DNA from: Clostridia bacterium
GTDB lineage: Bacteria > Bacillota > Clostridia > TANB77 > CAG-508
NCBI GenBank assembly: GCA_051891195.1
Contig: JBJFEZ010000061.1
Span: 10,178-74,177 of the forward strand
DNA length: 64,000 nucleotides
Direction of reading: 5' to 3'
Numbering within the stretch: position 1 is the stretch's first letter; every line of letters begins with the position of its first letter. Positions 1 through 64,000 of the stretch are shown in pieces. The notes under the pieces were generated by a model, which did no database searches, had not been told where the DNA came from, and was given only the letters and a program-made list of their open reading frames with translations. The position numbers were made by a program, and so were the translations under genes.

Positions 1-313
1 TTATTTGAGACATAATACTGTCATCGTCAATATGACCTATTTTTTCTTTTAATCTGCTTTTATCTATAGTTCGTATTTGTTCTGTTAATATAACAGAATC
101 TGCTTTTAATCCACTTTTTTCTGGTTCTATTTCAATATGGGTTGGTAACTTTGCTTTTCCTGTTTGTGACGTAATTGCTGCTGCAATTACTGTTGGGCTA
201 TGTTTGTTGCCTATATCATTTTGTATTATTAATACGGGCCTAATTCCACCTTGTTCAGAACCTATTACTGGACTTAAGTCTGCATAAAACATATCTCCTC
301 TTTTTACTACCAT
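1..313 (-). CDS. mazF: MazF/EndoA-type endoribonuclease toxin; C-terminus runs past the window start
   Basis: Reverse translation from ATG at 311-313 gives [50 protein letters not shown].., near-identical in pattern to B. subtilis EndoA. Reading frame is still open at position 1. Confidence 0.8.
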
Positions 314-403
314 TTTTCTTCACTCCTAATTGTTTCTTATTTTGATATATTTTAAGGATTAGCAAAGATAAAAATATAGTTAAAATAGTAGATATTTTTT
401 GTT

Positions 404-1099
404 TTAATATTGTCCTATTGTAATATCTTCTAACTTAAAAGCCAATATCTCCTGTTCTTTTAAACTATTTATTTTTATCTCATTATATAATATGTAAACT
501 ATATTTTTTTGGTTCTTATCTTGTACAACTAATTTTGAAATTTTACCTGTTGCTTTGTCAATAAATAGTTTTTTGTGTGAAATATATGGATTTTGTTGTG
601 ATAATGTTACTTCCATAACAACCATATTATTTTCTTCGTACAGTTTATTATTTGTTTCTGAATTCTTAGCCGCTTTATAATCTTCTATAAAAGAATTAAG
701 CCATAGGAAATTATTTGCTATATATGGATAGTTCTGGTAAACCGTACTTAAGTTTAACTTGGTATTATTTATTGTAAGTACATTTCCATTATATGTTGTT
801 TCTAATCCACTAATATTACTAGGTTCCAATACAGTTTGCTTTTCTATGTTTGGGCTAATATAACTTTGCTTTATTTTATATTTTGTATTATTTTTATTAC
901 CTTCTAATTCAACTTCAATTTCTGCCTCATATGAGCTAATATTTAAAATATATTCTTCAACTTCTTGATTTGTTTTGTTAGTTAAATTATTTCCCAAATT
1001 TAAATTTTTATTAGCATTTTTATAAAAAATATAAATTGTTATTGAAATTATTAATATTACAGCAATTACAATAATAGGTATTATTTTTTTGTTTTTCAT
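404..1099 (-). CDS. Hypothetical membrane-anchored protein (N-terminal TM helix, N/K-rich extracytoplasmic domain)
   Basis: ORF in the track. Likely start MKNKKIIPIIVIAV at 1097-1099, with AGGAG 8 nt upstream. Single hydrophobic helix at the N-terminus. Confidence 0.5.
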   Translation of the reverse strand: MKNKKIIPIIVIAVILIISITIYIFYKNANKNLNLGNNLTNKTNQEVEEYILNISSYEAEIEVELEGNKNNTKYKIKQSYISPNIEKQTVLEPSNISGLETTYNGNVLTINNTKLNLSTVYQNYPYIANNFLWLNSFIEDYKAAKNSETNNKLYEENNMVVMEVTLSQQNPYISHKKLFIDKATGKISKLVVQDKNQKNIVYILYNEIKINSLKEQEILAFKLEDITIGQY

Positions 1100-1171
1100 T
1101 CTATCAACTCCTAAAATTATTCTTTTTAATCTATATTCACCAGTTTTTACCATATGCATAAAAAAATTATA

Positions 1172-1200
1172 TTGACATATAATAGAAAAAGTAGTATACT
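1172..1200 (+). promoter_or_regulatory. Sigma-A-like promoter: TTGACA, 17 nt, TATACT
   Basis: Exact -35 hexamer, 17-nt spacer, near-consensus -10, read directly from the sequence. Confidence 0.5.
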
Positions 1201-1206
1201 ATATTT

Positions 1207-1275
1207 AACTTAAGTTATCAAATGAAGTCAGATAGCTTTTGAACTAAATGGGTTGCAACATTTAGTTCTTTTTTT
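1207..1275 (+). ncRNA. Candidate small terminated transcript of about 70 nt (sRNA or leader)
   Basis: Lies between the strong promoter at 1172-1200 and the hairpin gaactaaatg/catttagttc followed by a T7 run (1241-1275). Contains the motif caaatgaagtcagatagctttt, repeated at 1395-1417. Confidence 0.25.
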
Positions 1276-1280
1276 GACCT

Positions 1281-1313
1281 CAAAAAATAGGAGAGCAGTT
1301 GCATACTCTCCTA
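1281..1313 (-). terminator. Rho-independent terminator downstream of dus
   Basis: Inverted repeat taggagag..ctctccta followed by a T-run on the minus strand. Confidence 0.5.
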
Positions 1314-1492
1314 CAGATTATTTCTAATCTTTTCTGTCATCTGCTTCATCATTATATGTACTTAACAGCAATATAATAAGTCGCCAGATTAATTCAAATG
1401 AAGTCATTTAGCTTTCCCCCTTTCTTAAAGATTTCCTTTGAGAAAAAGGATATAACTATTATATAAAATTTTTCTATATCAATCAATGTTTT

Positions 1493-2465
1493 TTACATTT
1501 TTTGTAAATATTCTTTTATACAGTTTTCTAATTCTTGTTTTGTTTCTATTTGATTTACTTTTTGGCGTATTTCTGTTGCATTTGGTAAGCCTTTTAAATA
1601 ATACGTCATATATTTTCTCATTTCTTTTATACCTGTATTTTCATCTAAATATTTAACTTGTAAATCAATATGCTGCAATATAGTTTGCAATTTTTCTTCT
1701 TTGCTTACTTTTGTAATTTCGCTACCATTTAAATGTTCTATGATTTCTCTAAAAATCCAAGGATTTCCTATACTTGCTCTTCCTATCATTATTCCATCTA
1801 CATTTGTTTGTTCAAATATTTTTATTGCATCTTCTTTTGTTTTTATATCTCCATTTCCGTATTACTGGAATACTTACTTCTTGTTTTACTTTTTTTATAA
1901 TCTCCCAGTCAGCTACGCCTGTATAAAACTGCTCTCTTGTCCTTCCATGAACAGTTATAGCCTTAGCACCTTTTTCTTGTGCTATTTTTGCAAGTTCAAC
2001 TGCAACTATATTTTTTTCATCCCAGCCTTTTCTCATTTTTATTGTGACAGGAACTGTTGAGCTTTGTACTACTGCTTCTATAATATCTCCTGCCAATTTT
2101 AAGTCTAGCATAAGCTTGCTTCCATCTCCATTTTTTACTACTTTTGGAGCAGGGCATCCCATATTTATATCTATTATATCTGCTATTTTACTTACTTGTT
2201 TTGCACTATGTGCCATAGCTTCTACATCATTTCCAAATATTTGAGCAGCTACTGGTCTTTTTTCATTTTCCATATTTAATAGTAAGTTAGTCTTTACATC
2301 ATTGTATAATAAGCCTTTACTGCTTACCATTTCTGTGCATACTAATCCTGGATTATATTTTTCACATATTAAACGAAATGGCAGGTTTGTTATTCCTGCC
2401 ATAGGTGCTAATAATATATTGTTTTTTAATTTTATTTCTCCTATTTTTAGCTCTTTTAAATACAT
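1493..2465 (-). pseudogene. dus: tRNA-dihydrouridine synthase (Dus/DusB family) split into two ORFs by a single-base insertion (plus-strand g at 1859); possibly a sequencing artefact
   Basis: ORFs 1812-2465 and 1493-1789 correspond to the Dus N- and C-terminal parts. Deleting the c in sense ..gta ata c gga aat gga.. restores ..SIPVIGNGDIKTKEDAIKIFEQTNVDGIMIGRASIGNPW.. Confidence 0.8.
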
Positions 2466-2492
2466 ATTTTTTTCCTATATAATATAATTTTT

Positions 2493-3599
2493 TTATTCAG
2501 CAAACAATGACTTTTTTCTACGCCCACTAATATTTAATAAAATAGCAATTAAAATTAAATTTGTAAGCATTGAACTTCCTCCATAGCTAACAAATGGTAA
2601 AGGAATTCCTGTAATTGGTAGTAATCCCATTGTCATTCCTATATTTTCTAACATATGAAAGAAAAATATTCCTGTTATTCCTGTAGCTATATATGTTCCT
2701 AAACTGTCCTTTGCAGTTTTAGCTACCTGTATAGATTTTGTTATTAATACAACATATAAAATTATTACTGCTCCAGCTATAATGAAGCCCATTTCTTCTC
2801 CAATTACAGCAAATATAAAATCTGTAGTTTTTGGGTATAAGTACCCTAATTGAGTTTGATTTCCTTTTAGCAATCCCATCCCAAATAATTGCCCTGCTCC
2901 TATTGCAAGTTTTGATTGAATAATGTTATAGCCTGCCCCTCTTGGGTCTAAGTCTGGGTTTAAATATACGTCAATTCTAGATTTTGCGTGTTCTGGCAAT
3001 ATAAAAAAGTATGCTATTGGCACTAATATAACAACCAATAATGCTACTGCAATAATATATTTTTTATCTATATTTGCTACAAATAACATAAATGCCAAAG
3101 CAAAAATAAATGCTATAGCTGTTCCATAATCGGGCTGTTTTATTATTAATAATGTTGGTACTATTACGCACAAAGTAATTAATCCAAGTTTTAATATATT
3201 ATTTACTCCATTTTTATCATCTTTTTGTATTTTTACTATCACAGATGATGTAAATAGCACTACTGCAATTTTAGTGAATTCTGCAGGCTGAAAAGAAAAT
3301 GGACCTATGCTATACCAGCTAGTAGCTCCATTTATTGGCTGAGTAAAAAGTACCCCTATAAGCAAAACTATACTTAACCCATAAATAACAGGAGAAATTT
3401 TAGCTAGTATTTCATAGTCTATTAAAACTACTATTATCATTATTGGTACACTAATAGCAAGCCACGTTATTTGCTTTTTTAATTCTTCATAATCTGAATT
3501 TTGAGTGGCAGAAAATAATGCAATTAAACCTATTATTATAAGTATTTCAGTGCATATTAAAATTCCCCACTCAATATTTTTTAACATCTTTTTTTTCAT
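2493..3599 (-). CDS. rodA: SEDS-family peptidoglycan polymerase (RodA/FtsW/SpoVE); position after minDE suggests RodA
   Basis: 368 aa, about 10 TM helices, conserved segment GYLYPKTTDFIFAVIGEEMGFI. Synteny minD-minE-rodA. Confidence 0.75.
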   Translation of the reverse strand: MKKKMLKNIEWGILICTEILIIIGLIALFSATQNSDYEELKKQITWLAISVPIMIIVVLIDYEILAKISPVIYGLSIVLLIGVLFTQPINGATSWYSIGPFSFQPAEFTKIAVVLFTSSVIVKIQKDDKNGVNNILKLGLITLCVIVPTLLIIKQPDYGTAIAFIFALAFMLFVANIDKKYIIAVALLVVILVPIAYFFILPEHAKSRIDVYLNPDLDPRGAGYNIIQSKLAIGAGQLFGMGLLKGNQTQLGYLYPKTTDFIFAVIGEEMGFIIAGAVIILYVVLITKSIQVAKTAKDSLGTYIATGITGIFFFHMLENIGMTMGLLPITGIPLPFVSYGGSSMLTNLILIAILLNISGRRKKSLFAE

Positions 3600-3618
3600 T
3601 GTTATCCTCTATAATAAA

Positions 3619-4269
3619 TTAATTGTTTGATGTTGCTTCTTCTTTTTTATCTTCTTCTACCGTATTATCTTTTGTAGTTTCTATATTTTCTCCTTGTATT
3701 TTATTTTCTTCTTTATTATCTTGTTTTTCTTCTATATTATTCTCTTCTTGACGGTTTTCTTGTGTTTTATTGTTTGCTTGTTCATCTTGCTTATTTTCTT
3801 GTTGTTCTGTTTGTTCTTCTGCTTTATTTTCAGTTTTGTCATTTAGTTCTTTTGTTTCTTGGCCATCTTCTTTGGGTTTCTCTTCTTTTTCGTCTTTATT
3901 TTCTTTTGTCTCTTTATTACTGCTTTTTTCTTCTTGTTTTTCTTTATTTGGCACATTTAACTTTCTTGCTTCATTTTTTATTGTAACTATTGGAATATTT
4001 GCATATAAAGCTGGTGCTCCAACAGTTCCGTCCTCATTTGTTTTATTAGTTAAATGTACATCAATAGCAGACTCGTCAATATCTATATATTTTTTTATTA
4101 CCTCTATTATTTCTTGTCTCATTAATTCTAGGAAGTCAGCAGATACGTTAGCTCTATCTTGCATTAAAACCAAATGTAATCTTTCTTTTGCTGTATCTGA
4201 ACTTTCTTTGTTTTTTTCTTTTTCTTTTTTTACAAGTTTTTTAAAGAAATTCATTATATTATCAAACAT
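3619..4269 (-). CDS. minE: Cell division topological specificity factor MinE with an unusual ~130-aa K/E/N/Q-rich low-complexity C-terminal extension
   Basis: N-terminal 85 aa (..TAKERLHLVLMQDRANVSADFLELMRQEIIEVIKKYIDID..ANIPIVTIK) match MinE. The rest is a low-complexity tail in the same ORF. Confidence 0.8.
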   Translation of the reverse strand: MFDNIMNFFKKLVKKEKEKNKESSDTAKERLHLVLMQDRANVSADFLELMRQEIIEVIKKYIDIDESAIDVHLTNKTNEDGTVGAPALYANIPIVTIKNEARKLNVPNKEKQEEKSSNKETKENKDEKEEKPKEDGQETKELNDKTENKAEEQTEQQENKQDEQANNKTQENRQEENNIEEKQDNKEENKIQGENIETTKDNTVEEDKKEEATSNN

Positions 4270-4287
4270 ATTATGCCTCCAAGTATA

Positions 4288-5079
4288 TTATTTTCTGAAT
4301 AAATCTTTTATCTTTGTAAAAACTCCCTTCTTCCTTCCTGGAATAGTAACTTCTACGTTTTCTCCTAAAATTCTGCTAGCTATTTCTATATATGCTTTTC
4401 CTGATGGTGCTCTATGATTTGTTACAACTGGCTCTCCTTTATTAGTTTGTGTAATAATGTATTCATCATCTGGCACAACACCAATTAAGTCAATAGATAA
4501 TAAATCAACTATATCTTCAACCTCCATCATTTCGCCTTTTTTTACCATATTTGGTCTTAGACGATTAATAACTAGTTCTGGATTTTTTATTTCGGATGCT
4601 TCCAATAGTCCAATAATTCTGTCTGCATCACGAATAGCAGATATTTCTGCTGTTGTTACAACAACTGCTCTACTTGCTCCTGCAATGGCATTTTTAAAGC
4701 CTTGCTCTATTCCTGCTGGGCAGTCTATTAAAATATAGTCAAATTCTTCTTTTAATTTTTCTGTTAATTCTTTCATTTGTTCTTCATTAATTGCACTTTT
4801 ATCTCTTGTTTGAGCTGCTGGAAGTAAAAATAATTCTTCAAAGCGCTTGTCTTTAATAAGAGCTTGTCTTAATTTACATTTTTCTTCTACAACATCTACT
4901 ATGTCATACACTATTCTATTTTCTAATCCCATTACAACATCTAGGTTTCTTAGACCAATGTCTGTGTCAACTAATACTACTTTTTTTCCTCTTAAAGCTA
5001 AAGCTGAACCTACATTAGCTGTTGTTGTAGTTTTTCCAACTCCACCTTTTCCAGATGTAACTACTATGACTTCTCCCAT
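4288..5079 (-). CDS. minD: Septum site-determining ATPase MinD
   Basis: Deviant Walker A motif VTSGKGGVGKTTTTANVG, 263 aa, followed by minE. Confidence 0.9.
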   Translation of the reverse strand: MGEVIVVTSGKGGVGKTTTTANVGSALALRGKKVVLVDTDIGLRNLDVVMGLENRIVYDIVDVVEEKCKLRQALIKDKRFEELFLLPAAQTRDKSAINEEQMKELTEKLKEEFDYILIDCPAGIEQGFKNAIAGASRAVVVTTAEISAIRDADRIIGLLEASEIKNPELVINRLRPNMVKKGEMMEVEDIVDLLSIDLIGVVPDDEYIITQTNKGEPVVTNHRAPSGKAYIEIASRILGENVEVTIPGRKKGVFTKIKDLFRK

Positions 5080-5240
5080 AAATTTTCCTCCCTGTTTATT
5101 AAAAGCAATTCCTTTTGGCTTTTATTTTAAAAGTGCATTACTTAAAACATTTATATTATATACGCAAATACTAAAAAGGTCAATGTCTAAAGAAAAAAAA
5201 TAAAAAGTTACCAGTGAATATAACTTTTTATTTTTTTATT

Positions 5241-6245
5241 TTATTCAAGCCTTAGCCATGTAATTTTAGCATATCCGTTACCAGTGTTCGCTCCATCTGT
5301 TCCAGTTGCTGAAGTATCTAATGACCAGCTATTGGTTTGGTATGTGTTTGTACCTTTACACCATCCACCACCATAAGTGCAGTTATCGTCAGTAGAGCCG
5401 CCTCCTCCATAGCCGCCTTGTGCGCGTCCACTATTACGAGTATAAAAAGAACCTTTCGCATCATAAGAAATAAATTGTGAAATTCCCATTACATTTGTTA
5501 TACTTGAACTTGTTGTTCCAGCATTTGTTGTTGTTGAATATGCTGTAAAATTATTAGGCGATTTATAACTTGCTGCTTGTCCATCATACCCAACAATAGG
5601 ATCTCTTTTATTAGTATTTATTCTATATCCAGCATCTTCACTACCACTTCCACCTGCAACAGCTAATAAAGTTTCATAATTAGTGGTTCCTTTAGTAAAC
5701 TGATATCTTGTATCTGTTATAGAGGAAATTCTCTTGAAAGCAAAACTCCCTCCTCCTCCTCCTCCTGATGTTCCATCATTTGCGATTGCGTTTGTACAAG
5801 TTCCTTGTCCTCCAATAATTAAATCTACTACATCACCTTTTTTTAATGTAAATGTCGCTACAATTTTTGCTCCTTTTCCTCCAGTATCACTCCAAGATGT
5901 ATTATAATTATTTCCTTGAGAGCCAGAAGCTCCTGCCATTTCAAAAGAATATACGCCGTCAGCTGGTGCTGTAAAAGTTTGTAAATTTCCTGTAAAACTA
6001 TAATCAAATACTTTTATTGCTGGTATTAACTTATCAACTTGTGCTTGATATACTTTTTCTGCATTTTCATTTTCATATACCTCTTTTATTTTTATTAGCG
6101 TTGTTATTTGATTTTTTCTTACACCTACTGCTACCATATATATAGCTGATAGTATAACTATAAAGGTTACTATGCAAGCTCCAACATATATGGATATTAT
6201 GCCTTTTGATCCTTTTAAAATACTTTTCTTTTGCATATATTTCAC
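5241..6245 (-). CDS. Membrane-anchored glycine-rich repeat protein (Gly_rich-like domain), function unknown; sits where minC is expected
   Basis: N-terminal TM helix, then G/S/T/N-rich segments (GGGGGGSF, GGYGGGGS, GGGWCKG). No similarity to MinC is recognisable. Confidence 0.5.
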   Translation of the reverse strand: MKYMQKKSILKGSKGIISIYVGACIVTFIVILSAIYMVAVGVRKNQITTLIKIKEVYENENAEKVYQAQVDKLIPAIKVFDYSFTGNLQTFTAPADGVYSFEMAGASGSQGNNYNTSWSDTGGKGAKIVATFTLKKGDVVDLIIGGQGTCTNAIANDGTSGGGGGGSFAFKRISSITDTRYQFTKGTTNYETLLAVAGGSGSEDAGYRINTNKRDPIVGYDGQAASYKSPNNFTAYSTTTNAGTTSSSITNVMGISQFISYDAKGSFYTRNSGRAQGGYGGGGSTDDNCTYGGGWCKGTNTYQTNSWSLDTSATGTDGANTGNGYAKITWLRLE

Positions 6246-6297
6246 TTTCCTTTTTCTCTTTTTTCTATTTATATAATAATGTAAAAATAAATTATTG

Positions 6298-7533
6298 TCA
6301 ATTATTTTTCTTTATCCAATTTATTCTTTCTTGGTGTAATTTTTTACCAAATTCTTCTCCTTTAATATTAGGATATTTTTGGTTTATAAACTCTCCATTT
6401 ATTTTGTTTAAACATTCTTTTCCTATAGTATCAAATGTAATTTTGTCATATATATTTTCTTGCCTTGATTTATCACAAGCTACAACTATTTTCATTCCTT
6501 CTAAGCCTAACATAGAATTTGCTACATTTTCTATTAATTCTACCTTTTTCTTTGGTGTCATTTGTTCAAAAATTCCTGCCTTCATATGCCATTTAGCTGC
6601 TGTTTTTCCGCATTTTTTCCATGAGTTTGGTACCCCTATTTTACTACTAAAATTATTTACTATTTTTACACCTTTTTCATCGTGCCCATAATGATGTGGC
6701 AATATTTTTTTTGGTGTTTCTCCTTTACCCAAGTCGTGTACTAGGCAGCTATAACGTATAGCTAAATTATTAGTAAAATTTACACTTTTATCTACTACTA
6801 TCATAGTATGATTATAGCTATCCCCTTCAGGATGATATTTTTCTGGCTGTATTTGTCCTATTAAATTATAAATTTCTTTAAAATGTACATCTAATACATT
6901 AGCTTTTTTTAATACCTCAAAAAATATTGATGGTTTATTACTTGCTAAGGCTTTTTTAAATTCAATAAATACTCTTTCTTTTGATAAAGTATTTAACTCT
7001 GGTTTCAATTTTTCCATTGCTTTTAATGTTTGTTCTTCTACTGTAAATTCTAATGTAGCCGCAAATCTAGCTGTACGGTATACTCTTAGAGGATCCTCTG
7101 AAAATGCCTCTGTGGTATTTCTTAAGCTTTGGCTTTTTATATCTTTAATTCCATTAAAAGGGTCTATTATTTCTTGTGTCAGCACATTTTGAGCTATACT
7201 ATTTATAGTTAAATCTCTTCTTGCTAAATCTTCTTGTATGGTAATATTAGAAGATGTATTAAATTCAAAATCTTTATGCCCTTGCCCTATTTTTCTTTCT
7301 TTTCTTGCTAATGCAATTTCTTTATTATTTAAAATAAATACAGGAAAGCTTTTTCCTTGTATTTTTGCTTGTGGAAATAACTGCATAAATTTTTCTACAG
7401 TAAGCCCTGTTACACAGTAATCTTCGTCTATTGTTGGTTTATTTAAAATTTTATCTCTAACAGCTCCACCAACTAAGTATAACTGTCCACCCTCTTTATT
7501 TATTTTCTCCGCTATTTCTAACATATCTTGCAT
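6298..7533 (-). CDS. cca: CCA-adding tRNA nucleotidyltransferase with HD domain
   Basis: GGAVRD nucleotidyltransferase motif, ARRDLTINS, and an HD-domain region containing HD..HD pairs. Confidence 0.85.
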   Translation of the reverse strand: MQDMLEIAEKINKEGGQLYLVGGAVRDKILNKPTIDEDYCVTGLTVEKFMQLFPQAKIQGKSFPVFILNNKEIALARKERKIGQGHKDFEFNTSSNITIQEDLARRDLTINSIAQNVLTQEIIDPFNGIKDIKSQSLRNTTEAFSEDPLRVYRTARFAATLEFTVEEQTLKAMEKLKPELNTLSKERVFIEFKKALASNKPSIFFEVLKKANVLDVHFKEIYNLIGQIQPEKYHPEGDSYNHTMIVVDKSVNFTNNLAIRYSCLVHDLGKGETPKKILPHHYGHDEKGVKIVNNFSSKIGVPNSWKKCGKTAAKWHMKAGIFEQMTPKKKVELIENVANSMLGLEGMKIVVACDKSRQENIYDKITFDTIGKECLNKINGEFINQKYPNIKGEEFGKKLHQERINWIKKNN

Positions 7534-7565
7534 TTTAAATTTTCCTTTACCAGTATTTTTTTCTT

Positions 7566-7594
7566 ATTATACTCACTTTTTTATTTTTTTACAA
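7566..7594 (-). promoter_or_regulatory. Promoter for cca (minus strand: TTGTAA, 17 nt, TATAAT, with TG two nt upstream)
   Basis: Reverse complement reads ttgtaa-aaaaataaaaaagtgag-tataat about 30 nt upstream of the cca start. Confidence 0.45.
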
Positions 7595-7644
7595 ATATAT
7601 TGTTACAATTTACAACTTATTTACATATTTAAAAAACTAAATAA

Positions 7645-7791
7645 AAGTTGTCATATATTTGTTTTTCAAGCGAATTAAGGTGGGGACCGACAAGTTAAAA
7701 ACCGTTAGCGAATTGCACCGTGAGTAAAGCAAGTCGCTTTACGGTTTCTTATGCAGTTGGGGTGAGCAGAAAAATAAATATATGACAACTT
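7645..7791. ncRNA. Candidate structured RNA of about 147 nt closed by a 23-bp terminal stem (6S-like architecture?)
   Basis: aagttgtcatatatttgtttttc (7645-7667) is complementary to gaaaaataaatatatgacaactt (7769-7791) with one mismatch. They enclose a GC-richer core with internal hairpins (gtaaagc/gctttac). Not inside any ORF, and upstream of the cca promoter. Confidence 0.3.
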
Positions 7792-7875
7792 AATAATAAC
7801 GTTTCTATGAACTTTAACAATATATTTTACAATGTTTATTATTTTTAAAATTATTGTAATAAAGAAAAAAATTAT

Positions 7876-7904
7876 TTGACAAGATTTGTAAATTATGCTA
7901 TTAT
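7876..7904 (+). promoter_or_regulatory. Consensus sigma-A promoter: TTGACA, 17 nt, TATTAT
   Basis: Read directly: ttgaca agatttgtaaattatgc tattat. Confidence 0.5.
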
Positions 7905-7910
7905 ATACTT

Positions 7911-7988
7911 ACATTAAGCAATGTACTCTAGCTCGGATTGTGTATATTGTTTGCTCGTATGTGTATCGTAACTACACATACTTTTTTA
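7911..7988 (+). ncRNA. Candidate sRNA of about 78 nt between the consensus promoter and an intrinsic terminator
   Basis: Terminator hairpin gtatgtgta-tcgtaac-tacacatac followed by tttttt (7957-7987). No ORF with an RBS in between. Confidence 0.3.
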
Positions 7989-7994
7989 TGTTCA

Positions 7995-8030
7995 AAAAGT
8001 AAGGAAGCTTCGTAACAGCTTCCTTACTTT
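7995..8030 (-). terminator. Intrinsic terminator of the small minus-strand ORF
   Basis: 13-bp stem agtaaggaagct/agcttccttact with loop tcgtaac, then ttttt on the minus strand. Confidence 0.6.
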
Positions 8031-8049
8031 CGACTATGTATGACACATT

Positions 8050-8160
8050 TTAGTCTTTACTCTTCTTTGTTTTTTCTACTTGTGATTGAAGATTGTTGTT
8101 TTTGTCTTTTTCTTCTAAAAGTTTTTCAATCAACTTGAGAATAAGCTCGGCTTGTGTCAT
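8050..8160 (-). CDS. Small hypothetical protein, 36 aa (MTQAELILKLIEKLLEEKDKNNNLQSQVEKTKKSKD)
   Basis: Strong RBS aaagggggtaaataag immediately upstream of the ATG, and an intrinsic terminator 20 nt downstream. Below the 60-aa cutoff of the ORF track. Confidence 0.45.
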   Translation of the reverse strand: MTQAELILKLIEKLLEEKDKNNNLQSQVEKTKKSKD

Positions 8161-8458
8161 CTTATTTACCCCCTTTCTATTTTTATGTAAAAAATTACCT
8201 TTTGACAATGAAAGGTTAATATCATATTACAATATTTTCCAATTTAATTCAAGCGAACAGTTTAAAATTCTACAAATATATTTTTACAATGTTTAACCAA
8301 AAATAGAATACTAATATTGGCAGAAAATAATAAATTTTCTTGCACAAATAGAATTATGCTTTCATCAATGTTAAACGTTGCAATATACTTAGTTTAAAAT
8401 AAAATATTAAAGCCAAACCATTATCTTGTAAAATTTATAATATTAGTGTTTTTATTTC

Positions 8459-8487
8459 TTGACATTGAGTATATTTAAGAATAGAAT
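8459..8487 (+). promoter_or_regulatory. Promoter of the oxidoreductase operon (TTGACA, 17 nt, TAGAAT)
   Basis: Read directly, 35 nt upstream of the RBS aaaggagg. Confidence 0.45.
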
Positions 8488-8522
8488 AATAGTTGTAAAA
8501 TAAAAAAGGAGGAAAACTGCTT

Positions 8523-9101
8523 ATGAGTAATTTAGTTGAAATTAGATGGCACGGTAGAGGCGGTCAAGGTGCTAAAACAGCTTCTCTTTTATTAGCAGAT
8601 GCTGCTTTTAACACAGGAAAATACATTCAAGGCTTTCCAGAATATGGACCTGAAAGAATGGGTGCTCCTATTACTGCATATAACCGTATTAGTAATGACC
8701 CAATTCGTATTCATAGTAATATTTATGAACCTGACTATGTTGTAGTTGTAGATGATAGTCTACTAGAAGCAGTAGATGTAACAGCTGGTTTAAAGCCAAG
8801 TGGTGCTATAGTTATTAATACTACTAAAGAAGGAGAAGAATTAAAACCTTTACTTAAAGGCTACACTGGAGATATTTATACTATTGATGCACGAAAAATA
8901 TCTATAGAAGCCTTAGGCAAATATTTTCCAAATACTCCAATGCTTGCAGCTGTTGTAAAAGTGTCTGGAGTTATTGAAGAAAAAGACTTTTTAACAGATA
9001 TGGAAGGATCTTTTAAACATAAATTTGCTAAGAAACCTGAAGTTATTGAAGGCAATATGAAAGCTTTAGAAATGGCTTTAAAAGAAGTAAAAAAAATATA
9101 A
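8523..9101 (+). CDS. 2-oxoacid:ferredoxin oxidoreductase, gamma subunit (POR/VOR family)
   Basis: 192 aa, MSNLVEIRWHGRGGQGAKTASLLLADAAF typical of the gamma subunit. First gene of a gamma-delta-alpha-beta operon. Confidence 0.85.
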   Translation: MSNLVEIRWHGRGGQGAKTASLLLADAAFNTGKYIQGFPEYGPERMGAPITAYNRISNDPIRIHSNIYEPDYVVVVDDSLLEAVDVTAGLKPSGAIVINTTKEGEELKPLLKGYTGDIYTIDARKISIEALGKYFPNTPMLAAVVKVSGVIEEKDFLTDMEGSFKHKFAKKPEVIEGNMKALEMALKEVKKI

Positions 9102-9147
9102 TGTTAAAATAACTCGCCTTAAATAACAAAAAGAAAGGATGGTAAAA

Positions 9148-9426
9148 ATGATTGATAAAAATACTCCAGCTTGTGATATGACTATAGGTGGTAATATTTA
9201 TGAAGCTGGTAATGCTTTAAAATTTAAAACTGGTGACTGGAGAAGTGTTAAGCCTGTTTATTTATCAGAAAAATGTAAACAATGTGGTTTATGTTTTCCA
9301 GTTTGTCCAGATGATGCTATTCCAGTAGGTAAAGATGGAAAGCGCAGTGATTTTAATTATGATTATTGCAAAGGCTGCGGAGTTTGTGCAAAGGTTTGCC
9401 CTTTTGGTGCAATAGAGATGAAATAA
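9148..9426 (+). CDS. 2-oxoacid:ferredoxin oxidoreductase, delta subunit (2x[4Fe-4S] ferredoxin)
   Basis: Two CxxCxxCxxxCP motifs (CKQCGLCFPVCP, CKGCGVCAKVCP). Start chosen at the second ATG, which has better RBS spacing (ORF track gives 9139). Confidence 0.8.
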   Translation: MIDKNTPACDMTIGGNIYEAGNALKFKTGDWRSVKPVYLSEKCKQCGLCFPVCPDDAIPVGKDGKRSDFNYDYCKGCGVCAKVCPFGAIEMK

Positions 9427-9442
9427 AAAAGGAGGATAAAAA

Positions 9443-10633
9443 ATGTCAATTAGAGAAAGATTAAGTGGAAATGAAGCTGCTGCAATAGCTATGAAACAAA
9501 TTAATCCTGATGTTGTAGCTGCTTTTCCTATAACACCTTCAACTGAAATACCACAATACTTTTCTACTTTTGTTAGTAATGGAACAGTAGATACAGAGTT
9601 TGTGGCTGTTGAAAGTGAACACAGTGCTATGAGTGCTTGTGTTGGTGCAGAAGCTGCTGGTTCTAGAGCAATGACTGCTACTTCTGCTAATGGTTTATCA
9701 TATATGTGGGAGATGATATATATTGCTTCTAGTTTAAGACTTCCAATAGTTATGAGTTTAGTAAACCGTGCCGTATCTGGTCCATTAAATATTCACAATG
9801 ACCATTCAGATGCTATGGGTGTTCGTGATAGTGGATGGATTATGCTTTTTTCTGAAAACAATCAAGAAGCATATGACAATTTAATTATGGCACATAGAAT
9901 AGCTGAGCACAAAGATGTATTATTACCTTTAATGGTATGTCAAGATGGTTTTATTACATCACATTCTATTGAAAATATTGAATTAATTGAAGATGATAAG
10001 GTTAAAGAATTTGTAGGTAAATACCAACCAGAACATTATTTATTAAATCCTAAAGAACCAATAGCAATAGGACCTTTAGATTTACAAGCATATTTATTTG
10101 AGCATAAATATCAACAAGCTGAAGCTATGCGAAATGCTAAAAAAGTTATTTTAGATGTAGCTAAAGACTTTGAAAAAATGACTGGCAGAAAATATTCGTT
10201 TTTTGAAGAATACAGAATGGAAGATGCTGAAATTGCAGTTGTTTGTATGAACTCAACTGCTGGTACTACTAAAACAGTTGTAGATGACTTAAGAGAAAAA
10301 GGCATTAAAGCTGGTATGGTAAAAGTTCGTGTATTTAGACCTTTCCCAGCAGAAGAAATTGCTGAAGCTTTAGGTAACTTAAAAGCAGTGGCAATAATGG
10401 ATAAAGCAGATTCTTTAAATGCTATGGGAGGAGCTTTGTTTGAAGATGTTACCTCTAGTATGTATACAGCTAAAAAGCAAGTACCTGCTGTAAGCTATGT
10501 TTATGGTATAGGTGGTAGAGATACTACATCTAAAGATATAAATGAAGTATTTAGCTATTTACAAAATGTAGCTAAAACTGGAGAAATTGATAATCCTTAC
10601 CGTTATGTTGGATTAAGAAAAGGAGATGAATAA
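9443..10633 (+). CDS. 2-oxoacid:ferredoxin oxidoreductase, alpha subunit
   Basis: 396 aa, RBS aaggagga, typical alpha-subunit N-terminus AAAIAMKQINPDVVAAFPITPSTEI. Confidence 0.85.
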   Translation: MSIRERLSGNEAAAIAMKQINPDVVAAFPITPSTEIPQYFSTFVSNGTVDTEFVAVESEHSAMSACVGAEAAGSRAMTATSANGLSYMWEMIYIASSLRLPIVMSLVNRAVSGPLNIHNDHSDAMGVRDSGWIMLFSENNQEAYDNLIMAHRIAEHKDVLLPLMVCQDGFITSHSIENIELIEDDKVKEFVGKYQPEHYLLNPKEPIAIGPLDLQAYLFEHKYQQAEAMRNAKKVILDVAKDFEKMTGRKYSFFEEYRMEDAEIAVVCMNSTAGTTKTVVDDLREKGIKAGMVKVRVFRPFPAEEIAEALGNLKAVAIMDKADSLNAMGGALFEDVTSSMYTAKKQVPAVSYVYGIGGRDTTSKDINEVFSYLQNVAKTGEIDNPYRYVGLRKGDE

Positions 10634-10634
10634 T

Positions 10635-11588
10635 ATGGCATATAATTTAAAAGAAGTAGTGGCAAATAAGCCATCTAGATTTACAGCAGGGCATAGAATG
10701 TGTGCTGGTTGTGGTGCTCCACCAGTTGCTCGTATGATTTTAAGAGCACTAAAACCTGAAGACCACGCAGTAATTACTAATGCTACTGGTTGTATGGAAG
10801 TTTCAAGCTTTATATACCCATACACAGCTTGGACAGATTCATTTATTCATACTGCTTTTGAAAATGCAGCGTCAACTTGCAGTGGTGTTGAAGCAGCTTA
10901 CCGTTCATTAAAAAAGCAAGGAAAACTTCCTGCTGATGAACATACAAAGTTCATTGCATTTGGCGGAGATGGCGGTACTTATGATATTGGTATTCAAAGC
11001 CTATCAGGTGCTATGGAAAGAGGACACGATATGGTTTATGTATGTTATGACAATGGAGCATATATGAATACAGGTATACAACGTTCTTCTGCAACTCCAA
11101 GATTTGCAGACACTACGACATCTCCTGCAGGAGAAGTTATTCCTGGAAAAATGCAATCTAGAAAAGACTTAGCCGAAGTTATGGCAGCACATCATTTACC
11201 ATATGTTGCACAATCTATAGCTTATGCTAATTTTAAAGATTTATATGAAAAAGCTGAAAAAGCTATTTATACTGAAGGACCTTGCTTCTTAAACGTATTG
11301 GCACCTTGCCCTAGAGGATGGGGTTATCCAACAGATATGCTAATGCAAATAAATAAATTAGCTGTTGAAACTTGCTATTGGCCATTATATGAAGTTATTG
11401 ATGGAAAATATGTAATTAATTATAAACCTGCTAAAAAACTTCCTGTAGAAGAATTTCTAAGACCACAAAAACGTTTTAAACATATGTTTAAACCAGGTAA
11501 TGAATGGATGATTGAAGAATTCCAAAAAGAGGTTGATAAACGTTGGGAATCACTTTTAGCTTTGGAAGAAATGAGTAATAAAATGTAA
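10635..11588 (+). CDS. 2-oxoacid:ferredoxin oxidoreductase, beta subunit (TPP-binding)
   Basis: CAGCGAP motif and GDGG TPP-binding motif. Start MAYNLKEV placed just after the alpha stop (ORF track gives 10626). Confidence 0.85.
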   Translation: MAYNLKEVVANKPSRFTAGHRMCAGCGAPPVARMILRALKPEDHAVITNATGCMEVSSFIYPYTAWTDSFIHTAFENAASTCSGVEAAYRSLKKQGKLPADEHTKFIAFGGDGGTYDIGIQSLSGAMERGHDMVYVCYDNGAYMNTGIQRSSATPRFADTTTSPAGEVIPGKMQSRKDLAEVMAAHHLPYVAQSIAYANFKDLYEKAEKAIYTEGPCFLNVLAPCPRGWGYPTDMLMQINKLAVETCYWPLYEVIDGKYVINYKPAKKLPVEEFLRPQKRFKHMFKPGNEWMIEEFQKEVDKRWESLLALEEMSNKM

Positions 11589-11593
11589 ATAAA

Positions 11594-11624
11594 TTAAGGA
11601 GATTTGCATTGCAAATCTCCTTAA
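11594..11624. terminator. Bidirectional intrinsic terminator between the oxidoreductase operon and gpr
   Basis: Perfect 14-bp stem ttaaggagatttgc/gcaaatctccttaa with A/T runs on both sides. Confidence 0.7.
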
Positions 11625-11630
11625 TTTATT

Positions 11631-12569
11631 TTAGTTTATTGCAAAGTTAATTCCCCTTGCAATAACATCTTTCATATTTTCTATTAAATCATCAATTTCT
11701 TTTGGTGTAACAATAAAATTATATTCCTCAGGTGCTAACACCTCTTTAATCATCTCGTATTTATCTTCTTCTTGTAATTGATTTAAAAATTCATTAGATT
11801 TAGCCTCGCTTTGCACTTTTTGAATAAACAAATCCAAGCTATCTGCAGCTATTGTTGCTGCTTCTACAACAGTTGGAACTCCTATAGCTATAACAGGTAT
11901 TCCTAGTGTGTCAATGGTTAATTCTTTTCTTTGATTTCCTACCCCCGCCCCTGGTATAATTCCTGTATCTGCAATTTGCACTGTACTACTTATTCTTTCT
12001 ATACTTCTTGAAGCCAATGCATCAATTACAATTAGTAGTTTAGGATGAATATTGTCAACTATTCCTTTTAGTATTTCTAGTGTTTCAATTCCTGTTGTTC
12101 CTAAAACTCCCGGAGACACTGCACTAACAGGTCTTGTATTTCTATCTAATACATCTGGCATATATGTTAGTAAATGCCTTGTAATATCAATTTCTTGTAC
12201 TACTTTTGGACCTAAAGCATCTGGAGTAACATATAAATTACCTAATCCTACAACTAATATAGGTTCTTGCTCTCCTGCTAAATTTTTTATTAAAACTTTT
12301 AATTCTTTTGTTAATGCTTCTGAAGCCTTTTGTATGTTATCTTGTGATGCAACTTTTAAATTTTTAATATCTAGTGTAATATAGCTTCCCTTCTTTTTTC
12401 CTATAGCTTTTTCCCCATTATCATTTAGTACCTTTACCCTAGTAATTTTAATATCTTCTCCTATATTTTCTTCTTGCGTTTCTATTCCTTCTACTTCGTT
12501 TGCAATATTATTAGCCTTTTTATATAAATCACGTCTTTCTAAAGCTAAATCTGTTCTAAAGTTAATCAT
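11631..12569 (-). CDS. gpr: Germination protease GPR (spore endopeptidase degrading SASPs)
   Basis: 312 aa, N-terminus MINFRTDLALE, and the overall pattern of GPR/HybD-like proteases. Confidence 0.8.
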   Translation of the reverse strand: MINFRTDLALERRDLYKKANNIANEVEGIETQEENIGEDIKITRVKVLNDNGEKAIGKKKGSYITLDIKNLKVASQDNIQKASEALTKELKVLIKNLAGEQEPILVVGLGNLYVTPDALGPKVVQEIDITRHLLTYMPDVLDRNTRPVSAVSPGVLGTTGIETLEILKGIVDNIHPKLLIVIDALASRSIERISSTVQIADTGIIPGAGVGNQRKELTIDTLGIPVIAIGVPTVVEAATIAADSLDLFIQKVQSEAKSNEFLNQLQEEDKYEMIKEVLAPEEYNFIVTPKEIDDLIENMKDVIARGINFAIN

Positions 12570-12699
12570 AAAAATACACCTTCTCTAAAAAAGTTTATTA
12601 ACTTTAGTATTTCCTTAAATTTTTATAAATATACTTAAATAAAGTTAAAATATACTTGATATTTTGTTTTTTTTTTGGTATTATATTAAGGTAATATAT

Positions 12700-12740
12700 G
12701 CAGGTGTGGCGGAATTGGCAGACGCACAGGACTCAAAATC
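12700..12740 (+). pseudogene. 5' fragment (acceptor arm to anticodon loop) of the host tRNA-Leu(CAA) gene cut by island insertion
   Basis: gcaggtgtggcggaattggcagacgcacaggactcaaaatc. Joined to 23411-23458 it rebuilds a perfect type-II tRNA-Leu(CAA): acceptor gcaggtg/cacctgc, anticodon stem cagga/tcctg. Confidence 0.85.
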
Positions 12741-12825
12741 TAAATGGATTTTTTTCGTGTTGAAACTTATAAGTATTGAAAATAGTAATGTTTAGATATT
12801 TGCTAGAGTTGAAAAATGCTCAAAC

Positions 12826-12844
12826 ATCTAACAAATATCTAACA
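12826..12844 (+). repeat. Two direct ATCTAACA repeats (candidate integrase arm-type sites) upstream of the island-borne tRNA
   Basis: catctaacaaatatctaaca. The same octamer occurs three times at 23222-23250. Confidence 0.35.
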
Positions 12845-12877
12845 TAATTGTAAAACCGCCAAAATTTAATAAAATAT

Positions 12878-12963
12878 GTCGATGTGGCGGAATAGGCAGA
12901 CGCACAGGTCTCAAAAACCTGCGGATAACATCCATGTGGGTTCGATTCCCACCATCGACACCA
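12878..12963 (+). tRNA. tRNA-Leu(CAA), class II with long variable arm, intact; appears to be island-encoded
   Basis: Folded by hand: acceptor gtcgatg/catcgac, anticodon stem caggt/acctg, loop ctCAAaa, variable-arm hairpin, T-arm gtggg-ttcgatt-cccac, 3' ACCA. Confidence 0.85.
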
Positions 12964-12968
12964 TATAA

Positions 12969-14240
12969 CTAATTACTTTGAGAAGATGAAGATGTGCTTT
13001 CTTCATTTTCTTTTTTTGTATCTGTAAATTTTAATGCATTAACCAGAGCATCTGCTGAAAGCTTTTTAGAATTAACATCTAAATGAGCATATAAATTAGC
13101 TGTAGTAGAAAAATTAGAATGACCAAGCCATTCTTGTATAGCTTTCATAGGAATACCTTTAGCAAGTAATAAACTCGCACAGGAATGCCTTAAATCGTGA
13201 AAACGAATATGTTTCATACCGATTTTATTTAATAATATACTAAAATGTTCTGAAATATAGTCAGGGCGAATTAATCTGCCTTGAGGATTAACAAAAACAT
13301 AATCTAAATATTTTCTATTATAAGTTTTTCCAAAAGCCTTTTTAAATGCTTCTTGTTTTTCTTTAAGTTCTAAAAGTTTATCTGCAATATCATCTAATAA
13401 AGGCAATGACCTATAACTAGATTTATTTTTTGTTTTGTCTTTGCATTCAATTTTTCTATTATTACCTTCTGTGTTTGTTACCGTAACAGTATGCTTTATA
13501 GTAAATGTTAGGTTTTCAAAATCAAATGAGTCCCATTTTAAACCTAAAACTTCACTTCTTCTTAAACCATAAAAAGCAGTAACTAAAATAATAACTTCTA
13601 AAGGATCACCTTTAGATTTCTCAAATAAAGTATTTAATTCAGTTTGAGTATAATAGCTTCCTATATATTGTTCTACTTTAGGTTTTTGAACTTTATCAGC
13701 TGGATTACTAGGAATAATATCCATTTTAAAAGCGTATTCTAAACATTTTCTTATAATGGCGTGATGATGCACAACAGTGTTGGCAGAAAGATGTTTTTCA
13801 ACCATTAATTCATTATAAAAATCTTGAATATGAACATGGGTTAGGTCTACTAACTTTATAGGATTTTCAGTAAAATATTTCTTGATATGATTATTGGATA
13901 TTTGCCTATAAGATGTGAACGTAGAATTTTCTACAGTATGCCTAATAATTTCTAGCCAATAAAAAAGATACTCTATAAAAAGAATATCACTTGAATTATT
14001 ATTTGATTTTGAATTGTTTAGAGCTTTTAAATTTAGTTCTTTTTCTAAATTTGCTCTTATTTCTTCAGCTTTTGCCATAGCTTGTTTTTTATTTCCGCGT
14101 TCTTTTAAACCAGTAGAACGCCAAGGTTGTTGTCTTTTTCCGTTTTCATCATAGTATTCTAAAACTGCTTGATATATTCCATTTCGAACAACAAGACTAC
14201 TTAGAGATACTTTAATTTGTTGTAAATTTTCTGTTACCAT
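12969..14240 (-). CDS. Tyrosine-type site-specific integrase
   Basis: 423 aa, C-terminal catalytic region HDLRHSCASLLLAKG..LGHSNFSTTANLYAHL (R..HxxR..Y). Immediately next to the tRNA 3' end. Confidence 0.9.
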   Translation of the reverse strand: MVTENLQQIKVSLSSLVVRNGIYQAVLEYYDENGKRQQPWRSTGLKERGNKKQAMAKAEEIRANLEKELNLKALNNSKSNNNSSDILFIEYLFYWLEIIRHTVENSTFTSYRQISNNHIKKYFTENPIKLVDLTHVHIQDFYNELMVEKHLSANTVVHHHAIIRKCLEYAFKMDIIPSNPADKVQKPKVEQYIGSYYTQTELNTLFEKSKGDPLEVIILVTAFYGLRRSEVLGLKWDSFDFENLTFTIKHTVTVTNTEGNNRKIECKDKTKNKSSYRSLPLLDDIADKLLELKEKQEAFKKAFGKTYNRKYLDYVFVNPQGRLIRPDYISEHFSILLNKIGMKHIRFHDLRHSCASLLLAKGIPMKAIQEWLGHSNFSTTANLYAHLDVNSKKLSADALVNALKFTDTKKENEESTSSSSQSN

Positions 14241-14318
14241 TATAAACTCCTTTCTGATGTAACAGACTAAATTAATTTACTATTGATTTTGTTCTTTGTA
14301 GTAAATATAAAATTTAGC

Positions 14319-14531
14319 CTAAACAACACTTTGATTTAATAAATAAGAAATAATATTTTGTTTAGGAATTTTATATTGTCTACCAACTTTTATAGACTTA
14401 ATAGTATTTTGCTTTACTAACCTATAAGCAAGAGTAATTCCTATGCCTAGCATTTCTGCTAATTGATTTACATTTACTACATCTTTATATGCAGTAAACA
14501 TAGTAGAGTAATTTTGTTTTAAATCTTTCAT
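14319..14531 (-). CDS. Excisionase/Xis-like small HTH DNA-binding protein
   Basis: 70 aa, helix-turn-helix LAEMLGIGITLAYRLVKQNTIKSIKVGRQYKIP (MerR-like Xis family). Directly upstream of int. Confidence 0.65.
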   Translation of the reverse strand: MKDLKQNYSTMFTAYKDVVNVNQLAEMLGIGITLAYRLVKQNTIKSIKVGRQYKIPKQNIISYLLNQSVV

Positions 14532-14635
14532 ACGATGACCTCCTTTTCAAAAATCTCAATAGCTAAATAATTTTCGCTATATGTATTGCGTATTGGATTT
14601 TGAGAAAGGTAAATCTCTTACTTGGTCTAATTTCT

Positions 14636-15082
14636 TTAAAAAGCATTCATACTAATTCTTTTTGGTGCATCAAAGCCAGCTTTAATTCCCTTTAGCATGA
14701 CAAATTGATTTTTAATACTATCATAAGCGTAAATACTAGAATTAGCTTTCTTAAAGGCATAGTCAGAAAGAGGATGAGGGTTATAAGAAAGTTCTATTGA
14801 ATCTTGTCTTTGTTGTTCTAATAATTGCTCGTAAGCGATATCTTTTTCTTTTTTTCTAACATAATTCTTCTGATATTCGGCTTGAGCAATTTTGCGTTTT
14901 TCTGCATTACTAGATTTTCTAGAACTTTTTTCATTTTCATATCGTCCATCTTTTTTGATTATTTTAGAAATATATTGTTGAGAAGCATTAACTATTTCTG
15001 CAATTTCTATTTGTTTTAAATGCTTATTAAAATATAAATCTAATATTTGCTCTTTCTTATCCAAAAAATTTCCTCCTTTCAT
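14636..15082 (-). CDS. Putative transcriptional regulator with a sigma-70 region-4-like HTH
   Basis: Start taken at MKGGNFLDKK, which has RBS aaaggagga just before it; the 40 upstream codons of the ORF track lack any start signal. Segment KEQILDLYFNKHLKQIEIAEIVNASQQYISKIIKK. Confidence 0.5.
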   Translation of the reverse strand: MKGGNFLDKKEQILDLYFNKHLKQIEIAEIVNASQQYISKIIKKDGRYENEKSSRKSSNAEKRKIAQAEYQKNYVRKKEKDIAYEQLLEQQRQDSIELSYNPHPLSDYAFKKANSSIYAYDSIKNQFVMLKGIKAGFDAPKRISMNAF

Positions 15083-15157
15083 TTGGTTGTATTTTTGTTT
15101 GTTGATTTTTAGATACAATAATCCTAATGACTTTTTTGGTGATTTTCCAAACAAAAC

Positions 15158-15186
15158 TTGACTATTGTCTATAAAAAAGATATAAT
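15158..15186 (+). promoter_or_regulatory. Consensus promoter (TTGACT, 17 nt, TATAAT) driving the Zn-ribbon/kinase cassette
   Basis: ttgact attgtctataaaaaaga tataat. A copy of this promoter region survives in the decayed second island (23668-23700). Confidence 0.5.
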
Positions 15187-15322
15187 AGTAATATCTTAAC
15201 AAGGTTTAACAATTATAAAATGTAATAATTACTATTAATCACTAATTACATTATAGAGTAATAATTCATACTTGTCAAGTATTACATATAAAATTTTTGA
15301 AAAAATTTTTAGGAGAGTGAAA

Positions 15323-16225
15323 ATGAAGAAAAATAATGAAGGAAATTTCAGAACTTTTTGGTTTAGATATGATAGTTATGAAATGCGAGAAATAGAAGAA
15401 AAACACTATATTACACCAAAAGAAAATTCAAAAGTAGTTATGTATGATCCATTTGATTTAGCAGATGACATATTAGTAGATATTTTAATGATAGGAAGAT
15501 GTGTTGAAAAAAATGACATAGAAGAATCTAATAAAATGATTATGGAATTTGTGGAGAAATATGGATTATTAGGAGAATTAACATATTTACCATTAAATAC
15601 TGATATAGTGGCACAAAACAAAGTTTATTTACCTAGTGGGAATTTAGTTAGTGATAAAGAAACATTACCTACTGCTGAATATATAGAGTTATTTTTAAAA
15701 TGTAGAAAGAAACAAAAAATCACTATGAAGAAAAATGCAAGAGGAGAAATTTTAGAATTGTCAGCAGAAAATGAAATGAACCCTGTTGTAGCCATAGATA
15801 GACCAGCTGAATATGCAGTTGTTTTCTCAAAGGCTTACTCAGAGTGTTTAGTTTGGATAATGCATTATGCAAGAACATTATATCAAACTTTTGAAGCAAT
15901 AGAAAATTATAGTAAAGTTGAAGATGCTTATACAAAGCAATTATATGATAATCGCATAAAGAATTTTAATCCATCAAAAATAGCTTGTAAGATATTAATG
16001 GGTAAAAATAAAGAAGACAAACCTGTTATAGAATGGAATTTTAATTCTTTAAAATTAGCAATAGATACAATGTTTGCTTTAAATGAAACTACTGAAAGAA
16101 AAACAGTAAAAATGTGTAAACATTGTGGTAAGCCATTTTCTTCTGAAAACTTGAAAGCTGAATATTGTAGCCCACAATGTAGAAATCAAGCAAATGTTTA
16201 TAAAAGTAGAGCAAAAAATAAATAG
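15323..16225 (+). CDS. Hypothetical protein with C-terminal zinc ribbon (CKHCGKP..x14..CSPQC); first gene of the HipA-like cassette
   Basis: Start MKKNNEGNF with RBS aggagagtg. No recognisable HTH. Confidence 0.55.
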   Translation: MKKNNEGNFRTFWFRYDSYEMREIEEKHYITPKENSKVVMYDPFDLADDILVDILMIGRCVEKNDIEESNKMIMEFVEKYGLLGELTYLPLNTDIVAQNKVYLPSGNLVSDKETLPTAEYIELFLKCRKKQKITMKKNARGEILELSAENEMNPVVAIDRPAEYAVVFSKAYSECLVWIMHYARTLYQTFEAIENYSKVEDAYTKQLYDNRIKNFNPSKIACKILMGKNKEDKPVIEWNFNSLKLAIDTMFALNETTERKTVKMCKHCGKPFSSENLKAEYCSPQCRNQANVYKSRAKNK

Positions 16226-16239
16226 AGTGGAGGAACTAA

Positions 16240-17197
16240 ATGATTGAATTAAAAAACTTTGATAATTGGGTAGAAGATATTGAATTTGGAAAATTCGGTA
16301 GTGGTGCAAGTGAAAAAGTTTGGCTTATTAATCCAGAAACAAACGAAAAAGGGCTTTTCAAATTTCCAAAAGTAAAGGATAAGGAAAAAGGAATAATAAC
16401 AGGAGAATATTGGGCTGAAAAACTTGCAACAGAAATAGGAAAATTAGTTGATGTAGAATGTGCCAAAGTAGATATTGGTATATATAAACGGAAGAATTGG
16501 CTCAATGAGTTATAACTTGGTAGAATATAGTTCAGAAGATAACTATACAAACCTATTAGAAGGTATAGTTTTTATAGAAAATCAGTATCCATATTATGAC
16601 AAAGATAAATTAGAGGATACTTATTCTAATAGTAAATATTCTATACAAATGATACAAAATAGTTTAAATGGAATATTAGAGATGGATAAATTTTATAAAA
16701 TTGTTATATTTGATATTTTGATAGGAAATAGTGATAGACATCATAGTAATTGGGCAATTTTAGCCAAAGGAACAGTATATAAGACTCCAGAAGATATGCT
16801 TGATATATTTTTTAATTATAATATGTGTCCTTTATATGATAATGGTTCATCATTATGTGCCTACGAAGATAATAATAATCTTGAAATATTTTTTAAAGAT
16901 AAAATGAAGTTTGAAGCATTAGTAAATACAAAGTCAAAATCTGCTATTGGATGGGAAAATGAAAGACCTATTAGACACTTTGAATTATTGAAAAAAATAA
17001 AAGACAATGCATATGAATTAACAGTACAATATATAGAAAAGATTAAAACTAATATTAATGAAGAAAATATAGATAAAATTTTAAATGAGTTTGATAATAA
17101 TATAATAAGTATAGATATGAAGAAATTATTAAAAATGTATCTTTTAGAACGAAGAAAAAGAATATTAGAGATATATGATTTGAAAGATGAGGTGTAA
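16240..17197 (+). pseudogene. HipA-like Ser/Thr kinase core (HipT-like, no N-subdomain 1), interrupted by a +1 insertion (c at 16489); possibly an artefact
   Basis: ORFs 16240-16515 and 16475-17197 overlap. Removing the c in aaa c gga aga gives a continuous ~318-aa protein with HipA motifs: FGSGASEKVWL (like GAQEK), GEYWAEKLATEIG, IFDILIGNSDRHHSNWAIL (catalytic D.H..N), CPLYDNGSS. Confidence 0.7.
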
Positions 17198-17204
17198 AAG
17201 AAAA

Positions 17205-17555
17205 ATGGAAAAAGATTTAGTATATTTAGTTTGGACAGATGTTAAAACAGGAAATAAATATAAAGTAGCTGAATTATATAAAATGAATAATGCTTTTTAT
17301 TTTAAGTATATTCTAGAAAATGTAAAAGAGGCTCAAAAAAGTGGTTTTAAATTATTAATTGCATTTCCTCAAATTAATGCTTTATATGATAATCCAAAAT
17401 TATTTGCTACTTTTGCAGCAAGATTACCAGAGCCTACAAGACCAGAAATAAAAGAGATTTTAGAAACTTATGGAATGACAGAATATGATGCGTTTGAATT
17501 ATTAAAAAGAAGTGGTGCAAAACTACCTACAGATAATTATGAATTTGTAAAATAA
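17205..17555 (+). CDS. HipA N-terminal-subdomain-like small protein (HipS-like) downstream of the kinase
   Basis: 116 aa; LVYLVWTDVKTGNKYKVAELYKMNNAFYFKY and LFATFAARLPEP resemble the HipA N-domain (VGEL..F.Y, FNFF.NLLPD). Start is 8 nt after the kinase stop, with RBS gaggtg. Confidence 0.5.
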   Translation: MEKDLVYLVWTDVKTGNKYKVAELYKMNNAFYFKYILENVKEAQKSGFKLLIAFPQINALYDNPKLFATFAARLPEPTRPEIKEILETYGMTEYDAFELLKRSGAKLPTDNYEFVK

Positions 17556-17581
17556 TTTAATATTTAATATTATTTATAATG

Positions 17582-17610
17582 TTGATTAGAAAATATCAAT
17601 ATGCTATAAT
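17582..17610 (+). promoter_or_regulatory. Promoter (TTGATT, 17 nt, TATAAT) for the serpin gene
   Basis: Read directly. Confidence 0.45.
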
Positions 17611-17661
17611 AATTTCAGTATAAGAGCTATTAACAAAAGAGTAAAATAGATAAAGGAGTGT

Positions 17662-18957
17662 ATGAAAATGCAAGAAAATAAAGAATTAAAAATCAAATTA
17701 AAAACAGCAATTATTTTAATTGTAATATTATTAATAGCAGTAGTAGCAATATTTGCATTAATAATGAATAAGGGAGACGAAATTGGTTCTAAAGGTGGTA
17801 GTACAATAGTTGGTAATGAATCAGAAAAACAACAAGCTATGGATACAGATTTTTCAATGAGTTTTTTAAAATTAGAAAATGATAAACAAAATATGATATA
17901 TAGCCCACTATCAATAAAATATGCATTAAAAATGCTAAACGAAGGTGCAAATGGAAATACTAAGACTCAAATAGAAAATGTAATAGGAGAATTAAATTTA
18001 ACAAAGTATAATAATATTGATAAAGTATTATCTTTAGCCAATGGTGTATATATTAGAGATACTTATGCTAAATATGTAAAAGAAGATTATAAAAAAATAC
18101 TAACTGAAAAATATAATGCTGAAATAAATTATGATTCTTTTAATAATGCTAATAATATAAACAATTGGATTGAGAATAAAACTTTAGGAATAATAAAAAA
18201 TATGTTAAAAGATGATTTAGTAAGAGATCCGCTTACAGAAATGCTTCTTATAAATGCCTTGGCTATTGATATGGAATGGGAAGAATCTTTTGATAGCAGT
18301 AAGACTTATGGAGAAGAATTTAATTTAGATAACGGAAACAAGATGATAGCAACAATGATGCATAAAGAAACAAAAAGTGATAATATATCATATTATAAAA
18401 ACAAAGATGTTACAGCTTTAACAATGGATTTAAAAGAATATAATGATACACAACTAGAGTTTATTGCGATAATGCCTGAAGAAAATCTGTCAGATTATAT
18501 AGAAAGTTTTACTATAGATGATTTTGATACTATTATAAAAAAATCAAAATTAGCTTCTAAAACTAAACATGGCGTAGACATTTCAATACCAAGATTTTCA
18601 TTTGATTATGATTTAAAACTTAAGAACGACTTGATAAAATTAGGAATAACAGATGCTTTCAGTGATCGCGTAGCCGATTTTTCTAATATGTCAAATAGAG
18701 AACTTTATGTTAGCGATGCATTACATAAAGCAAATATAGATTTCACTGAAAAAGGTGTTAAAGCTGCAGCAGTTACTGTAATTGTTATGGCAGACAAATC
18801 AATGGTAGCAACTCCTACTAAACCTGAAGAAATAAAAATAGATAAACCTTTCTTGTATATGATTAGAGATAAAAATACAGGAGAACTATGGTTTGTAGGA
18901 ACTGTTTATGAACCAAATTCTTGGGAAGATGATAAGGCAGATTATCAATATAGATAA
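17662..18957 (+). CDS. Serpin-family serine protease inhibitor with N-terminal membrane anchor
   Basis: 431 aa. N-terminal TM helix; hinge and reactive-centre-loop region EKGVKAAAVTVIVM; C-terminal KPFLYMIRDKNTGELWFVGTVYEP (serpin signature F..D.PF.F.I). Confidence 0.8.
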   Translation: MKMQENKELKIKLKTAIILIVILLIAVVAIFALIMNKGDEIGSKGGSTIVGNESEKQQAMDTDFSMSFLKLENDKQNMIYSPLSIKYALKMLNEGANGNTKTQIENVIGELNLTKYNNIDKVLSLANGVYIRDTYAKYVKEDYKKILTEKYNAEINYDSFNNANNINNWIENKTLGIIKNMLKDDLVRDPLTEMLLINALAIDMEWEESFDSSKTYGEEFNLDNGNKMIATMMHKETKSDNISYYKNKDVTALTMDLKEYNDTQLEFIAIMPEENLSDYIESFTIDDFDTIIKKSKLASKTKHGVDISIPRFSFDYDLKLKNDLIKLGITDAFSDRVADFSNMSNRELYVSDALHKANIDFTEKGVKAAAVTVIVMADKSMVATPTKPEEIKIDKPFLYMIRDKNTGELWFVGTVYEPNSWEDDKADYQYR

Positions 18958-18970
18958 ATTATAAAGTATA

Positions 18971-18995
18971 AAGGAGCTGTGTTGCTCCTTTTTTT
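18971..18995. terminator. Bidirectional terminator between the serpin and relaxase genes
   Basis: aaggagc tgtgtt gctcctt followed by ttttt. Confidence 0.6.
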
Positions 18996-20283
18996 ATCTA
19001 TCTCTATATTTATTTTTAGATTTAGCTTTTTCTTGCTGTTCAGCTTTTTGTCTTTCTTCTTTTAACTTTTGATGAAGCTCATATATTTTAATTTTATCTA
19101 TTCTACTTTGAATATTATCACAATGTCTTATTTCTTCAGCAAGTGGTGTAATCTTTTTAGAAATTTCTACAATTTGATTTTCAATATTTTTCTTTTCATC
19201 TTCAGTTTTAGCTCTTTTATGCTTTTTCCATAAGTTTTCTCTTTCACTTTTTAGAGGATTAATTTTATCATAAGCAGATTTTTTAAAATCAAACAATCCT
19301 TGCTCCGTATTAATCTTATATTTAGCTAAAAATTTTGCTTGATTTGAATATTCATCCATTTGTTTTATTTCTTTTAACAATTCTGGAGTTATTCTTGTTA
19401 TATTCGATTTTGAGACTTTTTCTACATTTATACCTAATAATTTCTCATAATGAAATATCAAACCAAGAATAGAGCTTTTATTTTGAAGGTAACTTTCTTT
19501 TATATTGTTATATTTTTGAAAAGTTCTGTCAAGTAATGATTTAGGATTAGGAGTGTATGGAAAACGTGGCTGAGTTTCTAATATTCTTTTATAAATATTT
19601 TCTTTTGAATATTTATTTCCAAATTGTCTTTCAATTCTAGTGTTTCTTTTATAAGGCTCTCGCCTAATTGATAAAGTATCATTTTTATCAGTAACAATAT
19701 AATCTAAATCTTGAAGAATTTTTATAAACTCATTATAATCTTTTGCATTTTCTATTGCATAATCAATAGAATCTTTCATTAACTCTTTATATAAACTACT
19801 TGAAGCATATTTATTATATTTTTCTTCTTGTTTTAAAACACTTAATCCATAATCTTCACAAAGTCTATCAGATGTTTTTCGCATAGTAGCATAATCCTTT
19901 TTAGTATTGCAAAATCTTTTTCCATCTAGGAAAGAAACAGAGTTTAAAACAAAATGATTATGAATATTATCAGTATTTAAATGAGTTGAAACAACTACTT
20001 GATATTTATCTCCCCATAGCTCTTCAGCAAGTTTTATTCCAATTTCATGTGCTTGTTCTGGAGTAACCTCTTTTTCAGCAAAAGATTGAATTGCATGAAA
20101 ACATTCAATACCACCTGTTTTAAAAAATTGTTTTTTTACATTCTTCATTTCATAAAAAGCAGTATCGGGCATACAATTTATACCTGATACATATAGCTTG
20201 TGTTCGGTTTTTTCTCCATTAATTGCATATTCGATAAGACTGTCTAATCTGCTCTTGAATTTCCATATTTTTGTTGTAGCCAT
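18994..20283 (-). CDS. MOBV-family mobilization relaxase (MobM/Pre-like)
   Basis: 429 aa, HLNTDNIHNHFVLNSVSF (H.DE..H.H-type motif in MOBV relaxases), coiled-coil C-terminus. Confidence 0.75.
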   Translation of the reverse strand: MATTKIWKFKSRLDSLIEYAINGEKTEHKLYVSGINCMPDTAFYEMKNVKKQFFKTGGIECFHAIQSFAEKEVTPEQAHEIGIKLAEELWGDKYQVVVSTHLNTDNIHNHFVLNSVSFLDGKRFCNTKKDYATMRKTSDRLCEDYGLSVLKQEEKYNKYASSSLYKELMKDSIDYAIENAKDYNEFIKILQDLDYIVTDKNDTLSIRREPYKRNTRIERQFGNKYSKENIYKRILETQPRFPYTPNPKSLLDRTFQKYNNIKESYLQNKSSILGLIFHYEKLLGINVEKVSKSNITRITPELLKEIKQMDEYSNQAKFLAKYKINTEQGLFDFKKSAYDKINPLKSERENLWKKHKRAKTEDEKKNIENQIVEISKKITPLAEEIRHCDNIQSRIDKIKIYELHQKLKEERQKAEQQEKAKSKNKYRDR

Positions 20284-20620
20284 TTGAAGCTCCTTTCTTT
20301 TGAGGAGTAAGATAAACTTCTTGCATACTTAAAACAAAATCTTGTATTTGATTTAATAATGGTGTAAATTTATCTTCTCTCATATAACCTTGATATCTGT
20401 TATGAGTTCTTGCCATCTGATTTAAATTGTTTGCCATATTTCTTAATAAAGAAAGTATTTCATAAAATCTTTCATCAGGTTGTTCTCTTAATTGATAATC
20501 TGAAATGATTTTTCTGAAAAATTCTGATTTGTTCAATCCAGATTTTTTTACTTTTTCATCAAAGATTTTTTTCTCTTCTTCATTTAAGAAAACATTAATT
20601 TTTATATTACGATTTCTCAT
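20219..20620 (-). CDS. mobC: MobC-type relaxosome accessory protein
   Basis: 133 aa, ..KINVFLNEEEKKIFDEKVKKSGLNKSEFFRKIISD.. (MobC ribbon-helix-helix family). Upstream of the relaxase and overlapping it. Confidence 0.7.
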   Translation of the reverse strand: MRNRNIKINVFLNEEEKKIFDEKVKKSGLNKSEFFRKIISDYQLREQPDERFYEILSLLRNMANNLNQMARTHNRYQGYMREDKFTPLLNQIQDFVLSMQEVYLTPQKKGASNGYNKNMEIQEQIRQSYRICN

Positions 20621-20679
20621 AAAATTTCACCTCACTTTCTAAAAAATTCTTTATAATTTCTTTTTGGTTTAAAATAGGG

Positions 20680-20770
20680 TTTGGGACTTGTCCCATTCTT
20701 GATAGTATTTGTGGCGTGAGTACAAATACGTTGCTTGCATATTCAAGAAATCTAAAGAGTACTCACATTC
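20680..20770. promoter_or_regulatory. Candidate oriT upstream of mobC
   Basis: Inverted repeats gggac/gtccc (20683-20694) and gtgagtac/gtactcac (20716-20723 and 20759-20766) in the mobC 5' region. Confidence 0.3.
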
Positions 20771-20849
20771 AAAATCTCTTAATATTACTTACTGAAAGAA
20801 AAAATAAGGCACAAAATTTTAAAAATTGTGCCTTAAAGTTATTAAATTT

Positions 20850-21176
20850 CTATCTTAAAATTCCAATTTTTTTGAAGAAAAAGTAAGCCTCTTTACCACC
20901 TAAAAAGAATATTTCTTTTTCCTCAATTGATTGCATATCATAATAAATTTCTACTAATTTTGAGAGAGCTGTACACTCTTTATTTGATAAATTTCTGTTT
21001 TCAGTTTGACCTTCTAAAATCCAAACTAGATTTTCATTTTCATCTAAAATTTTATGATATTTTTCTTGTAATTTTATATATTTTTGATTTTTCTTTCTTA
21101 AAATTCTTTTAACATCATCTAAATATTCTTCAAACATATCTTCATATTCTTTATAAAATGATTTTATTTCTAACAT
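20850..21176 (-). CDS. Hypothetical protein; its N-terminus is conserved in the decayed second island
   Basis: 108 aa. MLEIKSFYKEY is also the N-terminus of ORF 24882-25118. Confidence 0.45.
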   Translation of the reverse strand: MLEIKSFYKEYEDMFEEYLDDVKRILRKKNQKYIKLQEKYHKILDENENLVWILEGQTENRNLSNKECTALSKLVEIYYDMQSIEEKEIFFLGGKEAYFFFKKIGILR

Positions 21177-21187
21177 AACTATTCCTC

Positions 21188-21541
21188 CTAAACATATATC
21201 AATTCTTTTAATATAATTTCTTCTGCAGAGTGTTTTATATTATTCATTAATCCAACCCATTTTAGTTGGTCTTTTGCTTTTAATTCTTCAGTAATATTTT
21301 CTTTTGCTGCATATTGTTTCATTAATAAGTCAAATCTTTCATTAGCAATTTTATCAATTTCCGTTAAATGTTTTTGTAATTTATTATCCATTAGCAAAAT
21401 GGTATATTCAGCTTTCTTATGTTCTTTAAGATATTTAAGTCTTAATTTTCCGTATTTTCCTATTTCAAAATTTTTCATATTACTTGGTGCTACTAAATTT
21501 GGTAAATAGTAATCGCCAACTTTTGTATATTCAATTTTCAT
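21188..21541 (-). CDS. TnpV-like conserved mobile-element protein
   Basis: 117 aa. MKIEYTKVGDYYLPNL N-terminus, typical of Firmicute transposon TnpV-like proteins. 3' part duplicated at 25120-25268. Confidence 0.45.
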   Translation of the reverse strand: MKIEYTKVGDYYLPNLVAPSNMKNFEIGKYGKLRLKYLKEHKKAEYTILLMDNKLQKHLTEIDKIANERFDLLMKQYAAKENITEELKAKDQLKWVGLMNNIKHSAEEIILKELIYV

Positions 21542-21549
21542 ATTAAATC

Positions 21550-21995
21550 AATTCCTTTCATTTTTATTTATAGAAACTTGAGGGAGAGAGCGAAGATAAT
21601 TAGGCGTAATAATCCCAATGTTTAAAAAAGGATTATTACACCTAGAGAATAAGAAACCGTCAGTCGGTCGCTTCGTTTCATAGGTAGTCTAGTAAGTAGA
21701 AGAACTACTACAATTGCTGATAATTTATCAATGTGCATACTTGTCCACACTTTTTACAATTGCAAATCCACATCCAAGCTTTGCCTCCCAAGAACTCTTT
21801 TATTATTGTGAGTCTATGGTTGTAAAATCTCACTCACGCACTTTGTATAAATAGACCGTTTATACTAATACGGGCTAATTTTATAGCATCGGCTTGCCAA
21901 ACCTAGTACTTTTATAGAGGTACTGCATTTCTCTGCATAATAAAAAGACTCCATTAGTAATTTAGACAATTACTAATAGAATCTTCAAATATAAT
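21550..21995. other. GC-richer (~38-40%) non-coding stretch with several hairpins; no ORF of 60 aa or more in any frame
   Basis: Compositional contrast with the flanks. Hairpins aggcgtaataatcc/ggattattacacct, gtgagt..actcac, agtac..gtact. Confidence 0.3.
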
Positions 21996-21999
21996 TAGT

Positions 22000-23139
22000 T
22001 TAATTTAAATTTTTAATTTCGGTATATCGATTGTAAAGTTTATTTATTAAAGTATCTAATTCTTCTGTCATTTCAATTTCTTTGTAGTAGTATTGTTTAA
22101 TAAGTTTTAATTCATGACTACTTACTTGTATATCAAGAAAAGTCAATCCTTGACAATAGCTTTCATTTGGATTACCAGTAAAATTTGGATCAATACTTCT
22201 TTCATATAAAACTGTTACTATATATTCTAATAATTCATTTTTGGTGAAGGCTCCTTGTTTGAATTTTTCTAATAATGGTGATGTCTTGAAAAAGATTTCT
22301 TTCATTAATTTTAAGTTTGTATGAATACCATTTCCTAAATCTAAATATGCATCATCAGGGATTATTCTATCATTTGAGACTGTTCCAGAATAATCAGCCT
22401 TCTTTATTTTTTCAGCATATCCCATTAAATTAACAGGAGGCATAACAATATTATTAATTGCTGTCATCATTAATAAATAAAATAAATATAAATTATTTTC
22501 TAATTTATCTTCATGTGTAACCAATATGGTATTATCAGTAGGAACAATTTCAATTTCTTTAAAACCATGTCTATTTATACCAAAAATTAATCCTTTATCC
22601 AAAATGCATACAATGCTTAACCTATTTTTTATATCTATACTATTATTAAACTCATCAATTTTTTTAACAATGTTATTTAAACTGGTGTCACTAGAATATG
22701 CAAATATCATGCATATTGGTGGAATAATAGAAGAAATTATTAAAGGAGATGAGAAAGGTTTTGTTTTTTCTAACTTTTTTACACTTTCTATATTTTTAAT
22801 ACTTTTCTCTAGTTCATCAACTGTTAGTGTTGATTTTACTTCAATAGTAGCATAGACACTCTCAATAGGAATTACTTGTACACTTTCAGTTTCCATTAAT
22901 TTAGGGCTATTAAAGTTATCATAAATTATAAAATCTTGTTGCCTACTTTGAGTTTCATTAGCATCAACAATAACTCCATTTCCTATAGCATATTTAGTTG
23001 GAAAAAGTTTAGATAAATATTCTTTTAATTTATCCTCTCTAATTGTTCCTTTTAATCCATTATGCTCAATTTTACTACTTAATTTTTGATAATCACTTTG
23101 TAAATTCTTTGCCATTTCTTGTAAATTATAAATAAACAT
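22000..23139 (-). CDS. Hypothetical protein with N-terminal PD-(D/E)xK nuclease-like motif (candidate defence or abortive-infection nuclease)
   Basis: 379 aa. ..GTIREDKLKEYLSKLFPTKYAIGNGVIVD..SRQQDFIIYD..IPIESVYATIEVKS fits a D..(D/E)xK core. No other family recognised. Confidence 0.4.
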   Translation of the reverse strand: MFIYNLQEMAKNLQSDYQKLSSKIEHNGLKGTIREDKLKEYLSKLFPTKYAIGNGVIVDANETQSRQQDFIIYDNFNSPKLMETESVQVIPIESVYATIEVKSTLTVDELEKSIKNIESVKKLEKTKPFSSPLIISSIIPPICMIFAYSSDTSLNNIVKKIDEFNNSIDIKNRLSIVCILDKGLIFGINRHGFKEIEIVPTDNTILVTHEDKLENNLYLFYLLMMTAINNIVMPPVNLMGYAEKIKKADYSGTVSNDRIIPDDAYLDLGNGIHTNLKLMKEIFFKTSPLLEKFKQGAFTKNELLEYIVTVLYERSIDPNFTGNPNESYCQGLTFLDIQVSSHELKLIKQYYYKEIEMTEELDTLINKLYNRYTEIKNLN

Positions 23140-23221
23140 ATTTATTCCTCCATACTATGAAATTTTCCTAATTATATCATATTTTCGTAAAAAATAAAAT
23201 CAATAATAAATAGTCTATTAC

Positions 23222-23250
23222 ATCTAACATATCTAACAAAACATCTAACA
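23222..23250 (+). repeat. Three direct ATCTAACA repeats (candidate arm-type recombinase-binding sites) near the island right end
   Basis: catctaacatatctaacaaaacatctaaca. Confidence 0.35.
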
Positions 23251-23403
23251 TTTTTTCAAAAAACTTGCAAAAAGTATAAAAACTATGTTATAGTTTAATA
23301 AGTAAGAAAAACGACGATGAGTGCTAGAAAATCCATAGTTTTGAGCTTTCTAAAAAGTAATATTTAATACTAAAAATAAATAAGTATAAAATAGCTTAAA
23401 AGA

Positions 23404-23458
23404 CTCAAAATCCTGCGAAGTAACATTCGTGTGGGTTCGACCCCCACCACCTGCACCA
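23404..23458 (+). repeat. 3' half of tRNA-Leu(CAA), anticodon loop to CCA; attR-side partner of the 12700-12740 fragment
   Basis: ctcaaaatcctgcgaagtaacattcgtgtgggttcgacccccaccacctgcacca. Preceded by non-tRNA sequence, followed by terminator 23465-23498. Confidence 0.85.
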
Positions 23459-23464
23459 TTAAAG

Positions 23465-23498
23465 TAAGAGAGCACACTCAATGAGTGTGCTCTCTTGT
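23465..23498 (+). terminator. Hairpin terminator following the tRNA 3' half
   Basis: aagagagcacactc aatg agtgtgctctctt. Confidence 0.5.
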
Positions 23499-23659
23499 AT
23501 TAAAGACCTAAGTCTTCTGCCTGTGCTTTTGTGACAATGTGTATTCCCTGTTTAATAAGGATATCTTTGAGTATTTCCATATGAAATTCTTAATACATTT
23601 AAAGAACATAGCTATAATATCATATTTATGTAAATCTGTCAAAAATTTTTAAGCGATTA

Positions 23660-23866
23660 CCAAACAAAACTTGACTATTGTCTATAAAAAGATATGATAG
23701 TTATGAAATGCGAGAAATAGAAGAAAAATGCAAGAGGAGAAATTTTAGAATTGTCAGCAGAAAATGAAATGAACCCTGTTGTATCCATTGGATAGAAGAT
23801 AAAGTTTCTGGTAAGTTCGGTAGTGGTGCAAAACTTCCAACTGATAATTATGAATTTGTAAAATAG
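23660..23866 (+). pseudogene. Patchwork remnant of the Zn-ribbon / HipA-like / HipS-like cassette
   Basis: Consecutive segments match 15147-15180 (promoter), 15369-15400, 15735-15795, 16275-16315 and 17520-17555 of the intact island. Confidence 0.7.
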
Positions 23867-24030
23867 TTATAATACTAATAATAAAAAGATAGAATAATTG
23901 ATAGCAGAAATAATAATTGAATACTGAAAAAAATTACAAAATAAAAATATTTGGTTTTAACTTGTCATAATTATAATATTATGCTATATTAAATTAGAAT
24001 AATAATTATTAATTAAAGGGGAAATAGAAA

Positions 24031-24750
24031 ATGAAAAAAGTTAAAATAGCAATAATTACTTTGATATGTTTAGTAATAATATTAATAGGAACTATTTTTA
24101 TTATTAAATTACAGTCTATAAGTGAAATTTCGGATTATATAGTATTTAAAACAGCTAATTATGAATCAATAGAAGATGTGGTTTTTTATAGCAAAGACTT
24201 AAATTTAGATGATGAATTGAAAGATAATCTTACTATAATAGCAAATCAATTAAAAGTAAAATATCCTGGTAAAAGTATCTTATATTTAAGAAATCTAGGA
24301 AGTGCTTCACTTTTTGACGCTAAGGAATTATATAGATGTATGCAAATCATAAATGGACAAAAATTAGACGATACAGATATGAATGTATTAATTAAAGAAG
24401 ATGGAAGTGTTGAAATCCAATTTTTAATTAGATGTGCTTGGAAAAGTGGAAGTGATATTGACAATGTCCAAATAACACAAGAACAAGCTGAAAAAATTGT
24501 AATAGATTATTTGTATAAAAATCCAGATGATTATAAAGTATTAAGAAGTGGTTTTAATTTTACATTTAATTCTGCTACTCACGAAATGAGTAAAGTTAAT
24601 ACTGAAACATGTACAGTTGAGTTGTACAAATATAATTCTAAAACAGCTTGGAAAATGCAATTTTCAACAGGTGATAGTTATATAATAATAGATGCTAATA
24701 CTGGTAAGATTTTAGATACATACTTTTTTTGTGGAATTTACGTAGATTAA
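24031..24750 (+). CDS. Hypothetical membrane-anchored protein (PepSY-like C-terminal motif), cargo of the decayed island
   Basis: 239 aa, N-terminal TM helix, ..YIIIDANTGKILD.. near the C-terminus. Confidence 0.45.
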   Translation: MKKVKIAIITLICLVIILIGTIFIIKLQSISEISDYIVFKTANYESIEDVVFYSKDLNLDDELKDNLTIIANQLKVKYPGKSILYLRNLGSASLFDAKELYRCMQIINGQKLDDTDMNVLIKEDGSVEIQFLIRCAWKSGSDIDNVQITQEQAEKIVIDYLYKNPDDYKVLRSGFNFTFNSATHEMSKVNTETCTVELYKYNSKTAWKMQFSTGDSYIIIDANTGKILDTYFFCGIYVD

Positions 24751-24881
24751 ATGTGATTAAAAAATTTTCAAAGATATACAATATCCATTAATAGTTATTG
24801 TATATCTTGTTTTTTTATCTCCAAACCTCTCTATTTTTAACCTTAACTTTGCTATTTCCTTCTTGACTCATTTCTTTAATA

Positions 24882-25118
24882 TTATTTTTCGTTCTTAAAA
24901 GTATTGTCTTCAATAAAATCACATAGTTTAATATTTTTATTTAATTCATCTATTTTAGTGGCTAATTTTTGAATTTTAGAGCAAATAAATTGACCTTCTT
25001 CATCAGTTTTAATTCTTTTGCGCTTTCTCCATAAGTTTTCTCTTAATCTTTTTAATTCAACTATTTTATTTATAAGTGAAGATTTATATTCTTTATAAAA
25101 TGATTTTATTTCTAACAT
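24882..25118 (-). pseudogene. Chimeric remnant: N-terminus of the 20850-21176 gene family fused to a relaxase C-terminal fragment
   Basis: MLEIKSFYKEY.. then ..RENLWRKRKRIKTDEEGQFICSKIQKLATKIDELNKNIKLCDF, which parallels relaxase residues ..RENLWKKHKRAKTEDEKKNIENQIVEISKKITPLAEEIRHCDN. Confidence 0.55.
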
Positions 25119-25119
25119 A

Positions 25120-25268
25120 ACAATTCCTCCTATACATATATCAATTCTTTTAATATAATTTCTTCAACAGAATGCTTTATATTATTCATTAATCCAACCC
25201 ATTTTAGTTGGTCTTTTACTTTTAATTCTTCAGTAATATTTTCTTTTTCTGCAAATTGCTTCATTAAT
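25120..25268 (-). pseudogene. Truncated copy of the tnpV-like gene 5' region with its RBS
   Basis: About 90% nucleotide identity to 21176-21325. Confidence 0.6.
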
Positions 25269-25431
25269 ACATCCAACATTTTTTCAAAAAACTTGCAAAA
25301 AGTAAAAAGACTATGTTATAATTAAGCAAGTAAGAAAAACGATGATGAGTGCTAGAAAATCCATAGTTTTGAGCTTCTTAAAAAGTAATATTTAATACTA
25401 AAAATAAATAAGTATAAAATAGCTTAAAAGA

Positions 25432-25485
25432 CTTAAAATCCTGCGAAGTAACATTCGTGTGGGTTCGCCCCCACCATCTGCACCA
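25432..25485 (+). repeat. Second, more degenerate copy of the tRNA-Leu 3' half (outermost att repeat)
   Basis: cttaaaatcctgcgaagtaacattcgtgtgggttcgcccccaccatctgcacca: one deletion in the T-loop and two substitutions relative to 23404-23458. Confidence 0.75.
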
Positions 25486-25665
25486 CAAATTAGTTTGATA
25501 AGGATAATTGATTTTTAAGATTTTGTTTCTTATCTATGTTATATACAAGCAATCAACAAATTATGAAAATTTAAAATATAGGCAAAAAATATAGAAAAGG
25601 CTTTAGAGCATCTAGAAAATAAATATCAAGAAAAAACTTTTAAATATATAGGAGGAAATTATTAA

Positions 25666-26859
25666 ATGTTTAAGTTTATTAAAAATGAGAATATAGAAAC
25701 AAAAATTACAGAGGAATATATTTCAATTTTAGAAAATGATTTGCAAATAAAGTTTCCTAAAATATTGAGAGATTATTATTTGAAATATAATGGAGCTGAA
25801 ATAGAAGAATGTAAATTAATAATTCAAATGGGTGCTTATAATATTAATTGCTATGTAACTGAAATTTTAACTTTAAAATATGGTAAATATAATTTTGAGC
25901 ATGAAGCTAAATATATTAGAGATATTGAAAATATACCAAATGAATTTATACCTTTTGCAATAGATGAGGGATCAGATAGATTTTGTTGGGATTATAGTAC
26001 AGGCAAAGTATATTATGTTAGAATGGACGAAGAAAATCCAATATTAATTTGTGATAGTGTAGAACAATTTTTTGATATATTAACTGATTGTGTAAAAAAT
26101 GAAAATGGTTGTACGTTAGATGGAAAAGAAGATTTTAATTATAGTTCTTCAACACCAATAGGAACAGAAAAGAACAATCTTAAAGAAGAATCTGAGGTAA
26201 AAAAAATATTAACATTTAACAGCAAAAATAAACCATTAATATTACTTTTTGTACTAACAATAGCCAGTCTAATACTTATACCATTTACTGATTCACTATC
26301 TTTGTTATTAACTGGTGCTTTTGCTATATATACATTGATATTATTAGGTATACATATTACAAATAGAATTAAATCAATAAATGTAGTAAATAAATATGGT
26401 TTTGATGAATTGAAAAAAGAATTGCTTTCAAATAATACTATAAAGGTAGAAGGAATAAATACATACCTTACAGAAAAATATATTATTTCAAATCACCAAA
26501 AAGTAGTAATAATAGAATATAAAGATATTTCTTGGATTTATCCTACAAGAATTAGAGGTAGAAATAGTATAACGGCTCATATTAGTGCATATCTTGCAAA
26601 TAGAATGACGGGAACACCTTTAAGAGCACATCTAAAAAATGGGAAATCTTTAATTTCTGCTATAACTAATAATAGAAAGCAAGTGCAAATTATATTTAAT
26701 AGAATACATCAGAAAAACAACCAAGTTTTAATTGGTTATAACAAAGATAATATGAAAAAATATGAAAAAGTATGTCCAAAATATAAAAATAAAAAAATTT
26801 GGGGAATTCTTTTAGTAATAGCACTTGTTATAATAGCTATATTAATACAAAAAATTTAA
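25666..26859 (+). CDS. SMI1/KNR4 (SUKH) immunity-like domain fused to a two-TM segment and a C-terminal domain of unknown function
   Basis: 397 aa. N-terminal ~150 aa (ILENDLQIKFPKILRDYYLKYNGAEI..FIPFAIDEGSDRFCWDYSTGKVYYV..FFDIL) fits the SUKH-1 pattern. Hydrophobic helices at 190-240 and at the C-terminus. Confidence 0.5.
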   Translation: MFKFIKNENIETKITEEYISILENDLQIKFPKILRDYYLKYNGAEIEECKLIIQMGAYNINCYVTEILTLKYGKYNFEHEAKYIRDIENIPNEFIPFAIDEGSDRFCWDYSTGKVYYVRMDEENPILICDSVEQFFDILTDCVKNENGCTLDGKEDFNYSSSTPIGTEKNNLKEESEVKKILTFNSKNKPLILLFVLTIASLILIPFTDSLSLLLTGAFAIYTLILLGIHITNRIKSINVVNKYGFDELKKELLSNNTIKVEGINTYLTEKYIISNHQKVVIIEYKDISWIYPTRIRGRNSITAHISAYLANRMTGTPLRAHLKNGKSLISAITNNRKQVQIIFNRIHQKNNQVLIGYNKDNMKKYEKVCPKYKNKKIWGILLVIALVIIAILIQKI

Positions 26860-26888
26860 TGAGATTTTTGAAAAATTTGAATATATAC

Positions 26889-26925
26889 AAAAAAAGATGT
26901 ACTAAGTGTAGTACATCTTTTTTAG
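26889..26925. terminator. Bidirectional terminator
   Basis: agatgtacta agtg tagtacatct followed by tttttt. Confidence 0.6.
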
Positions 26926-26930
26926 AGAAA

Positions 26931-27293
26931 TTAAAGTACTTTCAGTACTCTGTCATCCTCTTCCACACACAGGATGGTGTTGTCATCCGTGAGTACAGCT
27001 CTGCTGTAGTCTTTCGCCTTCATGAATTTGTAAATCAGAGACTTCCTACCACAACGTTTCTTCACATCTTTTCTTGAGAGAAGCTCTCCAAAATACAGAT
27101 ACGGGGAAAAGTTGCAGGGGTCGTCCTTTACAAGTTCTCCATCAACGATGGTTTCTTCTCTGTCAAAGAAGCGATATCCGCTTGCACCTTTAGGAAGTTT
27201 TACCAGGCTGTCTCTCCGCTCTTCAATTTCTTCCTCTTCAGGTCCTACGGGGATTTTGCTGGTGTAAAAGAATTCGACAAAGTGTTTTAACAA
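26931..27293 (-). CDS. Hypothetical 120-aa protein in a compositionally foreign (~45% GC) segment
   Basis: An uninterrupted ORF coincides exactly with a GC-rich block embedded in ~27% GC DNA. No family recognised. Confidence 0.45.
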   Translation of the reverse strand: MLKHFVEFFYTSKIPVGPEEEEIEERRDSLVKLPKGASGYRFFDREETIVDGELVKDDPCNFSPYLYFGELLSRKDVKKRCGRKSLIYKFMKAKDYSRAVLTDDNTILCVEEDDRVLKVL

Positions 27294-27409
27294 TTTTAAC
27301 TCCTCCTAATTTGCTATTTCTAGCTTTTTTATTAAATACTGATATTACAGTATATATTTATATTATACCATATTTATTGCAAATTTTCAAATTTCAGTTG
27401 TATCACTAT

Positions 27410-29707
27410 CTATTTGGTCGGTTTTACATTATATTCTATTAGTTTTATATTTATTATTTTATTTGTAAATTCATCTTTTAGATAATTATATTTAAATTCT
27501 TCCTTACTTGCTTCTTCTAAAATAAATTTTTCTAAATTTACTAATACTTCGTCTGATAAGTTCATTCCTAAAGGTAAGGTTTGGTTAATATTGTCAAAAA
27601 ATATTATATTTGAATAATATAATATTGGCATACCTTCTTTTATGTTTAATTTATACAAATATATTGTGTTTTCTTCCAGCTTTTCTTTAATAGCATTATT
27701 TTCATTTAAGTGGAACATTTGTAAATTTGTTTTATCCAATTCTTCACTAGTAGATAAATATATTGGCATATTATATACAGAAGAAATTTTGCAAAATGCC
27801 TCTTTTATTAATTTTAAATAATTTCTTAAGTTATCAATATATATACTAAGCTCTGTTTGAGAATTTATATTTAGTATCTTATATTTGTCTCTTTCATTTT
27901 CTCTATGTTTTGTATTATTTATAGTTTTTGTTTTTGTTTGATCATCAAACAAGCTTCCAAAAATGTCAAAATCTTTTAATTTTACAGTTTCAATATCCCT
28001 TTCATAGCTATTTTGTAGTTGTTCTAATTCATCTTGTAAAATTTTGTATTGTTCTTCATGTAGTTCATCTTTTTTTGCTTTATTTAAAATTTGACAAGAA
28101 TATAGTGCTTGTTTAACAGCAAATATACTATCTATTTCATTTTTAGAAAGCTTTCTTCTTTGGAGTTCATCTACTTTTTTGCCAAAATCTTCAATGTCTT
28201 CTTCATAATCAAAGGTCTTTTTTATTTTTTCATTTTGATTATTGTTTTCTTCTTCTCCTTCATTTAGGCTTGGTAATTCGTCTTTATTACTAAATTTCCA
28301 AAATTCAAATATACTTTTTTTATGCAGTTCTATTTCATTTAAATAAATATTTGCATTTTTTATTTTTCTTTCTAAATTAATAGATTTTAATTCTAATGCT
28401 TTTATATCTACATTTAACTTTTTAACTACTTTTTCTCTTGCTTCTAATTTAGTACATATTTCTATTAAATCTTCAATGGTGTACTGATTTTTTGTTTCTT
28501 CTGTTATTGGTATACTTTTTTGTTTTTTGGTTTTCTCTTGATTTTCTGTTTTATTTAATGGTTTTAAGACTTTTTTTCTGTTTGAAAAATAGTATTTTAC
28601 TTTTCCAAAAAAACTTTTTTTACATTCCAAAAATGTAGCAATTTGGCGTTGTTTTGTTAAAAATTTTGCTGTTTGGTCTTCTACTTCTATTTTTAGCTTT
28701 TCTAATTTTTCCTGTAGTTCTGTTATGGACTTATTTTGCAATGATAATCGCATATTTTTATTATCTATTTCTTCTTGAATAAATATAGCTAAGCTGCTAT
28801 ATGTAATGTTTTCATTGCTTAAAGTATATATAAATTCAATTTCTCCATTATTGTTAATTCCTGTTTTAAATTTATAGTAATCAGGATGTGCTGTAGATAA
28901 AATAAATAATGCTTTTATTAATTTATATTTTTCTAAAGCTTCATCTTTGCTATTTAAAGTTATTGCATAATCTGTTTCAATATTTCCATATATTTTTGTT
29001 TTTCCCACTATTTTCAATGATAGTTTATTTTTTACGCTATACACTTCAAATATATTAGGCCAATCTTTTGTAAAATACCATAAATAGTTTTCTAAGTCTG
29101 TAATTTGCGTTCTTGTTAAATAACTTCCCGAATATTCCATATGACTTATTGGAACAAATATTGTCTCTTTTTTTCTTGTTTTTTTGGCTTCTATTTGTTT
29201 TTTTAATAAATAAAATAATGCTGTATTATTTGCTTCATTTGTTGGCACCAGCATAAAATATTTATCTGATATATCTGAATAATATATTTGCCATATGTAA
29301 TTATTTTGATATTTTACTGTATATGGAATATCGCTTTTAAATTTCTGTTGTTGTTTTTCAACTTCTTCTATTTCTTGTAAATTAGTATCATTTAACATTT
29401 TTAAAAATGTTGCAAATTTCTCTATATTTTCCTCATTTTTAGAATCTAAATATGCAAATATAGGTGATGCTAATTTATACTTTTCGTTTAAACTTGTTAA
29501 TCTATCTGTTGGTGTTAATAATATTTGAATATCATTTACATCTATGTGTTTGTATATTTTATAACTATTATCATCATATGCTTTAGTTGGTCTAAATGAA
29601 AATGGTGTAAATTCAGTTAAATAATTTGGAATTTTTTCTAAATCTAGCCCTATATATGATAATTTTTCTTTTAATTTTTCTTTATCTTCTGCAATATTTT
29701 TAGACAT
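27410..29707 (-). CDS. Hypothetical 765-aa cytoplasmic coiled-coil protein
   Basis: Start MSKNIAEDKEK with RBS aaggagg (ORF track extends to 29740). Long heptad-like K/E-rich stretches. No recognisable catalytic motif. Confidence 0.5.
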   Translation of the reverse strand: MSKNIAEDKEKLKEKLSYIGLDLEKIPNYLTEFTPFSFRPTKAYDDNSYKIYKHIDVNDIQILLTPTDRLTSLNEKYKLASPIFAYLDSKNEENIEKFATFLKMLNDTNLQEIEEVEKQQQKFKSDIPYTVKYQNNYIWQIYYSDISDKYFMLVPTNEANNTALFYLLKKQIEAKKTRKKETIFVPISHMEYSGSYLTRTQITDLENYLWYFTKDWPNIFEVYSVKNKLSLKIVGKTKIYGNIETDYAITLNSKDEALEKYKLIKALFILSTAHPDYYKFKTGINNNGEIEFIYTLSNENITYSSLAIFIQEEIDNKNMRLSLQNKSITELQEKLEKLKIEVEDQTAKFLTKQRQIATFLECKKSFFGKVKYYFSNRKKVLKPLNKTENQEKTKKQKSIPITEETKNQYTIEDLIEICTKLEAREKVVKKLNVDIKALELKSINLERKIKNANIYLNEIELHKKSIFEFWKFSNKDELPSLNEGEEENNNQNEKIKKTFDYEEDIEDFGKKVDELQRRKLSKNEIDSIFAVKQALYSCQILNKAKKDELHEEQYKILQDELEQLQNSYERDIETVKLKDFDIFGSLFDDQTKTKTINNTKHRENERDKYKILNINSQTELSIYIDNLRNYLKLIKEAFCKISSVYNMPIYLSTSEELDKTNLQMFHLNENNAIKEKLEENTIYLYKLNIKEGMPILYYSNIIFFDNINQTLPLGMNLSDEVLVNLEKFILEEASKEEFKYNYLKDEFTNKIINIKLIEYNVKPTK

Positions 29708-29902
29708 AGTAGCCTCCTTATTATATTGAAAGTATATCATAAAGAAATTTTTGTTACAATCATTTATATTAAAAATTCAAGGGAATTTCATTGTTTATTA
29801 CAAAATTGTAATATTTTATAAATAGATAGGAGTTCTAAACAGTAGAGTTATAGGGGCTTTCATTAAATTCCCCCTTTCAAAGCAGCAATCTTGATATTTT
29901 AT

Positions 29903-29931
29903 TTGACTATACACATTTTAAGTGTTATAAT
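29903..29931 (+). promoter_or_regulatory. Consensus promoter (TTGACT, 17 nt, TATAAT) for the 80-aa gene
   Basis: ttgact atacacattttaagtgt tataat. Confidence 0.5.
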
Positions 29932-29976
29932 AGATTTTACAAGTTTAATTAAATATTTTAGGAGGAGAGTTTTTTT

Positions 29977-30219
29977 ATGGAAAACTGCAAAACTTGTGTC
30001 GTAACTATTCAGTACCGCTTCTATACTCCTTACGAAATTGTTGAAGGAGGCTATGAAACAACCTGCTTTCGGAAGTTCTCTGTTTTTGAAGAAAGAATGG
30101 AGCTTGTAAAAAGCTTACTGGACTGTTACGGAGCCGTGTACAACTCTGAAGAGGATATCTTTGAGTTATCATCTATGGAAAGCTACGAGGCAATGACAGA
30201 GTATCTGTCTACTCTGTAA
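29977..30219 (+). CDS. Hypothetical 80-aa Cys-containing protein in a ~42% GC segment
   Basis: RBS taggaggag, own promoter and terminator. MENCKTCVVTIQYRFYTPYEIVEGGYETTCF..; composition atypical for this genome. Confidence 0.5.
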   Translation: MENCKTCVVTIQYRFYTPYEIVEGGYETTCFRKFSVFEERMELVKSLLDCYGAVYNSEEDIFELSSMESYEAMTEYLSTL

Positions 30220-30227
30220 ACTCCTCT

Positions 30228-30264
30228 AAAAAGGAATTACCAAATTTGGTAATTCCTTTTTTTT
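30228..30264. terminator. Bidirectional terminator between the 80-aa gene and thrS
   Basis: aaaggaattacc aaattt ggtaattccttt followed by ttttt. Confidence 0.65.
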
Positions 30265-32185
30265 AGTTGTTTTCATAACTTTCAATTTGTTGTTTTATTT
30301 TTTCTATAAAACTATTTAATGGCATTTGTCCAATATCTCCATCTTTTCTTGAACGAACTCCCACGCTATTACCTTCTACTTCTTTATCTCCTAATATTAA
30401 CATATATGGTATTTTTTGAAGTTGTGCTTCACGAATTTTGTATCCTATTTTTTCTTGTCTATCATCTAGTTCTGCACGAATGCCATTTTTGCTTAGTTCT
30501 TCTAATACTTTTTGGGCATATTCTTTATGAGCATCTGCTATAGGCAATAATTTTACTTGGACTGGTGCTAGCCAAGTTGGAAATGCTCCTGCATAATGTT
30601 CTGTAATTATTCCTATAAATCTTTCAAATGAACCAAATAATGCTCTGTGAATCATAATTGGTGTTTTCTTTTCTCCATCTGAATCAATGTAAGATAAGTT
30701 AAACCTTAATGGTAATTGGAAGTCTACTTGTACAGTTCCCATTTGCCATTCTCTTCCTAAACAGTCCTTCATTTTTATATCAATTTTTGGACCATAAAAT
30801 GCTCCATCACCTTCATTAATACGATAATTGTCTTTTCCACAAAGTTCATTTAATACATCTCTTAAATCAGATTCTGCTTTATTCCATAAGCTTAATTCTC
30901 CCATATAGTCTTCTGGTCTAGTAGATAGAGTTAAAATAAAGTCTAAACCAAAAATATTATATAACTTCTTTGCAATTTCTAGAATTTCTTTAATCTCTTC
31001 TTTAATTTGAGATTCCATTACAAAGTTATGTGAATCATCTTGTCTAAACATTCTTACTCTAAACAAACCATTTAATTGACCAGATTTTTCATTTCTATGA
31101 ATAACGTCAATGTCACTAAAACGAAGTGGTAAGTCTTTATAGCTTCTTAGCTTACTTTGGTAAATTTTAATAGAGTTTGGGCAGTTCATTGGTTTTAATG
31201 CTTGTTCATTTCCATCACTATCTGTTAATACAAACATATCTTCTTTGTAGTGCTCCCAATGTCCTGAAGTTTTCCATAAACTACTACTGTTTAATTGTGG
31301 TCCTGAAAATTCTTGATATCCTCTCTTTTTATGCTCTTTTCTCCAAAGGTCTATTAATACATTCATCATTGTAAATCCCTTTGGTAACCAATATGCCATT
31401 CCTGGAGCAGTTTCGTCAAAAAAGAATAAATCCAACTCTTTTCCTAGTTTTCTATGGTCTCTCTTTTTAGCTTCTTCTATCATAAATAAATATTCTTCTA
31501 ACATACTAGCTTTAGGGAAAGAAATACCATAAATTCTTTGTAAAGTTTGTTTTGTTTCGTCTCCTCTCCAATAAGCAGATGAAGAATTTAATAGTTTGAA
31601 AGCCTTAATTGCTCCTGTACTAGCTATATGTGGTCCTGCACATAGTTCTTTAAATTCACCTTGATCATAAAAACTAATTTCTTCGTCTTCTGGCAAGTCT
31701 TCAATTAATTCTACTTTGTATGGTTCTTTTCTGTCTTGCATTAATTTAATGGCTTCATTTCTTGGTAAAGTGTATCTTGTAATTTCTAAATTTTCTTTTA
31801 CAATTTTTTTCATTTCTTCTTCAATTTTGCTTAAGTCTTCTTCTGAGAAAGGTTTTTCTACATCAAAATCATAATAAAAACCATTATCAATAGAAGGTCC
31901 TATTGTTAATTTTACACTATCACCATAAATTCTTTTAATAGCTTGTGCCATAATATGAGAAGTTGTATGCCAAAATGCTTTTTTACCTTCTAAGTCATCA
32001 AACGTTAAAATTTCTAATTTACAGTCCTTTTCAATTAAAGTACGTAAATCTTTAACTTCTCCATCAATTTTTGCTACCATGGCATTACGTGCCAAACCTT
32101 CACTTAATTGTTTTGCTACATCTAAAACTGAAGAGCCTTCTTTTACTTCTATTTTAGATCCATCTTTTAATTCTACTTTTATCAT
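30263..32185 (-). CDS. thrS: Threonyl-tRNA synthetase
   Basis: 640 aa with TGS, editing and class-II catalytic regions (HRALFGSFERFIGI, GPKIDIKMKD). T-box leader upstream. Confidence 0.95.
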   Translation of the reverse strand: MIKVELKDGSKIEVKEGSSVLDVAKQLSEGLARNAMVAKIDGEVKDLRTLIEKDCKLEILTFDDLEGKKAFWHTTSHIMAQAIKRIYGDSVKLTIGPSIDNGFYYDFDVEKPFSEEDLSKIEEEMKKIVKENLEITRYTLPRNEAIKLMQDRKEPYKVELIEDLPEDEEISFYDQGEFKELCAGPHIASTGAIKAFKLLNSSSAYWRGDETKQTLQRIYGISFPKASMLEEYLFMIEEAKKRDHRKLGKELDLFFFDETAPGMAYWLPKGFTMMNVLIDLWRKEHKKRGYQEFSGPQLNSSSLWKTSGHWEHYKEDMFVLTDSDGNEQALKPMNCPNSIKIYQSKLRSYKDLPLRFSDIDVIHRNEKSGQLNGLFRVRMFRQDDSHNFVMESQIKEEIKEILEIAKKLYNIFGLDFILTLSTRPEDYMGELSLWNKAESDLRDVLNELCGKDNYRINEGDGAFYGPKIDIKMKDCLGREWQMGTVQVDFQLPLRFNLSYIDSDGEKKTPIMIHRALFGSFERFIGIITEHYAGAFPTWLAPVQVKLLPIADAHKEYAQKVLEELSKNGIRAELDDRQEKIGYKIREAQLQKIPYMLILGDKEVEGNSVGVRSRKDGDIGQMPLNSFIEKIKQQIESYENN

Positions 32186-32189
32186 AATT

Positions 32190-32420
32190 ACCTCCTTTTT
32201 ATGAACAAAACAAATACACTCCTAAAGTATTTCTACTTTAGGAGTGCTTATTTTACACGGTTCCATCCTATTTTTAACTTAATTAATCTTTAACGCAGAC
32301 TTACGCCTAGTTTTGGCTAGGAACTAATGAGGTAGTTTTTCAAATTCGTTTGTTTAAATTGGCTTTCAGCCGGTGACCAATTCTCTCTTTTAATAACCTT
32401 AATTTTACTTTGTCTCATTT
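32190..32420 (-). promoter_or_regulatory. T-box riboswitch leader of thrS
   Basis: Minus-strand reading contains AGAGA, the T-box-like aaauaggauggaaccgug, and a terminator hairpin gcactcctaaagtag..ctttaggagtg plus U-run just before the thrS RBS. Confidence 0.65.
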
Positions 32421-32485
32421 TTGTTTTTATTTTTCAAACTATATATTATTATACTAGCTTTTATAGTGATTTGTCAAGATACAAG

Positions 32486-32794
32486 CTATATTAATTTTAA
32501 TATGTCTTCTTTTGGTTGTACACCTATTGTTCTTCCTGTTTCTTTTCCATTTTTTATAACTAAAAATGTTGGAATTGTCATTACTTCATACTTTTCTGCT
32601 AATTCTTGATTTTCATCTATATTTACTTTACATACTTTTACCTTATCTCCCATAGTTTCTGCAATATTATCTACTACTGGTGACATCATTCTACAAGGTC
32701 CACACCAACTTGCCCAAAAGTCTATTAATACTGGTTTTTCTGATTGTAATACCTCCATTTCAAAATTTTCATTGTTTAATTCTGTTATATTCAT
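32486..32794 (-). CDS. trxA: Thioredoxin
   Basis: 102 aa, WCGPC active site. Confidence 0.9.
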   Translation of the reverse strand: MNITELNNENFEMEVLQSEKPVLIDFWASWCGPCRMMSPVVDNIAETMGDKVKVCKVNIDENQELAEKYEVMTIPTFLVIKNGKETGRTIGVQPKEDILKLI

Positions 32795-32824
32795 AACTAT
32801 TCTCCTTTCATTTTATTATATTAA

Positions 32825-33667
32825 TTATTTAAGTACTGCCAAACCTGCCTTAGTGCCTTCATATACTGCTTTAGATATTTGTAATAGTCCTCCTGTACAG
32901 TCTCCACAAGCAAATAGTCCAGGTACCGTTGTTTCCATATTTTCATTTACAACAATGCTGTTATTTTCAATTCTTGCACCAATTTTTCTTGCCAAGTCAT
33001 TACTTGAAGCAGTTCCCAGAGCTATAAAAAGCCCATTTAAAAATTGTTTAGTATTATCTTCAAATTCTACTTCTTGTAGCTTAGTATCTCCTCTAAATTC
33101 TCGTATTTTTTTAGTATTTACTTTTATATTATCACTTCTATTTTCTACTATTTGTTCTCCATTTGTAAATACTGTTACTGAATTTGCTACAGGTTCTAAT
33201 GCTTGTAATTCGTGAATAGCATAGTTGCCATTTCCTAAAACAGCTACATCTTTTCCTTTATAAAAAAATGCATCACATACAGCACAATAGCTTACTCCTT
33301 TTCCTTCAAATTCTTTTACACCTTTTATATTAGGAGTATTTCTGTTAGTTCCTGTAGCTAATATTACAGCTTTTGCTTTATATTTTGAATTGACTGTTTC
33401 TACCTCAAAATACTCTTGTTTTTCCACAGCAAGCACTTCATCTTCTACTACTTCTATTTCCAAATTTTCAGCCTGCTTCAATCCATTTATATAAAGCTCT
33501 TTGCCAGAAATTCCTTTAGGAAATCCATAATAATTTTCTATTGTTTTTACAGTATCTAATGTTCCACCCCTTTTTGATATAATTAAAACTGATAAATTTC
33601 TTCTTTTAGCATAAATAGCTGCAGATACTCCTGCTGGTCCTCCTCCTATTACAATTACGTCATACAT
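32825..33667 (-). CDS. trxB: Thioredoxin reductase-like flavoprotein disulfide reductase
   Basis: 280 aa, FAD motif GGGPAGVSAAIYA and redox CAVCD motif. Confidence 0.8.
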   Translation of the reverse strand: MYDVIVIGGGPAGVSAAIYAKRRNLSVLIISKRGGTLDTVKTIENYYGFPKGISGKELYINGLKQAENLEIEVVEDEVLAVEKQEYFEVETVNSKYKAKAVILATGTNRNTPNIKGVKEFEGKGVSYCAVCDAFFYKGKDVAVLGNGNYAIHELQALEPVANSVTVFTNGEQIVENRSDNIKVNTKKIREFRGDTKLQEVEFEDNTKQFLNGLFIALGTASSNDLARKIGARIENNSIVVNENMETTVPGLFACGDCTGGLLQISKAVYEGTKAGLAVLK

Positions 33668-33844
33668 ACTCTATCACCTTCTTTTTTTCAATTTATATTA
33701 TTTTATTTAAGATTTTAATTATTATACTTTTTATTAACTTATTTAAGAATATCATATAAATTTTGAAAAGTACATATTCTTTTAAAATAAAATTTATTTA
33801 CTTTTATATAAAAATTTGATAATATATTTAAGAGGAGATTTGTT

Positions 33845-34399
33845 ATGAATGAAGCTATAGTAAAAAATAAAAAAGTAAAATTAAACCGCTTTCAGTTATA
33901 TATATTATATTTCTTTTTATTTTCATTTATTGGTTGGCTTATGGAAACACTATTTGCTATATATAATTTAGGGCATTTTGTTAAACGTGGCTTTTTATAT
34001 GGTCCTATTTGTCCTATTTATGGTTATGGAGCTTTAATGCTTATTTTATTTTTAAATAAATATAAAAAAAATAATTTTAAGCTTTTTATATATTCTGCTA
34101 TTATTTTTTCCGCCTTTGAATATGTTGTTAGTTATGGTTTAGATGCATTATTTGCAATGCATTGGTGGGATTATACAAATGAATTTTTTAATTTAAATGG
34201 TCGCATTAGCATTTTTTATTCCTTTGCTTGGGGAATTATTGCAATTTTATTTATAAACCATATATATCCATTTTTTAAGAAAAAAGTTAATATACTATTG
34301 TCTAAAACTAATTATATTATTCAAGTTATTTTAGTAAATACATTACTTGTTATATTTATTGTAGATACAGCAGCATCTTGTATTCGTTACCTAACATAG
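33845..34399 (+). CDS. Hypothetical integral membrane protein (PF06541-like, ~5 TM)
   Basis: 184 aa, hydrophobic helices, motif GPICPIYGYGAL. Confidence 0.5.
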   Translation: MNEAIVKNKKVKLNRFQLYILYFFLFSFIGWLMETLFAIYNLGHFVKRGFLYGPICPIYGYGALMLILFLNKYKKNNFKLFIYSAIIFSAFEYVVSYGLDALFAMHWWDYTNEFFNLNGRISIFYSFAWGIIAILFINHIYPFFKKKVNILLSKTNYIIQVILVNTLLVIFIVDTAASCIRYLT

Positions 34400-34477
34400 C
34401 TAAAATTTGAATATTATTGTGGTTTGTGATATAATATATATTACAAATATATTTTTATTTGAAGGGAGTCCTTAATT

Positions 34478-34651
34478 ATGTTGTTGAACTACTTGCGGCA
34501 AATCGCTACAGTGGCAGCTAGTATTATAGGAATAATAGGAATCATTGCACTTTTTTCTAAAAACGGTTTCTTAGAAAAATTATTTGGCATTGTATGTATA
34601 CTTATTTGCATCGCTTTCTTTTCTATTATTCTTCAGCTTTTCTCTTATTAA
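34478..34651 (+). CDS. Small membrane protein, 57 aa, two TM
   Basis: RBS gaagggag, MLLNYLRQIATVAASIIGIIGIIALF.. ; terminator follows at 34660-34700. Below the ORF-track cutoff. Confidence 0.45.
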   Translation: MLLNYLRQIATVAASIIGIIGIIALFSKNGFLEKLFGIVCILICIAFFSIILQLFSY

Positions 34652-34659
34652 GGCACATA

Positions 34660-34700
34660 TCTCTCAAAAAGAGGTTCTTGTAATAAGAACCTTTTTTTGC
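34660..34700 (+). terminator. Intrinsic terminator
   Basis: aggttcttgtaataagaacct followed by ttttttt. Confidence 0.6.
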
Positions 34701-34702
34701 TA

Positions 34703-35293
34703 TCATTTTTTAATTTTAGATATAGCAAGGCCATCCCCTACTTCTAAAATTTCAGTTTCCATTTGTTCATTATTTGAAATTTCTGCAATATATTCCCTTA
34801 AATTTCTTACAGCTGTTCTTTGCTTGTGTTTGTTATAGTCACTCATAACATATCCTTTATATAGCACATTATCTGCTATAATTACTCCACCTTTTTTTAT
34901 CATTCTTAATGCTTGATTTAAGAAAAATGGATATTTACCTTTTGCCGCATCTATAAATACTATATCATATTCTTGATTTAGTGTTGGTAAAATCTCCACT
35001 GCATCGCCTTCATATATATTTATTTTTTCTTCTACCTCTGCCTTTTTTATATTCTCTTTTGCCTGTTTTACTCTTTCTTCATCTCTTTCAATAGTATCTA
35101 TTTTTCCATTTGGCTCCAAATACTCAGAAAAGCAAATTGCAGAATATCCAACTGCTGTTCCTATTTCTAATATTCTTTTAGGCTTTGCTTGAGATAATAT
35201 TTTTGATATTACTTCTAATGTGTCATCCATTATAATTGGAACTTTATCTTCTAAAGCTTTTTGTTTAATTTTCTCAAGTTCTATTTTATTCAT
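34703..35293 (-). CDS. Class I SAM-dependent O-methyltransferase (caffeoyl-CoA OMT-like, YrrM family)
   Basis: 196 aa, SAM motif ILEIGTAVGYSA..DIVFIDAAK. Confidence 0.75.
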   Translation of the reverse strand: MNKIELEKIKQKALEDKVPIIMDDTLEVISKILSQAKPKRILEIGTAVGYSAICFSEYLEPNGKIDTIERDEERVKQAKENIKKAEVEEKINIYEGDAVEILPTLNQEYDIVFIDAAKGKYPFFLNQALRMIKKGGVIIADNVLYKGYVMSDYNKHKQRTAVRNLREYIAEISNNEQMETEILEVGDGLAISKIKK

Positions 35294-35367
35294 TTTTACT
35301 AATCTTCCTTAATATTATTTTTTTCAAAGAATGGGCGATTAATTAACCGCCCTTTGTATATAAGTTT

Positions 35368-37191
35368 TTATTCAGCTGAATTTCTTCTTGCCATTCTTTC
35401 TCTTGTTTTGTTATCTAGTATTTTCTTTCTTAAACGAATATTTTTTGGTGTTATTTCAACTAGTTCATCTTCTTCTATAAATTCTATAGCTTTTTCTAAT
35501 GACATTTGAATAGGTGGTACTAAACGAAGTGCTTCGTCAGAACCTGAAGCTCTAGTATTAGTTAAGTGCTTTTCTTTACATACATTTATAGAAATATCTT
35601 CATTTCTAGAGTTAATTCCTACTATCATTCCTTCATATACTTCTACGCCAGCACCAATTAATAACTCTCCTCTTTCTTGTGCATTATATAGTCCATAAGT
35701 AATAGATGTTCCAGCTTCAAATGCTACTAAAACTCCTCTTGTTCTTGCTTGAATTTCACCTTTATATGGCTCGTAACTATCAAAAATACTATTCATAGTT
35801 CCTTCACCTTTTGTGTCTGTTAAGAACTCTGTACGGTAACCAATTAATCCTCTTGCTGGAATTTTAAATTCTACTTTTGTATGTCCTGCTTCTGCCGGTT
35901 CCATATTAACCATTTCAGCTTTTCTTCTACCTAATTTTTCAATAACATTTCCTATACAGTCATCTGGTACATTTACAACAAGTCTTTCTATTGGTTCACA
36001 TTTAACCCCATCAATTTCTTTAATAATAACTTTTGGACGAGATACTAATAGTTCAAAACCTTCTCTTCTCATTGTTTCTATTAATACAGATAAGTGTAAC
36101 TCTCCACGTCCACAAACTTCAAAACTGTCTGGTGTATCTGTTTCTTTTACACGTAAGCTTACATTTCTTTCTAATTCTTTAAATAATCTATCACGAATAT
36201 GTCTAGATGTAACAAATTGTCCTTCTTTTCCTGCTAGAGGTCCATTATTTACGCTAAATGTCATAGATACTGTTGGTTCATCAATATCAACAAATTCTAT
36301 TTTTTCTGGGTTATTTACATCACATACTGTTTCTCCAATGTTAATATCGCTAATTCCAGAAATACATAATATATCTCCTACTCCTACTTCTTCTACTTCT
36401 GTTCTTTTTAATCCTTGATAAGTAAATAATTTTGCTATTTTTCCCTGAGCTATTTTACCATCTTTTTTGCATACTGCTACACTTTGACCTGCTTTAACAG
36501 TTCCACGTTCCACTCTACCTACCGCAAGTCTTCCTAAATAATCATCATAATCAATATTAGAAACTAATAGTTGCATTGTTCCATCTTGTTCACAAGCTGG
36601 TGGATTTATATTTTTGATTATTGTATCAAAAATACAAGTTACATTATCACTTTCTTCTTGTAAATTCATTTTAGCAATGCCATTTTTAGCTGATGCATAT
36701 ACAACAGGAAAATCTAGTTGTTCATCATTAGCATCAAGCTCAATAAATAGTTCTAATACTTTGTCTACTACTTTTAATGGATCTGCTCCTGGTCTGTCAA
36801 TTTTATTTATAACAACTATTGGTTTTAAATTTAATGCTAAAGATTTTTTTAAAACTTCTCTTGTTTGTGGCATTGGTCCTTCAAAAGCATCAACTAATAA
36901 AAGTACACCATCTACCATTTTTAATACACGTTCTACTTCTCCACCAAAATCTGCGTGTCCTGGTGTATCTACAATATTTATTTTTGTTCCATTATACATA
37001 ACTGATGTGTTTTTAGAAAGAATAGTAATACCTCTTTCTTTTTCAATATCTCCTGAATCCATTACTCTTTCTGATACTTGTTCATTTTCTCTAAATACAT
37101 GGCTTTGTCTTAAAAGAGCATCAACTAAGGTTGTTTTTCCGTGGTCTACGTGTGCAATTATTGCTATATTTCTAATATTTTGATTGTTCAT
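35368..37191 (-). CDS. typA: Translational GTPase TypA/BipA
   Basis: 607 aa, G-domain AIIAHVDHGKTTLVD, DTPGHADF, NKIDR. Confidence 0.95.
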   Translation of the reverse strand: MNNQNIRNIAIIAHVDHGKTTLVDALLRQSHVFRENEQVSERVMDSGDIEKERGITILSKNTSVMYNGTKINIVDTPGHADFGGEVERVLKMVDGVLLLVDAFEGPMPQTREVLKKSLALNLKPIVVINKIDRPGADPLKVVDKVLELFIELDANDEQLDFPVVYASAKNGIAKMNLQEESDNVTCIFDTIIKNINPPACEQDGTMQLLVSNIDYDDYLGRLAVGRVERGTVKAGQSVAVCKKDGKIAQGKIAKLFTYQGLKRTEVEEVGVGDILCISGISDINIGETVCDVNNPEKIEFVDIDEPTVSMTFSVNNGPLAGKEGQFVTSRHIRDRLFKELERNVSLRVKETDTPDSFEVCGRGELHLSVLIETMRREGFELLVSRPKVIIKEIDGVKCEPIERLVVNVPDDCIGNVIEKLGRRKAEMVNMEPAEAGHTKVEFKIPARGLIGYRTEFLTDTKGEGTMNSIFDSYEPYKGEIQARTRGVLVAFEAGTSITYGLYNAQERGELLIGAGVEVYEGMIVGINSRNEDISINVCKEKHLTNTRASGSDEALRLVPPIQMSLEKAIEFIEEDELVEITPKNIRLRKKILDNKTRERMARRNSAE

Positions 37192-37234
37192 TTTTTATTA
37201 CCTCTTAATTTAAAAATAACGTTCCTATTATACT

Positions 37235-37822
37235 CTATATTTTTTCTTTTGTCAACATAATAATGTTATCCATTATGTCTTTGCTAACTTTATCTAAAAC
37301 TTCTTTTTCTGGTTTTGCAGTTTTAAATTCACTATAGTCTAATGGCTTTCCATAGTTTAAAGTTACTTTATGAAATGGCTTCATTGTTCCTTGAATTCCA
37401 ACAGGTATTACTGGTACTCCTGTCTTTAAAGCTAAAAATGCAGCTCCATTTTGTGCTTTTCCATTCTTCTCCATTCCATTTCTTGTTCCTTCTGGGAAAA
37501 GAGTTAATATTTGTCCTTCTTTTAATACTTTTAAAGAAAATTTTATAGACTCTAAGTCTTTTTTTCCTCTTTTTACTGGAAACACACAGCATTGTTTTGC
37601 AAACCATTTAATAAAATTATTTTTAAATAATTCTTCCTTTGCCATAATGTAATTTAACCTTTTAGTGGAAGCAACTAAAATGGGAGGATCCCAATTTGAC
37701 CTATGGTTTGCACACATAATATATGCTCCTTCTTTTGCTATGTTTTCTTCTCCTACTTTTTTTACTCTAAAAACAATTAAATTAAATATTCTTAATAATG
37801 CAACAACTATTTTTCTAACCAT
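37235..37822 (-). CDS. plsC: 1-acyl-sn-glycerol-3-phosphate acyltransferase
   Basis: NHRSNWD (HxxxxD) and FPEGTR motifs. Confidence 0.85.
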   Translation of the reverse strand: MVRKIVVALLRIFNLIVFRVKKVGEENIAKEGAYIMCANHRSNWDPPILVASTKRLNYIMAKEELFKNNFIKWFAKQCCVFPVKRGKKDLESIKFSLKVLKEGQILTLFPEGTRNGMEKNGKAQNGAAFLALKTGVPVIPVGIQGTMKPFHKVTLNYGKPLDYSEFKTAKPEKEVLDKVSKDIMDNIIMLTKEKI

Positions 37823-37973
37823 TGATTTATATCCTTTCTATTTTAAGCAAAAAAACGCTTTTGTAGCGTTTATTCTTGTTTTTTGATATCTGCTACTAAC
37901 ATATGATATTATATAACAGTTATCAAATTTTGTCTATTATTTTTGGTTTAAATATAGTTACAGTATTTGATTT

Positions 37974-38294
37974 TTATATTTGTTTTATTTCTTCAAGAGG
38001 AACTACTCTTATTGTATATCCCATAGGATATAATAACTTTATAAGAGTACTAGTCTGTGGAGAATTAACACATCTTTCAATTCTAGCAATAACAGGTTGC
38101 TTAATTCCACTTTTCTTACTTAACTCTCTTTGAGTAAGTTTATTTTTCTTTCTAGCTTCAATAGTTGCTCGTATTATGTCCATTTCAAGTTTAATTTCTT
38201 CTTCTTCTGGTGTAATATTTAATTCCTGCTCAAATTCATTCCATTTGGTAAACTTTTCACTCATTTCATTCACTCCTTCTTCTATAATCTTCAA
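37974..38294 (-). CDS. XRE-family HTH transcriptional regulator
   Basis: 106 aa, KKNKLTQRELSKKSGIKQPVIARIE HTH. Confidence 0.7.
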   Translation of the reverse strand: MKIIEEGVNEMSEKFTKWNEFEQELNITPEEEEIKLEMDIIRATIEARKKNKLTQRELSKKSGIKQPVIARIERCVNSPQTSTLIKLLYPMGYTIRVVPLEEIKQI

Positions 38295-38527
38295 ATATCA
38301 TATATCGTACATATAGTATCTCCTCTTATATTATATTTATGATAACATATTAGTTATCGTATTGTCAATGTTTTTATTTTCAATTCATATCTTTTTGGGA
38401 TTTTTTACAGAATATTTGAAAAAAAATAAAATGAATAGAATAAAATAATAATTATTATTTTAATAGCTTTTATATTATTAGTCAATAAAAATCGTTAGAC
38501 AAATTTCTACAAAATTTTACAACTAAA

Positions 38528-38560
38528 AAAGAATGCTGTTATTTAGCATTCTTTTTTTGC
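38528..38560 (-). terminator. Terminator at the end of the polysaccharide locus
   Basis: aaaaagaatgctgttatttagcattcttttttt. Confidence 0.6.
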
Positions 38561-38572
38561 TTTATTCCAATG

Positions 38573-40048
38573 TTATTCTCCTAATATTTCATTAATTTTT
38601 TCTTTAGCTGCATTTACAGATGTAGAACTAGGAATCATTGTATATAGTAGTTGACTACCCATAGAATAAGTAGGATTACTTGCTCCTGTTCCTGTTAAGC
38701 TATTTGTTTTAATTGTCCACGAAGACATACTGTTTATTTGGTCTTTTACTAATTTGCTTATATCATCTTGGTCAATATTTGTTTGAAAACTACCTTTTAA
38801 AGAGTCTAAAATACTTGTATATTTTGTTAGTATTGTAGTACTATTTAATACTTTTTTCATTATAGCTTCAATTACAGCTTGTTGATTTTTTATTCTTTGA
38901 TTGTCTCCATCTGCAAAAGAATATCTTTCTCTACTAAAAGCTAACGCTTCTTCTCCATTTAAATGATTATATCCTTTTTCAAAATGATGTCTTTGTGCAG
39001 TAAAATTATAGTCTGAGTAAACATCTATACCACCTAAAGTATCTACTAATTTAATAACAGTTGTAAAATTAACCCTTACATAATAGTTTATTTCAGTATC
39101 TAGTAAATCTTCTACTGTTGAAACAGTTTCGTTTATTCCATAAATTCCAGAGTGTGTTAATTTGTCTTTAGCTTGTTTACTGTGTAATGTAACATAATAA
39201 TCTCTAGGAATTGATGTTAGTAAAACTGTATGTGTTTTAGTATTTATAGTTGCTAAAATATTTGCATCACTTCTTGATACATTACTAATGTTTCCTGTTG
39301 TATCTATTCCGCTTATATATACGTTAAATATTCCACTTTCAACACTATACTTTGAATTAGTGTTTTCTACTTTTGAAGAAACTTGTAATTCGTGTTTTTC
39401 TGTATATAGAATTTTAGTTTTTCCCTTAAATTCTTTAATTTCATCACTAAGCATACTGTATTGTGTTGCACTTACCAATATAACATCAATTTTATTTTCT
39501 AGTAATTCATTTCCTAAGTTTGTTAGATTGTCCACTGTATTAAATGTTACACTTACTTTTTGTTCTATTTTTGTTTTTACATCTTCTTCTACTTGGAACA
39601 TATATACTTCTTCGTTCTTAATGTCTTCTATTTTTTCATAACTACTATCTTTTCTTACAACTACATAATATTCATCTGTTTCTTTTACTTCTTGTAATAT
39701 ATTACCCAAAAAGCCTATAGTTGCTAATGCGTAGTTAGTTGCATATGCATATATTCCTGAAACAAATAATATAATTATAAAGCAAAATATAGTTAGTTTA
39801 TATGTTCTATGCCTTTTTAACAGTCCTATTATCATAGCTAAAGTAAATATTATTTCTGCTATTGTAAATATAGCAATTACCCAACCTGGTAGCAAATTTA
39901 ATTTTAATATTGAAATATAAAAAATTATTGTAATTACAAAAAATGCAAATGCAATTACTTTTAAAAAAGCATCTAAAGTTTTATTTCTTTTTTTTCTCCT
40001 TCTTGAAGTGTTACCTTCTTGAGTTTTCATTCTTTTACCTTCGCTCAT
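38573..40048 (-). CDS. LytR-CpsA-Psr (LCP) family glycopolymer phosphotransferase
   Basis: 491 aa, N-terminal TM helices, then the LCP domain. Confidence 0.75.
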   Translation of the reverse strand: MSEGKRMKTQEGNTSRRRKKRNKTLDAFLKVIAFAFFVITIIFYISILKLNLLPGWVIAIFTIAEIIFTLAMIIGLLKRHRTYKLTIFCFIIILFVSGIYAYATNYALATIGFLGNILQEVKETDEYYVVVRKDSSYEKIEDIKNEEVYMFQVEEDVKTKIEQKVSVTFNTVDNLTNLGNELLENKIDVILVSATQYSMLSDEIKEFKGKTKILYTEKHELQVSSKVENTNSKYSVESGIFNVYISGIDTTGNISNVSRSDANILATINTKTHTVLLTSIPRDYYVTLHSKQAKDKLTHSGIYGINETVSTVEDLLDTEINYYVRVNFTTVIKLVDTLGGIDVYSDYNFTAQRHHFEKGYNHLNGEEALAFSRERYSFADGDNQRIKNQQAVIEAIMKKVLNSTTILTKYTSILDSLKGSFQTNIDQDDISKLVKDQINSMSSWTIKTNSLTGTGASNPTYSMGSQLLYTMIPSSTSVNAAKEKINEILGE

Positions 40049-40067
40049 TTTTCCTCCTTTTTATTAG

Positions 40068-41285
40068 TTATTTCTCTATTAACTTCATATATATTTCTTT
40101 CATATATTCTACATTGTCTAACCAATTATAATTTTCAACAACTCTTTTTCTAGCATTTTTTCCAAATCTTATTCTTAATTCTTTATCTCTTAAGAGCTTT
40201 TCTATATTAGTTGCTATTTGATCAATATTTTTTCTTTCTATAATATATCCAGTTTCATTGTTTACCATTACTTCTGAAAATCCGTCAACATCTGTTGCGA
40301 TTATTGGAAGTTCACAGGCCATTGCTTCTACTACAGCAACTCCAAAACTTTCACTATTTAGAATACTTGTAGCACAAAACACATCAAGTTCACTTAGTTT
40401 TTCAGGTACTATATCATTTGGTATTGCTCCCATAAAAAAAACTTGTTTGCTTAAATTGTTTCGCTTAACTAAATTTTCGAGCTCTTCTCTCTGGTTTCCT
40501 TTTCCATATATATATAACTTTATAGAATCAGCCAATGATTTTTCTCCATTTGTGTTTAGCTTATCTATTAACTTTTTTACTCCTAGTATTAAATATTCTA
40601 TTCCATATTTTTTTTCTAATTTTTTTATATTTCCGATATTAAAATCATTATCCTCTCTTTTACATTCACGCTTTTTAAATTTTTCTATGTCAACACCGAA
40701 TGGTGTAATAAAAATTTCTTTTTTTAAGTTTGGAAATTGCCTTTTTAATTCGTTAGCCATTACATTACTAGTAGAAGCTATAAGGTCTGCTTTCATCACA
40801 TTTTTTTCTAAAATTCTCCTTTTTATTTTAGATTCATTAGGAAAATCATAAACATCACTCCCCCATATAGATAGCAATATAGGTTTTGTATTTGAAATTC
40901 TAGCTAAAGTACCATAGCCACTTGCATAATGTACATTTACTATGTTTGGATTTATATTTTTATATATTTTTTTTAATTGAACCATATTTAAATAATATCC
41001 CACTGGAGCTTTATATTTTAATTCATGTAATATTACTTCCTGCTTAATATTATCAATATTAGGCTTATGATTTCTACAATAAACAAGGTGTACTTCAAAT
41101 TCATCTGATAATGAATTCACCCATTTAACAGTATGAATACTATTTGCTGCTGATATAAACATTACTTTAATTTTTTCCATTCGTTTCTTGTCGTATAATA
41201 ACTTAAGTATATTATACTCCCCTTTCTTTCTTTCTTTATTTATTTTTATATATATAATTTTAATACCAATGAATGGTTTTATCAT
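40068..41285 (-). CDS. GT4-family glycosyltransferase
   Basis: 405 aa, C-terminal EAMACELPIIATDVDG..E motif typical of GT4. ATGA start/stop overlap with the upstream gene. Confidence 0.75.
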   Translation of the reverse strand: MIKPFIGIKIIYIKINKERKKGEYNILKLLYDKKRMEKIKVMFISAANSIHTVKWVNSLSDEFEVHLVYCRNHKPNIDNIKQEVILHELKYKAPVGYYLNMVQLKKIYKNINPNIVNVHYASGYGTLARISNTKPILLSIWGSDVYDFPNESKIKRRILEKNVMKADLIASTSNVMANELKRQFPNLKKEIFITPFGVDIEKFKKRECKREDNDFNIGNIKKLEKKYGIEYLILGVKKLIDKLNTNGEKSLADSIKLYIYGKGNQREELENLVKRNNLSKQVFFMGAIPNDIVPEKLSELDVFCATSILNSESFGVAVVEAMACELPIIATDVDGFSEVMVNNETGYIIERKNIDQIATNIEKLLRDKELRIRFGKNARKRVVENYNWLDNVEYMKEIYMKLIEK

Positions 41286-42394
41286 TTTAAGTCATTTATA
41301 ACTTTATTAGCCCTTGCACTCCAAGTATTATTTTTCACAACTATTTTTTGATTGTTTTTTATATTTTCTATTTCTTCTTTATTGTTTTTTAAATAATCTA
41401 ATATTTTTTTAATTTCTTCTTCTTTGCATTCTATTGTCCAACCTATATTATTATTTTCTACAAACTTTCCTCCAACACTTCCTTTAGTGGCTATTATAGG
41501 TTTATTATAAGCTAAGTATTCAAATAATTTTATTGGCATTGCAATTCTCATATATTCATTTTTTTCAAATACCAAACTACATACATCTGCCTCTTCATAA
41601 TATTTTTTTAGTTCTTCATTTCCTGCATGAACAATTTTTATATTATCATCTATATATTTACTAAGCTTGTATTTCATTTTTTCCCATTCTGGCTCTCTAC
41701 AACAGACAGTAAAATTTATATCTTTCTCTTTTTTTATCATTTTAAACATTTTTTCAAAATTGTATACATCCTCAGATATTCCTCCAACATAAAAAATATT
41801 TAACATTTCATTATCTTTCTTTATTTCTTTTATTGGTATAATATCGCATCCAGGCGGAAGTTCATCAATAATGTATCTTACATTGTTTACATTTTTATAA
41901 GGTAAATATTGAAGTACTTGATCTGAAGCTAAATATAAGTAGTCTAATAGTTTTCTATATTGATATAAATCATATTTATAGAAAAGTACTGAAGGAATCC
42001 TCTTCCAAAATACTACATTCTTTTTGTATGGTTTAAACATCCAATGCATATCTCTATAAAATAGTCCTATCTTTATTCCTCTTTTTTGGCAATATTTTAT
42101 AAAAGAAAAGTCTAACATCGGATGTAATGGTAAATGATGTCTTTCTGTCAATAAGGTAGGCATAGTACTACTTTCCGAGTATAGAAAATCATAGTTAACC
42201 CCATTTTTTATATTTTGCTTAATCTGTTTAATTTGCTTTTTCCTATCTTTCGCATATCCCATAACTATGTCTACTATATATCCATTTTCTTTAAATCCTT
42301 CTATCATTTTTAATGGCCTTATATTTGAACCTGATTTTTTATTAATGTCTATATGATTAGGAATATGAAAAATACATCTTTTTTGATTGATCAC
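41282..42394 (-). CDS. Putative glycosyltransferase (family unassigned)
   Basis: 370 aa, cytoplasmic, operon context between a GT4 and wzx. Confidence 0.4.
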   Translation of the reverse strand: MINQKRCIFHIPNHIDINKKSGSNIRPLKMIEGFKENGYIVDIVMGYAKDRKKQIKQIKQNIKNGVNYDFLYSESSTMPTLLTERHHLPLHPMLDFSFIKYCQKRGIKIGLFYRDMHWMFKPYKKNVVFWKRIPSVLFYKYDLYQYRKLLDYLYLASDQVLQYLPYKNVNNVRYIIDELPPGCDIIPIKEIKKDNEMLNIFYVGGISEDVYNFEKMFKMIKKEKDINFTVCCREPEWEKMKYKLSKYIDDNIKIVHAGNEELKKYYEEADVCSLVFEKNEYMRIAMPIKLFEYLAYNKPIIATKGSVGGKFVENNNIGWTIECKEEEIKKILDYLKNNKEEIENIKNNQKIVVKNNTWSARANKVINDLK

Positions 42395-42428
42395 CTAATT
42401 ATCCTCCAATTTTTATATTTTGCTTTTA

Positions 42429-43703
42429 CTAGCTTTTTATTTTTTTCAATATTATGTCTTTAATAATGTAAAAATCTTCTTTTTTAGGGATCAATAGCTC
42501 TTTTATAGTAATTCCGTCTTTTTTTAATAATATTATATAAGTTACTCCATAAACTATATAAGCTATTGTTGATGCTATAGCAGCTCCATTAACCCCTATT
42601 CTTGGAACAAATATTGAATTTAAAATTATATTAATTATTAGTACCATTCCTGAAACTTTTAAATGTATCTTAGTTCTTCCATCAGTACAAAAATATGCTG
42701 GCGCTACTTTTCCAATTGCTACAAATGAAATTCCAAGCAATAATATAACCATTAACCCACCGGATTGTTCATATTCACTTCCATACAATATTGTAACAAG
42801 TGGTTTGCATAATATACCTATTATGCATATAATTAAAGTTATATAAAAAGCAAATTTTATTATTTGAGCAGATATATGCTTTCTTTCTTCCTTTCTACAG
42901 CTATATAGTTTTCCTTCAAATGCTGATTTAATTGAATCGGGAAAAATAAAAGCTAAGTCTGCCAAATGAACAGCAATTGAATAGATTCCAAGTTGTGAAT
43001 TTCCTAAAGTCTGTCTTACATATATTTGATCAACTCTATAGTTTAGATATATAAATAATCCAGCTAAATATAATGGCATCCCATATTTTAGTTCTTCTAT
43101 TATTATTTTTTTATTAATACTAAATTTATATTTAATTTTTAATATTTTTAGTAATATTACTAACCTTACAACTTCTAATATCGCATATAATATTGACAAA
43201 TTAAATATGTTTAACATATTTATATAATATAGTCCAATGATTAAAAGACTTTTTAATATGTATATCAGAATGAAATATTTATTATATACATATATATTTT
43301 CTTCTGCCACATATATTGTTACAAAAAAATTACTAAACAATAGTGATATTGCATAAATAAGCCAAATAATCATTAATATATATATATTATTTGAAAATAT
43401 TATATGTTTAAATAATATAATTGCAATCACATATATCGTACTTAATATCAATAAAGCACTAATATTAGTATTTATAATGTCCTGCTTATCAAAATCTGTC
43501 TTTTTTATAAAATAACTCATAGAGCTAGTTATTGCTATTCCTCCATAACCAGCAATTATTCCAAAAATCAAAGTATAATATGAAAATTGTCCTTGATTTT
43601 CTGTTCCAAGCCCTCTTGCTAGTAAAATACTAGTAAAAAATCCCATTATAATTGTAGTTATTTGTAAAGCCAAATTACTAATTATATTTTTTTTAAACTT
43701 CAT
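42429..43703 (-). CDS. wzx: Oligosaccharide flippase (Wzx, MOP superfamily)
   Basis: 424 aa, ~12 TM, typical topology. Confidence 0.7.
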   Translation of the reverse strand: MKFKKNIISNLALQITTIIMGFFTSILLARGLGTENQGQFSYYTLIFGIIAGYGGIAITSSMSYFIKKTDFDKQDIINTNISALLILSTIYVIAIILFKHIIFSNNIYILMIIWLIYAISLLFSNFFVTIYVAEENIYVYNKYFILIYILKSLLIIGLYYINMLNIFNLSILYAILEVVRLVILLKILKIKYKFSINKKIIIEELKYGMPLYLAGLFIYLNYRVDQIYVRQTLGNSQLGIYSIAVHLADLAFIFPDSIKSAFEGKLYSCRKEERKHISAQIIKFAFYITLIICIIGILCKPLVTILYGSEYEQSGGLMVILLLGISFVAIGKVAPAYFCTDGRTKIHLKVSGMVLIINIILNSIFVPRIGVNGAAIASTIAYIVYGVTYIILLKKDGITIKELLIPKKEDFYIIKDIILKKIKS

Positions 43704-45066
43704 CTCGTTTTCTCCATATATTTTCTAGTTTATTTACTAATTTTTCACTTGATAATATCTTTATTCCATATATAACTATTATCATAATTAAAAATTGAAT
43801 ATTATATAAAAATTCGACAATTCCTCCTTGTAATACAGTTGTAAAAATTATAAAAGATTCTACATATAAAATTATATTTAATGGAGTTTTTTTGGATTTT
43901 AAATATATGCATAATATTGCTGAAAATAATACTCCTACTAATATTGGTGATATCACTACTCCAAAGAATCCAAAATTCGCATATGCTTCTCCTATAAAAG
44001 CTGTGCTCATAACTCCTGCTGTTCCATTTTTTATTGCTTCTTTATTATATGTCTCCATTAATACTCTTCCAGATCTTATATCATATTCGCCACTTCCAAA
44101 TAATACTGATGTAAATGGTGGAAAACTATGTCCATATAGATAATTAACCTCTGACGGAAATGTATTAAAATGTAAGAACATTGTCCCCGCTTGTGTAATT
44201 AATATTCTTGATAAAGGTCCATTAGAAAGTGATATTAAGTCTCCATTATAGTTATATATTATACAATATAATATTACTATTAAAATTATAGTTACCATTA
44301 TATATGGTATTATTTTTCTAAATTTCGCCGTATTTCCCAACATTATTTCTATGATAAAAAAGTAACATATATAATATATTATTGGTGCCTTTGAGAAATC
44401 ATAAGTTTTTATAAATATATTTAAAATAAATGAAATAATAAATAATAACTTCCATTTTTTTTCTTTGGTCGTTCTCATATATATATATGCAATATAAGAT
44501 AAAATTGGTGTTATTGTTAACATTATTATATTTTTTATGTATTGATTTCCATTAAAATTTCTTCCTATATTAATTCTTTCTGTTGCAAAATCAAAATTAG
44601 GATCAAAATATTTTAAAAAAGGAATATATCCAATACATATAAATACATATATTGTTGCTATTAAACATATTATTAATCCTACAAGCACTAATATATATAT
44701 TTTTTTTCTAGTATTCTCTTCTTCAATGTCAACTTTAGAATTAATATTTCTTGTGTATAGTTCATTTATGTTAGTTATTTTAAAAATAAATTTATTCGCA
44801 ATAATTATTATACAAGGTAAAACTATCATAGTATATGCCATAGCCCAATACGTAATATTTATAACACTATTATTACTTATTTTTTGAATCAAATAGTGAT
44901 CTCTAAATCCTAAATATACTAATGTTATCCCTATAAATTCAAATATCATTAAGCTATAAAAGGCAAAGCTAGAAATATTTATTAAATTAATTTTTAAATT
45001 TCCAGATGCCTTTTTAAACAACAGTGCACTTAAAATAATTACAATAGTTGATATAATATAATTCAT
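43693..45066 (-). CDS. wzy: Oligosaccharide repeat-unit polymerase (Wzy-like)
   Basis: 457 aa polytopic membrane protein with a large loop. Positioned between wzx and the sugar-nucleotide genes. Confidence 0.55.
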   Translation of the reverse strand: MNYIISTIVIILSALLFKKASGNLKINLINISSFAFYSLMIFEFIGITLVYLGFRDHYLIQKISNNSVINITYWAMAYTMIVLPCIIIIANKFIFKITNINELYTRNINSKVDIEEENTRKKIYILVLVGLIICLIATIYVFICIGYIPFLKYFDPNFDFATERINIGRNFNGNQYIKNIIMLTITPILSYIAYIYMRTTKEKKWKLLFIISFILNIFIKTYDFSKAPIIYYICYFFIIEIMLGNTAKFRKIIPYIMVTIILIVILYCIIYNYNGDLISLSNGPLSRILITQAGTMFLHFNTFPSEVNYLYGHSFPPFTSVLFGSGEYDIRSGRVLMETYNKEAIKNGTAGVMSTAFIGEAYANFGFFGVVISPILVGVLFSAILCIYLKSKKTPLNIILYVESFIIFTTVLQGGIVEFLYNIQFLIMIIVIYGIKILSSEKLVNKLENIWRKRDEV

Positions 45067-45115
45067 TTTTTGATTTTTCTCCTATATTTTTTACCTTTGT
45101 TACTAATAGTAGTCA

Positions 45116-46438
45116 TTATAATAATTCGATATTATCTCTATTTTTTATATTTTTCATAGCATTTCTTGTATCAAAAATTGCTTTTGCATTTTTTTGTATC
45201 ATTTCATAGTCAAAATTACTATGGGCAGCTGTAAATATAACTAAATCAGCTTCCATTACTTTGTTCTTGTCTATTTTTTCTAGTCCTTTGTGTACTTGTC
45301 CTTTATATTTATATTCAGGAATCCATGGGTCATAAAAATCTACGTTTGCACCTTCTCTTTGCAATATTTCAATTACTCTTAAAGCTGGACTTTCTCTATA
45401 ATCATCAATATCATTTTTATAAGCAACACCAAGTACTAAAACTTTTGATCCATTTAATGCTTTTTGGAATCTTAGACTTAACATTCTACTTGCTCTTTCT
45501 ACACAATACTCAGGCATTCTGTCATTGATAATTCCAGATGCTTGTATTAATGATGTATGAAAACCATATTCTCTAGCTTTCCAATCTAAATAATATGGAT
45601 CTAGTGGAATACAGTGTCCTCCTAGTCCTGGTCCTGGATAAAATGCTTGAAAACCGTAAGGTTTTGTTTTAGCTGCATCTACTACTTCCCATAAACTAAT
45701 TTTCATCTTTTCACATAACATAGCAAGTTCATTTACTAATCCAATATTAATATTTCTATAAGTATTTTCTAATATTTTTTCCATTTCTGCTACTGCTGGT
45801 GATGAGACTTCATATACATCAGCACCAAGTACTGCTCTATACATTTTTGAAATTACTTCTGTTGCTTCTTTTCCAATCGCTCCTACCACTTTTGGAGTGT
45901 TTTTAGTTTTATAATATACATTGCCTGGGTCAACCCTTTCTGGTGAAAATCCCAAATAAAAATCTTCTCCACATTTTAATCCAGAGCCTTCTTCTAAAAT
46001 TGGTTTAATTAATTCTTCTGTTGTTCCTGGATAAGTTGTAGATTCTAAAACTACCATAGTTTCTTTACTTAAATGTTTTGATATTGCTTTAGCACTATTT
46101 TCAACATAACTAATATCTGGTTGTTGATGCTCATCTAATGGTGTTGGTACACAAATAGCAATAAAGTCTACATCTTTAATAAATGAAAAATCCGTCGTTG
46201 CTTTTAGCATTCCATTTTCTACTAATTCTTTTAAATCACTATCTACAACATCCCCAATATAATTATGTCCTTCATTTACCATTTTGACTTTTGCATCCTG
46301 TACATCAAATCCTATTGTCTTAAATCCTGCTTTTGCTTTTTCAACAGCAAGAGGTAATCCTACATATCCTAAACCTACTACTCCTACAATAATTTCTTTG
46401 TTTTCAATTTTTTTAGTTAAGTTTTCTTTCATTCCCAT
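45116..46438 (-). CDS. UDP-N-acetyl-hexosamine 6-dehydrogenase (WbpA/WecC family nucleotide-sugar dehydrogenase)
   Basis: 440 aa, N-terminal NAD motif VGLGYVGLPLA, catalytic Cys region GGHCIPLDP. Confidence 0.8.
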   Translation of the reverse strand: MGMKENLTKKIENKEIIVGVVGLGYVGLPLAVEKAKAGFKTIGFDVQDAKVKMVNEGHNYIGDVVDSDLKELVENGMLKATTDFSFIKDVDFIAICVPTPLDEHQQPDISYVENSAKAISKHLSKETMVVLESTTYPGTTEELIKPILEEGSGLKCGEDFYLGFSPERVDPGNVYYKTKNTPKVVGAIGKEATEVISKMYRAVLGADVYEVSSPAVAEMEKILENTYRNINIGLVNELAMLCEKMKISLWEVVDAAKTKPYGFQAFYPGPGLGGHCIPLDPYYLDWKAREYGFHTSLIQASGIINDRMPEYCVERASRMLSLRFQKALNGSKVLVLGVAYKNDIDDYRESPALRVIEILQREGANVDFYDPWIPEYKYKGQVHKGLEKIDKNKVMEADLVIFTAAHSNFDYEMIQKNAKAIFDTRNAMKNIKNRDNIELL

Positions 46439-46441
46439 TTT

Positions 46442-64000: not shown

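Follow-up and report, generated by a model that had tools for sequence, protein, structure and literature searches.

How does a gut Clostridia genome accommodate an element that has inserted into the middle of a tRNA gene, and what becomes of that tRNA? The window (the whole stretch of DNA analysed, 64,000 nt) carries the two parts of a tRNA-Leu(CAA) gene more than 10 kb apart, downstream of gpr:

12656-12684, + strand: promoter-like site of the host tRNA-Leu, TTGATA-17-TATTAT with an upstream TG (10 of 12 matches)
12700-12740, + strand: host tRNA-Leu(CAA) 5' half, with the attL core GACTCAAAATC at 12730-12740
23402-23458, + strand: attR core GACTCAAAATC (23402-23412), then the tRNA-Leu(CAA) 3' half (23413-23458)

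Joining 12700-12740 to 23413-23458 gives an 87-nt tRNA-Leu(CAA), called by ARAGORN, with the acceptor (GCAGGTG/CACCTGC), anticodon, variable and T arms all paired. The sequence-only reading had proposed such a reconstruction from two halves that share a junction core, and both points hold; the block common to attL and attR is however 11 nt, GACTCAAAATC, rather than 9 nt, and the proposed join of 41 and 55 nt would contain the 9-nt core twice. Both halves are 100% identical to the uninterrupted tRNA of 31 related species: an exact 84-nt query from the rebuilt gene, searched against species genomes, found it uninterrupted in 31, so the match of the split gene is not due to chance. The same reading had suggested looking for an empty site in relatives, and 7 of the 31 species carry the uninterrupted tRNA at the same gpr-linked position, with left-flank synteny from gpr reaching the 5' half (L027, L023, L030, L024, L022, L014 and L008). 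The order there is gpr, tRNA and homologues of window positions 27422-29725, and the single tRNA-Leu at the locus is identical to the joined fragments. The promoter-like site lies ~15 nt 5' of the 5' half, and this region is kept in the empty-site relatives L008 and L014. The tRNA has been split in this genome, and neither junction repairs it.

Immediately inside attL lies a second tRNA gene, followed by an integrase:

12741-12877, + strand: P' arm (spacer) of the element, starting TAAATGGATTTTT, with two direct ATCTAACA sites
12878-12963, + strand: complete tRNA-Leu(CAA) of the element, the E-type cargo (ARAGORN and Rfam)
12969-14240, - strand: 423-aa tyrosine integrase, converging on the cargo tRNA (Phage_integrase in Pfam, 1.7e-24; also SAM-like domains)

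At a rough probability of four in five, the element integrated by means of this tyrosine integrase into the anticodon loop of the gpr-downstream tRNA-Leu(CAA) and brings a replacement for it. The E-type tRNA, 137 nt inside attL and co-oriented with the target, scores 59.2 bits against the Rfam tRNA family (gathering score 29); it is 86 nt long with CCA encoded, discriminator A73 and 7/7 Watson-Crick acceptor pairs. It is, as had been claimed, both intact and different from the split gene: its acceptor stem, GTCGATG/CATCGAC, is unlike that of the host gene, so the intact gene was not formed by joining a host 5' half to an element 3' half. The identical 86-nt gene adjoins an 83%-identical integrase in L034-L036, beside different host genes, indicating that the cargo travels with the element. 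After integration, the host promoter is directed across attL and the spacer towards the element tRNA, and no terminator-like site was found between 12656-12684 and 12963. Directly 5' of the cargo tRNA no convincing promoter was found: a 9/12 site (12848-12875) sits too near the gene. The cargo would thus be expressed by read-through from the host promoter and would make up for the lost host tRNA, although a replacement may not be required if another tRNA-Leu(CAA) exists or if tRNA-Leu(UAA) covers UUG.

Given this, it might be argued that the integration is real and the tRNA does not compensate, being either a passenger or serving anticodon-nuclease resistance or codon usage. An anti-defence role has been floated for phage tRNAs (PMC10865867), and the HipA-like and DUF6602 genes of the island have a possible conflict-related function. 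Nevertheless, this is unlikely for three reasons. First, in a survey of 24 family loci with integrases 62-100% identical, all 24 show a 5' half, CTCAAAAT(C)|TAAATGGA, an intact tRNA-Leu(CAA) 129-140 nt further on and the integrase; the isotype and anticodon of the cargo equal those of the target in every case, and both distance and orientation to the core are fixed. Second, the cargo is intact where the element has decayed, both in L013, which has lost the attL core, and in L009, whose integrase is split over two ORFs of 197 and 136 aa; this indicates selection for the cargo once the host gene is split. Third, more distant relatives (integrase identity 47-57%) whose tRNA sequence is limited to the core and a 3' half lack a complete tRNA; this restoring-type layout is found at tRNA-Tyr in L047 and at tRNA-Ser in L059-L061. 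In the four lineages with both ends visible (element sizes 8.5-11.3 kb), each rebuilds a tRNA-Leu(CAA), and in every lineage the cargo acceptor stem pairs 7/7 whereas hybrids of target 5' and cargo 3' strands pair at only 5-6/7. Splitting and replacing is, judged from these comparisons, a family trait, and compensation by the cargo remains the preferred reading.

The way in which the element would recognise its target can be read from the arms on either side of the core, the second of which lies at the far end:

23190-23401, + strand: P arm of the element, with three ATCTAACA sites at 23222-23250

Exact copies of ATCTAACA occur at 12826-12833, 12837-12844, 23222-23229, 23231-23238 and 23243-23250, so that five of the nine copies in the 64-kb window are packed in two short clusters flanking the core. 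The P' spacer and both of its sites are kept in L003, L010, L020, L025 and L026 (alignment A1) as well as in L034, L037 and L042, and P-arm blocks are kept in L034, L037 and L055 (alignment A2). The cluster positions are unchanged in elements with integrases only 65-83% identical, which supports the earlier suggestion that these direct repeats behave like arm-type sites. The P arm also contains a promoter-like site aimed at the core (TTGCAA-18-TATAGT with TG, 23265-23294), an inverted core-like motif, GAAAATCCATAGTTTTGAG, at 23327-23345 and a near-invariant core-proximal stretch. In L034 the attL/attR identity block narrows to ACTCAAAAT, placing the crossover in the anticodon loop. The attP is reconstructed as ...TTAAAAGACTCAAAATCTAAATGGATTTTT..., with 9-11 bp in common with the tRNA, namely the 7-nt loop CTCAAAA and flanking bases; the predicted junctions are AAAGACTCAAAATCTAAATGG for attP and CAGGACTCAAAATCCTGCG for attB.

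The island itself occupies 12741-23401 (~10.66 kb) and, beyond the integrase, encodes:

14319-14531, - strand: 70-aa excisionase / recombination directionality factor (Pfam HTH_17 2.1e-10)
14636-15202, - strand: Sigma70_r4-like HTH protein (weak Pfam match)
15272-16225, + strand: unknown 317-aa protein
16240-16515, + strand: 91-aa protein
16475-17197, + strand: HipA_C-like protein (weak Pfam match)
17187-17555, + strand: HipA N-terminal-like protein (weak Pfam match)
17662-18957, + strand: serpin (serine protease inhibitor), a passenger (Pfam Serpin 9.1e-73)
18994-20283, - strand: MobA/VirD2-type relaxase (Pfam Relaxase 2.8e-40; NCBIfam matches only sub-threshold)
20219-20620, - strand: NikA-like ribbon-helix-helix accessory protein (Pfam NikA-like 1.7e-17)
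20850-21176, - strand: DUF6664
21188-21541, - strand: TnpV
22000-23139, - strand: DUF6602 protein

The integrase has its catalytic motifs (GLRRSE, HDLRHS and LGHS...NLYAH), among solved structures it is closest to 3nkh and to 6emy, the Tn1549 Int, and its N-terminal arm-binding domain gives only a weak match (Arm-DNA-bind_4 at 12.8 bits, under the cut-off). All of its phage matches are below 60% identity. The excisionase (NCBIfam TIGR01764 'excise', 35.6 bits against a cut-off of 28.8) adjoins the integrase in every family member. The set and order of the core genes at 14636-17555 are repeated in L034-L036, and the related element in L034 also has TnpV, DUF6664, NikA and the relaxase, without the serpin. 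Domain searches of the island ORFs found no coupling protein, type IV secretion or phage genes. On this gene content the element is classed as an integrative mobilizable element, not a phage.

The observed anatomy, the empty site of the relatives, the conservation across the family and the intact integrase, excisionase and att sites fit the following mechanism. The integrase would recombine attP with the anticodon loop of tRNA-Leu(CAA), binding the core and probably also the ATCTAAC(A) arm sites, two on P' and three on P. Since attP and the tRNA overlap by only 9-11 bp, neither junction regenerates the gene; the element's own tRNA-Leu(CAA), inside attP on the P' side, would then replace it, placed downstream of the promoter of the host gene. 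The neighbouring excisionase would undo integration, restoring the host gene exactly, and the relaxase/NikA pair would allow the excised circle to be mobilized by a conjugative helper. Both excision and transfer are thus predictions from the encoded functions.

Downstream of attR the chromosome does not resume at once:

23657-25429, + strand: older related element, reduced to a remnant by heavy deletion (blastn pieces 83-100% identical)
25266-25525, + strand: second attR-like copy, a P arm and a decayed tRNA-Leu 3' half
25526-27409: further accreted DNA, a more G+C-rich stretch
25666-26859: SUKH/SMI1 protein
26931-27293, - strand: 120-aa ORF
27410-29740, - strand: 776-aa gene, where the native chromosomal flank resumes

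Short fragments of the remnant follow 15144-21327 of the current island collinearly, in the same order and orientation, alongside unrelated ORFs (24031-24750, PepSY-like). The second P arm is 93.7% identical to 23238-23458, and the 3' half that follows it (25430-25485) has decayed: its anticodon is now TAA, 1 nt is missing from the T-loop and the acceptor differs at one position. The ~40 nt after this half match the L037 flank between cargo tRNA and integrase end. Homologues of the 776-aa gene lie ~30-40 nt past the tRNA in the relatives L008 and L014. The island had been delimited at 12700-23458; the split halves stand, but by these comparisons the insertion tract reaches ~27410 with remnants of older related elements, and the locus has taken up at least two to three related insertions one after another. 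For this reason, the perfect 3' half (23402-23458) need not be the one that the chromosome originally had and may derive from the cargo of an older element.

A locus so full of decayed relatives raises the possibility that the element integrated once and is now immobile, the split tRNA being a dead gene that was permanently replaced. Neither the attP junction nor a circular form was found in the JGI metagenome contigs, IMG/VR or the family loci examined, the exact element occurs on only one other contig, where it is also integrated, and L013 and L009 illustrate that family members become fixed. This interpretation is nonetheless improbable, given that the integrase (423 aa, motifs intact), excisionase, relaxase and NikA-like ORFs are full length and that both cores and all five arm-type-like sites are intact. 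In addition, the tRNA halves are 100% identical to the functional allele while the older half at 25430-25485 has decayed, and a 97%-identical integrase cluster numbering 291 sequences suggests recent spread.

Much less credible is a classical restoring island, in which the intact tRNA would be the regenerated host gene and the 41-nt fragment a leftover, for example of a tandem duplicate. A tRNA, a convergent integrase and a distal 3' fragment are the standard signature of such islands (PMC4383910), and L009 has a tRNA adjoining the integrase with neither spacer nor 5' half. However, the acceptor strands of the intact gene pair with each other, as do those of the two fragments; it is the joined fragments, not the intact gene, that match the single tRNA-Leu of the empty-site relatives; the E-type gene recurs beside the integrase in hosts with a different split target; and L009, with its broken integrase, is a decayed derivative. 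An assembly or binning artefact joining unrelated contigs at tRNA-like repeats can be all but dismissed: metagenome-assembled genomes are the source of many of the related loci, and assemblies do break at repeats, as in contig L001, which stops at a repeated stretch within the island. But an independent Logan contig matches 5.7 kb, attL junction and flanks included, at 100% identity, and 24 loci, drawn from many samples and assemblers, share the architecture while differing in their target and cargo alleles.

The claim that an integrase-bearing island cuts the host tRNA in its anticodon loop and supplies its own is therefore upheld, neither junction restoring the host gene. Of the att arrangement, which had been called unusual, only the non-restoration is so, since attP is anticodon-centred in 2083 of the 3919 Islander islands (PMC4383910). 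Classical tDNA islands (Islander class A; Williams 2002; Hudson et al. 2015, PMC4383910) share the anticodon-loop crossover, the symmetric anticodon stem flanking it, the integrase by the tRNA 3' end and the displaced 3' fragment at the far end; they carry just the 3' part of the tRNA and their attL is thus a functional hybrid, whereas the only tRNA-derived part of attP in the present island is the core, and the element brings an entire additional gene.

Disruption with replacement has already been described in actinobacteriophages, one of them at tRNA-Leu-CAA (PMC10865867). This "tRNA-dependent lysogeny" was described in 2024 in mycobacteriophages (Guerrero-Bustamante & Hatfull, mBio, PMC10865867); actinobacteriophages with it include Fionnbharth, LeBron, Cain, BrutonGaster and Gaia (tRNA-Leu-CAA). 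Both systems have a tyrosine integrase whose close relatives use the ordinary restoring mode, an attB overlapping the tRNA at the anticodon loop, a short common core (8-17 bp in the phages, 9-11 bp in the island) flanked by putative arm-type sites, attL and attR without a functional tRNA, and a cognate tRNA of the same anticodon encoded by the element; Gaia also shares the tRNA-Leu-CAA target and the position of its own tRNA beside int. The differences are that those are temperate phages of Actinobacteria and this is a mobilizable island of low-G+C gut Clostridia with no phage genes, that attP itself contains the island's tRNA, at 129-140 nt from the core, in the orientation of the target and downstream of the host promoter, and that the tRNA requirement was shown experimentally in the phages, Fionnbharth among them (PMC10865867), and is deduced in the island.

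Judged by matched domains, the integrase resembles those of Firmicute elements (Tn1549-like). Prophage Lj965 of Lactobacillus johnsonii, as summarised in PMC10865867 (its refs 47-49), is likewise a Firmicute element with a tRNA not rebuilt at the junction and a cognate tRNA carried, though a prophage and not a mobilizable island. With Firmicute integrative mobilizable elements (Tn916/Tn1549-type int, MobA/VirD2-type relaxase; the TnpV-bearing clostridial ones) the island shares int, xis, relaxase, ribbon-helix-helix protein, TnpV, a size of ~10 kb and the lack of conjugation pore genes. A limited literature search found no integrative mobilizable element reported to split a tRNA and supply another in its place. 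What is new is disruption and replacement in a non-phage element family of Clostridia, the principle itself being already known from phages. For this family, only the shared anticodon loop must match, and tRNA-Leu(CAA) genes with different acceptor stems would thus be usable as targets, in hosts where a restored hybrid would be defective.

When the 5' fragment of the split host tRNA is joined to the distal 3' fragment, less one copy of the 11-nt direct repeat common to both (GACTCAAAATC, 12730-12740 and 23402-23412), the resulting 87 nt (12700-12740 and 23413-23458) are recognised by ARAGORN as a tRNA-Leu(CAA) in which all four stems and the long variable arm pair and CCA is encoded. This bears out the proposal of the sequence-only reading that the two halves rebuild a tRNA, and the junctions do share a core as it reported, although the core is 11 nt and not 9 nt long. 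In the untouched window ARAGORN identifies two tRNAs, one of which is the intact, distinct tRNA-Leu(CAA) of the element, hereafter the cargo tRNA, and it identifies none at either the attL or the attR junction.

Features of the element in the window, 12741-23401, with its flanking tRNA fragments
12700-12740, plus strand: 5' tRNA fragment, 41 nt
12878-12963: cargo tRNA-Leu(CAA), Rfam tRNA 59.2 bits
12969-14240, minus strand: tyrosine integrase, Pfam PF00589 1.7e-24, motifs GLRRSE, HDLRHS and LGHS...NLYAH
14319-14531, minus strand: excisionase (directionality factor), TIGR01764 'excise' above cut-off
Between excisionase and serpin: conserved gene block with unknown and HipA-like products
17662-18957, plus strand: full-length serpin, Pfam Serpin 9.1e-73, a passenger gene
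18994-20620, minus strand: relaxase (MobA/VirD2) and NikA-like partner, Pfam 2.8e-40 and 1.7e-17
Between relaxase module and P arm: DUF6664, TnpV and DUF6602 proteins
23402-23458, plus strand: 3' half of tRNA-Leu(CAA) with the attR core
attP junction sequence: GCTTAAAAGACTCAAAATCTAAATGGATTTT
attB junction sequence: CACAGGACTCAAAATCCTGCGAAG

The presence inside the island of a different, intact tRNA-Leu(CAA) and of a tyrosine integrase is therefore upheld by ARAGORN, Rfam and Pfam. The acceptor strands of the cargo tRNA, GTCGATG/CATCGAC, pair with each other, as do those of the two fragments, GCAGGTG/CACCTGC, so that the cargo tRNA is not a hybrid of a host 5' half and an element 3' half. A classical restoring tDNA island, with the signature sought by Islander, was rejected on two grounds: first, the sequence 3' of the attL core (TAAATGGATTTTT onwards) is not tRNA-like; second, the intact gene is self-consistent and unlike the target. 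With the halves unrestored at the junctions and a complete gene inside, the reading that the island disrupts the host tRNA and supplies its own is supported.

In an exact 84-nt scan, 31 species genomes proved to contain the rebuilt gene in uninterrupted form; they belong to uncultured gut Clostridia, Clostridium sp. CAG:508 and CAG:567. The intact allele that was to be looked for in related genomes thus exists. In seven of them (fetched related loci L008, L014, L022, L023, L024, L027 and L030) it occupies the gpr-linked position: the left flank of the window, which consists of gpr (germination protease, 11631-12569), the intergenic promoter and the 5' half, aligns unbroken up to the core. The downstream comparison took in six of these seven syntenic loci, the fetched L023 locus having no downstream sequence, and in all six a homologue of window 27410-29740 lies downstream of the tRNA; a hairpin and T-run follow about 30-40 nt past the tRNA in L008 and L014, the two that were read. 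Given that this homologue forms the downstream flank in the relatives, the chromosome is interrupted from 12741 to about 27409. The insertion proposed for 12700-23458 is thus confirmed but its end point is not, as the interruption extends well beyond it. Exact look-ups of the integrase and Gpr, aimed at an empty-site polymorphism in the same strain, returned one contig, likewise integrated. A Logan contig from run SRR30616833 carries the same junction. In the relatives the tRNA-Leu is followed, about 2.4 kb on, by a tRNA-Gly(TCC) (L008:2888-2961). The idea that this gene had been split by another element was ruled out, since the window has no tRNA-Gly fragment at 29726-29990, synteny stops at about 29725, and the gene is absent from a non-syntenic region.

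The DNA between the 3' half and the resumption of synteny records earlier events at the locus. Pieces of 39-187 nt at 23657-25429 are 83-100% identical to, and collinear with, 15144-21327 of the present island, and by this resemblance the tract is a shrunken copy of a related element that has undergone several deletions. A second, degenerate attR at 25266-25485 consists of another P arm and a tRNA-Leu 3' half in decay; this half reads TAA at the anticodon, lacks 1 nt and differs at one acceptor position. Because the 40 nt that follow the decayed half (to 25525) match L037 DNA lying between cargo tRNA and integrase end, this half once belonged to the cargo tRNA of an older element and was later used as attB by a subsequent element, which indicates serial insertions at the locus with older cargo tRNA serving as target. 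Foreign DNA continues to 27409, and the original chromosomal 3' half and its terminator are no longer visible; for this reason the perfect 3' half at 23402-23458 may itself derive from a cargo tRNA of the type of the window's split target (H-type). Pfam scans of the remnant ORFs gave nothing useful.

Further features of the accreted tract
25666-26859: SUKH/SMI1-KNR4 protein with a DUF6709-like tail
26931-27293, minus strand: 120-aa ORF in a more G+C-rich stretch, no Pfam match

Homologues of the integrase are abundant in gut metagenomes. The contexts examined were those of nine integrase clusters and of island-bearing loci from the tRNA scan, and yielded 24 loci with integrases 62-100% identical. 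All 24 are arranged alike. The 5' half of a tRNA-Leu(CAA), 39-41 nt long, runs directly into TAAATGGATTTTT; next come a spacer, in which two ATCTAAC sites lie, a complete tRNA-Leu(CAA) starting 129-140 nt past the loop, and a convergent integrase gene. This gives the family signature tRNA-Leu 5' half-TAAATGGA-…-tRNA-Leu(CAA)-int. The fetched DNA includes both ends of the element in four lineages (window, 10.67 kb; L034, 9.48 kb; L037, 11.35 kb; L055, 8.52 kb), and each of them yields a tRNA-Leu(CAA) when its 5' half is joined to the distal 3' half. The reconstructed attP core, TTAAAAGACTCAAAATCTAAATGG, is essentially identical in these four, with one base off in L055; the target anticodon stems vary (CAGGA, CTGGA, CAGCA, CCAGA, CATGA, CACGA), as do the target acceptor stems. 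The block common to attL and attR is 11 nt in the window, 10 nt in L055 and 9 nt in L034, and since the identity in L034 contracts to ACTCAAAAT, strand exchange is placed in the loop CTCAAAA.

More distant relatives have a different layout. In L047 and L048 (57% identity) two ATCTAAC sites, a core and a tRNA-Tyr(GTA) 3' half precede the integrase gene, and the 5' half is lacking; in L059-L061 (47-49% identity) the integrase gene adjoins tRNA-Ser(CGA) or its 3' half, and in L045 (60% identity) no tRNA lies beside it. The regions with the classical layout, a core and 3' half with no 5' half in the contig, are L047:11231-11560 and L060:2760-2870. Given this layout at 47-57% identity, the wider family consists of ordinary anticodon-loop tDNA integrases, among which the tRNA-Leu(CAA) clade has switched to disrupting and replacing its target. 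The Leu, Tyr and Ser tRNAs used by the wider family are all class II, with long variable arms. The restoring and replacing relatives parallel the mycobacteriophage pairs Boilgate/Fionnbharth and Omega/Gaia (PMC10865867).

A rationale for carrying a complete tRNA is suggested by the cargo alleles, of which there are four, all having A73 and an acceptor stem with seven of seven Watson-Crick pairs. A hybrid that combined the target's 5' half with the cargo's 3' half would, in each lineage, leave one to three acceptor-stem positions without a Watson-Crick pair, so that a restoring attP would give defective tRNAs in the hosts actually occupied. A complete cargo gene would avoid this defect and would leave the loop, common to all targets and cargos seen, as the sole sequence requirement. 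The H-type tRNA is the target in the window but occurs as a 100% identical cargo in L003, L010, L020, L025, L026 and L052-L054, and elements with H-type cargo split a GCCGATG-type tRNA; likewise, L034 has a target of the GCCGTTG/CAGCA type, which L037, L042 and L055 carry as cargo. This raises the possibility, to be held only tentatively and considered rather doubtful, that the family uses 'bring your own tRNA' as a means of broad-host-range integration that is also a driver of horizontal tRNA-Leu(CAA) replacement among gut Clostridia. If only the loop CTCAAAA must match, any tRNA-Leu(CAA) could be targeted, including the cargo of a resident element, and the second 3' half in the window, flanked by a remnant of an integrase end, is cited for such use of cargo as target. 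L013 (4683-5000) has lost the 5' half, the core and the beginning of the spacer, which fuses the host promoter to the mid-spacer, and the integrase gene is intact; in L009 (4253-5900) the spacer and 5' half are lost and the integrase is split into two ORFs. Given that the cargo tRNA survives intact in both of these immobilised relatives despite the decay of attL or the integrase, the foreign tRNA has become the resident gene there; its survival lends indirect support to a possible dependence of integrants on it.

The repeat ATCTAACA occurs nine times in the 64 kb, and five of the copies cluster tightly, some at 12826-12844 and the others at 23222-23250. Their resemblance to arm-type sites, suggested from the sequence-only reading, is strengthened by the position of such repeats on both sides of the core and by their conservation across relatives in the alignments of the P' arm (A1) and the P arms (A2). 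Upstream of its two direct ATCTAACA sites, the P' arm (spacer, 12741-12877) has two more arm-like motifs at 12790-12808, both imperfect and inverted: GTTTAGAT and TGCTAGAG, the latter being TGTTAGAG in relatives. They are conserved in A1. The P arm (23190-23401) is conserved down to 65% integrase identity in blocks comprising three to four ATCTAAC sites, a core-facing TTGCAA...TATAGT promoter-like site, an inverted core-like motif and a near-invariant core-proximal stretch. The inverted motif, GAAAATCCATAGTTTTGAG at 23327-23345, is an inverted copy of the core and the P' start (CTCAAAATCTAAATGGATTTT, 23404-23412 and 12741-12752); of five aligned P arms, four retain TTTTGAG and the fifth, that of L055, reads TTTTGGG, and RNAfold pairs the motif with the core and P' start in the predicted transcript of the P-arm promoter. 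The motif could be an extra site for the integrase or an accessory protein, or form an RNA or DNA hairpin. It also prompted the idea that the split tRNA is assembled in trans as in Nanoarchaeum, which was rejected as unsupported: bacteria are not known to have the splicing endonuclease that joins the Nanoarchaeum halves, and the complete cargo gene makes joining needless.

The cargo tRNA is co-oriented with the target and lies downstream of the host promoter (12656-12684, 10/12 matches, with TG), with no terminator-like site between the two, and the P-arm promoter-like site (23265-23294) would face it in the circular form. A promoter of its own was considered and rejected, as the sole 9/12 site is too near the gene and is not conserved in elements with H-type cargo. 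In the absence of a convincing promoter of its own, the cargo tRNA would be expressed by read-through from the host promoter or, if the element is circular, from the P-arm promoter.

The catalytic R...HxxR...H...Y residues of the integrase are present in its C-terminal domain, and the nearest structures are 3nkh and 6emy (Tn1549 Int); its N-terminal 90 residues match only Arm-DNA-bind_4, below cut-off (E = 0.093, 12.8 bits). Scanning of 13 island ORFs found no VirB4, VirD4 or FtsK-like protein, mating-pore genes being absent, and no oriT was located; the island also lacks genes for capsid, tail, terminase, lysis or repressor functions. From its gene content the element is an integrative mobilizable element (IME), with integrase, directionality factor, att sites and relaxase and without pore or coupling genes; given the lack of phage genes and the presence instead of a relaxase and NikA-like protein, it is not a phage. 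Searches for phage relatives gave no close homologue in IMG/VR (best 37% identity), matches of at most 49% identity on small unannotated faecal scaffolds among GenBank phage records, and at most 41% identity for plasmids. The serpin is missing from the related element in L034, where other genes fill its slot. At 16475-17555 a HipA_C ORF (240 aa) precedes one with the 'Couple_hipA' HipA N-terminal domain (122 aa), the order of the two domains being reversed and neither match reaching its Pfam cut-off; the pair is kept in L034-L036 and is therefore not a recent pseudogene, and may be a split or permuted HipA-like kinase.

Judged from its sequence, the element would be able to excise and transfer, and its integrants would depend on the cargo tRNA. 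The attP junction was not found by exact 31-nt and 21-nt patterns in JGI metagenome contigs and IMG/VR, which cover these organisms poorly, nor by a 20-nt pattern in 58 fetched loci; because the family resides mostly in ENA/Logan assemblies, which cannot be scanned by DNA pattern, this null result is uninformative and does not count against excision.

The sequence-only reading considered the att arrangement unusual. This holds for the gene being left unrestored but not for the crossover in the anticodon loop, given that crossover centred on the anticodon is common, with 2083 of 3919 Islander islands showing it, and that the norm for such islands is restoration by an island-borne tRNA fragment (PMC4383910). 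The closest known system is tRNA-dependent lysogeny, experimentally defined in actinobacteriophages by the lack of restoration together with an element-encoded cognate tRNA; cores there are 8-17 bp, and Gaia targets tRNA-Leu-CAA and has its own tRNA beside the integrase gene (PMC10865867). The same paper names the Lj965 prophage of Lactobacillus johnsonii as a suspected case, and its authors left open the prevalence outside actinobacteriophages. The window element carries the three sequence-level marks of tRNA-dependent lysogeny and resembles it in its intact tyrosine integrase, an attB in a tRNA anticodon loop with an empty site in relatives, a short core, no tRNA at the junctions and a cognate cargo tRNA in 24 of 24 family loci; it differs in not being a temperate phage, though the logic is alike. 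A limited, literal literature search found no published mobilizable island with a disrupt-and-replace tRNA. In summary, the mechanism is of a known kind, and what is new is the element class and the phylum, with family-wide evidence.

Island finders that seek an intact tRNA and a fragment of the same tRNA will misplace the boundaries of such elements and may also list the element's tRNA as a host gene. An integrase with an attB that extends scarcely beyond the conserved anticodon loop, together with a portable tRNA, is a candidate tool for DNA integration in hard-to-engineer Clostridia, and the mycobacterial counterparts have already been proposed as integration tools. Integrase-adjacent tRNA genes may be xenologous replacements, which matters for tRNA complements and MAG completeness. 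Given that a non-phage, mobilizable island family of 24 loci, widespread in human-gut Clostridia metagenomes, shows the logic of a phage system, the strategy belongs to integrases generally and is not a phage peculiarity.

Follow-up and report, generated by a model that had tools for sequence, protein, structure and literature searches.

A hipJS-type module as cargo of a mobilizable island in gut Clostridia, and a conserved +1 shift site in its predicted kinase gene

The window, by which we mean the whole stretch of 64,000 nucleotides from a Clostridia bacterium that was analysed, contains an island next to a tRNA-Leu gene, in which a 300-aa protein (ORF1), a HipA-like kinase and a 116-aa protein are encoded one after the other on the forward strand. 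The features that matter for the interpretation are the following:

12878-12963, forward strand: tRNA-Leu(CAA), the island integration site (ARAGORN; Rfam tRNA, 59 bits); the integrase gene begins 6 nt downstream.
12969-14240, reverse strand: tyrosine integrase, a backbone gene of cluster c2 (open reading frame; Phage_integrase domains in same-position homologues; c2 present in most of 88 island loci).
14319-14531, reverse strand: excisionase-like HTH_17 protein, backbone, cluster c3 (Pfam HTH_17, E 2e-10).
14636-15082, reverse strand: small regulator resembling HTH proteins or sigma-70 region 4, backbone, cluster c1 (its match to Pfam Sigma70_r4, E 9.5e-4, does not reach the cut-off).
15158-15186, forward strand: rightward promoter-like site TTGACT-17-TATAAT upstream of ORF1 (11 of 12 consensus positions).
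15250-15278, reverse strand: leftward promoter-like site TTGACA-17-TATAAT, which faces the rightward site (12 of 12 positions).
15323-16225, forward strand: ORF1, a backbone protein of 300 aa whose C terminus carries a treble-clef zinc finger of the CGNR type and whose body may be ABATE-like (AF2 model, zf-CGNR matches in its family, presence in 88/88 loci).
16240-16488, forward strand: 5' part of the kinase gene in frame 0, codons 1-83 (PADLOC PDC-M03A profile; residues 19-26 form the Gly-rich loop FGSGASEK).
16486-16492, forward strand: conserved +1 shift site AAA CGG A with an extra C at 16489 (comparison of intact and shifted alleles, codon counts).
16490-17197, forward strand: kinase 3' segment, +1 frame, codons 84-318 and stop (catalytic motif GNSDRHHSNW, Mg-binding motif PLYDNGS; PDC-M03A, HipA_C, Foldseek).
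17205-17555, forward strand: HipS-like putative antitoxin of 116 aa without HIRAN domain (Couple_hipA, PDC-M03B, stop kept in the sister copy).
17662-18957, forward strand: serpin, a further cargo gene (Pfam Serpin, E 9e-73), with its own promoter-like site at 17582-17610.
18994-20283, reverse strand: MobA/VirD2-type relaxase, cluster c10, which closes the cargo slot (Pfam Relaxase, E 2.8e-40).
23657-23883, forward strand: deletion remnant of a second copy, in which the promoter, two parts of ORF1, one part of the kinase 5' region and the 3' end of HipS survive (repeat families D3, D5, D7, D9 and D10).

A preliminary description of this DNA had noticed the three genes as well as a decayed sister copy of them, and both are indeed present. 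The remnant, previously placed at 23660-23866, consists of pieces that are 82-100% identical to their counterparts in the window (promoter, ORF1, kinase and the last part of the third gene), and includes a 97% identical copy of the rightward promoter-like site at 23657-23690. The same description gave all three genes one consensus promoter; such a site, matching 11 of 12 consensus positions, does lie upstream of ORF1. The two facing sites may act as a switch. The c1 regulator probably starts with the ATG at 15082 (its mechanical open reading frame extends as far as 15202), and its homologues (142-157 aa) are always divergent from ORF1. A terminator follows the serpin gene at 18970-18991.

The kinase had been taken as a single gene (16240-17197). 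The region holds instead two open frames, a 91-aa ORF at 16240-16515 and a +1-frame ORF at 16475-17197, set apart by the extra C, a frameshift that had gone unnoticed. The proposed HipA-family identity was confirmed by profile searches: the joined kinase reaches 33.9 bits against Pfam HipA_C (E 3.3e-8), above the cut-off of 30.5, whereas the 3' ORF alone stays under it at 27.7 bits. The PADLOC profile PDC-M03A (PDLC04339) runs colinearly over both halves, at profile positions 2-76 for the N part (E 8e-26) and 73-291 of 293 for the C part (E 4e-69). The Gly-rich loop, the catalytic motif (D-x-H-x-x-N, residues 162-171) and the motif with the Mg-binding Asp (residues 197-203) are invariant across 24 homologues. 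The lack of the HipA N-subdomain was likewise described correctly: the joined product has 318 aa, its Gly-rich loop starts at residue 19, and alignments with CtkA and HipA_C begin at residues 19-21.

Structure prediction points in the same direction. The AF2 model of an intact kinase allele, 98% identical to the window allele (pLDDT 78.4), shows a HipA-like fold, with CtkA as top Foldseek match (3e-12, TM 0.62-0.70), followed by the HipA proteins of E. coli and Shewanella (about 1e-5 to 5e-4) and HipT(Lp) (2e-3). CtkA is also the closest solved sequence (phmmer 2.6e-5). This 325-aa HipA-like kinase of Helicobacter pylori (JHP0940, PDB 3akj) reads unbroken through the GTYK junction, unlike the frameshifted kinase of the window. 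CtkA is a secreted proinflammatory kinase, and we know of no HipS partner for it. From profiles and model together, the window protein is predicted to be a HipA-family core kinase without N-subdomain.

The resemblance of the downstream 116-aa protein to HipS was borne out as well. It scores 22.6 bits against Pfam Couple_hipA, just over the cut-off of 22.5, and matches the N-terminal, HipS-like half of PDC-M03B (positions 6-117 of 232, E 6e-42). The HIRAN half of that profile has no counterpart here, nor in any of the 24 related loci, where the partner has 116-129 aa. The gene ends at its native stop, which is found also in the diverged sister copy and in the 24 loci, and a HIRAN remnant sought downstream was absent, 106 nt of non-coding DNA leading to the serpin gene.

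The order kinase then HipS has been described as hipJS, and the order kinase then HipS-HIRAN as hipIN (Gerdes, Baerentsen & Brodersen, 2021, mBio, PMC8262856). The preliminary description called the gene order non-canonical and would have regarded an earlier description as a named family as a refutation; comparison with the published catalogue shows that the order was catalogued in 2021, so that it is refuted on its own terms. The catalogue contains only two hipJS modules, neither tested experimentally (PMC8262856), and hipIN is listed in PADLOC as candidate defence system PDC-M03. Our literature searches for experimentally tested HipJ, HipI, HipN or HipL proteins, or for a frameshift in hipA-like genes, returned nothing past this catalogue.

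As judged from sequence, kinase and small protein together are a two-gene module of the hipJS type, a HIRAN-less relative of hipIN/PDC-M03. Like hipJS, it combines a short core kinase lacking N-subdomain-1, with a Gly-rich loop near the N terminus, and a downstream protein of some 115 aa, which is similar to HipS and to the HipA N-subdomain and lacks a HIRAN domain. In relation to hipIN/PDC-M03, the kinase matches PDC-M03A end to end, while the small protein covers only half of PDC-M03B. The module of the window differs from the catalogued hipJS in that it belongs to gut Clostridia and is island- or phage-borne, and in the conserved +1 frameshift of its kinase gene, which is not described in PMC8262856. 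As in HipBST of E. coli O127 and Legionella, where HipS is the antitoxin, kinase core and N-subdomain are separate proteins, but there is no HTH protein HipB, HipS lies downstream of the kinase in reversed order, and the kinase is nearer to CtkA than to HipT (Foldseek 3e-12 against 2e-3). The cassette itself is thus of an ordinary hipJS or PDC-M03 kind, and the value of the locus lies in the frameshift.

Intact alleles read AAA GGA AGA at the site and shifted alleles AAA C GGA AGA. The frameshift is real and no sequencing or assembly error, as many assemblies made independently of one another (SPAdes, MEGAHIT and Logan) show the protein split in the same way. Homopolymer slippage or phase variation was also ruled out, since only AAA stands at the site and the insert is a C. 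The identical C 5' of GGA is found in every shifted allele read at the DNA level (about 12 distinct ones). Around it the sequence has diverged since the origin of the C: the 3-10 nt on either side differ among shifted alleles, the preceding codon varies (AAA, AAT, AGG, TAT), as do the following ones, and the P-site codon is not a fixed slippery codon. Among 89 clusters of shifted N-fragments (60-92% identity), at least 87 have Arg at the shift codon and none has Trp, one being parsed as Gly by the regular expression. A change of C to T would be the expected drift at 26% GC, yet the C of the shift codon is kept. No sense codon of the window is rarer than CGG, with 2 occurrences among 15953 codons (0.13 per 1000), while glycine is most often encoded by GGA (36 per 1000). 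Neither a Shine-Dalgarno-like stimulator nor a conserved RNA structure near the shift site was evident from comparison of allele sequences, because the sequence is variable from about 25 nt downstream; this and the want of a fixed slippery codon in the P site speak against frameshifting.

Both kinase halves and the HipS-like gene appear to stay under purifying selection. The median dN/dS of the kinase 3' part is 0.23 in shifted pairs and 0.29 in intact pairs, and that of the HipS-like gene about 0.14 in shifted and 0.15 in intact loci, values that have to be read with recombination between shifted and intact alleles in mind. The kinase clade of the window itself is nearly all shifted and spans island, prophage and chromosome (dS about 0.3, omega 0.10-0.23). 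The shifted 3' type of the window (P0144) occurs in 1404 indexed blocks of the collection, the intact P0121 in 3 contigs. Among the 120 best matches, 3' kinase fragments are nearly all full length, 75 of them having 230 aa.

The explanation as a whole, with a hipJS-type pair as island cargo, ORF1 as part of the backbone and a proposed +1 shift at CGG, we regard as probable. Our favoured account of the shifted gene, which we give about an even chance, is that ribosomes change frame by +1 at a hungry CGG codon. They would stall at this rarest of codons and slip forward onto the abundant GGA; only the shifted fraction would yield the full-length toxin, and most ribosomes would end with the 91-aa product. 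The level of the toxin might thereby be kept low, or be coupled to the supply of the CGG-reading tRNA, with scarcity or absence of tRNA-Arg(CCG), starvation or a tRNA pool perturbed by phage as possible triggers of slow decoding. By analogy to HipA and HipT, a HipJ-type kinase would arrest growth or abort phage infection, perhaps through phosphorylation of a translation factor such as an aminoacyl-tRNA synthetase, and HipS would be expected to block the kinase. The broader proposal, that these elements of gut Clostridia express their hipJ toxin by way of a conserved +1 shift at N-CGG-A, and that full-length kinase arises only when decoding of CGG fails or slows, is plausible but falls a little short of an even chance.

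A precedent for such decoding exists in glass-sponge mitochondria, where ribosomes shift +1 at the rare codons in CGG_A or UGG_A, the inserted base lying 5' of GGA, and hungry-codon shifts of the Ty3 type are covered in the same review (Atkins et al., 2016, PMC5009743). The kinase gene shares with them a single C or T just 5' of GGA that creates an extremely rare zero-frame codon, an AT-rich genome, and conserved coding that continues in the +1 frame. It differs from the glass-sponge case in being a bacterial gene on mobile elements, whose intact alleles coexist with the shifted ones. Since the gene encodes a predicted toxin, the shift could be regulatory and not merely corrective. According to the same review, no examples are known of bacterial hungry-codon frameshifting that yields a functional trans-frame protein (PMC5009743); if our reading is true, this gene would be such a case, its toxin being secured by a translational fuse. 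A throttle or trigger of this kind, which works through recoding of the rarest codon, would then be new for a toxin, would tie toxin-antitoxin and defence biology to tRNA supply, and would make hungry-codon regulation directly testable with growth arrest as a simple read-out. Annotation pipelines call the shifted kinase as a 91-aa hypothetical protein and a 230-aa truncated "protein kinase", so that an allele class of wide distribution is overlooked or dropped when Hip kinases are catalogued.

The strongest competitor, which we consider rather unlikely, is a toxin inactivated by one ancestral insertion of a C, favoured because the toxin is costly and passed by recombination from one island or phage to another; the apparent conservation of HipS and the 3' part would then only reflect their recent past in intact genes. 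It fits the intermixing of intact and shifted alleles in the trees of both halves, where each 3' type is found in both states, so that recombination could go on renewing the 3' part of a null allele, with an outcome that looks like purifying selection. An ATT/ATA polymorphism 12 nt upstream is linked to the shift site, which favours a single origin with recombination over recurrent independent insertion. Moreover, the window allele is 98% identical to an intact allele (loci L088-90) and nevertheless shows 5 differences within 24 nt around the site, which indicates a short conversion patch; locus L024 carries extra damage and L018 a deletion. On the other hand, no relaxed selection is seen in shifted alleles, their 3' part or HipS, and the prevalence of full-length 3' fragments, the constancy of the C between varying flanks and the almost invariably shifted state of the window's 3' type all speak against a null allele.

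It is improbable, in our estimation, that the two fragments instead form a split enzyme, the 91-aa N-fragment with the Gly-rich loop and the 230-aa C-fragment assembling non-covalently, as an extension of the split of HipA into HipS and HipT. For the C-fragment, termination-reinitiation would take place at the GS-M-SYN ATG; this codon is in frame and has the zero-frame stop overlapping it (ATGAGTTATAA), which allows the split reading. Gene callers give the 91- and 230-aa pair with an 11-nt overlap in every shifted locus, the break coincides in the model with the turn of the beta hairpin that strands 76-82 and 85-91 make, and the Hip family is already split in hipBST. Against this, the internal ATG lacks a Shine-Dalgarno sequence, while all three annotated starts have a strong one, the C-fragment would be short of half of strand 85-91, and a split enzyme offers no reason for the constant C and the Arg found in nearly all clusters.

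ORF1 was previously described as a 300-aa protein without HTH that ends in a zinc ribbon. Its length, the absence of an HTH and the cysteine pairs at its C terminus (C265-x2-C268...C282-x3-C286) stand, but the finger is now assigned to the CGNR-type treble clef. All four cysteines are kept in close relatives, and C265 and C286 are invariant throughout the family (990 representatives). The AF2 model has a pLDDT of 77.9 and a pTM of 0.81. Pfam zf-CGNR is matched by 4 of 41 distant family members (best E 1.6e-5); ORF1 of the window had no Pfam match at E up to 1 and no match in PADLOC, and a search of its profile against PDB sequences gave only noise (PPAR matches). A replication protein, a primase or an antitoxin were considered for ORF1 and found no support in Pfam, NCBIfam, PADLOC or fold searches. 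Among known proteins its possible relatives are those that combine ABATE and CGNR domains (PF07336/PF11706), such as Jann_2411 (PDB 3h0n), with Y-C-S-P-Q-C-R-N-Q corresponding to CQNR of Jann_2411. It differs from them in its size (300 against about 180 aa), with a far larger N-terminal body, in the missing Pfam match of the window protein, and in its context, the backbone of a mobile island.

We therefore see in ORF1 a putative DNA-binding regulator of the island backbone and no Hip component, as it is present in all 88 islands whatever their cargo and hipJS occurs also without it. As the first gene of the rightward operon of the island, it would at most regulate transcription of the cargo that follows. 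The earlier proposal of a three-component HipBST-like system, with the Zn-ribbon protein in place of HipB as a new, dedicated partner of kinase and HipS, could draw on the tight spacing (14 nt from ORF1 to kinase, 7 nt from kinase to HipS) behind one strong promoter, on hipJS directly after ORF1 in about 11 loci and a Zeta-toxin kinase at that place in L004-7 and L017, and on a probable DNA-binding role like that of HipB, but is very improbable given that ORF1 accompanies more than 20 unrelated cargo types, that genes of 241, 468, 596 aa and more often separate it from hipJS, that hipJS stands without ORF1 in four other contexts, and that PADLOC holds no match for it.

Within the island family ORF1 is divergent from the regulator-xis-int arm, which flanks it in most loci, and precedes a hypervariable cargo slot. 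Between ORF1 and the relaxase this slot holds MmeI restriction-modification, Dcm methylase, Zeta toxin, DUF4365, AAA_15, SLFN_AlbA_2 and HD proteins. The hipJS genes occupy it in about 25 of the 88 loci, behind one or two other genes where they do not follow ORF1 directly, and are found without ORF1 at prophage ends, on chromosomes and in another island type. The module does recur in the island family, as the preliminary description had it; of the three genes ORF1 is in every locus, and hipJS rides as cargo in the variable slot of these mobilizable islands, the one described here being integrated at tRNA-Leu. With its int-xis-regulator, CGNR-finger protein, cargo and relaxase, this family constitutes a defined hotspot for the finding of defence genes in gut Clostridia.

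Three tightly spaced genes lie behind a near-consensus promoter (TTGACT-17-TATAAT), as the preliminary description had stated, and each has a good Shine-Dalgarno sequence, with intergenic gaps of 14 nt (ORF1-kinase) and 7 nt (kinase-HipS):

15158-15186, plus strand: promoter
15323-16225, plus strand: ORF1, 300 aa, zinc-finger gene
16240-17197, plus strand: HipA-like kinase, start at 16240, +1 frame open to 17197 (ORF reading)
17205-17555, plus strand: HipS-like gene, 116 aa (ORF reading)

The kinase had been taken for a single ORF, which it is not: a stop codon at 16513-16515 closes frame 0 after 91 codons, and the remainder lies in the +1 frame. The decayed sister copy is real and occupies 23657-23883, where bits of the promoter, ORF1 and the kinase 5' end are retained along with the final 45 nt of the HipS-like gene, including the same stop codon. 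The anatomy described earlier was mostly right, its headline wrong.

Membership of the kinase in the HipA family was borne out. The PADLOC profile PDC-M03A spans both halves colinearly (positions 2-76 and 73-291 of 293; E-values 8e-26 for the 5' and 4e-69 for the 3' half), and Pfam HipA_C is matched with 33.9 bits (cut-off 30.5) once the extra base is skipped. For P0121, an intact allele 98% identical to the window kinase, the predicted model (pLDDT 78.4) has H. pylori CtkA as its nearest solved fold (Foldseek 3e-12, TM 0.62-0.70), followed by HipA (~1e-5 to 5e-4) and Legionella HipT (2e-3). The catalytic and Mg-binding motifs are unchanged across 24 homologues. Since the Gly-rich loop is already found at residues 19-26, N-subdomain-1 is missing, as had been proposed. 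The small protein is indeed HipS-like: it meets the cut-off of Pfam Couple_hipA and matches the first half of PADLOC PDC-M03B (E 6e-42). PDC-M03 consists of a HipA protein and a HIRAN-domain protein (PMC13245101), whereas the 116-aa protein is without the HIRAN half. The gene order, previously regarded as non-canonical, is that of the catalogued hipJS, rare and related to PDC-M03, because both hipIN (kinase, then HipS-HIRAN) and hipJS (kinase, then HipS alone) were described by Gerdes et al. (2021, PMC8262856), who suggested that hipJS arose from hipIN through loss of HIRAN and counted it in 2 of 1,239 modules. A search of the literature library found no later paper on these families. Toxicity, an antitoxin function of HipS, the kinase target and any role in defence are putative here, being assigned by analogy.

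The novelty lies in the putative toxin gene, which has a conserved CGG_A +1 shift site. Intact relatives read TAT AAA GGA AGA (...GTYK GRIGSMSYN), the window TAT AAA C GGA AGA, the extra C being 16489; on the predicted model this position falls in a beta-hairpin turn of the N-lobe. In a first set of 24 related loci, 9 had exactly this insertion as their sole lesion and a tenth had the extra C plus further damage; the insertion also occurs in prophage, chromosomal and other-island copies of hipJS. Fragments of 230 aa from the 3' part make up 75 of the 120 best protein matches (88-100% identity); the collection's index lists one of them in 1404 blocks, and the 98% identical intact allele was found on 3 contigs. 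With the 91-aa product as query, shifted N-fragments formed at least 87 distinct clusters at 90% identity, with identity down to 60%, and the zero-frame shift codon is Arg in 87 of 89 clusters. All shifted alleles whose DNA was read, about twelve distinct ones, have a C inserted directly 5' of GGA. The codon before it differs among them (AAA, AAT, AGG, TAT), and the +1-frame codons after it show synonymous or conservative changes. Among the sense codons of the window CGG is the rarest (2 of 15,953), and GGA is the most frequent Gly codon.

Decoding of this site by ribosomal frameshifting has, in our judgement, close to an even chance. In glass-sponge mitochondria, +1 frameshifting takes place at CGG_A or UGG_A codons of extreme rarity, where a T or C has been inserted 5' of GGA (Atkins et al., 2016, PMC5009743), a geometry identical to that of the kinase site; the same review knows of no hungry-codon shift that yields a functional trans-frame protein. 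Median pairwise dN/dS (Nei-Gojobori) of the kinase 3' part was 0.23 in shifted and 0.29 in intact pairs, and that of HipS 0.14 and 0.15, respectively. The window's own clade, nearly all shifted, spans island, prophage and chromosome at dS ~0.3 with omega 0.10-0.23.

That the shifted gene is a null allele appears rather unlikely, since the inserted C is invariant despite the AT-rich genome while the sequence on either side has diverged. In favour of a null allele, neither gene half gives a tree that separates shifted from intact alleles, each 3' type occurs in both states, and recombination could make such an allele look selected. The kinase has a mosaic make-up (16240-17197 and loci L008-L040): codons 1-83 show conservation (omega 0.05-0.17), at least 6 types with 50-85% identity can be told apart in the rest of the gene, and N-part and C-part trees disagree, which places a recombination boundary within ~25 nt of the shift site. 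Changes between the window and its intact sister cluster at the shift site itself, so that recombination must be frequent. A split enzyme, reinitiated at an overlapping ATG, is improbable, as it gives no reason for the codon staying Arg/CGG.

ORF1, formerly suggested to be a new Hip partner, belongs to the island backbone. A scan of one genome per species gave 80 loci, every one from gut Clostridia MAGs, which were pooled with the window and further loci having an ORF1 homologue into 88 mapped loci (ORF1 identity 31-100%). In loci whose contig covers the upstream flank, the genes for a small HTH protein, an HTH_17 excisionase-like protein and an integrase nearly always run divergently from ORF1. 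The stretch 3' of ORF1 is highly variable, ending at a Mob_Pre or MobA relaxase in most loci, and carries, among others, MmeI-type restriction-modification enzyme, Dcm methylase, Zeta toxin, DUF4365, AAA_15, SLFN_AlbA_2, HD or nucleoside-phosphorylase proteins. About 25 of the 88 loci carry hipJS, immediately adjoining ORF1 in about 11; in the others 1-2 unrelated genes intervene, for example a 468-aa gene in L102, the most widespread allele of the window's type. Without ORF1, hipJS occurs at prophage ends beside Bro-N and endolysin genes (L091-96), on the border between chromosome and prophage (L097-101), on chromosomes (L104-105) and downstream of a DUF6076 protein in islands of another type (L106-108). 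ORF1 has 196 close homologues (~300 aa) and no Pfam domain; 4 of 41 distant members of the wider family (990 representatives) match zf-CGNR, and ORF1's C-terminal motif, Y-C-x3-C-R-N-Q, agrees with the CGNR treble clef of PMC2954205 (predicted model of ORF1: pLDDT 77.9, pTM 0.81). ORF1 is best read as a DNA-binding regulator of the island, and not as part of the Hip module. A perfect leftward promoter (15278-15250, minus strand) faces the rightward one (15158-15186) between the regulator-xis-int and ORF1-cargo arms; the predicted transcripts of these near-perfect sigma-70 promoters overlap by ~50 nt. Such an arrangement recalls P2/186-type switches, and the two promoters may act as a switch between the int/xis arm and the ORF1-cargo arm.

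The DUF6076 protein, which takes the place of ORF1 before a shifted hipJS (L106:2895-3896; also L107, L108), shares with it a C-x2-C-G-K-x-F...Y-C-S zinc-knuckle stretch (hhalign probability 77%). In sister islands a Zeta-toxin kinase followed by a MetRS-like gene (L004-L007, L017; 6922-7758) or DUF6602 and HisRS-like proteins (L015/L016) stand directly behind ORF1, the synthetase paralogues being either cargo or flank. Locus L044 has no kinase; its HipS-like gene (12321-12665, 69% identity to that of the window) stands directly behind a 487-aa SLFN_AlbA_2/HATPase_c_4/HTH protein, and HipS may have partners other than the kinase. The same shifted hipJS and downstream genes have different upstream neighbours, chromosomal or phage, in L097/L100 versus L098/L099/L101, and hipJS therefore lies exactly at a prophage insertion boundary.

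Within the window, a serpin cargo gene (17662-18957, 431 aa, N-terminal hydrophobic segment) is preceded by a promoter-like site of its own (17582-17610) and followed by a bidirectional terminator (18970-18991). Two 207-nt direct repeats of 94% identity (23238-23444 and 25266-25472) probably represent att-type scars left by a tandem array of islands. The repeat ends in GTGGGTTCGACCCCCACCACCTGCACCA (23431-23458), which resembles the tRNA-Leu end (12936-12963), and no tRNA was called at 23431-23458. Just left of this tRNA-like repeat and of the decayed cassette lies a second integrase-sized ORF (22000-23139, minus strand, 379 aa).

Follow-up and report, generated by a model that had tools for sequence, protein, structure and literature searches.

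Haemophilus phage HP1 integrates at the anticodon loop of a tRNA-Leu gene, which is rebuilt, and the IME NBU1 integrates at the 3' end of a Bacteroides tRNA-Leu gene; in both cases attP contains the tRNA's 3' part, from which the gene is regenerated. Among Clostridia, the mobilizable elements Tn4451 and Tn4453, the source of the TnpV family, have a relaxase and lack a mating pore; the recombinase of Tn4451 is the large serine recombinase TnpX and its relaxase, TnpZ, is of the Mob/Pre type. To our knowledge, the strategy of splitting a tRNA gene and providing a complete substitute has so far been described for mycobacteriophages. Actinobacteriophages such as Fionnbharth establish tRNA-dependent lysogeny with a tyrosine integrase, and the target tRNA is not reconstructed (Guerrero-Bustamante and Hatfull 2024, PMC10865867).

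The pile-up of islands at one insertion site, followed by decay, is already a well-known pattern. A three-step scheme, in which an element integrates, decays to a CIME and is then joined in accretion by an incoming IME, has been described as common (PMC5704250). In the CIME of the ICESt1/ICESt3 family of Streptococcus thermophilus and in streptococcal tRNA-Lys IME tandems, as summarised in that review, a functional element is found beside a related remnant (Pavlovic 2004, Bellanger 2011, via PMC5704250).

We analysed a window of 64,000 nucleotides from the metagenome-assembled genome of an uncultured gut Clostridia bacterium, in which a 2-kb remnant (B, 23459-25485) adjoins an intact 10.7-kb mobilizable island (A). 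The initial annotation had attributed the remnant to successive integration at one att site, then deletional decay; this is the best-supported reading of the locus, and all of the elements it named were located, at most a few bases from where they were expected. From comparison of the sequences we consider it likely that the locus is a tandem array, produced by accretion of two related IMEs at the anticodon loop of tRNA-Leu(CAA), B having integrated first and A later. An IME in accretion with a decayed, CIME-like element has been published, and the pair conforms to that description.

Island A and the split tRNA gene

The body of island A (12969-23401) was characterised with Pfam and PADLOC, and the same backbone is present in loci L091, L093 and L102-L111. 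From left to right it comprises a tyrosine integrase (12969-14240, reverse strand; Pfam Phage_integrase, E 1.7e-24), an excisionase-like HTH_17 protein (14319-14531, reverse strand; E 2e-10), a regulator, p317, a frameshifted HipA_C-like gene, a Couple_hipA-like gene, a serpin (17662-18957; Pfam E 9e-73), a MobA/VirD2 relaxase (18994-20283, reverse strand; PF03432, E 2.8e-40), a NikA-like protein (Pfam E 1.7e-17), DUF6664, TnpV, a DUF6602/NucC-like gene and the right end (23238-23401). A had been called intact, which is true of its complete backbone and not of the frameshifted HipA-like gene. None of the other ORFs of the 10.7-kb island matched a conjugation family in Pfam, and it contains no phage structural or lysis genes, the relaxase and NikA being present instead. 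The 11-bp core lies at both junctions, and the arms are conserved in more than 20 loci. Having a recombinase, a directionality factor, att sites and its own relaxase, with no mating pore, A would be classed as an IME on its predicted gene content. It resembles Tn4451/Tn4453 in carrying TnpV, in being a predicted mobilizable element of Clostridia and in combining a relaxase with the lack of a mating pore; unlike those elements, its only recombinase is a tyrosine integrase rather than TnpX, the criterion for that group, and its relaxase is of the MobA/VirD2 type with a NikA-like partner.

To the left of A lies an orphan 5' half of the host tRNA-Leu(CAA) (12700-12740, forward strand; acceptor stem GCAGGTG), which is attL of A and terminates in the 11-bp crossover core GACTCAAAATC (12730-12740). 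It is identical at 41 of 41 positions to the 5' part of the intact tRNA found after gpr in L007, L013-L015, L019 and L048. The middle tRNA 3' half (23402-23458, forward strand) has the core as its first 11 nt (23402-23412) and agrees at 57 of 57 positions with the corresponding portion of the intact GCAGGTG-type tRNA in related species. Through its acceptor strand, CACCTGC, it pairs with the 5' half at 12700. Combined with the right end of A, this 3' half forms both attR of A and the left boundary of B. The P' arm of A (12746-12877, forward strand) contains the repeats ACATCTAACA and ATATCTAACA at 12824-12844, which are putative arm-type integrase sites and of which exact copies occur within the window at the island ends only. 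This arm is 85-98% conserved directly past the core in L028, L085 and L102-L110, across four host tRNA backgrounds. Beyond it is a complete island-borne tRNA-Leu(CAA) (12878-12963, forward strand; acceptor stem GTCGATG), detected by ARAGORN and by Rfam (59 bits), which appears to replace the split host tRNA; at 12700-12745, 23402-23458 and 25430-25485 the same two programs found no tRNA. The tRNA 3' half, which the initial annotation named together with the island's right end, does not belong to the island; the family splits the tRNA at the 11-bp core and brings a whole replacement. The target of the tyrosine integrase is a tRNA-Leu gene, as for HP1 and for NBU1, which is likewise an IME; unlike those systems, the island leaves non-functional halves at its junctions and brings an entire tRNA.

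The empty site is represented by six related species, each with one intact tRNA-Leu(CAA). An origin of the split copies from two adjacent chromosomal tRNA-Leu genes at the site is not supported by these relatives, the gene being single in every one of the six. It starts approximately 105 bp past gpr in four of them, while extra DNA intervenes in L013 and L019, and it is followed by a terminator hairpin and the d776 gene in all except L007, where the contig ends. In L002, from the nearest species, the native-site tRNA is identical to the island's tRNA at 86 of 86 positions, all other relatives having the split type; the DNA downstream of the L002 tRNA shows no conservation with the distal flank in the window, and the native 3' half is not distinguished thereby.

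Structure of remnant B

Eight colinear significant matches, of 47 to 298 bits, connect 23459-25485 with intact island A, and B keeps A's gene order and orientation. When 100 dinucleotide-preserving shuffles of 23459-25485 were scored for their best same-strand match to island A, the mean was 33 bits and the maximum 45.7, with one of the 100 reaching at least 45. The decayed second copy noticed at the outset holds up as an observation.

The most extensive similarity is at the right. The right end and tRNA half of A (23238-23458) recur at 25266-25485 with 93.7% identity over 221 nt, one gap and E 2.5e-83, well above the 70% set beforehand as the lower limit for a genuine repeat. The right end, or P arm, of B (25266-25429, forward strand) differs from that of A at 13 positions, is 84-90% identical to the right ends of eleven metagenome loci, and retains one degenerate copy, ACATCCAACA, of three arm repeats. 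It leads into a distal, decayed tRNA-Leu 3' half (25430-25485, forward strand), the attR of B, with a mutated core GACTTAAAATC at 25430-25440. As had been noticed at the outset, this second half is the more degenerate: it is 94.7% identical to the intact tRNA of relatives, having a 1-nt deletion in the T arm, a C>T substitution in the acceptor strand and a C>T substitution in the core. The sequences 3' of the middle and distal halves are unrelated to each other.

At the left border of B, a 31-nt hairpin, AAGAGAGCACACTC...GAGTGTGCTCTCTT (23466-23496; self-inverted match of 96.8% over 31 nt), which includes GAGAGCACACTC, stands directly 3' of the middle 3' half. Island A lacks a counterpart of this hairpin, which looks like a terminator serving both the end of the tRNA and a convergent gene; 3' half, hairpin and gene end follow one another in L084 as well. 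Next to it a truncated ORF of 26 codons (23500-23580, reverse strand) encodes MEILKDILIKQGIHIVTKAQAEDLGL. With respect to the divergent promoter region it is placed as the regulator gene is in A, and it probably represents an N-terminal remainder of the regulator that belonged to B, the integrase and excisionase genes being missing between it and the tRNA half. No homologue of the ORF was found in A or in any fetched locus, and the 198 bp of 23459-23656, which hold hairpin and ORF, had no match as DNA or as peptide in the window, in island A or in the fetched loci. A regulator-integrase fusion was also considered for this ORF and rejected, since it has no similarity to integrase C-termini.

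The following 227 bp (23657-23883, forward strand) had been described as some 200 bp stitched from five pieces of the cassette, and blastn and a repeat finder do resolve them into five colinear fragments of the promoter/p317/HipA_C/Couple_hipA cassette. Their counterparts in island A are 15144-15192 (piece 1, 92%), 15365-15403 (piece 2, 100%), 15727-15795 (piece 3, 98.6%), 16265-16309 (piece 4, 82%) and 17511-17572 (piece 5, 82%); each is 39-69 nt long, where 15 nt had been set beforehand as the minimum. They fall in different reading frames and are separated by four internal deletions of approximately 187, 323, 469 and 1201 bp, with junction microhomologies of 6, 9, 2 and 10 nt. The 9-10-nt microhomologies at two junctions, GAAGAAAAA and AGTGGTGCAA, point to illegitimate or slippage-type deletion; a third junction lies within an AGATAT repeat and the fourth is a 2-nt overlap, while the two right-hand junctions of B show imperfect similarity only. 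Deletion between short repeats may thus be a mechanism of erosion in this reduced-genome lineage. The cassette promoter of A, TTGACT-17-TATAAT, survives in B as TTGACT-16-TATGAT.

A single cargo gene is intact (24031-24750, forward strand; 239 aa). Flanked by the ends of the hipAN-like and relaxase genes, it takes the place that the serpin occupies in A, just as the initial annotation had it. Of the proposed PepSY-like membrane protein, the intact ORF and an N-terminal hydrophobic segment or membrane anchor are clear, and the PepSY-like C-terminus falls just below the Pfam cut-off (23.5 bits against 24, E 6.9e-5). There are 25 homologues; one, at 87% amino acid identity, sits between intact hipAN-like and relaxase genes in L112-L115, from four other samples, and these loci are approximately 89% identical to B in nucleotide sequence across 23822-24762. 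Homologues also exist outside this island family, P0006 in a chromosomal-looking context and P0009 in another mobile element.

Further right, a chimeric ORF of 78 aa (24882-25118, reverse strand) joins the first 11 residues of DUF6664 to a diverged C-terminal fragment of the relaxase. The fusion suspected initially is evident from its start, MLEIKSFYKEY, which is identical to that of the DUF6664 protein encoded at 20850-21176, and from the relaxase homology behind it (24909-25069 against 19108-19268, 63%, E 3e-14); 25047-25281 matches DUF6664/TnpV at 21105-21339 with 86% identity. A deletion of approximately 1.8 kb took most of B's relaxase gene, the NikA-like gene and the rest of DUF6664. The tnpV-like gene (25130-25279, reverse strand; Pfam TnpV, E 1.3e-14) is indeed truncated: its C-terminal 47 residues cover profile positions 65-111 of 111 only, and the junction alignment shows that a deletion of approximately 1.9 kb joined it to the right end.

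Neither an integrase nor an excisionase ORF is present in 23459-25485, NikA is absent, and the relaxase is reduced to the fragment in the chimeric ORF. Bounded by att sites, stripped of its own integration and transfer genes and apparently derived by deletion, B has the features of a CIME and is best described as a non-autonomous, CIME-like remnant. Its mobilization in cis is doubtful because the outer att is degraded, with a mutated core and two of three arm repeats lost. As in the ICESt1/ICESt3 CIME, in so far as the review details it, recombination and transfer genes are gone while an att arm and a cargo gene are kept, and the array would have arisen from repeated use of one att site together with deletions; unlike there, the outer att is itself degraded and the target is the anticodon loop of a tRNA-Leu(CAA) that is left unrebuilt. 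B illustrates, in an ordinary way, the accumulation and erosion of mobile islands at integration hot spots, and the gain for annotation is that one real cargo gene can be told apart from two pseudogene ORFs and from non-coding debris. An Rfam scan of the remnant gave no RNA family, a scan of viral contigs with the right-end pattern gave no match, and promoter and terminator scans performed at chance level in this AT-rich DNA.

Lineage of B and order of arrival

Patchwork pieces 4 and 5 are 100% and 97.7% identical to L102/L107/L111, as against 82% to A, and the TnpV/DUF6664 segment is 95.7% identical to L093, as against 92% to A. B therefore belongs to another lineage and is not a duplicate of A; pieces 1-3 are close to A because no module in the family is more strongly conserved than p317 (95-96% at the amino acid level). 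A tandem duplication of A's right part, followed by divergence, cargo replacement and deletions, would agree with the common order and orientation and with the 92-100% identity of pieces 1-3 to A. The lineage of pieces 4 and 5 rules it out for practical purposes, and we find it scarcely credible: identity to A varies unevenly along B, from 63% to 100%; the cargo gene and its flanks match undecayed relatives in other samples, not A; and the DNA past the two 3' halves is unrelated, which is unexpected for a tandem copy.

Given that these islands split the tRNA at the core and bring a whole tRNA of their own, the presence of two 3' halves and one 5' half requires a specific history. The distal 3' half is decayed and the middle one is wild-type, which suggests that B arrived first, the difference in changes (three against none) being a small number. 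We infer that B, with its PepSY-like cargo, integrated first, such that its left side would have shown a wild-type-like tRNA or 3' half by the hairpin; the chromosomal 3' half at 25430-25485 would then have been useless and begun to decay. Island A would subsequently have entered the intact tRNA at B's left border, generating the sole orphan 5' half at 12700 and the pristine half at 23402-23458. At least seven deletions in B would have removed the integrase, the excisionase, most of the regulator and the p317/HipA-like cassette, and also most of the relaxase, the NikA-like gene, most of DUF6664 and half of TnpV, so that the cargo gene alone would have survived intact, along with the promoter region of the cassette, some 200 bp of debris and the right att arm. 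An origin of the middle 3' half from B is suggested by analogy with L084 and L090. L084 contains a tandem at this tRNA, in the order right end, 3' half, hairpin and the integrase of a second island (47% identity). In L090 a complete host-type tRNA directly abuts the integrase end, which implies that the left border of a resident island can present an intact tRNA as a target. Tandem arrays at this tRNA are thus recurrent, L087 having another element between the tRNA and a mini-island.

The scheme as the review presents it has the incoming element enter at attR with the 3' end of the target gene (PMC5704250); here, by contrast, A would have arrived on the 5' side of the remnant. The same components could have been assembled by another history, A preceding B or both being acquired in one step as a composite, and we regard this as unlikely. 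B's left border is unlike A's, which leaves the history of B open to such readings. Had B entered attR of a resident A, it would have left a P'-arm junction in the middle of the array rather than a tRNA 3' half, and the middle junction that is observed requires an intact tRNA to the left of B. A composite could have left the chromosome of a previous host by recombination of its outermost att sites and then have been transferred and inserted in one piece, as in CIME-ICE tandems; such transfer of accreted elements is documented (PMC5704250), and the middle 3' half could have travelled inside. However, the distal 3' half would then be the newest and the middle one the oldest, yet the three changes are in the distal half and none in the middle, and the distal att, with its mutated core and one of three arm repeats, is now a poor partner for excision.

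The linkage of A and B across the 57-nt tRNA half is seen in the assembly alone, of a metagenome-assembled genome. Islands at the same tRNA in two co-occurring strains might have been joined artificially through common repeats, and the repeats in question (the 57-nt tRNA half and the 221-nt right end at 94%) are of the kind that causes chimeric joins; a k=31 assembly of the same run breaks precisely at them, its independent contigs ending exactly at the sequence common to A and B. We judge an artefact improbable nonetheless. The k=31 contigs cross the 5' half from gpr into island A without interruption, the independent contig L001 reaching A's P' arm by this route without a branch, and there is no competing intact-tRNA path at appreciable coverage. 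Since the right ends differ at 13 positions and the 3' halves at three, reads can separate them. Even if the join were artificial, B would be a decayed island at the same att site, and the tandem linkage alone would fall. Exact-match look-ups of the gpr, SUKH and PepSY-like proteins returned contigs from sample SRR30616833 only, with no single-copy or empty state of the same species; likewise, no B-only genome of the species was found.

On the accretion reading, B constitutes a dated record that at least two members of the family visited this site. A should still be able to excise alone between 12730-12740 and 23402-23412, and the tRNA gene would then be wild-type again, with the remnant behind it.

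The island family and its replacement tRNA

The family context is the more valuable by-product of the analysis: a mobilizable island, widespread in uncultured gut Clostridia, which splits a tRNA and brings a complete substitute. It is an IME with two variable cargo slots, and its members are recognised by a tyrosine integrase, an excisionase-like protein and a relaxase with a NikA-like partner, mating-pore genes being absent. Near-identical backbones occur in hosts with four different tRNA-Leu sequences, an indirect hint of mobilization. To judge from the junctions, the family recombines at the 11-bp core, leaves the tRNA unrebuilt and supplies its own complete tRNA-Leu(CAA). The order host 5' half, core, P' arm, whole tRNA and integrase is found in L028, L085 and L102-L110, in four backgrounds, and right end, core and host 3' half follow one another at eleven loci. 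A complete tRNA-Leu(CAA) holds the same position in every examined member with a preserved left end and P' arm; in L085 and L102-L110 it is whole, with no tRNA rebuilt at their junctions either, and the contig of L111 is cut within it.

As in Fionnbharth, where attP and attB have a common stretch of about 10 bp inside the tRNA gene and reconstruction consequently does not occur (PMC10865867), the crossover is confined to a short core. The family differs from Fionnbharth in consisting of relaxase-bearing mobilizable islands, not phages, and in its use of tRNA-Leu(CAA), not Lys(TTT). By analogy it would work like the tRNA-dependent lysogeny of phages without being a member of that system, any dependence of the host on the island tRNA being hypothetical. 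We tentatively propose, as a possibility that falls a little short of an even chance, that this very abundant family practises tRNA-dependent integration, a lifestyle undescribed for non-phage islands, and that the replacement tRNA is possibly immune to self-targeting; compensatory anticodon-stem changes next to the core could confer this immunity. If this is true, the island would be freed from matching the acceptor stem of its host, as the four host tRNA types used would illustrate; the whole tRNA at a resident's border would be the next landing pad, so that arrays would grow on the 5' side; and the island-borne tRNA might become the only copy in the host (compare L002, 86/86).

The cargo slot had been described as variable, and this proved correct. 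It holds the serpin in A and the PepSY-like gene in B; in this slot (slot 2) other members have MmeI restriction-modification, AAA_15/21, a P-loop protein or genes without assigned function, and the other variable slot of the family holds CBASS or AAA+DUF6414. At two fixed slots, therefore, the family swaps cargo that includes serpin, PepSY-like, MmeI restriction-modification, CBASS and the candidate defence system PDC-M03. The anticodon stem of the tRNA carried by family members normally differs from that of the target, and a host-type tRNA borne by B would be atypical.

Remnant B compared with island A

The array lies in AT-rich DNA from the genome of an uncultured gut Clostridia bacterium, between the germination protease gene gpr (11631-12569, minus strand), whose closest relatives belong to CAG-508, CAG-273 and CAG-567-type MAGs, and a SUKH/SMI1-KNR4 gene (25666-26859). 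It opens with an orphan tRNA-Leu 5' half (12700-12740), an arm of 132 bp and a complete, island-borne tRNA-Leu(CAA) (12878-12963), followed by the 10.4-kb body of the intact IME, island A, which encodes in order a tyrosine integrase, an HTH_17 excisionase-like protein, a regulator, the cassette protein p317, two HipA-like proteins, a serpin, a MobA/VirD2 relaxase, and NikA-like, DUF6664, TnpV and DUF6602/NucC-like proteins. The conserved right end of A and a tRNA 3' half ending at 23458 are followed by remnant B (23459-25485), which terminates in another copy of both the right end and the tRNA 3' half. Beyond the array, the spacing between the tRNA site and a conserved 776-aa gene differs among relatives (25486-27400 in the window; reverse complement 8567-9910 in contig L002): it is approximately 40 bp in L014 and L015 and 1.3 kb in L002, where it contains two small genes, and in the window it holds the SUKH/SMI1-KNR4 plus DUF6709 gene and a 120-aa gene that is inverted in L002.

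A repeat finder, and a sensitive blastn search in which 23459-25700 was compared with 12600-23458, returned the same eight colinear, same-strand matches. Five derive from the cassette: 23657-23704 from the promoter region (15144-15192, 92%), 23690-23728 and 23720-23788 from p317 (15365-15403, 100%; 15727-15795, 98.6%), 23787-23831 from the HipA_C-like gene (16265-16309, 82%) and 23822-23883 from the end of the Couple_hipA-like gene (17511-17572, 82%). The others are the relaxase C-terminus (24909-25069 to 19108-19268, 63%, E 3e-14), the DUF6664 N-terminus with the TnpV C-terminus (25047-25281 to 21105-21339, 86%), and the right end with the tRNA 3' half (25266-25485 to 23238-23458, 93.7%, one gap). 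Observed scores were 47-298 bits, while the best match in 100 dinucleotide-preserving shuffles of the B region averaged 33 bits and reached at most 45.7. The repeated right end thus lies above the 70% identity, and every patchwork piece above the 15 nt, that the initial annotation had set as lower limits. Translation placed the retained cassette fragments in more than one reading frame and revealed stop codons in them; they are debris rather than a gene.

Downstream, translation bore out the chimeric ORF that had been proposed (24882-25118, 78 aa: 11 N-terminal DUF6664 residues, then a relaxase C-terminal homologue), and translation with Pfam did likewise for the truncated tnpV-like gene, a 49-aa ORF (25130-25279) corresponding to the C-terminal half of TnpV. 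The cargo gene described as PepSY-like is also present, an intact 239-aa ORF (24031-24750) with a membrane anchor and a Pfam PepSY match slightly below threshold, sitting where A has the serpin; its product matches an NCBI MAG protein (locus tag ACI4UU_05720) at 100% identity.

Lineage and decay of remnant B

Identity of B to A ranges from 63% to 100% along its length. The fourth and fifth cassette pieces are 100% and 97.7% identical to three islands from other metagenomes with integrases 84-85% identical (L102, L107, L111), and only 82% to A; similarly, the TnpV/DUF6664 segment shares 95.7% identity with L093 versus 92% with A. The high identity of the first three pieces to A needs no special cause, because the p317 module is the most conserved of the family: lineages with integrases that are 15% divergent still share 95-96% amino acid identity in it. 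In other samples, four Logan contigs (L112-L115) carry a PepSY-like gene 87% identical to that of B and approximately 89% nucleotide identity across 23822-24762, with the end of the hipAN-like gene intact upstream and a relaxase gene downstream; the L112 relaxase is 91% identical to that of A over residues 120-429. This gene order proves the PepSY-like gene to be genuine cargo of its slot. These contigs are undecayed versions of island B, and they are the decisive support for taking B to be an independent member of the family and not a copy of A.

When each junction of B was aligned to both parental positions in A, short direct repeats were found to mark the breakpoints: AGATAT, within the -10 box of the cassette promoter, GAAGAAAAA (9 nt), AT (2 nt) and AGTGGTGCAA (10 nt), with imperfect repeats at the relaxase/DUF6664 and TnpV/right-end junctions. 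Such junctions are the mark left by illegitimate (slippage or microhomology-mediated) deletions that occurred repeatedly. Compared with A, the cassette has lost about 187, 323, 469 and 1201 bp, with further losses of ~1.8 kb at relaxase/NikA/DUF6664 and ~1.9 kb at TnpV/DUF6602, and the integrase, excisionase and regulator module is wholly absent.

B retains no recombinase, excisionase or relaxase and one of three arm repeats, in degenerate form, and its core, the 11-bp crossover sequence in the anticodon loop, is mutated; it is a CIME-like (cis-mobilizable element) remnant, probably immobile even in cis. The att sites of A are intact, and recombination of 12730-12740 with 23402-23412 would restore the exact wild-type tRNA. 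The cassette promoter of B is kept in slightly altered form (TTGACT-16-TATGAT, a consensus match only) ~330 bp upstream of the PepSY-like gene, so that this gene may, speculatively, still be expressed.

Proposed order of arrival

Six related species have a single intact tRNA-Leu(CAA) after gpr, directly in four loci (L007, L014, L015, L048) and 1.1-2.7 kb away in two (L019, L013), followed by a terminator hairpin and a homologue of the 776-aa gene, except that the L007 contig stops at the tRNA. The 5' part of this tRNA matches 12700-12740 at 41/41 positions and the 3' part matches the middle 3' half of the array (23402-23458) at 57/57, while the distal 3' half (25430-25485) is 94.7% identical. 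The distal half thus carries three changes, one of them in the core, and the middle half none, a pattern that fits B having come first.

The family attP contains no tRNA half, so simple integration of A into a resident attL or attR would leave a junction with the P' arm, the left att arm of the island, in mid-array. For the middle junction to form, an intact GCAGGTG-type tRNA must instead have bordered B on the left at the time of A's arrival. Two loci show that such a state can occur. L090 has a family member whose integrase end, lacking a P' arm, directly adjoins a complete host-type tRNA, and in L084 (1006-3092) a GC-rich hairpin comes after the family right end, core and 3' half, and then the convergent integrase of another island (47% identity) with its excisionase. 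The middle junction of the window has the layout of L084 (3' half, 31-nt hairpin, gene end). The left 198 bp of B had no homologue in the sequences searched. We favour, from small numbers, an order in which B integrated first, its distal 3' half being useless from then on and accumulating changes, and A arrived second, inserting into the tRNA that bordered B on the left, with the middle 3' half functional until then. Successive integration at one att site followed by deletional decay, as the initial annotation proposed, is upheld by the eight colinear fragments, the breakpoint repeats and the independent lineage of B, as is its reading of B overall. Of the single-copy and tandem states that it proposed to look for in related genomes, tandem arrays do occur at the same tRNA (L084, L087), and no same-species genome in a different occupancy state was found. 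In L087 (20-8048), a ~6-kb unrelated element with a 49%-identical TnpV lies between an intact tRNA and a mini-island.

The window contig belongs to a metagenome-assembled genome. When the same run was assembled independently at k=31, the contigs ended precisely where A and B share repeats. One of them, L001, extends from gpr across the 5' half and into A with no branch, which argues against a co-existing strain with an intact tRNA and falls short of proving A-B linkage. IMEs with site-specific recombinases often stand in tandem with other, generally decayed elements, a state attributed to an element that integrates, decays to a CIME and is then joined, by accretion, to a newly arriving IME (PMC5704250). 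B and A are a clear new example of this pattern for which both the host group and the IME family are new. They depart from it in two details: the target stays unrebuilt, and the incoming IME is on the 5' side.

Replacement tRNA and cargo in the island family

B itself is of modest interest; more novel are the family traits of whole-tRNA replacement and cargo slots of defence type, and the occurrence in a sister species of a native-site tRNA identical to that of the island. Eleven family loci were obtained by scanning metagenome contigs with a 23-nt right-end pattern and 10 more through two integrase homologues. The left junction in L085 and L102-L110 comprises the host tRNA-Leu 5' half, the core GACTCAAAATC, a ~130-bp P' arm with ACATCTAACAAATATCTAACA, a complete tRNA-Leu(CAA) and the integrase; L028 ends after the 5' half, core and arm start, and L111 is cut within the island tRNA. 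Each of the 11 pattern-scan loci has a right junction made up of the conserved right end, core and host 3' half. Together with four host acceptor stems (GCAGGTG, GCCGATG, GCCCGAA, GCTGATG), these junctions indicate that the islands split the tRNA in its anticodon loop without rebuilding it and supply a whole substitute. Exact copies of ACATCTAACA within the window are confined to the island ends. The same split-and-replace architecture has been described for phages as tRNA-dependent lysogeny (PMC10865867), whereas the carrier here is a relaxase-bearing IME free of phage genes.

The core spans 11 bp and the complete tRNA lies ~130 bp inside the left end in the window (12700-12963), L085 (8456-8717) and L102-L110. 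In L002, from the nearest species (gpr 94% amino acid identity), a native-site tRNA behind a native promoter (reverse complement 8481-8566) is identical at 86/86 positions to the island tRNA, and the GCAGGTG-type tRNA of the window's split gene and of six more distant relatives is absent; either the island tRNA became fixed there as the chromosomal copy, or the island acquired its tRNA from a host of this kind. Island tRNAs differ from host targets by paired, compensatory anticodon-stem changes beside the loop (12905-12921 versus 12725-12745; also L102), with GT-CTCAAAA-AC or CA-CTCAAAA-TG in islands and GA-CTCAAAA-TC in hosts, changes that would leave the island tRNA functional yet spoiled as an integration target. 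The right end (~170 bp; 23238-23401, 25266-25429; L084-L094) is conserved at 87-95%, above most family proteins, and carries a promoter-like element that faces outward (TTGCAA, 18 nt, TATAGT/TATAAT, upstream TG) that in the excised circle would point across attP to the island tRNA. In L085, L087, L089 and L090, TGTTAGATACTGTTAGATAG, an inverted version of the ACATCTAACA arm repeats of the island, occurs in the host flank 30-60 nt past the right-hand 3' half, outside the apparent island boundary. Several metagenomes contain mini-islands of 2.3-2.5 kb, with a broken integrase and a right end between att junctions (L085 8456-10931; L089; L090 185-2563).

Across the compared loci the backbone is constant and cargo varies at two slots. 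The first, from p317 to the HipA_C-like gene, is empty or holds AAA+DUF6414, a CBASS CD-NTase with Cap15, or a 468-aa protein; the second, from the Couple_hipA-like gene to the relaxase, holds serpin, PepSY-like, MmeI-type restriction-modification, AAA_15/21, P-loop or unknown genes, so that the variable cargo slot initially proposed is well supported. With CBASS and MmeI-type restriction-modification genes present in relatives, the family acts as a mobile defence island. In A, the HipA_C-like and Couple_hipA-like pair (16240-17555) matches the PADLOC candidate defence system PDC-M03A/B (E 4e-69, 2e-42), and the DUF6602 protein (22000-23139) matches NucC/PD-DExK nuclease models (E 8e-41). The HipA_C-like gene of A (16240-17197) has a +1 frameshift, an extra C near 16489 dividing it into ORFs of 91 and 240 aa, and is a single gene of 309-319 aa in L110 and L102; either A is also starting to decay, or this is a sequencing error.
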